A stretch of DNA of 64,000 bases from Macrostomum lignano. Its lineage: Eukaryota. The notes below the pieces were generated by a model. The model was not told where the DNA came from and did no database searches. It saw only the letters and a program-made list of their open reading frames with translations. A program made the translations under genes and the position numbers. Shown here piece after piece: positions 1 to 64,000 of this stretch (position 1 is its first letter; each line of letters opens with the position of its first letter). The stretch covers positions 155,166-219,165 of the forward strand of contig NIVC01001948.1 of NCBI GenBank assembly GCA_002269645.1, in the 5' to 3' direction.

Positions 1-1757
1 CCTCTAAAGGCCTATAAAGGCAAGAAATCTGCTCCCTGGTGGAACCCAGAGCTCGGGGCCCTTCGGCGCCGAGCCAGGACCCTCCAAAGGCGAGCGCTCA
101 AAACCAAAGACCCATCTGATATAGAGGCCTATACCCGTGCGATCCACAAGTTTAAGGGCCAAGTCAGAAGGGCCAAGACGGCCAATCGGCACCAATACTG
201 CGAAGGGCTTGAGGGCTCTCGCCCCGTAGCCTGCGTGGTTAAGGCACTCACGAATGACCGTTTTTCTAAACTCTCTGTTGTGAAGAGACTTGATGGCTCG
301 GTCACAGAGAGCTCTAAAGAGACTCTAGAGCTAATGCTCAACAGTTTCTTCCCTAAATCTCCGACTCAGCAGGGCCCGCCTGACCACACCGTGGGAGGGC
401 AAGGCCTAACCAAGTCTATGATCAACAAAGACCGCATTATTCGAGCGGCAAGGTCCTTTAACCCGTTCAAGGCGCCTGGGCCCGACGGCATCTACCCAGC
501 GTTCTTGCACGAGGCGGTAAAAAACCACCTCTTCCTGGACCTGCTCTGTCGTCTCCTCCGAGCTTGTGTGGAGCTGGGCTATGTACCAGTTGCGTGGAGG
601 AAGGCCCGGGTGGTCCTCCGAGGAGTGTGGCGGGCTCAACATCCTCATGGACTCGATCCCAGCCGCCCTTCTCCTGAGCCAAAGGTATAAGGTCACTATT
701 CAGCCTCGACACGAAGCGAGCGACAGCGCGAGCGATTCTGAAGTCCACTGTTACACTGACGGCTCTATGAGGCATGGTCTTTCAGGCTTCGGAGCTTGCG
801 TCTTCTTCAAGGGAGACGTGGTGTGGAGCTTCTCCTAGCACACTGGGCTTAACTCCAGTGTTTTTCAGAGCGAGGTGCTTTGCCATCAGCTCCTGCGCGG
901 CAGAGCTGCGCCGAAGGCAGCTCAGCGGTCGGAAATTTATTTTTCACTCTGACAGCCAAGCAGCCCTTCGAGCCCTCTACCGCTGCACCACCAGCTCCAG
1001 GTCCGTCCTGGACTGCAACACCCAGCTCAACGCGGGCTTGCGCTAGGCAACCAGGTGGAGCTCAGATGGATCCCGGGCCACGCCGGCTTCCTCGGCAACA
1101 AGCGCGCTGACCTGCTGGCCAAGGCTGGCTCCGCCGGCGCGCTGCTGGGGCCGGGCTCGGGAGCCCCCATCCCCGCCTCGGTGATCAACTCCCGCGTTAA
1201 GCGCTGGACTGACTCCGAGCATCTCCGCAGGTGGCACGACACCCGGAATTGTAGGCAATCCCGTGCGACCGTCCCCTGCCCCTCTCCTCTCCTGCGTAGA
1301 GCCCTCCTCAGGCTCAACCGCAGAGACCTCAGAGCAGTCAGCATGGCCCTCTCCGGGCATGGCTGCTTCTCTCGCCACCGCTTCCTTCAGGGCCAGGTAC
1401 CCGAGGAGCGGTGCCCCTTCTGCCGCTCAGGCAGTGAAAATCGAGCACTTTATTACTGCTAGGTTTTCACCAGGGCCAGGCTCACTCACCTCGGGCCAAA
1501 CCCGGTTCTCTCCGACGTTTGCAGGCCCGAGAGCATCCCGCTGCTCGCCCGGTACCTCAGGGACACGGGACGAGCTGATTTCTTCCCCACCGTTGGTGAG
1601 GAGGACCGCGCTGCAGGCGAGACCGACGGGTCCCCCTGAGCGACACCACTTCAACGGAAGTCATTGGTCGCCAGGGGCTAGCGGAATGGGCGGTCCCCTC
1701 CGCCTCCTCGCTGCATCCGCCGGACGCCCCCTGCAGCCAAGTCAAGACTTACAGTAA
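1..1757 (+). mobile_element. Decayed non-LTR retrotransposon (LOA/R1-like clade with RNase H), 5' end outside the window, most of the RT core deleted
   Basis: Frame 1 is open from base 1 (SAPWWNPELGALRR...FNPFKAPGPDGIYPAFL...VPVAWRKARVV = pre-RT and start of RT). At ~615 it jumps to post-RT and RNase H sequence (CYTDGS, VFQSEV, IFHSDSQAAL, LRWIPGHAGFLGNKRADLLAK), followed by a CPFC knuckle. In-frame TAG at 836-838 plus frameshifts. Confidence 0.85.
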
Positions 1758-2374
1758 TATTAACAAGCGTACGTCTATGCAAATACATGTGTGCTTTGCA
1801 GCAGCAGTTGTGTTTATGCAAATATTTTTCTCACAAGTGTACAACTACAACTTGTGTGCATGTACATGCACTGCCAACTGATTTCGTATAGTTGATAAGA
1901 GTGTATGCATGCACCGTTTGAAACTCTATGAAAGCGCAGATTTAAGAGAGTTTTGCGTTCTACACTGAAGTCTCTGTGGAACATTACCTCACCTAGATTG
2001 CTGTATAAAATACGCACGTATCAAGCGGGTAAGTGAGAGCTTTTTGTGAGCAAATTTTTATGCCTGAGATCACATGATGTGACGGATAGGTTAAGATAGA
2101 ACTGCATAATAATAATTATTATTATGAAGTTAGTAGCCAGGTAGTAAGTATGTAGATGGATGTGTAGATTAGGTAGGCAATGGGTAAATTAGATAGATAA
2201 AGGGATATTATCGTAGTTAGTTAATGGTTAAATGGGTAGAAAATGTATAGATTGGTTAGTTAATGCGTAGATACAGGCTATAATGATATTGGATAAGTGT
2301 GTATACAATGCTCTTACAACGATAGGCATCTATTTGTCTCCAACAGACTTACAACAGCACTAATAATCACTTTA

Positions 2375-5300
2375 ATGGCACTCCTCGTTTGGCCATTGAA
2401 CAAGCTCTATTGGACAATTTTTCTTATTAGTGTCTTCACAGTTCTACTGTTTAACGGCAGACTAGTAGTGCAAAGCGAAACTTTATTTTATAATTCGCCA
2501 TTACGACAAAAAATCTCACTAAATACGCCAAATGTTCAATGGGCTCTGCGCCGTTCAGATGGTGAGCAATAAATGAAGCATTTACTGTCCCAGTTGATTG
2601 ATATTCTACAAAATAAATTACACCAAACTTAACAACTTTGTAGGTGCGATCTCAGTGCCTGGCTCGGTGCCTGGAGATGTTTACAGCGACTTACGACAGG
2701 CTGGGATAATTCCGGATCCCATCACCGAGTTTAATGACGTCAAAACGCGTTGGGTTGCCAATGCTAACTGGACCTACGAGGCGAAGTTTTACGGTTAGTG
2801 CAGAGCCCGAGAATTTGAAAAGGTGGCCCAGCAACTGGAGATCTGGGAGGCTGGCCCAGCAAATGAGGATCTGGGAGGCTGGCCAAGCAACTGAGGATCT
2901 GGGAGGCTGGCCCAGCAACTGGAGATCTGGGAGGCTGGCCCAGCAACTGAGGATCTGGGAGGCTGGCCAAGCAACTGAGGATCTGGGAGGCTGGCCCAGC
3001 AACTGGAGATCTGGGAGGCTGGCCCAGCAACTGAGGATCTGGGAGGCTGGCCAAGCAACTGAGGATCTAGGAGGCTGGCCCAGCAACTGAGGATCTGGGA
3101 GGCTGGCCCAGCAACTGGAGATCTGGGAGGCTGGCCCAGCAACTGAGGATCTGAGAAGCTGGCCCAGCAACTGAGGATCTGAGAAGCTGGCCCAGCAACT
3201 GAGGATCTAGGAGGCTGGCCCAGAAACTGAGGATCTGGGAGGCTGGCCCAGCAACTGAGGATCTGGGAGGCTGGCCCAGCACCTGGAGATATGGGAGGCT
3301 GGCCCAGCAACTGAGGGTCTGGGAGGCTGGCCCAGCAACTGAGGATCTGAGAGGCTGGCCCAGCAACAGAGGATCTGGGAGGCTGGTGATCCAGCAACTG
3401 AGGATCTGGGAGGCTGGCGCAGCAACTGAGGATCTGGGAGGCTGGCCCAGCAACTGAGGATCTGGGAGGCTGGCGCAGCAAATGAGGATCTGGGAGGCTG
3501 GTGACCCAGCAACTGAGGATCTGGGAGGCTGGCCCAGCAACTGAGAATCAGGGAGGCTAGCCCAGCAACTGAGGATCTGGGAGGCTGGCCCAGCAAATGA
3601 GGATCTGGGAGGCTGGTGACCCAGCAACTGAGGATCTGGGAGGCTGGCTCAGCAACTGAGGATCTAGGAGGCTGGTGACCCAGCAACTGAGGATCTGGGA
3701 AGCTGGCCCAGAAACTGAGGATCTAGGAGGCTGGCCCAGCAACTGAGGATCTGGGAGGCTGGCCCAGCAACTGAAGGTCTGGGAGGCTGGCCCAGCAACT
3801 GAGGATCTGGGAGGCTGGTGGCCCAGCAACTGAGGATCTGGGAGGCTGGCCCAGCAACTGAGGATCTGGGAGGCTGGCCCAGCAACTGAGGATCTGGGAG
3901 GCTGGTGACCCAGCAACTGAGGATCTGGGAGGCTGGCCCAGCAACTGAGGATCTGGGAGGCTGGCCCAGAAACTGAGGATCTGGGAGGCTGGCCCAGCAA
4001 CTGAGGATCTGGGAGGCTGGCCCAGCAACTGGAGATCTGGGAGGCTGGCCCAGCAACTGAGGGTCTGGGAGTCTGGCCCAGCAACTGAGGATCTGGGAGG
4101 CTGGCCCAGCAACTGAGGATCTGGGAGGCTGGCCCAGCAACTGAGCATCTGGGAGGCTGGTGACCCAGCAACTGAGGTTCTGGGAGGCTGGCGCAGCAAA
4201 TGAGGATCTGGGAGGCTGGTGACCCAGCAACTGAGGATCTGGGAGGCTGGCCCAGCAACTGAGGATCTAGGAGGCTGGCCCAGCAACTGAGGATCTGGGA
4301 GGCTGGCCCAGCAACTGAAGGTCTGGGAGGCTGGCCCAGCAACTGAGGATCTGGGAGGCTGGTGGCCCAGCAACTGAGGATCTGGGAGGCTGGCCCAGCA
4401 ACTGAGGATCTGGGAGGCTGGCCCAGCAACTGAGGATCTGGGAGGCTGGTGACCCAGCAACTGAGGATCTGGGAGGCTGGCCCAGCAACTGAGGATCTGG
4501 AAGGCTGGCGCAGCAACTGGAGATCTGGGAGGCTGGCCCAGCAACTGAGGGTCTGGGAGGCTGGCCCAGCAACTGAGGATCTGAGAGGCTGGCCCAGCAA
4601 CTGAGGATCTGGGAGGCTGGCCCAGCAACTGGAGATCTGGGAGGCTGGCCCAGCAACTGAGGATCTGAGAAGCTGGCCCAGCAACTGAGGATCTGAGAAG
4701 CTGGCCCAGCAACTGAGGATCTAGGAGGCTGGCCCAGAAACTGAGGATCTGGGAGGCTGGCCCAGCAACTGAGGATCTGGGAGGCTGGCCCAGCACCTGG
4801 AGATATGGGAGGCTGGCCCAGCAACTGAGGGTCTGGGAGGCTGGCCCAGCAACTGAGGATCTGAGAGGCTGGCCCAGCAACAGAGGATCTGGGAGGCTGG
4901 TGATCCAGCAACTGAGGATCTGGGAGGCTGGCGCAGCAACTGAGGATCTGGGAGGCTGGCCCAGCAACTGAGGATCTGGGAGGCTGGCGCAGCAAATGAG
5001 GATCTGGGAGGCTGGTGACCCAGCAACTGAGGATCTGGGAGGCTGGCCCAGCAACTGAGAATCAGGGAGGCTAGCCCAGCAACTGAGGATCTGGGAGGCT
5101 GGCCCAGCAAATGAGGATCTGGGAGGCTGGTGACCCAGCAACTGAGGATCTGGGAGGCTGGCTCAGCAACTGAGGATCTAGGAGGCTGGTGACCCAGCAA
5201 CTGAGGATCTGGGAAGCTGGCCCAGAAACTGAGGATCTAGGAGGCTGGCCCAGCAACTGAGGATCTGGGAGGCTGGCCCAGCAACTGAAGGTCTGGGAGG

Positions 5301-8300
5301 CTGGCCCAGCAACTGAGGATCTGGGAGGCTGGTGGCCCAGCAACTGAGGATCTGGGAGGCTGGCCCAGCAACTGAGGATCTGGGAGGCTGGCCCAGCAAC
5401 TGAGGATCTGGGAGGCTGGTGACCCAGCAACTGAGGATCTGGGAGGCTGGCCCAGCAACTGAGGATCTGGAAGGCTGGCGCAGCAACTGGAGATCTGGGA
5501 GGCTGGCCCAGCAACTGAGGGTCTGGGAGGCTGGCCCAGCAACTGAGGATCTGAGAGGCTGGCCCAGCAACTGAGGATCTGGGAGGCTGGCCCAGCAACT
5601 GGAGATCTGGGAGGCTGGCCCAGCAACTGAGGATCTGAGAAGCTGGCCCAGCAACTGAGGATCTGAGAAGCTGGCCCAGCAACTGAGGATCTAGGAGGCT
5701 GGCCCAGAAACTGAGGATCTGGGAGGCTGGCCCAGCAACTGAGGATCTGGGAGGCTGGCCCAGCACTGGAGATATGGGAGGCTGGCCCAGCAACTGAGGG
5801 TCTGGGAGGCTGGCCCAGCAACTGAGGATCTGAGAGGCTGGCCCAGCAACAGAGGATCTGGGAGGCTGGTGATCCAGCAACTGAGGATCTGGGAGGCTGG
5901 CGCAGCAACTGAGGATCTGGGAGGCTGGCCCAGCAACTGAGGATCTGGGAGGCTGGCGCAGCAAATGAGGATCTGGGAGGCTGGTGACCCAGCAACTGAG
6001 GATCTGGGAGGCTGGCCCAGCAACTGAGAATCAGGGAGGCTAGCCCAGCAACTGAGGATCTGGGAGGCTGGCCCAGCAAATGAGGATCTGGGAGGCTGGT
6101 GACCCAGCAACTGAGGATCTGGGAGGCTGGCTCAGCAACTGAGGATCTGGGAGGCTGGTGACCCAGCAACTGAGGATCTGGGAGGCTGGTGACCCAGCAA
6201 CTGAGGATCTGGGAGGCTGGCCCAGCAACTGAGGATCTGGGAGGCTGGTGACCCAGCAACTGAGGATCTGAGAGGCTGGTGGCCCAGCAACTGAGGATCT
6301 GGGAGGCTGGCCCAGCAAATGAGGATCTGGGAGGCTGGTGACCCAGCAACTGAGGATCTGGGAGGCTGGCCCAGCAACTGAGGATCTGAGAAGCTGGCCC
6401 AGCAACTGAAAATCTGGGAGGCTGGCCCAGCAACTGGAGATCTGGGAGGCTGGCCCAGCAACTGAGGGTCTGGGAGTCTGGCCCAGCAACTGAGGATCTG
6501 GGAGGCTGGCCCAGCAACTGAGGATCTGGGAGGCTGGCCCAGCAACTGAGCATCTGGGAGGCTGGTGACCCAGCAACTGAGGTTCTGGGAGGCTGGCGCA
6601 GCAAATGAGGATCTGGGAGGCTGGTGACCCAGCAACTGAGGATCTGGGAGGCTGGCCCAGCAACTGAGGATCTGGGAGGCTGGCCCAGCAAATGAGGATC
6701 TGGGAGGCTGGTGACCCAGCAACTGAGGATCTGGGAGGCTGGCCCAGCAACTGAGGGTCTGGGAGGCTGGCCCAGCAACTGAGGATCTGAGAGGCTGGCC
6801 CAGCAACTGAGGATTTTGGAGGCTGGTGACCCAGCAACTGAGGATCTGGGAGGCTGGTGACCCAGCAACTGAGGATCTGGGAGGCTGGCCCAGCAACTGA
6901 GGATCTGGAAGGCTGGCCCAGCAACTGGAGATCTGGGAGGCTGGCCCAGCAACTGAGGGTCTGGGAGGCTGGCCCAGCAACTGAGGATCTGAGAGGCTGG
7001 CCCAGCAACTGAGGATCTGGGAGGCTGGCCCAGCAACTGAGGATCTGGGAGGCTGGTGACCCAGCAACTGAGGATCTGGGAGGCTGGCCCAGCAACTGAG
7101 GATCTGGGAGGCTGGTGGCCCAGCAACTGAGGATCTGGGAGGCTGGCCCTGCAACTGAGGATCTGGGAGGCTGGCCCAGCAACTGACACTCTGGGAGGCT
7201 TGTGACCCAGCAACTGACGATCTGGGAGGCTGGCCCAGCAACTGAGGATCTGGGAGGCTGGCCAAGCAACTGAGGATCTGGGAGGCTGGTGACCCAGCAA
7301 CTGAGGATCTGGGAGGCTGGCCCAGCAACTGAGGATCTGGGAGGCTAGCCCAGCAACTGAAGATCTGGGAGGCTGGCCCAGCAACTGGAGATCTGGGAGG
7401 CTGGCCCAGCAACTGAGGGTCTGGGAGGCTGGCCCAGCAACTGAGGATCTGAGAGGCTGGCCCAGCAACTGAGGATCTGGGAGGCTGGCCCAGCAACTGG
7501 AGATCTGGGAGGCTGGCCCAGCAACTGGAGATCTGGGAGGCTGGCCCAGCAACTGAGGGTCTGGGAGTCTGGCCCAGCAACTGAGGATCTGAGAGGCTGG
7601 CCCAGCAACTGAGGATCTGGGAGGCTGGCCCAGCAACTGAGCATCTGGGAGGCTGGTGACCCAGCAACTGAGGTTCTGGGAGGCTGGCCCAGCAACTGAG
7701 GATCTGGGAGGCTGGCGCAGCAAATGAGGATCTGGGAGGCTGGCCCAGCAACTGGAGATCTGGGAGGCTGGCCCAGCAACTGAGGGTCTGGGAGGCTGGC
7801 CCAGCAACTGAGGATCTGAGAGGCTGGCCCAGCAACTGAGGATCTGGGAGGCTGGCCCAGCAACTGGAGATCTGGGAGGCTGGCCCAGCAACTGAGGGTC
7901 TGGGAGTCTGGCCCAGCAACTGAGGATCTGAGAGGCCGGCCCAGCAACTGAGGATCTGGGAGGCTGGCCCAGCAACTGAGCATCTGGGAGGCTGGTGACC
8001 CAGCAACTGAGGTTCTGGGAGGCTGGCCCAGCAACTGAGGATCTGGGAGGCTGGCGCAGCAAATGAGGATCTGGGAGGCTGGTGACCCAGCAACTGAGGA
8101 TCTGGGAGGCTGGTGACCCAGCAACTGAGGATCTGGGAGGCTGGTGGCCCAGCAACTGAGGATCTGGGAGGCTGGTGACCCAGCAACTGAGGATCTGGGA
8201 GGCTGGTGACCCAGCAACTGAGGATCTGGGAGGCTGGCCCAGCAACTGAGGATCTGGGAGGCTGGTGACCCAGCAACTGAGGATCTGGGAGGCTGGCCCA

Positions 8301-11300
8301 GCAACTGAGGATCTGGGAGGCTGGTGACCCAGCAACTGAGGATCTGAGAGGCTGGTGGCCCAGCAACTGAGGATCTGGGAGGCTGGCCCAGCAAATGAGG
8401 ATCTGGGAGGCTGGTGACCCAGCAACTGAGGATCTGGGAGGCTGGCCCAGCAACTGAGGATCTGAGAAGCTGGCCCAGCAAATGAGGATCTGGGAGGCTG
8501 GTGACCCAGAAACTGAGGATCTGGGAGGCTGGCCCAGAAACTGAGGATCTAGGAGGCTGGCCCAGCAACTGAGGATCTGGGAGGCTGGCCCAGCAACTGA
8601 GGGTCTGGGAGGCTGGCCCAGCAACTGAGGATCTGAGAGGCTGGCCCAGCAACTGAGGATCTGGGAGGCTGGCGCAGCAAATGAGGATCTGGGAGGCTGG
8701 CCCAGCAACTGGAGATCTGGGAGGCTGGCCCAGCAACTGAGGGTCTGGGAGGCTGGCCCAGCAACTGAGGATCTGAGAGGCTGGCCCAGCAACTGAGGAT
8801 CTGGGAGGCTGGCCCAGCAACTGGAGATCTGGGAGGCTGGCCCAGCAACTGAGGGTCTGGGAGGCTGGCCCAGCAACTGAGGATCTGAGAGGCTGGCCCA
8901 GCAACTGAGGATCTGGGAGGCTGGCCCAGCAACTGAGATCTGGGAGGCTGGCCCAGCAACTGAGGATCTGGGAGGCTGGCCCAGCAACTGAGGATCTGGG
9001 AGGCTGGCCCAGCAACTGAGGATCTGGGAGGCTGGTGACCCAGCAACTGAGGATCTGGGAGGCTGGCCCAGCAACTGAGGATCTGGGAGGCTGGCCCAGC
9101 AACTGAGGATCTGGGAGGCTGGCCCAGCAACTGAGGATCTGGGAGGCTGGTGACCCAGCAACTGAGGATCTGGGAGGCTGGTGGCCCAGCAACTGAGGAT
9201 CTGGGAGGCTGGTGACCCAGCAACTGAGGATCTGGGAGGCTGGTGACCCAGCAACTGAGGATCTGGGAGGCTGGCCCAGCAACTGAGGATCTGGGAGGCT
9301 GGCCCAGCAACTGAGGATCTGGGAGGCTGGCCCAGCAACTGAGGATCTGGGAGGCTGGCCCAGCAACTGAGGATCTGGAGGCTGGCCCAGCAACTGAGGA
9401 TCTGGGAGGCTGGCCCAGCAACTGAGGATCTGGGAGGCTGGCCCAGCAACTGAGGATCTGGGAGGCTGGCCCAGCAACTGAGGATCTGGAGGCTGGCCCA
9501 GCAACTGAGGATCTGGGAGGCTGGTGACCCAGCAACTGAGGATCTGGGAGGCTGGCCCAGCAACTGAGGATCTGGGAGGCTGGCCCAGCAACTGAGGATC
9601 TGGGAGGCTGGCCCAGCAACTGAGGATCTGGGAGGCTGGCCCAGCAACTGAGGATCTGGGAGGCTGGCCCAGCAACTGAGGATCTGGGAGGCTGGCCCAG
9701 CAACTGAGGATCTGGGAGGCTGGCCCAGCAACTGAGGATCTGGGAGGCTGGTGACCCAGCAACTGAGGATCTGGGAGGCTGGCCCAGCAACTGAGGATCT
9801 GGGAGGCTTGAGGATGAGGCCCAGCAACTGAGGATCTGGGAGGCTGGCCCAGCAACTGAGGATCTGGGAGGCTGGCCCAGCAACTGAGGATCTGGGAGGC
9901 TGGCCCAGCAACTGAGGATCTGGGAGGGAGGCTGGCCCCAGCAAACTGAGGATCTGGGAGGCTGGCCCAGCAACTGAGGATCTGGGAGGCTGGCTCAGCA
10001 ACTGGGGTTATGGGAGGCTGGTCCAGCAACTGAAGATCTAGGAGGCTGGCCCAGCAAACCTTCTGCTCCACTAAAATAAACAATAAACGAGTTCATGAAA
10101 GAAAGGGCAACTAGTTATTGAATATTAGCTTTCTCTGCTAAATGAATATATAATAAAAGAAACATTTTTTCAATCAGTAAGTTTTATTCTGCATCAAGTT
10201 GTTTCACCCTGTATCTGGATAGGTTCGCATTGGCCATGCTTGTACAGTAGCAATAGGGTGGTCATCCACTCTGTCAGATGAGACAGTTAATACGAGCTGT
10301 GATGGCTGATACAAGCGTAGACGAGGTAATCAGGAATAAATAAATATGTTTGAAGTTAACACGTGAAGACATTTGTTAACAGCCAGAGTCACAGCAACCG
10401 AATCATAGCCAGAATGACGGCGGTGGCGAAGGCGGTAAAATTCCAGCCTCGAAGGCTGGCGGCAGAGTTGCAGTAGTCCCCGCTGTTGCACGCTCTACAG
10501 TTGCTATAGGAGTCGAGCTTTGAGCACTCTCCACAGCCGGCGAAGAAGATCTATGATGATGGGGACAATACTAGTGTTGTTGAAGACTGTCTAACAGGTT
10601 GACGTCACTGTCTAACAGGTTGACGTCACTGTCTAACAGGTTGACGTCACTGTCTAACAGGTTGATGTCACTATCTAACAGATTGACGTCACTGTCTAAC
10701 AGGTTGACGTCACTGTCTAACAGGTTGACGTCACTGTCTAACAGGTTGACGTCACTGTCTAACGGGTTGACATCACTGTCTAACAGGTTGATGTCACTGT
10801 CTAAACAGGTTGATGTCACTATCTAACAGATTGACGTCACTGTCTAACAGGTTGACGTCACTGTCTAACAGGTTGACGTCACTGTCTAACGGGTTGACAT
10901 CACTGTCTAAACAGGTTGATGTCACTATCTAACAGATTGACGTCACTGTCTAACAGGTTGATGTCACTGTCTAACAGGTTGACGTCACTGTCTAAACAGG
11001 TTGATGTCACTATCTAACAGGTTGATGTCACTATCTAACAGGTTGACGTCACTGTCTAAACAGGTTGACGTCACTGTCTAACAGGTTGACGTCACTGTCT
11101 AACAGGTTGACGTCACTGTCTAACAGGTTGATGTCCCTGTCTAACAGGTTGACGTCACTGTCTAACAGGTTGATGTCACTGTCTAACAGGTTGATGTCAC
11201 TATCTAACAGGTTGAAGTCACTGTCTACCAGGTTGACGTCACTGTCTAACAGGTTGACGTCACTGTCTAACGGGTTGACATCACTGTCTAAACAGGTTGA

Positions 11301-14300
11301 TGTCACTATCTAACAGATTGACGTCACTGTCTAACAGGTTGATGTCACTGTCTAACAGGTTGACGTCACTGTCTAAACAGGTTGATGTCACTATCTAACA
11401 GGTTGATGTCACTATCTAACAGGTTGACGTCACTGTCTAAACAGGTTGACGTCACTGTCTAACAGGTTGACGTCACTGTCTAACAGGTTGACGTCACTGT
11501 CTAACAGGTTGATGTCCCTGTCTAACAGGTTGACGTCACTGTCTAACAGGTTGATGTCACTGTCTAACAGGTTGATGTCACTATCTAACAGGTTGAAGTC
11601 ACTGTCTACCAGGTTGACGTCACTGTCTAACAGGTTGACGTCACTGTCTAACAGGTCAAAGATGCTGTCTAACCGTTAAAGAGATTTTTATACTTCAATT
11701 CTATAAAATTATAAAATTAGACATTACTTCAGCACTCCGACTTGAGTCTGAAACTCACATCGATAGTAGCATAGGTAAAGCTGTACTCATAGCAATAGCT
11801 ACTTTCACATCTCCTCCTCCTTCGGCTGCTGTGAAGATAGTCTCCATTGCTGTAGTAACAGTTCAGAACAGGCGGTCGAGTATTGCAGTAGCTGGCAGTG
11901 CACGCTTTGCAGGTGGTGTAAGAATACCCGGAGCAGGTGCCACAACCAGCAAAGTTGTCCTGTACAGGGTCAAAATTCGGTTTTGCTGCGGTAGACTTAA
12001 CGAGGTAAGTGCACAGTGGTTTTATACTTATTTAAAATTGCTTGGGTTAGATCAAGGAGTAATGAGAAACGTCGGATGTGAGTCAGTCGTGTCGATAAGG
12101 AGTCAGTGGTGTCGATAAGGATTCAGTTGTGTCAGGAAGGAGTCAGTGGTGTCAGGAAGGAGTCAGGTGTCAGGAAGGAGTCAGTGGGTGTCCGGGAAGG
12201 AGTCAGTGGTGTCAGGAAGGAGTCAGGTGTCAGGAAGGAGTCAGGTGTCAGGAAGGAGTCCGGAGGTGTCAGGAAGGAGTCCGGAGGTGTCAGGAAGGAG
12301 TCAGGTGTCGTCAGGAAGGAGTCAGTGTTGTCAGGAAGGAGTCAGTGGGTGTTGAGAAGGAGTCAGTGGTGTTGGGAAAGAGTCAGTGGTGTTGGGAAAG
12401 AGTCAGTGGGTGTCGGGAAAGAGTCAGTGGTGTTGGGAAAGAGTCAGTGGTGTTGGGAAAGAGTCAGTGGTGTTGGGAAAGAGTCAGTGGGTGTCGGGAA
12501 AGAGTCAGTGGTGTTGGGAAAGAGTCAGTGGTGTCGGGAAAGAGTCAGTGGTGTTGCGAAGGAGTCAGTGGTGTCGGGAAGGAGTTAGTGGTGTTGCGAA
12601 GGAGTCAGTGGGTGTCGGGAAGGAATCAGTGGGTGTCAAGAAGGAGTCAGTGGGTGTCGGGAAAGAGTCAGTGGTGTTGGGAAAGAGTCAGTGGTGTCGG
12701 GAAAGAGTCAGTGGTGTTGGGAAAGAGTCAGTGGTGTTGGGAAAGAGTCAGTGGTGTTGGGAAGGAGTTAGTGGTGTTGCGAAGGAGTCAGTGGTGTCGG
12801 GAAGGAGTTAGTGGTGTTGCGAAGGAGTCAGTGGGTGTCAAGAAGGAGTCAGTGGGTGTCGGGAAAGAGTCAGTGGTGTTGGGAAAGAGTCAGTGGTGTT
12901 GGGAAAGAGTCAGTGGGTGTCGGGAAAGAGTCAGTGGTGTTGGGAAAGAGTCAGTGGTGTTGGGAAAGAGTCAGTGGTGTTGGGAAAGAGTCAGTGGTGT
13001 TGGGAAAGAGTCAGTGGTGTTGGGAAAGAGTCAGTGGTGTTGGGAAAGAGTTAGTGGTGTTGCGAAGGAGTCAGTGGGTGTCGGGAAGGAATCAGTGGGT
13101 GTCAAGAAGGAGTCAGTGGGTGTCGGGAAAGAGTCAGTGGTTTCAGGAAGGAATCAGTGGGTGTCGGGAAGGAATCAGTGGGTGTCAAGAAGGAGTCAGT
13201 GGGTGTCGGGAAGGAGTCACTGGTTTCAGGAAGGAATCAGTGGGTGTCGGGAAGGAATCAGTGGGTGTCAGGAAAGAGTCAGGCTAAAACGAGCGTGTGA
13301 CGCACTTCTCCGTAGTCATATGTGTAGCAGCTGCTGTCAAAGGCACAGAGGGTCGTAGTTCCGTTGCTGGTATAGCTAGTCGATGAGGACCTCGAGTAGC
13401 AGGTGATCGACGCAGCAGCGTTCGCTGTGAAAATTAAATGATGGGCTGCGTGATCAATCTGTCTCTATGGAAACTGTCCCTAACTCTTCCGTCTAACAGG
13501 TGTCTCCTCTGTGTCTAACAGGTGTCTCCTCTGTGTCTAACAGGTGTCTCCTCTGTGTCTAACAGGTGACTCCTCTGTGTCTAACAGGTGTCTCCTCTAT
13601 GTCTAACAGGTGTCTCCTCTGTGTCTAACAGGTGACTCACTGTGTCTAACAGGTGTCTCCTCTGTGTCTAACAGGTGTCTCCTCTGTGTCTAACAGGTGT
13701 CTCCTCTGTGTCTAACAGGTGACTCCTCTGTGTCTAACAGGTGTCTCCTCTGTGTCTAACAGGTGACTCATCTGTGTCTAACAGGTAACTCCTCTGTGTC
13801 TAACAGGTGTCTCCTCTGTGTCTAACAGGTGACTCATCTGTGTCTAACAGGTGACTCACTGTGTCTAACAGGTGTCTCCTCTGTGTCTAACAGGTGTCTC
13901 CTCTGTGTCTAACAGGTGTCTCCTCTGTGTCTAACAGGTGACTCCTCTGTGTCTAACAGGTGACTCCTCTGTATCTAACAGGTTACAGAGAATTAATATG
14001 GGAAACTTACAGATAAAAGCAGCCAAAATGGCAACAGAGACAATCAAGTATTTCATTTTTGCAATCCGTATTTCTTAGAAGTTTGTTGCTTGTCGTTGCT
14101 TTTTGAAAAAAAATTACTGAGAAATCCTGCCATTTATAACACTCGGTTGCCATGGTGAATACGAGGGGGGGGGAGAGAGAGATAGAAAAGCTTCTGTTTT
14201 TTTGGTTGAACAGTGCGAGCGTAGCAATTTGCGTGCGAGAAAAACATATTTTTCACAAATAGGACAGAGAAATAGAGGTCAGGTGAAGTGAGAGAGATGC

Positions 14301-17300
14301 AGATGCCAGAAGGACAATTAAAAGAGAAAAAAAGCAAATTTGGGGCTTGTCCGACAGACTCAGTAGCCGCTCTGTGCATTGCTTAACGAATAGATGAGGT
14401 TGGCTCAACTGGTCTAAGAAATTTATTGTGCGTTTTCAGATTTTATACACCATTGTCCTGAATTCCCCTGTCCACAATGCTCCGAAAGTAGCAATGTTTG
14501 GCAATAGCGAAAACACACAATAATATAAGCATATTTTTTTGCTCAGAATGAACGCGAAGTGGATTTAAGTCTCAGTGGAGGCTGCGCAGATTCAAAAACA
14601 AGACAGAAATGTGACGCAAAGTGGCAGAATGGCTATGCTTGTGACAATTCATGCTATTGTTTCACAAGAAAGTTAGGAAAGCAGTTGAGAGCTCACTGCA
14701 TGCTTGTCAATGCTCAAGTATTGAACGCAAAGCAATTAAGTACCGGCGTACTGAGATACTGAGAGTGGCTGTTGGGTGTGGCCAGGCTTCTAGTTCTACG
14801 AATACTCTGCGGAAATTTTGTGGAAAATTTCTAAAAAAAACTGAGCTGGCTATTTTGTAAACATCTAAACCGAATAGCTGTTTCCTAACATCAGAGTTTA
14901 ATGCAATGATGCTTTATGTATTAAAGTTGCCACGCTATGCCCTCGGAGACAGAAAGATAGAAAAAATCCGGGAGGCTGCCCAGCAACTGAGGATCTGAGA
15001 GGCTGGCCCAGAAACTGAGGATCTGGAAGGTGGCCCAGCAACTGACACTCTGGGATGCTGGCCCAGCAACTGAGGATCTGGGAGGCTGGCCCAGTAACTG
15101 CGGATCTGAGAGGCTGGCCCAACAACTGAGGATCTGAGAGGCTGGCCCAAAAAAACTGAGGATCTGGAAGGTGGCCCAGCAACTGACACTCTGGGATGCT
15201 GGCCCAGCAACTGACACTCTGGGAGGCTGGCCCAGCAACTGACACTCTGGGAGGCTGGCCCAGCAACTGAGGATCTGGGAGGCTAGTGACCCAGCAACTG
15301 AGGATCAGGGAGGCTGGCCCAGCAACTGAGGATCTGGGATGCTGGCCCAGCAACTGGGGATTTGGGATGCTGGCACAGCCACTGAGGATCTGGGAGGCTG
15401 TCGCAGCAACCTGCTGAGCGGTGGTGGCTGCTCAGCAACCTACGGTCTAGGAGTTCGCTTAGAAAGGACTTTAAGCAACAATTTTCAACATAAATATTGC
15501 TTTACGTTTGAAAATTTTCAGTCAACCACAGCGCTGCCCAATCATCGGCCGCAATAGACTTGGTACTAGATGGTGTTGACACCATCGGTCAGGTGATTCT
15601 GAACAATCGTCATCTAATAGCCAGCTGCGATAACTACTGGAGAGAGTACCGAATCAGTGTGAAGAGCTTGTTAGTTGTAAGTTGCTTGCTAAAATTTCAG
15701 GACTTTGGAGCGTTTATAATAAAGAATCTATGTAGGTCCACCCTGACGCAACGCTCTCAGCGACATTTTCCCACAACCAAGTACTGCTGAGGCGATTCCA
15801 TTTTGCTTCTTGGTGGCGCTACTGTTGTGGCATATTTTCTAGTCAAGCCTTACAAATGGGTTCACTGACCTAAAAAAAGTTTTGACAGGGGTCAAATCAA
15901 CAAATGTATCCCCCCTCAGGTTGGAGAGAACAACCTCACAGTCAGCCTGACGTCTCCCATTGTCTATGCAAGACAAGCTGCAGAGAATTACGCGTCGAAG
16001 TTCGGCTATCCAGTGCCGCCAGACTGTCCGCCGTTGACCTACAACGGCGAGTGTTACTTCAATTTCATTCGCAAGCCAGCCTATTCGTTCAGCTGGGACT
16101 GGGGCCCGGCGGTACCAACGTCGGGACTTTGGTGAGTCGTTGAACTTTTGAAGTTCATTTAGTTGTGGTGTCGTTGGTGTCATAGTGGGTTTATGGGTGC
16201 ATTCACTGACAGCTTTAAAAGTTAAGAAGAGTCGACTACGGTGAGTTCTCTATTGAGATGGTGGAATTGTAGTAGACTGCTACACCTTGGGTTACCTAGG
16301 TAGCGGATTTTCTATTTTCTATTCTAGTGTATTTTATTCACTAAGCCATAGAATATTCACGGAATCCTCAATAATTATTCTTACGACTACAAAAAAAGTA
16401 TTAAAATTCGCATAAGCCTACTTTTTTTATAAAATTTCTCAGTAGCACGATGCAAATTTATGAAAATACGACCTATATTGCAAATGTTTGCAAATATCCG
16501 TTTTGCCTCCTTAATTTTACTCACAAAGAGTGTGGCTAGTGTAAAATGTAATTCTTGCACGAGAAATGTTCTTCAAAATACATTCTCAATCGAGGGTTCG
16601 GATTACTAACGAAACATTGCTGATATTGGTAAGCGGCTACAAAATGTCTCCCGCAGGCGCGCAGTCTATTTGGACCTGTACTCGGGTTTGGCCATAGACT
16701 ATGTCAAATTTACGGCCTCACCGAGTCTCGATAGCAGCAGCAACGCTTGGTGGGCAATGGCAACTGCTGGTGTGAAATTTGGCGATAGGTTCGATCAGAA
16801 AATTGGTCAGGTGTGCATCGTTGCTCAGATAGACGAACTGACGGAATCTTTGAAACGATGCGTCAAACTGCCCTCAGAGACTTCGCCCCAACCGTCTATA
16901 ATTGATGCAGCAGAGAGTAATTTCACTGTCGACGTTAGATTTGATCAGATTGTAAGTAATTGGATTTATATTTCTCCGAAAATATTAGATAATTTACTAT
17001 TACGCTCGTAGTTGTTTTCTACTCAACCAACAATTAGCAACCAACAACTCGAAATGTTATTATTAAAGATTGATACGAATATATATGGCGGAATTTGGCG
17101 TTCATTTTTTCGTAGCATAAAGTTCATTGTTCTGGGTGTGTGATGATGTGGCTTTAAACTTCTTGTTTTATGTGTAGTTCTAAACTTTTAGTTGAGGATG
17201 TGGCTTTAAACTCTTTGTTGCGTAGATTTGACTCTAAACTATTTGTTCTGAATGTGGCGCATCGGTAAGGTTTTTAATTTGTCGCCTTAGAGACTAAAAG

Positions 17301-20300
17301 TTACTTTGACAGACTCTGGTCCTTCGTGAATCTAGCTCGCACAAGTTGTAATCGCAAAACTCTTCATTCTGTGTGAACTCAGAATTAAACTTAATTGCCT
17401 TGGATGTGACGCCAAAGTCTTGGTTTTTCGCTTGAATCTTAAGTATTTTTGTGAGTTCTTGCGCTAAAAAACAGCATTAAATCAAATCAACTTGAACAGA
17501 TCAATCCTCAGCTTTGGTGGCCAAACGGTTACGGCAGTCAGCGTCTGTACACCCTTCGAGTTCGTCTGTGCCTTGATGGTCCAGACTGTCGTCTGCTGGA
17601 CAACTGGGAAACCCGACGGGTAGCGTTTCGTCAAGTTCAACTGCTACAAAATTCGATTGGTAATGAACTTGGTCAGGGACTCAATTTCAATCTGGTGGTC
17701 AATAATCGGCCGGTGTTTATTAAAGGCTCGAATTTTGTACCGATTGGGATGAGCATTCCGGGAGCGGATGTTAGCGACTATGATTGGTTGATGAGGTCGG
17801 CTGCTGCTGCTGGCATCAACATGCTACGCGTCTGGGGTGGAGGGGTGAGTGCTGGTTGGTCGACTCTCTGTGTGAGTTTACCGTAGTTTATGTCATTAAT
17901 ATTCGCCATAGAAATGATCTAACAAGCTGCAATATTTTACTTTACTTATGACCTTCGGGATTTCTTTGTTTGACCTTCTGAACTTCCGAGTCTGAACTTC
18001 TGAACTTTCGAGCCTGACGTTCTGAGCTTCCGAGTCTCATCCCCTAAACTTCCGAGTCTCACCCCCCTGAACTTTCGAGTCTCATCCCCCTGAACTTTTG
18101 AGTCTCATCCCTGAACATCCGGGTCTCATCGTCTAAACTTCCGAGTCTGACCTTCTGAACTTACGGAAAATCTCAGTCAAGATTAAGCCTAGGCTGTACA
18201 AATCCATCCCGATTGATATTGAGCAAATTACGAATTTTATATATTAGTAAAACCACAGTTGTCATCTTCAACTCTCTTTTCACCTGATGAAATCCAATCG
18301 CAATCAGACAATCGAACGAGCCGAATTCTATGACCTCGCTGACCAGCTGGGCATAATGATTTGGCAAGATTTCCCATTCGCCTGCGCTCTCTATCCTACT
18401 GACGAAAAGTTTCTGTCAACAGTGAGGTCGGAAGTTCGAGCCACTGTTCGCCGGCTTCAGCACAGAGCCAGTCTGGCCGTTTGGGTTGGCAACAACGAGA
18501 ACGAAGGCGCTCTGGCCAACGACTGGTGGTCATTGTGGGCCAACCGAACCGAGCGTTACTATGACGACTATAGAAAACTGTACATGCGATTGGTCAGACA
18601 GCAGGTGGTTGCTGAGGACTCTACTCGACTGGTGCTATTATCGTCGCCTAGTAACGGAGACGCTACAGAGTGGGAGGGTGGCATTGCTCACCAGCCGCAG
18701 AGCACACTGTTTGGCGACGGTGAGAGTTAACGAATTTTCGGTGCTGACAGGACGATGGTTTTAGATGAACGTTCCAGCGAAATGGTTGCTCAATTCCAGA
18801 AAATAGCGTTTGTGGTTGTTATGAAGCAAACGTGTCCTTTAAGGAAAACTATTGATTTCAGTAACGGGTCACAAGGTTGGGGGAGGACGAAGCATTGGCA
18901 TGTCCCCCATAGCTTTCACTTTAGCTTTTACCCTCACCTCTGTGTGCTCCAACATAAGACGTAAGTGTCCGTTACGTGATAGAAGTGTCCATTATGACAT
19001 TTAGCATCCATTAGGAAATAGAAGTGTCCATTTCAAGGAAATCGTGAAGACTTGGGCGGCACTTTGTACACAATCGAGACCAAGTGAGTAAACAAAGATT
19101 AAATTTATGTATTTTAACACCCTCTCACAGTTCACTTCTACAGCTACACAGAGGACATGTGGCTACCAGAGACTACGCCGCTGGCCAGATTAATGTCGGA
19201 ATTCGGTTTCCAGTCTCATCCAAGCCTCATCACGGTACTGTCGGCAACTCGCGACCCAAGGAACATCGGCATTGATACTAATTTCACCTTGCACAGAGAG
19301 CATCAACCGAACGGCACTCTGACCATTGCCCGGCACAATGCCAGACACTTTGCCAGTCAGGTGCCCAAGTGGCTGATTGGCGTGAACGATGACGTCATTG
19401 GGAAGCTGCTTGTACGCAATTTTTCGGTGCCGTCTTCTGAGGTTTGTTAATTTTTCTTCCAAGGCTATGAAATATGGAAATTTGTTATGAGATGCTACTG
19501 AAACTTCGAAAGAGGCTTCGCGGGTTGCATGTGGGCTTTGCCTTAATCGATAGTAATGCACCTTCTCAACTTCCGAATTATAAAGCGAGAACTTGTTTAT
19601 TTTGTTAGAGGCTGTGCTGTATTATTGTGTTCTCAAAACTGACATATTGATTGAGAAGTGGGTTTTACCATAGATAAAACTTGGTCCACAAAAGAGAATT
19701 CGTGATAGAACAGCTGATGGAACAGCTTATTCGTTTATCTACTGACATTTCTAGGAAAGATAGGTTCGGTGAACTGGTCTTCAGTGAAAATCACACCAGA
19801 AAACCTCCGAGGGTCGGGTTCTTCTACTCCAGTTGTCTACGAATAATTGGCTAATGAGGCTTGTATTTGTATCGATTTTGTTAAAAATACTTCTTCAGTT
19901 AAAACAGCTCACAGACCGCCTAGCAACGTACGCGTACCAGTCTTACGCTAGTCAGATCGATCAAGCTGAAATTTATCGTCGAATAACTCATCAACACGCA
20001 TTCAATCGATGCCGCCTGCGGTCGGCTGCAAATCAAGCTAAAGGTCTAGAGGGCATGTCTTCCGGTGTGATGTACTGGCAGCTCAACGATGTCTGGTCCG
20101 CGCCCACCTGGTCAAGCATCGAAGTCACCGGGGCTTGGAAAGCGACGCACTATTACGCAGCGCGTTACTATGCCAACAGACGGCTTGCTATAGCGTTGGC
20201 TGACAGCGAGCAAAGGATAGTTGAGGCTTTCTACATCCGGGATTCCAATCCGAACCAAAGAGGATCTGAGCAGATCGAAGTTCGCTTCGACTGCTACGAT

Positions 20301-22307
20301 GTTGATAGCCTGGCTAGGCTAAATAGTTGGACTATCATAAAGAACTCCGTGAGTGGTTTTGTAGGTAAAAAGCTTAGTAACGAACTAGCCAATTCCAACC
20401 CCTGTTGGGGCTTGCTATCCTAATTCTATCCTTGGTTGCTCCCCACAAAAAACTCCATGAGGCTGTCTTTATCATGAAAATTTCCACAATATATAGAATC
20501 CCTTTCTCATTCAGATCATGATTTCGACATTCACCAGATAGCTCGTAGCAAGCATACTCCGATAGAAAGCATCCCCGATAGCTAACATCTTCCAGAAGCA
20601 AGCAATCTCATCAATTCCGCCAGTAAGCCTTGGCTCTCTTAGCAATCCCCCCTCTGTAAGCCTTGCAGTATCAATAGTTCTCTTCGTAGGCCTTGGCATC
20701 TCAGAAATTACCCCAGTAAGCCTTGTAATATCAATAGAGTATGTGTGCGCTTCGACTTGCCCTGAACTACTGTGACTAAAAGTGGTAAAAAGAAACTACA
20801 AAAATCCGTAAACATGTACTTTTCAGACATCGCCAAACTGCCCCACTGAACTCTTTCGCCAATCTGAAGCTGATCTGCTTAAACGCTGCAATTGCAGCCT
20901 CGCCAGCAACTGTCTTTTAGAAGCAAAACTCGTTACAAACTGGAACAGACAGAACGGAGCAGAGCCTGATGTTCAACCGGAGCAGTACTATTTTGATGTG
21001 CCGAATAATTTTAAGCGACTTAAAAGTCCTTCATTGGTAAGGGAATCGATAACGCACTTGAAAGTACACACTGACATGAGATTATAAAGTCGCAAAAACA
21101 GGATGGATGGCAAATACTGTGAAGGTCTGATAGCTGCAGCGGTGTTAATTAAAGGAATGGTATTAAGGGGTTAGAGATTCTCACTGAAGGATCGGCACTG
21201 AGGGATAAGGATGCTCACTGAAGGATCGGCACTGAGGGATAAGGATGCTCACTGAAGGATCGGCACTGAGGGATAAGGATGCTCACTGAAGGATCGGCAC
21301 TGAGGGATAAGGATGAGGGATAAGGCAATGAGGGATAAGCGAATGAGGGATAAGGATGCTCACTGAAGGGTCGGCACTGAGGGATAAGGATGAGGGATAA
21401 GGCAATGAGGGATAAGGGAATGAGGGATCGGATGCTCACTGAAGGATCGACACTGAGGGATAAGGATGAGGGATAAGGCAATGAGGGATAAGGGAATGAG
21501 GGATCGGATGCTCACTGAAGGATCGACACTGAGGGATAAGGATGAGGGATAAGGCCATGAGGGATAAGGGAATGAGGGATCGGATGCTCACTGAAGGATC
21601 GACACTGAGGGATAAGGATGCTCACTGAAGGATCGACACTGAGGGATAAGAATGAGGGATAAGGGAATGAGGGATAAGGGAATGAGGGATCGGATGCTCA
21701 CTGAAGGATCGGCACTGAGGGATAAGGATGCTCACTGAAGGATCGGCACTGAGGGATAAGGATGCTCACTGAAGGATCGGCACTGAGGGATAAGGATGCT
21801 CACTGAAGGATCGGCACTGAGGGATAAGGATGCTCACTGAAGGATCGGCACTGAGGGATAAGGATGCTCACTGAAGGATCGACACTGAGGGATAAGAATG
21901 AGGGATAAGGGAATGAGGGATAAGGGAATGAGGGATCGGATGCTCACTGAAGGATCGGCACTGAGGGATAAGGATGCTCACTGAAGGATCGGCACTGAAG
22001 GATATAAGGATGCTCACTGATGAGATCAGTGCTGATGAGATGTGAACTCACTCACCTCACATTGCAGTCTGTAGACGTGACTAAGATCAGTCAGCAGCAT
22101 TTTCGCATAGACCTAACATCAGGTCAGACAACGCTATACGCCGTGAATCTGCAGTTCCTATGCCCGTGGCTAACTAGGGCAGTATTATCTGACAATGCCT
22201 TTCATATGACGGCGAAAAAGCGTTCATTAGAACTTCTAGTGCCCGCCGTTGGCGACTCAAGAAGTGCAAAAGATATCAAAGAATGTTTACTGGTTCACTT
22301 TCTGTAA
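2375..22307 (+). CDS. MANBA: Lysosomal beta-mannosidase (GH2), 11 exons, ~988 aa
   Basis: Exons 2375-2561, 2644-2793, 15522-15676, 15920-16131, 16657-16951, 17500-17844, 18308-18719, 19131-19441, 19899(or 19908)-20348, 20827-21036, 22068-22307. All introns GT-AG and phase-consistent. Motifs: VPGSVPGDVYSDL, FIRKPAYSFSWDWGP, LWWPNGYG, MLRVWGGG, WQDFPFAC, GNNENE (acid/base), SEFGFQS (nucleophile), YWQLNDVW. Hydrophobic N-terminus. The start ATG is inferred. Confidence 0.95.
2821..10058. repeat. ~7.2-kb minisatellite array, 28-bp unit GGCTGGCCCAGCAACTGAGGATCTGGGA (31-bp variant), in MANBA intron 2
   Basis: Direct tandem periodicity. It explains all the long minus-strand 'PASQILSCWASLPDPQLLGQPPRSSVAG' ORFs. 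Confidence 0.97.
10389..14056 (-). CDS. Nested antisense gene: 175-aa secreted, GPI-anchored protein with two tandem 8-Cys Ly6/uPAR (three-finger)-like domains
   Basis: Exons (minus) 14056-14011, 13424-13306, 11959-11759, 10550-10389 = 528 nt, GT-AG, phases 1/0/0. Protein: MKYLIVSVAILAAFISNAAAS-ITCYSRSSSTSYTSNGTTTLCAFDSSCYTYDYGEDNFAGCGTCSGYSYTTCKACTASYCN-TRPPV-LNCYYSNGDYLHSSRRRRRCESSYCYEYSFTYATIDIFFAGCGECSKLDSYSNCRACNSGDYCN-SAASLRGWNFTAFATAVILAMIRLL. Signal peptide, CN-terminated domains and a GPI-type tail. Candidate AATAAA at 10188-10183. Confidence 0.88.
10575..11660. repeat. 21-bp minisatellite (GTTGACGTCACTGTCTAACAG) in intron 3 of the nested gene
   Basis: Tandem periodicity; gives the SNRLTSL / LLDSDVN repeat ORFs. 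Confidence 0.95.
12090..13285. repeat. 20-21-bp minisatellite (GGGAAAGAGTCAGTGGTGTT) in intron 2 of the nested gene
   Basis: Tandem periodicity visible, e.g. 12361-12480. Confidence 0.95.
13485..13985. repeat. 22-bp minisatellite (TGTCTCCTCTGTGTCTAACAGG) in intron 1 of the nested gene
   Basis: Tandem periodicity; shares the TGTCTAACAGGT core with the 21-bp array. Confidence 0.95.
14965..15415. repeat. Second, more diverged array of the 28-bp minisatellite at the 3' end of MANBA intron 2
   Basis: Same GGCTGGCCCAGCAACTGAGGATCTGGGA unit and orientation as 2821-10058. Confidence 0.9.
17965..18165. repeat. Degenerate ~22-bp tandem repeat (TTCCGAGTCTCATCCCCTGAAC-like) in MANBA intron 6
   Basis: Recurrent CTGAACTT(T/C)CGAGTCT motif. 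Confidence 0.7.
21178..22020. repeat. 34-bp minisatellite (CTCACTGAAGGATCGGCACTGAGGGATAAGGATG) with GAGGGATAAG sub-repeats, MANBA intron 10
   Basis: Tandem periodicity (21181 to 21215). Confidence 0.95.
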
Positions 22308-22883
22308 GTTCATGCAAGATTTGCGTATTTAAATTTTTAATCATAAAAACGACTTACTACTGTACAATTTACTAGCAATACACTGTAATGTATTCAGTAC
22401 TAATGGCACAGTGATTATACTAGTGACTATTAAACGTGTTTAATCCTGGAAGGCACTTTCATAAAATAGCTCAATCAAAGAAGCCAGTGTAGACATCAAA
22501 TATGAGTATTAATTGGTTTGTAAATGTTAAAAAAAATTTTTTGAATGCGTGATTTTGATATCTTTATTGTAATAATTGTGTGCTAAATAATTATTCAAGC
22601 AGCACTCGAAGAAATAAATAAATGTGATCAGCAAAGGCGCTATAAAGCAAAAAAGTTATCTTCGAAAAACAGAGATTTCTTTTCTGTTCGTCTAGATTCC
22701 AAACAGGTTGGTGTGTCACAAGTAGTAAAACAGGCATTGATAAGTTGGAGTCTAATAAGATAGAAAGCAAAATGACATTATCATTAATAAATATTCTCCC
22801 AAAATCGAGTTATCAGGTCCTTTTCGATGCTAAGCAAACCCTTTAAAAATGAAGTCGCATCCCTTAGTAAAACACGAATGACG

Positions 22884-28451
<5,568 letters not shown>

Positions 28452-30769
28452 TTCAATGTAGAAAGTAAGTCAGATTACAGCTGCAAGAAAAATATATAGC
28501 ACTTAAATATTAAAAAGAATGCTTGACTATGCTACTAACCATTTTATTGTCTTGCAATATTTAAAACATTATTTAAAGCCAAAGGTAACATTTAATAGAG
28601 AAAACCTTAACAATGTTTTGTTTGTTTACTGAAATAAAAAACATGTTCCCTAACATCAAGCTATTATTATGCATGTATTTCATTAATGAAAAATACATTT
28701 CCGTAGTAAAGGCATATTTAAAAACAAAAAGTCAGTACCAAGTCTATATTACAGTTGATTTAAACAATATAAGGCTATTATGACAATAATGTAGCATATG
28801 CTATATACATGCAGTACAACTACTCAAGGAAGTTATTGAGTATCTTGAGTTTTTGTCTGAAAAATGGTAACTTTCTGGTACAATTATCGATACTATGTTT
28901 TATTAATCAATAAAATTTGATTAACTATCCATTCTGTGCAAAGCTGAACTTGCTAGTGCGTATTTTCGCAAAGAAACAAGTTAAAAGCTCATTATTTAAA
29001 AGATAAGACACCATAAGAATTTTTATACAATAATTTATTAGTAAAAAAGTGTTTTCATTTTGAAATGAGCTAAGTGAGAAATATCGACTAAGAAAGTTAT
29101 TTTTTAGAAGTTTGTGGCTGGCGTCTGGCGAGGCATCACTGCTAGAAAAGGTAGGAAATTGGACACTTGTATAGCCGTTTGGAAATTAATGCCAGGGCAT
29201 TAACTCTAATTAGAGTTTTAACTCTAGTAAAAATATTGGTATCGGCTATCTAGCTTATTGCTCAACATAGATTTTTAGCATCAAACAAAGGTGGTACAAT
29301 ACATGTACAAAGTCTTACTGCAAGCATTTTGTTTGTATAAGAACTAAATCTGAGGTGTTAGAGCTTTTGTCAGCAGTAGCAGTTGTGCAACTAGTGTTAT
29401 TTATGAGAGAAAAGCTAATAGCTTTTAATAATTAAAATAAATTTTATGATTAAAAGTAAAATGCTTTGCTTTAAGTAATAAAAAGTAAAATGCATACTTG
29501 TAATTCTAGGCCCTCATATATTTATAAAAAACATTGAGACAATAATAATTCTTCTATTTACTTCTCTGAGGCAGTATGCATGCAGGTCGTCAATGTCATT
29601 ACATAATTCGAATGCAAAATGGTATGCAGCACTCAAGTAAAAACAGGAAACGTATGAAACAGCTGTCTATATGTTTTCAGTATATTTCAAGCAGCGCCTT
29701 TAAGTCGAATATTTATTTTTTTTGCACCTTGAATGTAGATGCCAAAGGTATCGATGACATTACCAGTGTGTTGTGTAGCGTGTAGTGTTTTTAAAAAACC
29801 ACTTTCTTAAAGCATAATAGTTGCCTAAGTTAAATAATTTCCGCGCGTGCCTATCAGAAGCAAAATTAAAAAGAATCTAAAACCTCCGAGCTATTTTCTA
29901 AATAAAATTTGTATTCATTAGTAAATTTCAATAATATTTCATTTTTGTACAGTATTAAAAATTTTGTGCAAAAATATTTGTTCGAAATGAAACCTCTGAA
30001 AAACCTCAAAACCTCCGAAACCTCTCGATGAGAATCACCCTCGGTTGCAACAGTTTTAATGTTAATTTAATCCTGCTAAAAAATTTCTAATTGCTTCCTT
30101 GGCAACCTACTACGGAGCGTTGGACTAATCAGTACTATATACTACCTAAAATAGCTTTGATCTATTGCCAAATTATGTCTATAATCAAATTATTATGTTC
30201 GTAATTGTTATAGATCTAACCTGTTCTGTTCTGTTCCTTCCTGCTAGTTAAAGTACATTGCCTCAAACTAAAAGTAAAATTTAATAAAATGATATCGTGA
30301 TTTTCTATTCATATATTGTCCTACTTATAAGCATAATGAAAGAGTAGGCCTACTGTATAGATGTTTATTTACTTTAGCTGAGGGTTTTTGATACAATTTT
30401 TTATTTTTACGTGGCATAGGACCTATAGGCAAGGACTAGACTCTTCACCCTTCAGTTCAATGAAGTGAGGCCATGATGGTCCTAGCCTATGACTTTCTAA
30501 TTATAATATGCATGCATGCTAAACAAAAGACAAATAGGAATTTAAACTAGTTTTTAGTAGACTAGTACTATAGTAGACAAAAGAAGAAAGAAAGAATACA
30601 GGAGGGGAGAAAAATAAGTAGAAATCTGTAGAGTAGAGTTTGAGAGAAAAGAGAGGAAATAAATGATAAAGGAACTCGTAAAGAAAAAAGATAAAAGAGT
30701 ATATATTTACAGAGACAAGATTAAAGGTATAAGAGCAGAGACAAAAGACAAAAGAAAAAAGGAAAAGTG

Positions 30770-33726
30770 TGTATTCTGTTTTGGGGCTGATATGCCTAAG
30801 AGGCTAAGTAATGCTGCCTCAATTCTGGTAGTAGGTTATTATATTTTCTTTATTGTTGCGGGCCAGCCAAGCACTTATACTAGTGCATAGGCCTACTTTA
30901 GGCTATAGAAAGAACATAATAATGAATATGTATTAATCCAAAATCTTCCCTTTACGAGCATAATACTAATAGTATATTGCATACAAGTAATGTTTGCTTC
31001 CCTTCCCCTCCTTGTCACAAGATCTTGGGTTCTCCAACTTCTTATATCAAAACCTGCATCCTGGAACCCCTTTGTTCAATCGTTGACTTTCCTTGGGACA
31101 ATATTCATAGTTGTTGGCTTAGGCATCAGTGTGTGTACAACTCTGGCTGGCTAGTAGGCTGGTAACATTATTGACAGGCAAATTATTGCTAATAAGCTGC
31201 TCTTGCAGCAGACACTTCCAGATAAATATAGTTTTAATGCAGGATCCGGCCACTGGCCAGCTTGATGTGGTAGTCTCAGTGCTTGCCAACTTCTACAATT
31301 ATCCCTTTAGTTTCCTAGCACTTTATTACTAGACTCTGAAGAACAACATGAGCTCCAATGTGGAAAGATAGCAAACATCATTTTGTCACATTGTAGCATT
31401 CTTGAATGCACGCTTGAACTCTTGCTACAGTCCTCTCTATCTTATAGATCTTATCCTTCCAAACCTTGGCAAAACTCTTTTGGTGAACTAGTAAAGTATC
31501 CTATACTGGGTGTCCAAATATCATAATAGAAGGCACTCTACCATCATATAGCAGAGTATTACGCAGCTGCAACAAGCCTTGTGCTAACTTGTCTTTGTCA
31601 ATGTCATTTGCACGGTCATCCCATGCTTCACGTATAATTTTCTTTATGCTCTTGACAGCAGCCTCAGCTCTGCCATTACTTTGATAATGATAAAGAGATA
31701 TGTGTTGAATCTGCACTCTCCAGCAACTCAAAAAATAACAAAGTTATTGCTTTAAATTGAGGACTAAAGTCTAAGCAAAGTTTTTCAGGCACTGATGTAT
31801 AGTAGAAAAGTTATTGACATGCATTAATGAGTTTATAAGTTGGTGCTCAATAACCAAAGTTCCACAGAGATGGCCAACCAAAATAGGCATCCATGATTAC
31901 TAAGAACTTTTTGTTGGCATATTCATAGAAATTTGCATATACGAGTCTGTGCTAAAAACATCATTCTGGTAGATTTAATATGCTCATAGGCTCCCTAACT
32001 TGTGACGGGAAGTGTTCCTGGCATGACTTATATTGTCTTGTAGTGCTCTCAATGTCTCAGTCGATGCCTGGCCATTCTAGCCCTCTGTTTTGTCTTGGTA
32101 ATTCCTTGGTGGCTTGAGTTTAGCTGTATAAGAACTTGCTTTCTCAAAGCTTGTGGCACAATGCATTGACTTTCACAGAGGATGATCCCATTTTTGATAG
32201 TAAGCTTTTTGTGCACATTCTAGAATGGTTGCACATTGTTGGGCATATTGGCCTTGTCATTTGGAAATCTGTCTGTAATGTGCTGCTTTAGGTCCTGCAG
32301 ATCCTGAACAATAGTTGTGTTCTCTTACACTCTACACAAGCTAGGGTCTAGTTCTGCACTTTTTAGCATCATGATAAGCAATTATAACAGGTAAAAGTCT
32401 GCTGATTCTGCTAGCCTATCTTGTTGAGTCAGATAATCTATAGGTGCTCTTGATGGATCATCAGCATTGGCATTGTCTTTGAATAGCAGACTCAGTTGTA
32501 GTGACCTTTTCTTATCACAGTGCAACAAATTTTGTTTTTGGCCAGACATGGCTTACCGCAGTCTTTAGACTTGCCACAGTAGCCACATTGAGGATTGTTA
32601 GCTTGAATGCTTGGCCCTTTGCCAATCCAGGATGCTTTGTCTTCTTGTAGGCTAACATTTTCAATGCGTGCATATTGGAAGACTTGCAAATTTTGTCTTT
32701 CTGTTTTACGCATGCTTCTTCAGATTGGCAAATTGTAATTGCCTTGGAGAGACTGATTTTTAGCTGAGCCAGTAGGCATTTTACAATATCTAGATCTTTG
32801 AGGACTTTCTGAGTCCTCATCAAGTCTCTTAATTCTATTATATAGTTAGAGAATGTTTTGCCATCCTTTTGCTGACAAGTCTAGAACTAATTGCACTCAA
32901 CAATGATGTTCACTTGCCCAAGTAGGTGCTCCCATAGAGTCTTGATGACCAATTCCGGGTCTCGAAGTTGTTTCACAGATAGGGGCAGGTTTTTGTATTT
33001 GTTGAATGTTGTAGCAGAGAAAGAGTTTAGAACGCAGGCCTTGCAGTGGGCGGATTTCTGTGCCTTCACTTTAAGGCTATCCGCTTTGCTTAGCTTGACC
33101 CCCATTGCCTCAAAATAGTTGCTTGCAATGCGCCAAACTCATTTATAGTATCTGTTGCTAGATTAAGATGCGGGATCTGTAGCCCAAGAAGGCTGAACTG
33201 ACTAGTACTTGTAGTCACAGTAGTTGCTCCTGCTCCTTGGCTTGTCATTGGTCTTGTAGGCAATATTGATTGAGGGGCCTTTGATCCATACATGCGCGAC
33301 AGTCGGCCAAGTTGGCCAATCTGGCCAACCGATTTGGCGGCCAAACAAGGAAGTCGCAAAAATGCCCACCCAAAAAATACCCAAAAAATACTTAATAAGA
33401 CAGTCATAGTTACTCCTGCCGTTTACTCAAAGTAGCGTTAATTTTGCTTTACGCTACTTACGCTAGGGTTTTTTACATGTAAGTCGCATTTTGTTAAAAC
33501 TAAGTTGCATGGCCAACCAAATTTTGGAGGTTGCGCATGTATGCTTTGATCCCATTGCTGGATTTGGGCTTTTGCTCATTCTTGCCAATCAGCTTGATGC
33601 TAGCAGCAGGTCAGATTAACTGCTTGCAATGCCATGTTCTATTTTGGGGCTGATATGCCCAAGTAATGTTGCCTCAATTCTGGCAATAGGTTATTAAATT
33701 TTCTTTATTGTTGCGGGCCAGCCAGG
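30770..33726 (-). mobile_element. Degenerate, internally deleted LTR retrotransposon (Ty3/Gypsy-like)
   Basis: ~90-bp direct repeats at 30770-30870 and 33635-33726 (TG-start on plus, AATAAA on minus). PBS-like TGGCATTGCAAGCA next to the 5' LTR (33634-33621) and a purine tract at ~31013-30997. Gag fragments with a zinc knuckle (CGYCGKSKDCGKPCLAKNKIC) and an integrase fragment (HYQSNGRAEAAVKSIKK...GLLQLRNT...PSIMIFGHPV). Many stop codons. Confidence 0.8.
33396..33426 (-). other. 31-nt 28S rRNA look-alike (sequence just upstream of the R2 insertion site) inside the retroelement 5' UTR
   Basis: Minus strand GTAAACGGCAGGAGTAACTATGACTGTCTTA vs conserved 28S GTAAACGGCGGGAGTAACTATGACTCTCTTA, 29/31 identical (28S sequence recalled, not searched). 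Confidence 0.8.
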
Positions 33727-34489
33727 CTTTCTAAAAATTGCTTTTAATTAGTATCAAAGATTTTAACTATGGTATATAGAATATAATAAAAAAGTAATAG
33801 GTTATGGCCAATTATAAGACATTAAAGCTAGCAATGATAGAAAATTTTGTGCTTTGAAAAATATTTCACCAAAAGGTCATTCCATGGGATCATGTGTATA
33901 GTATTAGAAACATTTTTATTTATTTAAAACAATTTGAAAAAAATCTCTGTTTTGAAAAGGTAAATTTCACTTTTAAGACCTTTTGGCAGAGACCTGTCTA
34001 CAACACTATCCAACTTGATATTATAATATGGTTGGTTTGTTGCTTTTCCAAGTTTTTATGCCATTTTTGTATTTGTTATCAATGTTTAAAGCATCAAATT
34101 CCTTCCTCAGTTTCTTGACAGACCCAAGATCAATCGACAAGAGTCGATATGATTAGATGAATGATTCTATTTTTAATTAATATTTGCAGACATGCTGTGG
34201 GCACCCTGGCGCAATGCTCAAAAAATATTTACTGCGCTTTTTGTTAGTAACTAAAATCTGGATAGAATATAATTTATGACCAGCGGACCTATCCATAAGC
34301 AATCAAATTCACTGACAATTTGCTCATTTTTCTCTCTTAAACCAGATGAATCAACAGTCATCAATTATTAATCAAAGATTTCTTTCATCACACTCGCACA
34401 TGCGGGCAGCTGAATGAAAGCAGATGGGAATCTTTGTCATTTTGGCTTTGTAAATCCCCTGGTTAGTTTTTAGCTGTGTCATATGTCAT

Positions 34490-34762
34490 CTATCTGTCAG
34501 GAATCTCACTAATCCATCTGTCAGGAATCTCACTAATCCATCTGTCAGGAATCTCACTAATCCATCTGTCAGGAATCTCTCACTAATCCATCTGTCAGGA
34601 ATCTCTCACTAATCCATCTGTCAGGAACATCTCACTAATCCATCTGTCAGGAATCTCTCACTAATCCATCTGTCAGGAATCTCTCACTAATCCATCTGTC
34701 AGGAATCTCTCACTAATCCATCTGTCAGGAATCTCTCACTAATCCATCTGTCAGGAATCTCT
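34490..34762. repeat. 24-26-bp minisatellite (AATCTCTCACTAATCCATCTGTCAGG) upstream of SNX27
   Basis: Tandem periodicity, ~10 copies. Confidence 0.93.
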
Positions 34763-35082
34763 AATTTATCTCATGGAGTACCATTGCTCATTGATTTATA
34801 GAATAATTGACCCTATTTCAAACCTTAATAATCTCGCTGTGCTTAAATGTACTTTGGCACTTAGCCAACGCCCTAATTTGTCCCTGAAAATCGCATTTAC
34901 GCTTAAAAATGAAAATCAGCAAATGGTTAGTCCTTTTCTGAATAGAAAAATGCCTAGATCCCGATCTGCTTCAATTCATTTTGGGCGTGGTTATTCCTAG
35001 TCCTTAATATTACTATTTTTTACTATTTTAATCTACTATGAGTAGTGCAAATGATAATAAACTGTAAAATTTTTATTTCCTG

Positions 35083-36901
35083 TCGGATGATGAGGAAGAT
35101 TTCCGGCCTGGCGCCGGCGGGGGCGGCGGCCTGAGGCCGAGAGTTGTAGCTATTAATAAAAGCGACACGGGTTTCGGTTTTAACGTTCGCGGTCAGGTCA
35201 CTGAGGGCGGACAATTAAGGTCAATCAATGGGGAACTGTTCGCTCCTCTGCAGCACGTTAGCGCTGTTCTTCCGGGCGGCGCTGCTGACCAGGCTGGGTT
35301 ATTGAAAGGCGATCGAATTATTGAAGTGAATGGCGTTAATGTGGAAGGCTCCACTCACAAGCAGGTGAAGGGTTTATGCATTCTCATGTTACTCTATCTC
35401 TCTGTAGCTAGTGCCCCATATGTAGCTGATGGCCGCTATGTAGCTGCTGCCCCCTCCGTAGCTGGCGCCCCCTCTGTAGCTGGTGCCCCCCTCTGTAGCT
35501 GGTACCCCCCTCTGTAGCTGGTGCCCCCCTCTGTAGCTGATGCCCCCTCTGTAGCTGGTGCCCCCCTCTGTAGCTGGTGCCCCCTCTGTAGCTGGTGCCC
35601 CCCTTTGTAGCTGATGCCCCCTATGTAGCTGGTGCCCCCCTCTGTAGCTGATGCTCCTCTGTAGCTGATGCTCCTCTGTAGCTGATGCTCCTCTGTAGCT
35701 GATGCTCCCTCTGTAGCTGATGCTCCTCTGTAGCTGATGCTCCTCTGTAGCTGATGCTCCTCTGTAGCTGATGCTCCTCTGTAGCTGATGCTCCTCTGTA
35801 GCTGATGCTCCTCTGTAGCTGATGCTCCCTCTGTAGCTGATGCTCCTCTGTAGCTGATGCTCCTCTGTAGCTGATGCCCCTCTGTAGCTGATGCTCCTCT
35901 GTAGCTGATGCTCCTCTGTAGCTGATGCTCCTCTGTAGCTGATGCTCCTCTGTAGCTGATGCTCCTCTGTAGCTGATGCCCCTCTGTAGCTGATGCTCCT
36001 CTGTAGCTGATGCTCCTCTGTAGCTGATGCTCCTCTGTAGCTGATGCTCCTCTGTAGCTGATGCTCCTCTGTAGCTGATGCTCCCTCTGTAGCTGATGCT
36101 CCCTCTGTAGCTGATGCTCCCTCTGTAGCTGATGCCCCCCCCCTTATGTAGCTGATACCCCCTCTGTAGCTGATGCCCCCCTCTGTATCTGGCGCCCTCT
36201 CTGTTTCTTAATTTACTACAACAAATATAACCATACACAATAATACAATACACAGGTGGTGGATCTCATCAAGTCCGGACGGGACCAGCTGATTCTAACC
36301 GTTATCTCCGTGCCTAACGGCGGCGGTAGCGGCGGTGGCTTCGGAGGCGGCGGCGTCGGCGCGCCCGGCGACCCCTGCTTGGAGCCGAGCGACACCTCGT
36401 CGGGTGGCAGCGCCATAGACTATTCGGACAAGCGAACCCTGCCCGTATCGATTCCTGACTGTCAGGCTATTGAGGTGGATAACGAAAAATACGTGGTATT
36501 CAATGTGTACATGGCTGGCAGGCACCTGTGCTCGCATCGCTACTCAGATTTTGCTAGCCTGCATCAATTGCTGAGGCGGGAATTTCCCGACTTTGGATTT
36601 CCTAGTCTGCCAGGTGAGTGCGTGCTCTGTTATAAATTGAGCAGTCTGTAGATGTCTGTAGCATTTTCTACCTAGCATTTTAGTATTAAATTACTTTTAG
36701 TAGAAATAGCGAAATATCACGTACATGAAGATAAAAATCAACGATTTTTTCGATACACTACTGGTAGTAGAAACATTGGACATAGAAATAAATCGTATCT
36801 ATTAGATGATCTATAAATTTTCTGGACAATATCTATTATATGTATATGTATATGTTATATGTACTTTGTCTATATGTATATGTATTTATAATTTATATAT
36901 G

Positions 36902-36936
<35 letters not shown>

Positions 36937-39900
36937 TTATAAAGCAGTGTCTATAGAGGGCACTAAATCTCTAAAGCAACACCTGAGTGTCTCGAGATCT
37001 ATGAAGCAACATCTGACATCTCTATGAGTGTCTTTAGATCTATAAAACAACGTCTATTAGGGTATCTAGATCTATAAAGCAACATGTCTATAAGTGTCTC
37101 TAGATCTATAAAGCAACATGTCTATAAGTGTCTCTAGATCTATAAAGCAACATGTCTATAAGGGTCTCTAGATCTATAAAGCAACATCTACAAGTTAAGT
37201 GCCTCTAGATATATAAAGCAACATCTACAAGTTAAGTGTCTCTAGATCTATAAAGCAACATCTACAAGTTAAGGGTCTCTAGATCTATAAAGCAACATCT
37301 AGAAGTTAAGTGCCTCTAGATCTATAAAGCAACATCTACAAGTTAAGTGTCTCTAGATCTATAAAGCAACATCTACAAGTTAAGTGCCTCTAGATATATA
37401 AAGCAACATCTACAAGTTAAGTGTCTCTAGATCTATAAAGCAACATGTCTATAAGGATCTCTAGATCTATAAAGCAACATCTATAAGTGTCTCTAGATCT
37501 ATAGAGCAACATCTACAAGTTAAGGGTCTCTAGATCTATAAAGCAACATCTACAAGTTAAGTGTCTCTAGATCTATAAAGCAACATGTCTATAAGGATCT
37601 CTAGATCTATAAAGCAACATCTACAAGTTAAGGGTCTCTAGATCTATAAAGCAACATCTCTATAAGTGTCTCTACTTACACAAAGCAAATCATAAAAGAC
37701 TCGAAAATATTTAGATAATAATTATTAAAACGAAGGTAAACCGACTGCTCTCCAACTGACAGGTCGCTGGCCGTTCGCCCTGAGCGAGCAGCAACTGGAC
37801 AGCCGTCGCCGAGGCCTAGAAAAATATCTGGAACGCGTCTGCGCTGTCCGCGTCATCGCTGAATGCTCGGCTATGCAGGAGTTTCTAACCAGCTCCGATC
37901 CGCATGCTGATGTAGAAATGAAAGTGCTGCTACCAGATCGAAGATTAGTTGCTATCCGGTGTGGCCGAACTGAGAAAGCTATTAACGTTGTATCGCTAGT
38001 GCTGGACAAGGCCGGCTTGTCAACGCCTGCCCAACAGCAGCAGCAGCAATTGTTGCGCAACTCTTTTGCGCTATTCGAAACCGAAGAAGAGGGATTCGAT
38101 AGGCGGGTTGCCGACTCTGAGCAGCCGCACGCTCTGTATGTGCAAAATTATTGCAGCTCGGCCGTGTCAGCCGCTACCTGCCTGCTGCTCAAACGGTGGC
38201 TGTTCAGTCCCTCAGCTGAGGCTGCCCTGATCTCGGCTAGTAGCGCCGCCCTGCACTTGCTGTGCGCTCAGGCTGTTGAAGAGGCCTGTCAGGTACTTTG
38301 TAGCTTTCGGGTCTTTGTATCTAATCAGTGGTCTTTGTAGCTTTCGGGTCTTTGTATCTAATTAGTGGTCTTTGTAGCATTCGGGTCTTTGTATCTAATC
38401 AGTGGTCTTTGTAGCTTTCGGGTCTTTGTATCTAATCAGTGGTCTTTGTAGCATTCGGGTCTTTGTATCTAATCAGTGGTCTTTGTAGCATTCGGGTTTT
38501 TGTATCTAATCAGTGGTCTTTGTAGCATTCGGGTCTTTGTATCTAATCAGTGGTCTTTGTAGCATTCGGGTCTTTGTATCTAATCAGTGTTCTTTGTAGC
38601 ATTCGGGTCTTTGTAACATTCGGGTCTTTGTATCTAATCAGTGGTCTTTGTAGCATTCGGGTTTTTGTATCTAATCAGTGGTCTTTGTAGCATTCGGGTT
38701 TTTGATCTAATTAGTGGTCTTTGTAGTTTTCAGGTCTTTGTTTGTATCTAATTAGTGGTCTTTGTAGCTTTCAGGTCTTTGTTTGTATCTAATTAGTGGT
38801 CTTTGTAGCTTTCAAGTCTTCGTATTGATTTAATTAGTGGTCTTTGTAGCCTCTATCTTTTTGGATTTTCCCAATTCGCAGTCTTTGTAGTATAGTTTCA
38901 CTCTCTGTGTTTCTACATTTCTACATGCTCCAGTATTTGTTTCCTTCATTTGTTTTGTTTACAAATGTGACACCCTCTCCCTACAGGGCTTCCTCATACA
39001 GGCCACTCCGGAGATGAAGCGCGCTCAGGAGCGCCTTGCCGAGCCGGGTGGCGAAGCCGAATACCTCAGCTTGGCCAGGCAACAACCTGGCTACGCCGAG
39101 GTGGCGTTTCCGCACTGCCCCTGCGACGCTAGAAAAGAGGGCCGCGTCATTCCACGGCTGGGCTGGGCGGCTCTGCGACTGCAGGCAGCCGACGAGATTG
39201 GCGCGCCGTTGGAACAGGTGAGACTTCAGAACGGACACTTCAGCATCTCTCACTTCCGGTTTTCATTGTTTACTCCAGTATCTCATTTCCGGTTTCCACT
39301 GTTAACTTCAGCATCCCTCACTTCCGGTTTCCACTGTTAACTTCAGCATCCCTCACTTCCGGTTTCCACTGTTAACTTCAGCATCCCTCACTTCCGGTTT
39401 CCACTGTTAACTTCAGCATCCCTCACTTCCGGTTTCCACTGTTAACTTCAGCATCCCTCACTTCCGGTTTCCACTGTTAACTTCAGCATCCCTCACTTCC
39501 GGTTTCCACTGTTAACTTCAGCATCCCTCACTTCCGGTTTCCATTGTTCAATTCAGCATCCCTCAATTCCGGTTTCCATTGTTTATTTCAGCATCCCTCA
39601 CTTCCAGTTTCCATTGTTCACTTCAACATTTTTGACTTCCGGTTTCCATTGTTCACTTCAGCATCCCTCGCTTCCGATTTCCATTTTTCCCTTCAGCATC
39701 CCTCACTTCCGGTTTCCATTAATAACTTCAGCATCCCTCACTTCCGGTTTCCACTGTTAACTTCAGCATCCCTCACTTCCGGTTTCCACTGTTAACTTCA
39801 GCATCCCTCACTTCCGGTTTCCACTGTTAACTTCAGCATCCCTCACTTCCGGTTTCCACTGTTAACTTCAGCATCCCTCACTTCCGGTTTCCACTGTTAA

Positions 39901-41229
39901 CTTCAGCATCCCTCACTTCCGGTTTCCATTGTTCAATTCAGCATCCCTCAATTCCGGTTTCCATTGTTTATTTCAGCATCCCTCACTTCCAGTTTCCATT
40001 GTTCACTTCAACATTTTTGACTTCCGGTTTCCATTGTTCACTTCAGCATCCCTCGCTTCCGATTTCCATTTTTCCCTTCAGCATCCCTCACTTCCGGTTT
40101 CCATTAATAACTTCAGCATCCCTCACTTCCTGTTTCCATTAATAACTTCAGCATCCCGGGTCATTTCCGGTTTCGACTGTTAACTTCAACAACATCCCTC
40201 ACTTCCTGTTTCCATTAATAACTTCAGCATCCCGGGTCACTTCCGGTTTCCACTGTTAACTTCAGCATCCCGGGTCACTTCCGGTTTCCACTGTTAACTT
40301 CAGCATCCCGGGTCATTTCCGGTTTCCACTGTTAACTTCAACAACATCCCTCACTTCCTGTTTCCATTAATAACTTCAGCATCCCGGGTCACTTCCGGTT
40401 TCCACTGTTAACTTCAGCATCCCGGGTCACTTCCGGTTTCCACTGTTAACTTCAGCATCCCGGGTCATTTCCGGTTTCGACTGTTAACTTCAACAACATC
40501 CCTCATTTCCTGTTTCCATTAATAACTTCAGCATCCCGGGTCACTTCCGGTTTCCACTGTTAACTTCAGCATCCCGGGTCACTTCCGGTTTCCACTGTTA
40601 ACTTCAGCATCCCGGGTCATTTCCGGTTTCCACTGTTAACTTCAACAACATCCCTCACTTCCTGTTTCCATTAATAACTTCAGCATCCCGGGTCACTTCC
40701 GGTTTCCACTGTTAACTTCAGCATCCCGGGTCACTTCCGGTTTCCACTGTTAACTTCAGCATCCCGGGTCATTTCCGGTTTCGACTGTTAACTTCAACAA
40801 CATCCCTCACTTCCTGTTTCCATTAATAACTTTAACATCCCGGGTCACTTCCTGTTTCCATTAATAACTTCAGCATCCCGCTTCCGGTTTCCACTGTTTA
40901 CTCCAACATTCCTCACTTTCGGTTTTAAATCTAGGCAATATTTATGGTTTATAAGCTCGATTCTTTAGTATCAATAATTACTTCGGATTGCCCGTCTCGA
41001 ATACATTGGTCCCTTCGCTGGAAAACAATCCCAGGTGATCAGATTCGATTGGTCGGACGTGCTAGCCTGGAGTTCAGACGAGGACACCGGCTGCTTCTGT
41101 CTGCAGGTTCGCCGGGCGGGCGGAAAGCCGCCCAGGCAGATCCGGCTGCACACACACCTGCACTCCGCTTTAGTCTACTGCTGCGAGCAGATCGCCAAAG
41201 AGCGCTTGGCCGAGAACGAGAGTGGTTGA
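35083..41229 (+). CDS. SNX27: Sorting nexin 27 (PDZ-PX-FERM-like), 5 exons; the start codon is not present in frame
   Basis: Exons ~35083/35095-35364, 36256-36613, 37763-38292, 38987-39217, 41035-41229. PDZ: [51 protein letters not shown]...THKQ|VVDLI. PX: [21 protein letters not shown]...[27 protein letters not shown]: [18 protein letters not shown]. Closely matches SNX27 as I recall it. Confidence 0.95.
35400..36200. repeat. 17-bp minisatellite (CTCTGTAGCTGATGCTC), SNX27 intron 1
   Basis: Tandem periodicity. Confidence 0.95.
36880..37675. repeat. (TA)n microsatellite followed by a 32-37-bp minisatellite (CTAGATCTATAAAGCAACATCTACAAGTTAAGTGTCT), SNX27 intron 2
   Basis: Tandem periodicity. 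Confidence 0.92.
38295..38860. repeat. 37-bp minisatellite (TCTTTGTAGCATTCGGGTCTTTGTATCTAATCAGTGG), SNX27 intron 3
   Basis: Starts at the splice donor; tandem periodicity. Confidence 0.93.
39235..40920. repeat. 35-37-bp minisatellite (TTAACTTCAGCATCCCTCACTTCCGGTTTCCACTG), SNX27 intron 4
   Basis: Tandem periodicity with a 385-bp higher-order duplication (39544 vs 39929). Confidence 0.95.
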
Positions 41230-41489
41230 TGTAAAACGATTGAAGAAAAACATAGCGAAGTCAAATTGATTTACTGTGTTCTACTACTTGTAGTAATAGT
41301 AGTAGTAGCAGTTTTTTTCGCTTGGGCGCCCCAGGTGTCAGTCCAGGCCGTTTTTATTGCGATACAATCAGTCTCCACTATTCATTGCGGATGGGATGGG
41401 TTGGCAAGCTAATATTTTGTATTATAAATAGTATTTTAATAACTCCTTTTTTATTAGAAACAGGGACTGTATTCACCCTGGTGCACTTT

Positions 41490-41615
41490 AAGCGACATTG
41501 TCACACAACCAGCATTGCTGCCCATTCCGCCGACTCCCCTGAGCAGGCAACAAGCGCAAGGATACGTACGCAGTCATACGCACAGGCACACACTCACACA
41601 GGAGTGTACAGCGGC
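41490..41615. repeat. Dispersed repeat related to 23650-23765
   Basis: Shared blocks GTCACACAACCAG, ATTCCGCYGACTCCC, CACACACTCACACAGG and ACAGCGG in the same order. Confidence 0.6.
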
Positions 41616-42849
41616 CCTAACTTTATTTATCTGTAGGCATGTACACTTCACTGTGCCTTGGGAGTTGGCCTTCAAGGCCGTTAATTACACGAGCAGAGCC
41701 AAGCCGAGATTCCAATTCAGCCCCAAATTAATGTGACTGCATTTGGAATCGAGCCTGGGCTACGGCCCCGACAATGTTCTTAATACGATACAAGGCATAT
41801 GCTATACGTATATAGAGATGCCTGATACCTGATAGGTCATAAATACGATCGAGCGAACAATAGAGATAAGATAAGAGTAATCGTTGTTTTGTTAATTACT
41901 GTCGCCTGATATTGAGTAGTGAGTAATTAATAATTGCATCGGCTAATTTGATGTCTGGCACTGATAAAGAAAATGATAAAGAAACTGATAAAGAAGCAAC
42001 ATGTTGATAGGTGTGCAGTAGGTTTGATAATCGTGTAAAATTTTCCTAAACAAATTAATGAACCATTTGTCAATGCCTTGCAAAATAGATAGAAAAAGTC
42101 AATCGAAAAAATAGCACTCCTACTAATCCCATCTTTGTTTTGACAACACACCAGTGAGTCATAATTGTCATTGATTTCTTCGAATACGAGTTCTGAATCG
42201 TAAATATTAACTATTATAATAGCTACTGTTGCGCACCTTTACTGTAAGTAGCTTTTTGACTAGCAATAGTTGTGGTTATTAAAACTCGTTACCGTGTTTT
42301 GTAAACTTATTTTTAGCTAGTAAGTTTATTTTTGTTTTATCTTGGCCCCAATCATTATCTGTGTATCTGTAAAGATTTTGCATAAGTAAGTACTCTATAC
42401 ATATATTAATAATCTTTCTGAAGATCACTTTTCTGCTTCTTTGCTTCTGTTATTTTTTTTATCAACTCATCATTAATAACTCACTTATTTTACTTTTGAT
42501 TCCCCACCTACTTAAGGTGTTGCAATTAAGAGTCGACTAACATTACGTTCAAGTTGTTTTTTTATAAACTTTAATTGCTTACACTAATTATTATGCGAGT
42601 ATCGTACTTTATTACTTGAGTTCTTTGTAAAAATCTTTAACTGTGACGAATTATACTTTTATATTGATATCATATATAACCAGAGATATCGTCACTTTTC
42701 CTAGAAAACTTTTACCATTGTTTTTAATTTCCAAGTAAATATTGTACAAGATTTGATAATGGGCAAATCCTTAAAAAAACCTGTGTAAGATAATACTATT
42801 AAAGTTTGTGTCCTATTGATAGTTGTAATTTAGACTGGCTACTCGTGGA

Positions 42850-43420
42850 CTAGACCAACCCCTCTCACCCCTAATGTTCGCACCCCTGACCAACCCCTCT
42901 CACCCCTAATGTTCGCACCCCTGACCAACCCCTCTCATCCCTAATGTACGCACCCCCAGACCAACACCCCTCACCCCATAATGTACGCACCCCTGACCAA
43001 TCCCTCTCACCCCTAATGTTCGCACCCCTGACCAACCCCTCTCACCCCTAATGTTCGCACCCCTGACCAACCCCTCTCACCCCTAATGTTCGCACCCCTG
43101 ACCAACCCCTCTCACCCCTAATGTTCGCACCCCTGACCAACCCCTCTCATCCCTAATGTACGCACCCCTGACCAACCCCTCTCATCCCTAATGTACGCAC
43201 CCCCAGACCAACACCCCTCACCCCATAATGTACGCACCCCTGACCAATCCCTCTCACCCCTAATGTTCGCACCCCTGACCAACCCCTCTCACCCCTAATG
43301 TTCGCACCCCTGACCAACCCCTCTCACCCCTAATGTACGTACCCCTGACTAATGTCTCTCAAACCTAATGTACGCATGCCTTTGACCAACCCCTCATCCC
43401 ATAATGTACGCACGGTCCAG
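42850..43420. repeat. Intergenic 35-bp minisatellite (CCAACCCCTCTCACCCCTAATGTTCGCACCCCTGA)
   Basis: Tandem periodicity. Confidence 0.93.
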
Positions 43421-44319
43421 ACCAAACCTAATTTTCCCCTAGTTCAGAGTGACTCCTAAAATCGAAATCATTATTGTCTAACTGCATAAACTTTTTATCT
43501 CTTATTCTATCGCCTAATTATGAATTTTCGGATGTGTCAACAAAGCAATTATGTGTTACTGAGATATAAATATAAACTTTAGTAAGTTCCAAAGAAAGAG
43601 TGGAGTTATCTCTTCTTGCTTTACTAATGACCCTTGTCATTTAACATTTTTACTGGCAATATTATTATATTATCATTTCATTATTAGAATCAACATCAGC
43701 ACAAATTTCAATAAAGTTTTGAATCCTAAATCTCACTGCAACCTGTTATTGGTTTGTATATTTGCTTTACTGTAATCTTGCTTGTTTTATTAAGTCACCT
43801 TCATATCCGCAGACTCGGACATAATAACCTGGTCAGCTTTTCCTGATTTAACCATTTTCTGGTAATTGGCCCGTGACTTCATATTTCTAGTTGAGATTTC
43901 AGTATATTAAATTTAAGTCTATAAATGGCTTTGTCGTTTGCGTCTTGGTAGTTTATATGTATGCATACTACACTTATAAATAATGCTCTCATGCAATCGG
44001 TATTACATTGAGCAGTGCGAGATTTCTTACTCTATAAATTATATCTCACTTTGAACCCCACAGACGCTTTTCTGTTTTTTTTCGAGTTCCGTTTCTGCGA
44101 ACAGATATATTAAAAATATAAAATATGATTTCAATATCAACAATACGTCAAGTTTAATAAGCCTGCATATTGACCAATGTCCGAAATTGTGCCCTAGATT
44201 TAAACTGCTTTCTTTTAACTTTATTTCTCTCTGCAAAAGTGGTCTATTACTATGACCCTTTGAAATGATTTTTATTTTCGTTTTGATTGCTACCACCGAA
44301 TTCCGAGCATCGGATGAGG

Positions 44320-45025
44320 CCAACCCTCTCACCCCTAATGTACGCACGACCCAGGCCTAGCCCTCTCACCCCTAATGTACGCACAACCCAGGCCTAGCCC
44401 TCTCACCCCTAATGTACGCACGACCCAGGCCTAGCCCTCTCACCCCTAATGTACGCACGACCCAGGCCTAGCCCTCTCACCCCTAATGTACGCACGACCC
44501 AGACCTAGCCCTCTCACCCCTAATGTACGCACGACCCAGACCTAGCCCTCTCACCCCTAATGTACGCACGATCCAGACCTAGCCCTCTCACCCCTAATGT
44601 ACGCACGACCCAGACCTAGCCCTCTCACCCCTAATGTACGCACGATCCAGACCTAGCCCTCTCACCCCTAATGTACGCACGATCCAGACCTAGCCCTCTA
44701 ACCCCTAATGTACGCACGATCCAGACCTAGCCCTCTAACCCCTAATGTGCGCACGACCCAGACCTAGCCCTCTAACCCCTAATGTACGCACGACCCAGGC
44801 CTAGCCCTCTCACCCCTAATGTACGCACAACCCAGGCCTAGCCCTCTCACCCCTAATGTACGCACGACCCAGACCTAGCCCTCTAACCCCTAATGTACGC
44901 AAGATCCAGACCTAGCCCTCTCACCCCCTAATGTACGCACGATCCAGACCTAGCCCTCTCACCCCTAATGTACGCACGATCCAGACCTAGCCCTCTCACC
45001 CCCTAATGTACGCACGACCCAGGCA
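44320..45025. repeat. Intergenic 37-bp minisatellite (CCCTCTCACCCCTAATGTACGCACGACCCAGGCCTAG), related to 42850-43420
   Basis: Tandem periodicity; shared 24-bp core. Confidence 0.93.
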
Positions 45026-45244
45026 TAAATTTTTTATTTATTTTCGAGTTTAAATGACTTCTGTAGTTCTGGTTTATTTTTTATATTTGTAATTAAAAGT
45101 CTTTAACATAGACAAAATACATGTAGTTAAAAGTTATTCGAAAATAGTCCGATTATTTTCTATAACAGTGTCTACAGAATATCGCATTTCGCTCGTATTA
45201 CTCGTAGAAAGATCGGTTCTCGGGACCGTCGAAGATTGAAAGAC

Positions 45245-48200
45245 ATGCAGCAAGTCAAATTAAACTATTTCATTTGTTTATTGTGGCTACTGTTTCATTT
45301 GGTGAGTTTGCATGTAACTACATCGATTTTTTATTTTTTCTAAGCTGAATTAGACACTTTGCGTGCGACCAATTTTATTTGGGGTTCGTGCACGAACAAT
45401 AGGCCAGGGGAAGAACGCGCACCTAAAACAGCGATAAAAGTATAACAACGGCTTTCCCATTTGTAATGCTTGCATGAGTGTGAGCATGAGTATGAGCACG
45501 AGTATGAGCATGAGTATGAGCATGAGCATGAGTATGAGCATGAGTATGAGCGATTTGTCTGTCGCCTTTGACTAATAAATCATGCCCCCCCCCTGACGGT
45601 GTCCCAGAACGTGGCCAGAGAGACAGGCAACGCGGAGCTGAGCATCAAGTTTATTCAGTACGAAAACAAAGACGCAAAGTTGGCCGATGGAGTTTTCTGC
45701 GAAACCGACTTCACCGGGATGAGGCTCGCAGACTGCGACCCCATTTTCAAGTTCGAAGTGATGCGCGAGGGAGGCAACGGGTCAGGCCCAGAGAAAATTT
45801 ATTAATGAATCGTTTGTTGTCTTCAAGTATTTTTACAGTTCAGTTTCAGTGATTCTTTGGATCTGTGGTGATGGTTGGTGAGCTGATCAAAGTTTCGCCA
45901 AGAAGCTCAACGTGTCACTCAGATGCTCAATTTGTCACTCAGATGATCAATTTGTCACTCAGATGATCAATTTGTCACTCAGATGCTTAATTTGTCACTC
46001 AGATGCTCAATTTGTTACTTAGTTGATCAATGTGTCACCCAGAAGCTCAACGTGTCACTCAGATGATCAATTTGTCACTCAAACCATCACCTCGTCACTC
46101 AGATGATCAATTTGTCACTCAAACCATCACCTCGTCCCTCAGATGATCAATTTGTCACTCAAACCATCAACTCGTCCCTCAGATGATCAATTTGTCACTC
46201 AGCTGTCACTCCTAATGTGGTGCCCTGTATAACTATGTATTCTTTTAATCAATTTTAATTGTATTTGGAAGACTGTATATCATTAAGGGGTTGTAGCCTA
46301 CTGGTTAGAGCGTCGGACTCACTACAGAAAGGTCGGGGGTTCGATTCTCGACCCACTCGGACCAATTTGTGCTCTTGAGCATGAAGACACTTAACTCTGC
46401 ATTGCTTCAGTTCACCCAGCTGTAAAATTGGTGCCAGCATTAGCTGGGGTAATTGAGGGTGCGTGTGGCGACCCCCCAGTCCTTGGACTGAACAGCCGTA
46501 CGCAGCCTTCAGATGCGCCGCGCAATAGCTGCGGCTGAGCTGTCGGTTGCACATCTGGCCATTAGGGCAGGTGTAATCAATTAAAATAATATTATAACTA
46601 TTAATAGTCGTAAAAGTAAGGCACTGTACATATTTCAGAGAGGCACTGTTCAGCTACAAGCAGACTGACCACTTCAGTCGAGGCGCTGTGTTCAAATTTG
46701 GAACCGTGATTGATAATATGGTCAATCCAATCAGTTTCGACGTGAAAATGGACGATCCGGTAATGCTAAAAAATGTATCACGCTGCTGTCTCACGTATCA
46801 AGTTTCATCTGATCGAATTACAACTTTTATTCTTATATCTTTTAGGCGCATATATATCTTATAGTGACCGTTGACGACTATGACCCCAGCGGCAAGAACA
46901 AACCAATGGACATATTTGCCCATATGCTGGCTCCCAGCCAGACTGCACAATATGCCAACTTGGTTAGTCCGAGCACCAAGCACAGGTTTGCAGCTTTTAG
47001 CTTTTTGATAACAGTTTTATAATGCATAGTCTGTTTACAATAAGGGCTTTAGCAACAGGGGCTTTAATAGCACCAGGGACGCTACCACCCGGTGCTTTAG
47101 CATCCAGGGCTTTAGCACAAGGTGCTTTAGCATCAGAGGCTTTAGCATCAGGGGCTTTAGCACCAGGGGCTTTAGCACTAGGGGCTTTAATAGCACCAGG
47201 GACGCTACCACCCGGTGCTTTAGCATCCAGGGCTTTAGCACAAGGTGCTTTAGCATCAGAGGCTTTAGCATCAGGGGCTTTAGCACCAGGGGCTTTAGCA
47301 CTAGGGGCTTTAGCACCAGTGGCTTTAGCATCCGGGGCTTTAGCACCAGTGGCTTTAGCATCCGGGGCTTTAGCACAAGGTGCTTTAGCATCAGAGGCTT
47401 TAGCATCCGGGGCTTTAGCACAAGGTGCTTTAGCATCAGAGGCTTTAGCATCAGGGGCTTTAGCACCAGGGGCTTTAGCACTAGGGGCTTTAGCACCAGT
47501 GGCTTTAGCACCAGGGGCTTTAGCAACAGGGGCTTTAGCACCAGGGGCTTTAGCACCAGGGGCTTTAGCAACAGGGGCTTTAGCACCAGGGCCTTTAGCA
47601 ACAGGGGCTCTACCACCCGGTGCTTTAGCATCCGGGGCTTTAGCAACAGGAGCTTTAGCACCAGGGGCTTTAGCAACAGGGGCTTTAGCACCAGGGGCTT
47701 TAGCACCAGGGGCTTTAGCAACAGGGGCTTTAGCACCAGGGGCTTTAGCACCAGGGCCTTTAGCAACAGGGGCTCTACCACCCGGTGCTTTAGCATCCGG
47801 GGCTTTAGCAACAGGAGCTTTAGCACCAGGGGCTTTAGCAACAGGGGCTTTAGCACCAGGGGCTTTAGCACCAGGGGCTTTAGCAACAGGGGCTTTAGCA
47901 CCAGGGGCTTTAGCAACTGGGGCTTTAGCACCAGGGGCTTTAGCACCAGGGGCTTTAGCACCAGGGGCTTTAGCAACAGGGGCTTTAGCACCAGGGGCTT
48001 TAGCACCAGGGGCTTTAGCACCAGGGGCTTTAGCACCAGGGGCTTTAGCACCAAGGGCGTCAGCACTAGTTGCGCCAACAATAGGGACGCCAGCCCAACG
48101 CAGTGTTCCTGCCAGAATCCTAACGCCTACAATTGTGCATGTATTTCTTAAATAATTCAGGTTGGCCATCAACTACCGTTTCATCTGCAAGACGAACTTC

Positions 48201-49409
48201 TACGGGTCGCTGTGTAACAAAAATTGCGTTGAAATGAATGACGACACCAATGGTCACTACAGTTGCTCGAAGGATGGCGAAAAAGTCTGTCTTGATGGTA
48301 CGTGAGTTGCTGAAAATTTGGGCCTGTGGGTTTGCAGACTTTAAAAGCTTTCGTGTGCTTCACCTTTGCCAGCCTATTAGGATTAAAATGATGAAATCGA
48401 TGATTCAGAGAAATAATTAGCCTAATTTTACTTTTTTTAATCCTGCAATGAACTATTTTGCTACAAACAAATAGCTGAAAGAATACGTTAAACCATGTGT
48501 AACTGTATAACTAACGGTCTTTGTAGCTTTTAAATCTTTATGTTTATTACTCGTAATTAGGGGTCTTTGTAGTCTTTGTGTTCTTTGACTAGCGGTCTTT
48601 GTAGCTTTCAAGTATTTGTGTTTATTACTCGTAATTAGGGTTCTTTGTAGTCTTTGTGTTCTTTGACTAGTGGTCTTTGTAGCTTTCAAGTATTTGTTTT
48701 TATTACTCGTAATTAGGGGTCTTTGTAGTCTTTGTGTTCTCTGACTGGTGGTCTTTGTAGCTTTTAAATCTTTATGTTTATTACTCGTAATTAGGGTTCT
48801 TTGTAGTCTTTGTGTTCTTTGACTAGTGGTCTTTGTAGCTTTCAAGTATTTGTTTTTATTACTCGTAATTAGGGGTCTTTGTAGTCTTTGTGTTCTTTGA
48901 CTAGTGGTCTTTGTAGCTTTCAAGTATTTGTGTTTATCTTGTAGTAATAGATAGCAGGTGGTGCAATTATTGTTTAGTCCCAAGCTTTTAGTACGGCTTC
49001 CCGAGGTACAATTTACTCTCGCTTTAGTTGACGTCCCTTACTTATAATATACGAAGTTGCATAATATTAACTCTTTCGGTTCACTTAATCAAGTTGATTA
49101 GTTTACTGTCATCACTTTTATATCATTTAACTTTTTCGAATAGATCCTGTTTCAATATTTTGTAAGTAATATTTTATTCGCTGTATCTATCATATTTAAA
49201 TTTAATTTGTTTTTCTAAAATTCTGAATTCTGAACGCCCCAAAAGTTTCACGTAACGTTCATGTTTATTTTGTACCATCAATTTTCCATTTATCTAACCA
49301 CTAAATCATCAGAAGGCGTGTAAGCAAATTTTGTCCAAAACCACAATTTACAGGTTGGACCAATGTCGAAAGCGACTGTAAAGTCCCTTCGTGGTGCGTT
49401 TGGTGCTGA
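45245..49409 (+). CDS. Delta/Serrate-like protein: signal peptide + C2(MNNL)-like + DSL domain, no EGF repeats or TM found; 227 aa, 6 exons
   Basis: Exons 45245-45301, 45608-45780, 46639-46759, 46846-46985, 48161-48297, 49354-49409 = 684 nt, phase-consistent. Signal MQQVKLNYFICLLWLLFHL. C2-like ELSIKFIQYENKDAKLADGVFC...DCDPIF, NPISF, LIVTVDDYD. DSL YRFICKTNFYGSLCNKNCVEMNDDTNGHYSCSKDGEKVCLDG|WTNVESDCKVP (6 Cys). The last exon and stop are less certain. Confidence 0.82.
45475..45550. repeat. Hexamer microsatellite (ATGAGY)n, DSL intron 1
   Basis: Direct reading. Confidence 0.9.
45910..46205. repeat. 20-bp minisatellite (TTTGTCACTCAGATGATCAA), DSL intron 2
   Basis: Tandem periodicity. Confidence 0.88.
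46287..46600 (+). mobile_element. tRNA-derived SINE, copy B (full length), DSL intron 2
   Basis: Pol III A box (TAGCCTACTGG) and B box (GGTTCGATTC). CORE/Meta-like middle (ACACTTAACTCTGCATTGCTTCAGTTCACCCAGCTGTAAAAT). AT-rich tail. Two further copies in the window. Confidence 0.88.
47045..48060. repeat. 15-bp minisatellite (GGCTTTAGCACCAGG), DSL intron 4
   Basis: Tandem periodicity; lies between verified exon boundaries 46985 and 48161. Confidence 0.95.
48515..48935. repeat. 78-bp tandem repeat, DSL intron 5
   Basis: ~5.5 copies; contains the GTGGTCTTTGTAGCTTTC core also seen in SNX27 intron 3. Confidence 0.9.
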
Positions 49410-50011
49410 TGCTGACCGATAGCACATGTACATTTTGCTACGCGTGTTCGCCTTCGGTTGGATGTTGGCCAAAAGCTAACAGCTTTTATCTAATAATCAC
49501 CATCTGGCAAACTTGTAGACCATCTATGTTCGTCACTGCGCACTGTAGGCGTACTACGAGCGTATTATATCTATGAGGTTTTTCTGGAATCATCCGTGTA
49601 GTTCGTAATACACTGCTGAACTTCCACTGGGTTAATTAAACCAATGATGTCAGTACCAACTTACCAAGACAAGAAAGTTTATCTCTATAAAGTTCACTTA
49701 GACATTGAATTGAATTGTCTAAACTTGTATGTACGTCTAGTATATATTCGCTTTAAAAAATGGCATTTTAATTGTTTTGAAATTTTGTTTACTCGTGTTT
49801 GATCGATTTTTATGACTTAATGATTTTTAGTAGCTGCATGGAGCAGTACATCTTAGCCGCCTTTGGGGTCCGGTCGAAACACACGTATAGAAAAACTGGA
49901 AGAATGATCCTCAACTAAACAGTCGCACAGAGACAGACGGACACTTACAAGACTCACTAAGACCTTGGCACCTCAAAAGACCTGCTTTGAGAACTTGAAG
50001 AAAGGATTCTG

Positions 50012-50537
50012 GGGGGTGTTTCTCGAAACTCACGTAAGTTCTATGGTAAGTTAGATCGTAAGAAAGAAATTTACGTGTAGCGTAAGTTTGCTCGTAAGAC
50101 GCTTTCTCAAAACTCACTTAGACTTTGCGTGGCTTACGCTGTTCGTAAGTCGTATCTGAAACGAAAAGTTGCATGTCTATGGTCATAAATCTGCAAATAT
50201 CTTTACTTAGTCTATCGTAAGTTGCTTTCGAGAAAGACCCACCTTCGATAAAGTTTAACTTGACTTGGTTTGACTAAAGCTTCACGTACTATGCGATTAG
50301 TGCTTAAGTGCGTCTTACGACTGATACCGAGCAGTCGTAGGGTTAAGATCAACCTTACGAAAGACCATAGACATACGAACGTTTCGAGAAACAGTCTTTT
50401 GCGCAAAGTTACGAACTCGTAAAGTTGCGATCAATCTTACGCATAGCTAACTTGCGAGCCCTTCGAGCAACCCGTAAGTGTAGCTTACCCAACTTACGTC
50501 TATGGTCGATCGTAAGTTACTTTCGAGAAAGACCCCC
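50012..50537. mobile_element. 526-bp non-autonomous DNA transposon (PIF/Harbinger-type MITE)
   Basis: 17-bp TIRs GGGGGTGTTTCTCGAAA / TTTCGAGAAAGACCCCC (1 mismatch). 3-bp TSD CTG at 50009-50011 and 50538-50540. Internal CGTAAG/CTTACG motifs. Confidence 0.85.
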
Positions 50538-50614
50538 CTGGGCCGCATATAAACCCTTCTCTAGCTTAAGGAACATAATAATAATAGAAATAATTATAAT
50601 ATAATTATAAAAAT

Positions 50615-50912
50615 AAAAATAATTGATTACACCTGCCCCGATTGGGCCAGATGTGCAACCGACAGCTCAGCCGCAGCTATTGCGCGGCGCATCTGAAGGC
50701 TGCGTATGGCTCTTCAGTCCAAGGACTGGGGGGGGGGGGGTCGCCACACACCCTCAATTATCCCAGCTCATGCTGGCACCCATTTTACAGCAATTTGTGA
50801 ACTGAAGCAAAAATTAATGCATGGTTTAAGTGTCTTGCTCAAGGACACAAATTGTTTCACTGTGGTCGAGCATCGAACCTCCTACCTTTAAATCACTAGG
50901 CTACAATCCTCT
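50615..50912 (-). mobile_element. tRNA-derived SINE, copy C (head internally deleted)
   Basis: Near-identical body to copies A and B. Confidence 0.85.
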
Positions 50913-51154
50913 ACAACACAATAACACGATAACAACAAAATACGCTGTTAGGTTCTTAAGCAGTCCGGAAGCTCATGCAGGAGCTACAGCAAAAACGTAC
51001 ATTAACTTTAAAAGTAACGTCCGATGGGCGCTATAAATAGTTATTGCATTAGAGTCACGCGTAAACAATTCGAAAAGCTATTTAAACACCTTTCTGTTTA
51101 AAAGCTCCAATGGTAAGATAGAAATAATTTTTCCAACTAAAGATTCCTCAAGCT

Positions 51155-54100
51155 ATGGCTACCATTGTGGACATCAGCCAGGGAAGAGTTTCAATGGCTT
51201 CTCTGCTACCCGAATTGCCAGTTGAGGATGGCACCGTCAGGATCGATTCAAGAGCCTTCAAAGTCGAGGCGAGGACCCTCGTAGCAGCGATTCGAAATCC
51301 GCAACTACGCCAACAATGCATCGATGAAATCTGTTTGACGGTGTCAAAAAAGGACTCGTTCACATCCGCACAGCGACAGCTGCTGTTCGACTGGTCGCAG
51401 TCGGCCGACCCTTGCAGCCTGGCTGACTTGGCCGGCGCAGTGGCCAAAGAAGGACATTTTGAATATGCAGAAATGTAAGCAATATTAGTGTATTTATACT
51501 TTTTTACTCATAGTTTTCTTAGCCAGAAATGCTTAATATTATTATTTTAGTTTTTCATAGGATGTAATTCTGTCTAAACTATCTCTACAACCCCTATCTT
51601 ATCTGAGTTTGAGGAGAGCAGCTTATGGTGAGTATGAATAGAAATACAGCTCTACAACCGCGGTACTTTGAACCATAGACTAAACTTCAGATTTGTAGGA
51701 GAATGATATATTCCTGCACGGTCACGAGTGCGGGAATGACATCTGCACGAGTGCGCGCTAGCGCACGAGTGCACGATGTCCTTCACGCACGAGTGAACGT
51801 GAAGGAATTCCATTGTCGGATGATTCATCGTGCAGGAATGCACAAAACCGTGCAGGAATGCATTTCTGCGCCTAATGCTTTTTCAGTGAGATTTTACCAT
51901 AGACATCCATTCCTGCACGCAAAAGAGTGCAAGAATGCCATTCTTGCATGGAAAATCAGCCGACAATATTCTTTCTTTTACTGCGATTTTTACTCTTTTT
52001 CTGATTCTTTGAAGACTCACAAGTGTAGGCTACTTTAGAGATGCTCAAAAAGGCATAAATGCTCAGGAAGACCCAGGCAATGAAATAATAGTACGTTAAT
52101 ACCCATGCTTTAGGGGCGTTAATGGGAAAATCAGAGGGCAATAATTTCTCATTAACTGCCCGCTAATTTGCATTAAAGTAAGTTTAACATAGACAATCGG
52201 GCGTTAAATGTCATTGACATATGGCCAAGCATTCTTAAATTGCTGACACTATTCATTGTCTATGGCCAAAAAGCAATCCTTCACCAATAACGCGACTGTG
52301 CAGTGAATCCCAAGCCGTGCTGTCAATTCCAACCACCGTGCTTTAAATTCCCGCACGTATTCAACTTATTAAATTTATTTAAGTCTACCTAAGCTACTGG
52401 TCTAATTCTACCTGAGCTAATGAGCTAATCCTGCCTAAGCTACTGTCTCAGTACCTGAGCTACTGACCCAATTCTACCTGAGCTACTGAGAAAATTCTAC
52501 CTGAGCTACTGACCCAATTCTACCAGAGCTACTGACCCAATTCTACCTGAGCTACTGACCCAATTCTACCTGAGCTACTGACCCAATTCTACTTGAGCTA
52601 CTGAGAAAATTCTACCTGAGCTACTGACCCAATTCTACCAGAGCTACTGACCCAATTCTACCTGAGCTACTGACCCAATTCTACCTGAGCTACTGACCCA
52701 ATTCTACCTGAGCTACTGAGAAAATTCTACCTGAGCTACTGAGAAAATTCTACCTGAGCTACTGACCCAATTCTACCTGAGCTACTGACCCAATTCTACC
52801 TGAGCTACTGAACCAATTCTACCTGAGCTACTGACCCAATTCTACCTGAGCTACTGACCCAATTCTACCTGAGCTACTGACCCAATTCTACCTAAGCTAC
52901 TGAACCAATTCTACCTGAGCTACTGACCCAATTCTACCTGAGCTACTGACCCAATTCTACCTGAGCTACTGACCCAATTCTACCTGAGCTACTGACCCAG
53001 TTCTACCTGAGCTAGTGAACCAATTCTACCTGAGCTACTGACCCAATTCTACCTGAGCTACTGACCCAGTTCTACCTGAGCTACTGACCCAATTCTACCT
53101 GAGCTACTGACCCAATTCTACCTGAGCTACTGACCCAATTCTACCTGAGCTACTGACCCAATTCTACCTGAGCTACTGACCCAATTCTACCTGAGCTACT
53201 GACCCAATTCTACCTAAGCTACTGAACCAATTCTACCTGAGCTACTGACCCAATTCTACCTGAGCTACTGACCCAATTCTACCTGAGCTACTGACCCAAT
53301 TCTACCTGAGCTACTGACCCAGTTCTACCTGAGCTAGTGAACCAATTCTACCTGAGCTACTGACCCAATTCTACCTGAGCTACTGACCCAGTTCTACCTG
53401 AGCTACTGACCCAATTCTACCTGAGCTACTGACCCAATTCTACCTGAGCTACTGACCCAATTCTACCTGAGCTACTGACCCAATTCTACCTGAGCTACTG
53501 ACCCAATTCTACTTGAGCTACTGACCCAATTCTACCTGAGCTACTGACCCAATTCTACTTGAGCTACTGACCCAATTCTACCTGAGCTACTGACCCAATT
53601 CTACCTGAGCTACTGAACCAATTCTATCAGCCGAGGTACCGAAATTTAGGACTGAAACTTACATGTTCGCAGGCAAAAATGTTTTCCATTGCTATTGTCA
53701 CTTAATTAAAATAATTATAAAGCTGATGTAACCGCCCTTGTCGCCTGTCCGCTCCGTTGAGAGACGAACGCATGACTAGAGGGGGGCAATGACCGTAGGC
53801 TGCCTATGACCGGGCAATGACCTGACGGACCTCCAGCACCAGACTGTCCCGCCCACATGATTGATAGCTTTGGTAGCGCTTCGTGACCAGAGGGCCAAGG
53901 ACCCACATGGACCCCACCTGTAGCCAAGGTGCAATAGTTGGTCACTCGGTCATAGTATGACCGAGTGGCTGCCACAACTCTATGTGACCTGGCGCACCTG
54001 GATCTTTCTACCAGACCTCTCGAGGCTAGAGCCCCGCCTGGGATGGTTACCAGGAGATTTAGGCTAACAGGGGAGACACATGCAGCCGAGTACAGGGACT

Positions 54101-57100
54101 CTGCTTGGGGCATGATCGGGAACTCTGGGATCAATCCTGGAGGATTTCTCAGCAGGGGATCCTTTTTGGCTGTGAGCAAGGCTGACTTGCGACTTTGATT
54201 ACTAAGAGTAGTATGAGGCGAACATGTACTGTCTATAGTTTAGATTGCTCAGGGCGAAGGGACGCGTCAGCATGGGGTTGCAACCTTCCTACTGCCATTC
54301 TGTGCCAAGACTCGCTAATCCCTCTACTGCACGCACCCGCGGCCCCGCAGCACGCACTCACAGGCGGGCTTTGCACGAGGAGAGGCCATTAGCTTACCCA
54401 ACTTCCTTATGCTTTGCCACCCCGGGAGAAAGGCTTTAGCAAGCCATGGGTGAAATGATGGTGAAAGAGTGAATAATGATGAGGTTAGTTAATAGTTAAT
54501 ATTTATGCCCTTAGGCAAATAATCAGGCAATTAGGCGGCTTCACTATTGAGTAAAATACAGCAAAAAGTTACGGTATCACAATTGGCTCAGCTCTCTAGT
54601 CAAGCAATGGAAAATTCATTATTCACAAGGCAAACCCCGGATAAGCAAAGGCGATTAGAGCACAAATTAGTAACATGAACTTACCGGCAGCTGCACAGAG
54701 AGAGAGAGAGGCGGAGTAACCGAGGGCGGCCGTAGGCTGCAGTCAGGCAGACAGTGAAGCGGCGATGCGCTGAGGCGACGAGGCGCTGATGTAGATCAGG
54801 CGATGCTGATGATGCTGGGCGGTATCAGACCGCTGGCCGATAGGCGAGCTCGCTTGGGGAGCTGAAGATAACTTGGCGGTAACAGACCGCGGACCGGCAG
54901 GGGTTCGTCTTATAGGCGGGAAGGTCAGAGCAGTGTCTGACCGCAAGTCCAAAGAAGGACGAGGAGACGAACAGGTCGAAACGTTTTAGCATTCTCCTGC
55001 CGAAATCGCTTCCTTATATAGCCTTCCCAGCCGCCGCTCCAAGGTCGTTTCCATGACTCCCTCTCTCTGATTGGCTGCCGGCAGAATGACGTCAGAATGA
55101 GTCATGATGAGAAGCATGAGACCGGCATAGCAACATGAGAAATGGGAGAATTGCGCAATCCGGAGGTGGGGTGGGGGGATAATTGGCGCAGCGGGAGGTC
55201 GCGAGAGTGTTGCGCAAGCAAACATTGAGAACAATGGGGCTGGGGTCGAGAACAAAGGAATTGGAAATCGGGGATAATTGGGGAGAATCGAGAACAATAG
55301 AAAAGCTAACATTGGGGAAAAGGTGATAATTAGGTGCGAAAACGAGAACAATAGAAAGAGAAAATCGGAGAAAATGTGATATTTGGTGGGGGTAAAGAGA
55401 ACAAAAGAATCAAAAACGAGAACAATAGAAGCGGAGGTGGGGTGGGTGTCGCATGAGAAATTTGGGGAGGAGAACAATGGCGTGAGAAAAGGTTGCGCAA
55501 GAGAGGGGGATGAGTCATCGATGAGTCATCGAGGGGACGAAGGGGTCACACGACTTGCGTCATCGTTTGGGAGTTTGAGAAGGGATGGGGTGACGGTGAC
55601 CGTGCAAAATACTGTAAGTAGACACAGAGAAAGGGGGGACAGAGCAGGAAAATAGGGCGAAAAGGGGCAAAAAGAGGGGAGACAGGAAGAGTACATAAAG
55701 AATAGGGAGGCGCGCAGGGGAGATAGGGTAGAGGGGGAGGTACAAAGAGAGAGGGGGAAGCTCCGGAAAGGCAAGTGTGGCGGCAGGGGAGACGGAGCCA
55801 AGGCAGCGGGGGGGGGGGCAGCAGAGCGGGAGTCTCCAGGCCTGGTCGAAGACCTGGCCGAGCCTCAACAGCTCTGTGCAGGGGGTGCACGGCGATAGGA
55901 GGCACTTTCGAAAAAGTTCCCCTGCCCTATCCCGCGACCAGAGCGTGGTTACATCAAAGCCCTCTTATCCCTCTTATAGTCCATGCGTGCGGTAAATTCC
56001 ATTGTCGGCTGATTTTCCATGCAAGAATGGCATTCTTGCACTCTTTTGCGTGCAGGAATGGATGTCTGTGGTAAAATCTCACTGAAAAAGCATTAGGCGC
56101 AGAAATGCATTCCTGCACGGTTTTGTGCATTCCTGCACGATGAATCATCCGACAATGGAATTCCTTCACGTTCACTCGTGCGTGAAGGACATCGTGCACT
56201 CGTGCGCTAGCGCGCACTCGTGCAGATGTCATTCCCGCACTCGTGACCGTGCAGGAATATATCAATCTATCTATGTCTATGGCTAAAACCAGAAGAATGC
56301 TTTGCCCATAAATCTATCACTAGGTTCCTTCGTGCGTAAATAGTCTATGGCACTGCGGCAATGGCAATAGTCTCTGCGCACTCGTGCCAAGACTATTTAC
56401 GCACTCGAAACCTAGAGATAAATCTACCATTAACCGCCCGCTAATTTCGATATTTCTTTCCTGCAAGCGGGCTTAAATCATGGATGAATGAATAGAATGG
56501 ATTGCTATTCTGGCTCTGGCTATTTTCGTTTTTGACTCTTTTGCATCCGGTTCCCCCCCGTGCCTTTTCATTGGTTAAATGTAGTCAATGGCATTAAAAT
56601 GTGCACAAGAATAAGTGCCCAGTGGGCACAAAGGTCATGGTACAATTGTTCGTCAAGACTGTTTCCCGCTTTCACTGCCTTCTGGACAAGATCAAATCGA
56701 TAGAAATCGCTGATCTCTCGTGTCTTCTCGATCGTCAGGTCGGAAGACGGGCGCTCCGGGTAAAATTTGCGTCCAGCGGAATTTGTTCCGGAAAGAATTC
56801 TGCCTGTGTTTGCAGCCTTGTAATTTTAAAGAAGTGCAGACACTAGAAGACACAGTTGCAGGGATTTTTCTCGGGTGGCAGAGAATTTGCTCAAAGTTTT
56901 CTATAAACTTTTATTCCTGCGAAAGGAGACTGGTTGCTCAAATTCTGATCTATTTCTCAGCTCTGAGCACTTGCTCCTCCAACTCAGAGCACAAGCATTT
57001 ACTCGTGAGCAACTGTTCACTTTACCCATACGGCCTATTCTATCAATTTATTTTCGTGATCTAATCATGAAAATATACCCTATGCCACGTAAGACTAGCA

Positions 57101-60100
57101 TAAACATCTGATGCCCCCTATTCTACTACTTACGAGTATTTACAGAATTTTTTTATAGTGCTATAATTAATATTTAAATTTTTATCAAATCCAACGCTAT
57201 TCATAAGATAAAACTTGTTCATACAAAAAAATAAACGCCAAAAAGTTTCTTTCCAATATTTCGATTGTGAATATGTTAATAAGTTAATCAAAATAAGTTT
57301 TTACGAAGTCCGTTAAACGCTGATAAAGAACATGATCGCACATTAACCGAATGTTGCCTAACACTGTAGACAGGAAGGCTGCTGTTGCAAATTGTGCAAA
57401 TTTCACTATTTCAATGCATTTTTACAGCCGCCTTCTAAATCGAGTTTGCACATGCAAGACGCATAACCGCTCCGTTTGGAATTTGATAGTTTGAAAATTA
57501 TGAATTTCGTTGCTAAACTGACCTCCAACAAAATTTGCACGGTATACGAATGTATAGAGTCCTTAATTTTCAGTTTTACATGTGGCTCGTACATGCCAAT
57601 TTCTATTGAAATGTGTTTAATTTAATTAATACGATTAAAGTAAAAAAATGTCATTGATCTACTCGTACATATACATTTACAGGCTTCTGAAAGGCATCGC
57701 AAATTCTGCGCAACGCGATCAAGGTCTCATCTTGGCATCAAAACAAGCCGTAGATGCTCAGCAGTGGAAAGCGTCTGCCTACTTGTTGCGACGAGTTAAA
57801 AACGAGCAGACAAGAAGACAGCAATGTCTCGAGTTAGCAACTCTCGCTGCTATTAATGGCTGGATGGAATTGGCTACCGCCTGCTGGGAGATAATCTCCG
57901 ATTCCAGTTCACCGGGCCCCGACCTTTGGCAAAGCTGCGCCGATCTCGCCCAGAAAGCTGCGTCAATGGGTCAATTCGACATTGCATCTTATTTTTGCCA
58001 AAAGCTGACAATTCAGCAGCGGTCTCAGTTTCTTAAAACTTTTGTTTCGAAAATTAATACTCGTAAATGGGATTTTTCAGACGTCGAGAAATTTTTTGCG
58101 ATTTTTGCCAACAATGTCCCGGCTGAGACGATAGAAGTGTGCCGTCGTGCTCTGACAATTCAAGCTGCTGAGCAGGGGAGCTGGATTCTGGCACAATCTG
58201 TTCTGGCAGAGATTTCCTGTGCAAGCAAACGATCTGATACACTTAAGAGTATTTTTAATAAAATCAGTGGATGCAAAGGTTGCATCAGAGCGTTGTCTTC
58301 AATTATCGAAGATGCCGGAGCAAAATCAAAGATCAATTGCCGGTTGGCCAAGGCCACTGTCTCCTCCTGCCAGCGCTGCCAACAGTCACCAGCAGGGAGA
58401 CAGCAGCAGCAGTCAATAACGCAAATTCACCCAGAGTTTGTGCCCACTGACTCCCCTGTCGGCTGCCAGAGTCCAATTGATGCGGAGCAACGAAAAGCCT
58501 GGACTCTTCTGACTGTGGCTGACTATCTAGCTGAAGACGCAGAGGATGATCTTAAAGACGGCATCCGGCGCGAGGAAGTGAAGCTTTTAGTGAGGCGGAA
58601 GCTGTGGTACACAGCGAAACAGATTTCAGAAAGCATTATGAATCGAGACGAGCGCGATCAGAGTCTTATTGCTGCTGCTGAGTTTGCCATCGACTTTGAT
58701 CAGGCCGAAATGTCAAACTTGTTTCTGAGCGGAATGGCTGACACGGACAAGAAAGAAAATTGGCGCTCTAGAAAGGTGCAAAAGCTGTCTGATAAAGGAA
58801 AGCAAGATGTGGCAGACCGACTGAAAGACTGGTACCTGACTGAAGCAGAAGTTGCAGCAAGTAGTGGTCGGTTAGAGGCTGTTAGAGAAATTCTACAGCG
58901 TATACACGATTCGAATAGGCGAGACGAAGCACTTGCAAAAACTGCTGAAATTGCTGCTAACTTTGGCTACATGGACACTGCCGAAGCACTGGTGCGCGAG
59001 ATCTGCACAAGCCAGAAGAAGCTTGAGTGTTGCATAATAATTGCAAGGGGAATTCTTAATCCTCGCCCTCTAACGGCGATCAGGTGTGCCGCAGCTGCTG
59101 ATTGCATTGACACTATTAAAACTATATTTACTTCGGTCAGCGACGATGAAATGCGCGGCAAATGCTGTGTTGAGGCTGTAAAATCAGCTGTGTGCAGCGG
59201 CTTCCATGACACTGCCTGTCGGTTGTTACTGAGCTTCTCTGAGGCTCTACAAGCTGAATGTCTACTTGTTGCCATCCGCACAGCTAGCGCTCTTTGTGGC
59301 TTACACACTGTTAGGCAGCTCATGTTGGCAATAGTTCAATTAAGAAATATTCCTGGCTTCAGTTGGGAACTGTTCAAAAAAGTTCTGAAAGACATCTGCA
59401 ATAATCCAGAATTACGGAACCAGGTTTGCAAAGCATTAGTTAGTGCCTGTCTACGATGCGGCTTGTGGGTGCAGGCTCAAAATTATTTGAAATTCATTAA
59501 AGATGAGCGCATTATATGCATTTGTTGTGCTGATGAGGTGCGGCTGATGCTGAGCCAAGGCCAAGCCAAATTAGCTGCCAAGTTCATAGCTAACATTGAA
59601 AAAACACTGAAACATCTGATTGAGCATTGTTTAGTTGCCGGAGTCGACCTAATTTATGAGCAAGAGAGGCTGGAAACTGCTGTGCAATTTTTCAACTCTT
59701 ATCAGAGTCCGGACGCCGACAAGTATCGCTTTAGAGTTGCCCGGTTTGCCATCCAGTTTCGACTTTACCAGTACGCAGAAGGAATGGTCGATTCTATTAG
59801 AAACTGCGACATTAAAGACGCAGTCTATCAGGAAATCGCTGAACGCGAGATCGCACTGTGGACGAGCAACGAAGACGTTGAATTCGCTTCAAAATTGTCT
59901 GCGTTAATTAAGAAGCTTTCGAAGTATTGTAATCGCAAGGAATGTTTCAAGAGAGCTTCATTAAAAGCAGCAAGCCTTGGATTATGGACTTGCCTAAATG
60001 AGTTTGCCTTACAATATAACGACGAGGCTGAAAGATTCCAGGATGTGATGCAACAAGCCATCTATTCCAACCAGGTCGACGCAGTCGAGCCTATTCTGAA

Positions 60101-62928
60101 ATCAAGCATAAGCGCTGTAAATAGAGTTGACTTTCTGTGTAAACTAATTACTCGTAGTCTGACACATGAATTTCAGGATATTTTTACGTTACTCAGGAAT
60201 ATCCCAACGGAGGCGAATTGGATAATTGAAGCCGAAGATTTTCAGCGTACGCTAAATAACGCCTTAGTAACAAAGCCTAACAGTCACGACTTTGACAGAT
60301 TTTGCTCAAGGTTTAGTCAGAGCCGGTTGCTTAAAACATTTCATGCATGCATCGAGAGAGGATACATAACTCTTGCGCATCGCATGCAACCACATCTCCT
60401 AGAAGTTCACCGCACTAATAGCGCTGGTGAAACGGCGCTGATGCTATCGGCAAAGTTCGGACGTAGCGACCTGATATTGCCGCTGATTGAAGATGGCGCA
60501 TCGGTGACTCAGACAAATGCGAACGGACAAACAGCCCTATCGATAGCGTGTTTGCACGGTAAAGAGAAAGCAGTGAAAATGCTTCTAGACTTGGGCTCTG
60601 ACGTGAACCACTGTGACAGCGCTGGCCGAAGCTGTGCACAGTTGGCGGAATCGGCTAAGCACGAAGTTGTGCTCAAGTTGCTTTGGTGAGAGATACGCTC
60701 GTACGTCGTATATGTAGCTCATTTCACGTAGCTGTTTATGTCAGTTTGTGCATTGGTTTTTTATTTCATACTTTTCCGATTTCAGCTCTTGGCCGAATTT
60801 TGATCTTAGCAATTATTTTGTCGAAAAAAGTGCCGCGTTGACCGAGGCGCTGACTCAGTCGGGCTTCACGCAAGACCGGGTGGTCTGTCTGCCAAGAATG
60901 GCAAGCTTCGTATCAGAACTAGCGTCGGCGATCACTGGCGAGGACATGGAAATTGCTGGCAGCACAGCCGAAGGCTATGGGATGATTCCACCCTGTTTGG
61001 ACAGAATGGTGTCACCGGATTCCGACATCGACTGGCTACAAATTATAAACGGATGCGTATTACTCCTAGAAGATTTCTGCTCCTGCTTAGGACAGCAGAA
61101 CTTGGGGAGCCCCATCGAGGGTCATGTGCCGCTCTCGGCTCCTGTAGGTAAGAAAACTATGATTTTCACATTGAATTCTAGCGTATTATAGAATTGTTAT
61201 GTAAAATGAGCACTACTGTATGCTTTAATTTGTTAATGGAACCTGAAGAGAATAATCCAGTGCTCTTAAGTCCGTTTCACATTACCGCTAGTAGCACAGC
61301 AGTTGAAGGATTGTTCAAATCATTTTTAAAAACGTGTCTGAACCAACTGCACATTGATTTGAGCAGTCTTTGACCCGCGAAGCTACTGGCGGGAATGTGA
61401 ACCGGCATTTACTTTCAAAGTTGTAAACTGTGCGATGTTTTGTGTCATAGTAGTTTTTGACTACTGCCATTGATATGAGAGCTTGACCGAAATGGACCTC
61501 TTATAATTAGGCTTAATAACTGCCTAAATATGAACATAAATAAATTAGCGTTATTAACATGTTTCAACCCCACACAGGATGTCAACCTGCACAGACTTCC
61601 CCTGCTAAAGGAGTTCTTCCCCGCATGGATTTCTGCTGCGCTTTTCCTGTCTGCACAAGAGACTTATCCTTATTGCACCCCCAGCCCGAAAATCTCGTCC
61701 GGGCTTCGAGGCCAGGACGCACGTGTGAGCTGCGAATCAGCTTTAACAGCCAGGAGAACAGACTAGTACGAGGCTTTTACGAAGTGCAAGGGCACTTACT
61801 GATGATCATCAAGCACTGTTTCAAGAACACTCCATTAAAAGATTACTATAAATCGTACCACGCAAAGTCGCTATTGTTTCATTTAATTGCGCGACACGCA
61901 GAATCGGGGAATCGGTGTGGAAACCCACAAATTTGGCTCGCCTTTTCCACGAAGCACTTGGTATGGCGATCGAGTTTCTATCGGCGAGTATTTCCAAGGA
62001 TGTCGTTATGCCGCACTCGATGTGCCCAAGCGCACAGCTCTACATTAAAAATGCTGGCCTCGGGTACGGATTCGAAGACTCAAAAAAGGAAGCGGAAATA
62101 TCCCTGAAAGACCTCCAAAAAAGGACCTGGCGGTGTTTGATCCGATGCTAGAGTTTTTGCGTCCGTTGAGCTCGCAAGAGTTCAGGTTTCACCCGTTCAC
62201 TCTTCTGCCATTGCAGCGTGTTCGCCAAGGCGCTCTTAAAACGAAAAGACATCAAGACAGCACGGTGAACTTGCTGGCTAACTTGTACGAAAAAATCTGG
62301 CAAACTCTCACAGATTTGTCCAATGATGGCGAGTGTCCGAGCGTTGATCGTTTGATTGAGCGTTTAGAAACGCTGCCCAAAATTTGCCACTCTGCAGTCT
62401 GTTGCCTGAAGATAATGGCATATTGCAAGAGTGGTAGGTTGGATCAAGCAGACATTGTTTTAAGTTGTCTTAATGGTCACAAAGTTCAGCGCGGTTGGCA
62501 GCCTACTTCAGTTAGAGACGGCATCAAGTGGACAACGAAGCAGACTGGGCGTGGCGATTTTGCTTTCCAAGCAAAAGTGGCTTTCAATTTCCTTTTTGGC
62601 GAACTTTACGCAAAGTCTGTTTACAGCCAGACTATCTGAAAAATCTAAAACATCCCACGTCTACATTAACTTTCGATGCCTTTTTTGGAGTCTACAAGCA
62701 GAACTTCTGGGGGCTGGAGAAGTCTGTGTCGACGACTGGTATACTGAGATTCAAGCAGATGCAGATTTGGAGGAGCTGCTCACTTTAGCCAACTACTCAG
62801 ACAGTCACCAGCACCGGAATTTCTGCAAAGAGGAGCTAAAAAAGCTGCGCAAAGAAGGACGCGTCGTTTTGGAGGACTACGACTTTAAAAGACCTGCTGC
62901 GAGCACTTCTTTGAATGAAAGCAAGTGA
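51155..62928 (+). CDS. ~1680-aa protein: alpha-helical (TPR/ARM-like) solenoid + ankyrin repeats + Mab-21/cGAS-like nucleotidyltransferase + helical C-terminus (cGLR-like); 3 frameshifts in exon 4
   Basis: Exons 51155-51474, 57683-60685, 60786-61147, 61578-62928, with phases 2/2/1 matching. ANK: NSAGETALMLSAKFG, NGQTALSIACLHG, SAGRSCAQLA. NTase: EIAGSTAEG (60952-60978), SPDSDIDWL (Asp 61024 and 61030), RMDFCCAFP (Asp 61628), ELRISFNSQENRL, SYHAKSLLFHL, WKPTNLARLF. Single-base indels needed at ~61905, ~62120 and ~62595. Confidence 0.85.
51704..51967 (+). repeat. Left arm of a 264-bp near-perfect inverted repeat (intron 1 of the cGLR-like gene)
   Basis: Reverse complement of 56001-56264; one mismatch seen. 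The ORF track gives matching peptides on opposite strands. Confidence 0.92.
52385..53625. repeat. 23-bp minisatellite (AATTCTACCTGAGCTACTGACCC), intron 1 of the cGLR-like gene
   Basis: Tandem periodicity, ~50 copies. Confidence 0.96.
53724..55956 (-). mobile_element. 2233-bp solo-LTR-like insertion
   Basis: Perfect 10-bp terminal inverted repeats TGATGTAACC...GGTTACATCA (TG...CA) with a 4-bp TSD AAGC (53720-53723 and 55957-55960). GC/CpG-rich, with a Pol II promoter cassette on the minus strand. Confidence 0.75.
55014..55104 (-). promoter_or_regulatory. TATA + CCAAT + CRE + AP-1 cassette within the LTR-like element, antisense to the host gene
   Basis: TATATAA 55020-55014, CCAAT 55074-55070, TGACGTCA 55087-55094, TGAGTCA 55098-55104 (more at 55511 and 55522). 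Downstream donor G|GTAAG at 54685/54684. Confidence 0.55.
56001..56264 (-). repeat. Right arm of the 264-bp inverted repeat
   Basis: See 51704-51967. Confidence 0.92.
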
Positions 62929-64000
62929 CCAAATTGTTTTTCGAAGCATTAACTAGTAATGGCTTTAGAATGAAAAAACGCTATATAGAGTACCTTTGAT
63001 TGCTTTTGATTGCAGTTTTGTGAAGAAATGAATTAGTGCTACGGGGCTACGATACACGTTTTTCAGTTTCTGCTTATGTTGCCCTAAACTATGGACTAAT
63101 TTTTATTGAGTAGTAAGTTCGTTAAAGTTGGTTCAAATATTAATGCGAGTTTCTCTGTGGGTCAAATATTGCTCAAATCAATTTTTAACAGGCCTGGACC
63201 AACTGTACACGGAGTTGAGCAGTATTTTACTTGCAAAGCTGTGAACCGGCCTTTAGAGTAGATTTCAAAAATAACTAGCGAAAGACAACGGAAGTATATC
63301 TGTTGCCTACACATTGAGAAATTGACATTTGAATAAATATTAAATAAACTAATACATTATACTAATTTGCGTGTCCTCTTTATAGAAAAAAATTCTTTGA
63401 TCAATATCTTTATAAAATGTATTTTTCGAACTTATTAATCACTTTATACAGCAAAAATGTTATGCATATTACTTTTAAAAAGTACCGCAGTTGTTTTTTT
63501 CTTTAATCGTATCGTAAGCAAATTATTCTGAAGGAAAGCTATAGTCAAACTGAAAAATGCAAAGTAGTATCAAGTGTCGCGAGTAGGTTTTTGTTGTATG
63601 TATTCTATCAATGTAACAATGTCAATCTATTTTAAAGTGTTTGATTGTCTTCTTTTCTTGTACATTGGCATTCATACTCTATGAGCTGATTTTGATTATA
63701 TTCATTATTTCTTTGTTATAGCTCGTAATGCGTACGTTCTAAGAAATTGGTATTATTTAAATATTTACACAAATTTCTGTTTTCTCGCTTTTCCTCTGTC
63801 GATGTTGGTGATGATTTCGTGCTGTAACGATTGGCCTTCAGGCCGTAAGACGGTCGCTGAATCATTACAAACCTAGGAACTAAAATAGTTAAGTTAGTTT
63901 AACGAGAGAGTTTAACTTGAGACTGTTTATGTTTATTTAGTTATACGAGCAATCCTGTCACTGCACTTCAATACCGTACGGTATTGCATTATATGCATTT

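What the first reader, a model, noticed from the sequence alone, without database searches (positions are those of the whole stretch)
51155..62928. Giant solenoid-ankyrin cGAS-like receptor hidden across five separate ORFs
Seen: the 1013-aa ORF, the 5' exon at 51155 and the downstream ORFs splice in phase into one ~1680-aa protein. It has ~1000 aa of helical repeats, three ankyrin repeats and a Mab-21-fold NTase with GS-x-x-EG, D-I-D and a third Asp (MDFCCAFP). Established: this G[S]+[DE]h[DE]+D triad is the catalytic centre of cGAS/cGLR/CD-NTase cyclic-dinucleotide synthases. Inference: a signalling-competent innate-immune sensor whose large repeat scaffold recognises or is gated by a protein ligand rather than bare nucleic acid. 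I cannot tell from here whether this architecture has been described.
Basis: partly seen in the sequence, partly recalled or inferred. Interest (0 to 1): 0.85.

Follow-up and report, generated by a model that had tools for sequence, protein, structure and literature searches.

The report
Flatworm ankyrin-repeat cGAS-like receptor gene
This is a real gene of the flatworm Macrostomum lignano for a large ankyrin-type repeat protein fused to a cGAS-like enzyme. It is already in public databases and belongs to a published family, and its split into many reading frames here is most likely a sequencing-assembly artefact.

Summary
The window is Macrostomum lignano assembly GCA_002269645.1, contig NIVC01001948.1 (100% match to window 49187-64000). 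The finding is gene BOX15_Mlig024769, copy g2.

**Junctions.** All three proposed junctions are canonical GT-AG and in phase. They match the RNA-seq-guided public models, including the full-length 1676-aa sister copy g1 (PAA72057.1).

**ORF fragmentation.** The last exon does not splice into one frame. In this window it is broken by five private single-base deletions. The three other genomic copies carry the base at every one of these sites. The window copy has no private substitution across the 6.4 kb compared, so these are most simply unpolished PacBio errors in a four-fold duplicated block.

**Protein.** It has about 27 repeats of 33 residues, only the last three recognised by Pfam as ankyrin. 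These are followed by a Mab-21/cGLR nucleotidyltransferase: AlphaFold2 pLDDT 86, and the 50 best Foldseek PDB hits listed are MAB21L1, MiD51, cGAS, cGLRs or bacterial CdnE. A conserved ~225-aa tail follows. The GS / DxD / D triad is conserved across a large expansion sampled only from M. lignano.

**What is known.** Li et al. 2023 already catalogued ankyrin-fused cGLRs and cloned five M. lignano members, none among their 15 named active enzymes. Activity, ligand and downstream receptor remain untested.

The parts
51155..51474 (+). Exon 1 (ATG at 51155; residues 1-107, the last codon split across the junction)
   Evidence: Donor AAT|GTAAGC. The peptide MATIVDIS...EYAEM is identical to the N-terminus of the full-length sister-copy protein P0020/PAA72057.1.
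51475..57682 (+). Intron 1 (6.2 kb). It contains an element at 51700-56268 bounded by terminal inverted repeats, which holds a 23-bp x 54 minisatellite at 52384-53626.
   Evidence: Inverted arms 51700-51967 and 56001-56268, 268 nt, 99% complementary. Tandem array. The same sequence is present in sister loci L002, L004 and L005.
57683..60341 (+).
   Evidence: Part of the uninterrupted 1013-aa ORF. BLOSUM autocorrelation peaks at lag 33 (z = 5.2) and lag 17 (z = 4.1) against 500 shuffles. tblastn hits the 33-aa repeats upstream of paralogue P0001. Weak in-register BLASTP hits to the canonical ankyrin array of P0055 (best E = 0.018). No Pfam ankyrin hit here.
60342..60665 (+). Exon 2, last part: three canonical ankyrin repeats
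   Evidence: Pfam Ank_2 E = 7.8e-15, Ank_4, Ank and Ank_3, at ORF residues 899-1006.
60686..60785 (+). Intron 2 (100 nt). The apparent stop TGA at 60687-60689 lies inside the donor site GTGAGA.
   Evidence: Junction TTG|GTGAGA ... TTTCAG|CTC, in phase. The junction peptide VLKLLCSWPNF is present in P0003, P0019, P0020 and P0021.
60786..61147 (+). Exon 3: N-terminal helices and first strands of the nucleotidyltransferase core, with G-S (60958-60963) and D-I-D (61024-61032)
   Evidence: Translation. In the AlphaFold2 model, GS sits at the end of strand E56-60 and DID on strand E83-89. Conserved in 18/18 close paralogues.
61148..61577 (+). Intron 3 (430 nt). Its position is conserved in paralogue P0001.
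   Evidence: Junction TAG|GTAAGA ... CACAG|GA. tblastn of the window protein breaks at the same residue in L001.
61578..62928 (+). Exon 4: third catalytic Asp (61628-61630), Mab-21 helix-bundle lobe and the conserved ~225-aa C-terminal tail. In this window it is broken by five private 1-nt deletions at 61905, 62128, 62529, 62592 and 62899. Read as is, it stops at 62105-62107. The repaired frame stops at 62916-62918.
   Evidence: Frame changes mapped by tblastn with P0001. Adding four bases gives one open frame. In the four-way DNA alignment the other three copies carry the base at every site. P0003 and P0020 read through.
59187..62107 (+). Extent of the public gene model in this window: BOX15_Mlig024769g2, PAA62342.1, 796 aa, 'partial'. 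It ends at the frameshift-induced stop.
   Evidence: Locus L003 positions 1-14814 equal window 49187-64000 at 100% identity, and the gene lies at L003 10001-12921. P0021 ends ...HAESGNRCGNPQIW...KRKRKYP, the window's out-of-frame reading.

Best explanation
The locus is one of four near-identical genomic copies (g2) of the Macrostomum lignano gene BOX15_Mlig024769.

**Protein.** The intact protein is 1676 aa in sister copy g1. It has a short N-terminal segment, then a long array of about 27 repeats of 33 residues of ankyrin type. Only the last three repeats still match Pfam ankyrin models. A Mab-21/cGAS-like receptor (cGLR) nucleotidyltransferase domain with a complete GS / DxD / D active-site motif follows, then a family-specific conserved tail of about 225 aa.

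**ORF fragmentation.** The break-up of the last exon in this window comes from five single-base deletions private to this assembly copy. Most probably these are residual PacBio consensus errors that short-read polishing could not fix in a four-fold duplicated block. They are not splicing and not biological decay.

**Mechanism (inferred, not shown).** Like other cGLRs, the enzyme is probably held inactive until a ligand is sensed. Here sensing would occur through, or be gated by, the ankyrin-type array rather than a basic nucleic-acid groove. The enzyme would then make a nucleotide second messenger that acts on a downstream receptor. That receptor is unidentified in flatworms.
For: **Identity and gene model**
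- Window 49187-64000 equals NIVC01001948.1 at 100%.
- The cluster of P0003 holds g1-g4, including the 1676-aa P0020 with the same first exon and the same junctions.
- The public annotation is RNA-seq-guided: StringTie/TACO plus de novo transcripts (PMC5730564).

**Deletions as artefact**
- The four-way alignment shows 5 private 1-nt deletions in exon 4, plus 3 deletion events (4 nt) in the 3' flank.
- The window copy has no private substitution over 57600-64000.
- Copy g4 has its own private 1-nt deletion.
- The assembly is PacBio/Canu polished with Pilon, and has 180 Mb of blocks duplicated at 95% identity or more.

**cGLR domain**
- The motif spacing is GS + 20 residues + DIDW + 53 residues + MDF. 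This fits the published cGLR motif, except Ala where it has [QT].
- The triad is conserved 18/18 in close paralogues. In 26 diverse members: G 26, S 25, D 25, D 23, D 22.
- AlphaFold2 gives pLDDT 86.3 and pTM 0.87.
- All 50 listed Foldseek hits are Mab-21-fold proteins or bacterial CdnE, with E down to 4.8e-7.
- A family profile searched against PDB sequences hits only cGAS at E < 0.01.
- Pfam Mab-21_C passes its threshold in paralogues.

**Repeat array**
- Period 33.
- Paralogues carry 25-30 canonical ankyrin repeats in the same position.

**Family already treated as cGLRs**
- Li et al. 2023 cloned PAA68676.1, which is our P0009, and PAA93208.1.

**Core not basic**
- pI 6.55, net charge -2.
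Against: - No enzymatic activity is shown for this protein or any M. lignano relative. The five constructs cloned by Li et al. have an empty 'Note' field, the field where active enzymes are named.
- The best structural matches include MAB21L1 and MiD51, which are not known second-messenger synthases. TM-scores are only 0.45-0.56.
- For the window protein itself, Pfam Mab-21_C is just below threshold (23.0 against 24.1 bits). Pfam does not see the N-terminal Mab-21 domain.
- cGAS and STING are reported lost in flatworms (PMC4117786, PMC13563047), so a canonical downstream pathway may be missing. I could not search M. lignano for STING.
- I had no reads, so the artefact reading of the deletions rests on their pattern, not on read evidence.
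- The ankyrin ancestry of the N-terminal array is only suggestive (best BLASTP E = 0.018, no Pfam hit).
Confidence: 0.75

Rival explanations
1. The window copy (g2) is a genuine young pseudogene or truncated allele. The five single-base deletions are real mutations. This copy would make at most a protein ending at 62107, lacking most of the helix-bundle lobe and the tail, while copies g1 and g3 supply the function.
For: - The deletions are in the deposited sequence, and the public model is truncated there.
- The sequenced DV1 line carries extra chromosomes and redundant gene copies, which relaxes selection on any one copy (PMC5730564).
- Only two of the five deletions lie in homopolymers of 4 or more bases.
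Against: - Eight private deletion events and no private substitution or insertion in the last 2.1 kb. No private substitution over 57600-64000. This is not a natural mutation spectrum.
- The deletions continue into the non-coding 3' flank at the same density.
- There are no nonsense mutations, and the repaired frame stays open.
- Another copy (g4) shows the same kind of private 1-nt deletion.
- Short-read polishing is expected to fail in four-fold duplicated sequence.
Confidence: 0.1
2. The Mab-21 domain is a non-catalytic scaffold or nucleotide-binding module, as in MiD51 or possibly MAB21L1. The protein would work as an ankyrin-based adaptor, not as a second-messenger synthase.
For: - The top Foldseek hits are MAB21L1 and MiD51.
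- No M. lignano construct was named active in the published screen.
- STING is reported absent from flatworms.
- Li et al. note that Mab21L1 has a complete putative active site with no known product, so an intact triad does not prove activity.
Against: - The three acidic residues and GS are kept across a large, otherwise divergent expansion, in members down to 19-30% identity. That is hard to explain without catalysis or at least metal-nucleotide binding.
- cGAS, Sp-cGLR1 and bacterial CdnE score almost as well as MAB21L1 and MiD51.
- The published constructs lacked the ankyrin array and were offered only nucleic-acid ligands, so inactivity there is weak evidence.
Confidence: 0.2
3. The long model is a merged transcript. 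The repeat/ankyrin gene and the Mab-21 gene would be separate cistrons of a trans-spliced polycistronic unit, which is common in M. lignano.
For: About 7% of M. lignano assembled transcripts are polycistronic precursors (PMC5730564). Some family models look merged: P0006 carries a second cGLR unit, and P0030 carries a caspase domain.
Against: - The reading frame is continuous across the ANK-to-Mab-21 junction through a 100-nt GT-AG intron, with the stop codon lying inside the donor.
- The same ANK-then-Mab-21 order in one frame is found in many paralogues at 33-38% identity.
- Li et al. list M. lignano cGLRs with Ank_2 domains in the same polypeptide.
Confidence: 0.04

Closest known systems
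Macrostomum lignano ankyrin-fused cGLRs catalogued and cloned by Li et al. 2023 (e.g. PAA68676.1 = BOX15_Mlig016402g1, PAA93208.1)
   Same: - Same species.
- Same order of domains: ankyrin repeats, Mab-21 NTase, conserved tail.
- Same motifs: GS.AEGW, DSDIDW, DWAWRFC, NFRCLSWSLQAELL.
- PAA68676.1 is hit P0009 of the family search, E = 2e-296.
   Different: - Only 33-38% identical to the window protein, which is the divergent member of the set.
- The window protein's N-terminal array is about 900 aa that Pfam no longer recognises as ankyrin.
- Its accessions were not found in the parts of the paper's tables that are held. Those tables are truncated.
[quoted passage not shown] 2023)
   Same: A cGLR core with an appended repeat module thought to mediate protein or ligand interaction. 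These make up about 13% of catalogued cGLRs.
   Different: Different phylum. No detectable close sequence relationship: distant hits in my search were Mab-21 + TPR proteins at E about 1e-9 to 1e-12, matching only the helix-bundle region. None of these fusions has a known ligand either.
cGAS, Sp-cGLR1 (8gjy) and MB21D2 (7lt1): structurally characterised cGLRs
   Same: Same bilobed Mab-21 fold by AlphaFold2/Foldseek (E 1e-6 to 6e-5, prob 1.00). Same GS / [DE]h[DE] / [DE] triad on equivalent strands.
   Different: - 11-15% sequence identity and TM-score about 0.5.
- The core is not basic (pI 6.55). That cGAS is strongly basic is from my own knowledge.
- Extra Cys/His-rich insertion between the DxD strand and the third-Asp strand.
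- About 1100 aa of N-terminal repeats and a 225-aa tail.
MAB21L1 (5eom) and MiD51 (4nxu)
   Same: Best Foldseek E-values, 4.8e-7 and 9.2e-7. Same Mab-21 fold.
   Different: Those proteins are single-domain or membrane-anchored, with no established second-messenger product. The window family is a lineage-specific multi-copy expansion with appended repeats, a pattern more typical of immune receptors (inference).

Membership tests
cGAS-like receptor (cGLR), criteria of Li et al. 2023 (PMC9980059) | Active-site motif h[QT]GS - X8-20 - [DE]h[DE]h - X50-90 - h[DE]h | tested here: met
   I-A-G-S, then 20 residues, D-I-D-W, then 53 residues, M-D-F. The one deviation is Ala in place of [QT] before GS; paralogues have T or V there. 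The residues are conserved in the family.
cGAS-like receptor (cGLR), criteria of Li et al. 2023 (PMC9980059) | [quoted passage not shown] | tested here: inconclusive
   Helix bundle: Pfam Mab-21_C scores 23.0 bits against a cut-off of 24.1 for the window protein. It passes in paralogues, for example 28.4 bits in P0055. The family profile hits cGAS chains at E = 7e-4 over this region only. NTase core: no Pfam PF03281 hit in the family. It is found only in distant Mab-21 + TPR hits.
cGAS-like receptor (cGLR), criteria of Li et al. 2023 (PMC9980059) | Predicted structural homology to known cGLR/CD-NTase enzymes | tested here: met
   AlphaFold2 on a 26-sequence alignment gives pLDDT 86.3 and pTM 0.87. 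The 50 listed Foldseek PDB hits are all MAB21L1, MiD51, cGAS, Sp-cGLR1, MB21D2 or bacterial CdnE, with near full-length alignment and TM 0.45-0.56.
cGAS-like receptor (cGLR), criteria of Li et al. 2023 (PMC9980059) | Ligand-dependent synthesis of a nucleotide second messenger | not testable with these tools
   This needs biochemistry. Five related M. lignano constructs were screened by Li et al. and none is labelled active in Table S3.
cGAS-like receptor (cGLR), criteria of Li et al. 2023 (PMC9980059) | A cognate downstream receptor (STING or other) in the same genome | not tested
The literature reports loss of cGAS and STING in flatworms, but those surveys did not cover Macrostomum.
Ankyrin repeat proteins | Repeats of about 33 residues matching the ankyrin profile | tested here: met
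   This holds for the last three repeats: Ank_2 E = 7.8e-15, above the gathering score.
Ankyrin repeat proteins | The ~900-aa N-terminal 'solenoid' is also an ankyrin array | tested here: inconclusive
   For: period 33, z = 5.2; similarity to 33-aa GHFEIVKFLV...AAEKAA repeats in a paralogue; canonical ankyrin arrays at this position in P0055 and P0039; weak in-register BLASTP hits, E = 0.018. Against: no Pfam ankyrin hit. No structure was predicted for it.
Pseudogene | Frame-disrupting lesions together with other signs of neutral decay (substitutions, nonsense codons, mixed indels) | tested here: not met
   Frameshifts are present, but there is no private substitution, no nonsense codon in the repaired frame, and only 1-2-nt deletions, which extend into the flank.

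The most novel reading that the evidence does not exclude
M. lignano belongs to a phylum otherwise reported to lack cGAS and STING. It may have built a large innate-immune receptor repertoire from ankyrin-array-fused cGLRs. My search found at least 83 clusters at 50% identity with E <= 1e-30, and every strong hit I looked up is from M. lignano. On this reading, rapidly evolving 33-residue repeat arrays act as the ligand-recognition module, as repeat domains do in NLRs. The conserved C-terminal tail, or fused effectors such as the caspase domain in PAA93319.1, would couple the nucleotide signal to a STING-independent output. The window gene would be the most divergent, longest-array member of that repertoire.
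Probability: 0.2. Interest if true: 0.7.

Novelty: new member of a known kind. Interest (0 to 1): 0.3.

Why it matters
If these proteins are active, they would be cGLRs whose activation is controlled by a huge protein-interaction array rather than by nucleic-acid binding. They would also sit in an animal lineage where the canonical STING pathway is reported missing. That would make M. lignano, which is transgenesis-capable, a tractable system for asking what non-nucleic-acid ligands cGLRs can sense and what receives their signal.

As it stands the finding adds little. The protein is already deposited (PAA72057.1 / A0A267FFY4). The family and the ankyrin-cGLR architecture are already catalogued. 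The 'hidden across ORFs' aspect is an assembly artefact.

The practical lesson is that gene models in duplicated blocks of Mlig_3_7 carry uncorrected single-base deletions. Two of the four copies of this gene are truncated that way.

Tried and rejected
- **Short introns in the last exon.** Rejected. The homologous peptide is continuous across each frame change with no spare sequence, and paralogue P0001 has a single 488-aa ORF there.
- **An 8-bp tandem duplication (GAATCGGG/GAATCGGT) as the cause of the first frameshift.** Rejected. The sister copies show a single missing G.
- **First structure prediction (571 aa, 8 sequences).** It gave pLDDT 51.7. The Foldseek search with it was uninformative for the tail, with no hit at E < 0.06.
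- **Protein search with the 1015-aa repeat region.** It returned nothing, not even the identical database proteins, so that null is unreliable and I do not use it.
- **An HMM built from the paralogue's near-identical 33-aa repeats.** It was too narrow and gave only sub-threshold hits in the window protein.
- **DNA comparison of paralogue locus L001 with the window.** No similarity.
- **Literature searches for Macrostomum together with cGAS or STING.** No dedicated study found.
- **The window gene's accessions in Li et al.'s tables.** Not found, but those tables are truncated as held.
Full report
**What is in the sequence**

The region is eukaryotic. ORF listing shows a 1013-aa ORF at 57648-60689, a 107-aa ORF at 51155-51478, and a string of shorter ORFs in all three forward frames between 60748 and 62928.

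All are consensus GT-AG sites, and joining them keeps one frame. The 'stop' at 60687-60689 lies inside a donor site.

Pfam finds three ankyrin repeats at the end of the long ORF (Ank_2 E = 7.8e-15) and nothing else above threshold.

From 61578 onward the coding sequence is not one ORF, and it is not spliced. tblastn with the first homologue found shows the homologous peptide running through frames +2 (61577-61900), +1 (61915-62118), +3 (62130-62519), +2 (to 62596) and +1 (62590-62883) with no spare sequence between them. That homologue is M. lignano P0001, 34% identical.

Adding one base at each of four places gives a single open frame to 62928. As the sequence stands, translation ends at TGA 62105-62107, inside the helix-bundle lobe.

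**Identity of the locus**

A profile search returned 18 proteins, all from Macrostomum lignano. One of them (P0003, PAA83319.1, BOX15_Mlig024769g3) is 99% identical to the repaired translation.

Its 90% cluster holds four genomic copies, g1-g4. These include g1 = P0020 = PAA72057.1 / A0A267FFY4, a full-length 1676-aa protein. It starts MATIVDIS... and carries EYAEM|LLKGIANS, VLKLL|CSWPNF and SAPVG|CQPAQ, which are all three proposed junctions.

Locus L003, fetched for g2 (P0021, PAA62342.1), is 100% identical to window 49187-64000. So the window is GCA_002269645.1 contig NIVC01001948.1, and the public model of this copy spans window 59187-62107. P0021 ends with exactly the window's out-of-frame peptide.

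The annotation of this assembly is RNA-seq-guided (StringTie/TACO plus de novo transcripts; Wudarski et al. 2017, PMC5730564).

**Nature of the frameshifts**

I aligned the window with the three sister loci: L002 (g3, 99.1% identical), L004 (g1, 98.0%) and L005 (g4, 98.7%).

- Over 57600-64000 the window copy has no private substitution.
- It has five private 1-nt deletions in exon 4: 61905 G, 62128 G, 62529 G, 62592 T and 62899 C.
- It has three further small private deletions in the 3' flank, at 63313, 63332 and 63534.
- All three other copies carry the base at every one of these sites.
- Copy g4 has its own private 1-nt deletion at window-equivalent 61790, which explains its truncated 706-aa model.

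Eight deletions with no substitution and no insertion, spilling into non-coding flank, is not a natural mutation spectrum. The assembly is PacBio/Canu polished with Pilon, and 180 Mb of it lies in blocks duplicated at 95% identity or more. Short reads cannot be placed uniquely in a four-copy block, so residual consensus deletions are expected there.

I rate artefact at about 0.9 and a real truncated copy at about 0.1. I had no reads, so this rests on pattern. Only two of the five sites are homopolymers of 4 or more bases, and exon 2 has 35 such runs with no error. That points to a local low-quality patch, not a uniform error rate.

**The enzyme domain**

- **Motif.** The window sequence has I-A-G-S, 20 residues, D-I-D-W, 53 residues, M-D-F. 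This fits the cGLR active-site definition of Li et al. 2023, h[QT]GS-X8-20-[DE]h[DE]h-X50-90-h[DE]h, except for Ala in place of Q/T.
- **Conservation.** These residues are identical in 18/18 close paralogues. In a 26-member diverse set the counts are G 26, S 25, D 25, D 23, D 22.
- **Sequence evidence alone is weak.** Pfam Mab-21_C scores 23.0 bits against a 24.1 cut-off. Single-sequence and profile searches of PDB sequences hit cGAS, and at higher E-values MiD51, only over the helix bundle (E = 0.03 and 7e-4).
- **Structure.** An 8-sequence alignment gave a poor model (pLDDT 51.7). A 26-sequence alignment of the 348-aa core gave pLDDT 86.3 and pTM 0.87. In it GS sits at the end of strand 1, DID on strand 2, and the third Asp on a later strand.
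- **Fold comparison.** Foldseek against the PDB found 56 matches at E <= 0.001. The 50 listed are all MAB21L1, MiD51, cGAS, Sp-cGLR1, MB21D2 or bacterial CdnE (E from 4.8e-7, TM 0.45-0.56).

So the fold and the motif are cGAS-like. The comparison does not separate catalytic cGLRs from MAB21L1 or MiD51. I could not inspect coordinates, so the convergence of the three Asp residues is inferred from strand positions only.

**The repeat region**

The ~900 aa upstream of the Pfam ankyrin repeats show a sharp self-similarity peak at lag 33 (z = 5.2) and one at lag 17 (z = 4.1) against 500 shuffles. Thirty-three residues is the ankyrin period.

tblastn of this region hits a tandem array of near-identical 33-aa units (DQSNRDTCCIKAAEKAANSGHFEIVKFLVPQIN) just upstream of paralogue P0001. 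By eye these units carry the ankyrin GH.E[IV]VK.L[LV] helix. Other family members have 25-30 canonical ankyrin repeats in the same position (P0055, P0039). BLASTP of the window array against P0055 gives several weak in-register hits (best E = 0.018).

I conclude, with moderate confidence, that the 'solenoid' and the 'three ankyrin repeats' are one ankyrin-type array whose N-terminal part has diverged.

**The tail**

After the helix bundle come about 225 residues that are the most conserved part of the family (DWAWRFC, FTQ.LFTARLS, NFRCL.WSLQAELL, DLEELLTLA.YSD). They have no Pfam match and gave no significant fold match from the low-confidence model.

**Family and literature**

- An exhaustive HMMER search of 1.84 billion representatives found 491 proteins at E <= 1e-3 and 83 at E <= 1e-30.
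- Of the ten hits looked up, the seven with E <= 1e-60 are all M. lignano. Among the three weak ones (E about 1e-11 to 1e-12) one is also M. lignano, one is the annelid Lamellibrachia satsuma, and one carries no name. The weak hits scanned with Pfam are mostly Mab-21 + TPR proteins.
- Li et al. 2023 (PMC9980059) state that most platyhelminths have no cGLR other than Mab21-like proteins, and that 13% of cGLRs carry appended modules, including ankyrin and TPR repeats.
- Their domain table lists M. lignano cGLRs with Ank_2 domains.
- They cloned five M. lignano proteins (samples 89-93). These include PAA68676.1, which is my hit P0009, and PAA93208.1 of the same subfamily.
- The 'Note' column that names the 15 active enzymes is empty for these five.
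- The accessions of Mlig024769 itself were not found, but the tables are truncated as held.
- cGAS and STING are reported lost in flatworms (Wu et al. 2014, PMC4117786) and absent from Schmidtea (PMC13563047). I found no statement about STING in Macrostomum.

**How it most likely works**

Shown:
- One transcript-supported gene encodes an ankyrin-type array, a cGLR-fold NTase with an intact triad, and a conserved tail.
- The triad is under conservation across a large lineage-specific expansion.

Inferred:
- The enzyme makes a nucleotide signal when a ligand is sensed.
- The array is the sensing or gating module. The core is not basic (pI 6.55), and nucleic-acid ligands did not give named activity in array-less relatives.
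- The output acts on a receptor that is not yet identified.

A non-catalytic scaffold role, as in MiD51, remains a serious rival (about 0.2).

**Verdict**

The gene and its domain content are real and were correctly spotted from raw sequence.

- The 'five spliced ORFs' description is wrong for the last exon.
- The architecture is not undescribed.
- The protein is already public as a hypothetical protein.

The novelty class is a new, divergent member of a known kind, and the interest is modest.

Noticed in passing
window 51700-56268: An element bounded by 268-nt terminal inverted repeats (99% complementary) sits inside intron 1. It carries a 23-bp x 54 minisatellite at 52384-53626. The identical ORFs at 51703-52038 (+) and 55954-56265 (-) are simply its two arms. 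It is present in all four gene copies.
   Followed up: partly
window 57683-62928, compared with L004 (copy g1): All 52 substitutions between g1 and the window copy in exon 2 fall in the diverged repeat array (dN/dS 0.35, dS 0.036). There are none in the ankyrin part, one in exon 3 and none in exon 4, where my rough estimate from dS is about 16 synonymous differences. The 3' half looks homogenised between copies, by gene conversion or a recombination breakpoint.
   Followed up: partly
L005 (copy g4, NIVC01000911.1), window-equivalent 61790: Copy g4 carries its own private 1-nt deletion in exon 4, which truncates its public model to 706 aa (...EVQGTY). So two of the four copies of this gene are mis-annotated for the same reason.
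   Followed up: yes
L001 6850-9800 (upstream of paralogue BOX15_Mlig004872g1): At least 11 nearly identical tandem 33-aa ankyrin-like repeats lie in coding orientation upstream of the annotated 797-aa model, with the reading frame drifting along the array. The public model is probably truncated at its N-terminus, and the array looks recently amplified.
   Followed up: partly
protein P0030 = PAA93319.1 (BOX15_Mlig026614g1, 2111 aa), not in the window: Pfam shows ankyrin repeats, Mab-21_C, more ankyrin repeats and a C-terminal Peptidase_C14 caspase domain in one model. This is either a sensor-effector fusion or two genes merged from a polycistronic transcript.
   Followed up: no
protein P0006 (UniRef A0A1I8..., 1036 aa), not in the window: The C-terminus of this model runs into a second cGLR unit of a different subfamily (GSYSEGWG...SDIDVM). 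This is either a tandem gene merged into the model or a multi-cGLR protein.
   Followed up: no
window 61080-61650 (residues 95-149 of the 348-aa core): Invariant or near-invariant Cys and His lie between the DxD strand and the third-Asp strand across the family (C101, C103, G115-H116, C149). This could be a metal-binding insertion. Its position differs from the cGAS zinc ribbon (that comparison is from my own knowledge).
   Followed up: no
window 2824-10057 and many other sites up to 49000: The window is packed with minisatellites of 15-37-bp period. The largest is 28 bp x 252 copies (7.2 kb, GC 0.62, strong GC skew). They generate long spurious ORFs on both strands.
   Followed up: partly
window 235-1757: A retroelement fragment: reverse-transcriptase-like ORFs and a weak RNase H match (E = 5e-5, below the Pfam cut-off).
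   Followed up: partly
window 36256-38337 (+): Exon-sized ORFs with a PX domain (E = 3e-6) and a Ras-association domain (E = 7e-5). This is probably one sorting-nexin-like gene, interrupted by minisatellite-bearing introns.
   Followed up: partly
tool behaviour: The word-indexed protein search with the 1015-aa repeat region returned no hit at all, although identical proteins (P0020, P0003) are in that database. Nulls from that tool for long, repeat-rich queries should not be trusted.
   Followed up: no
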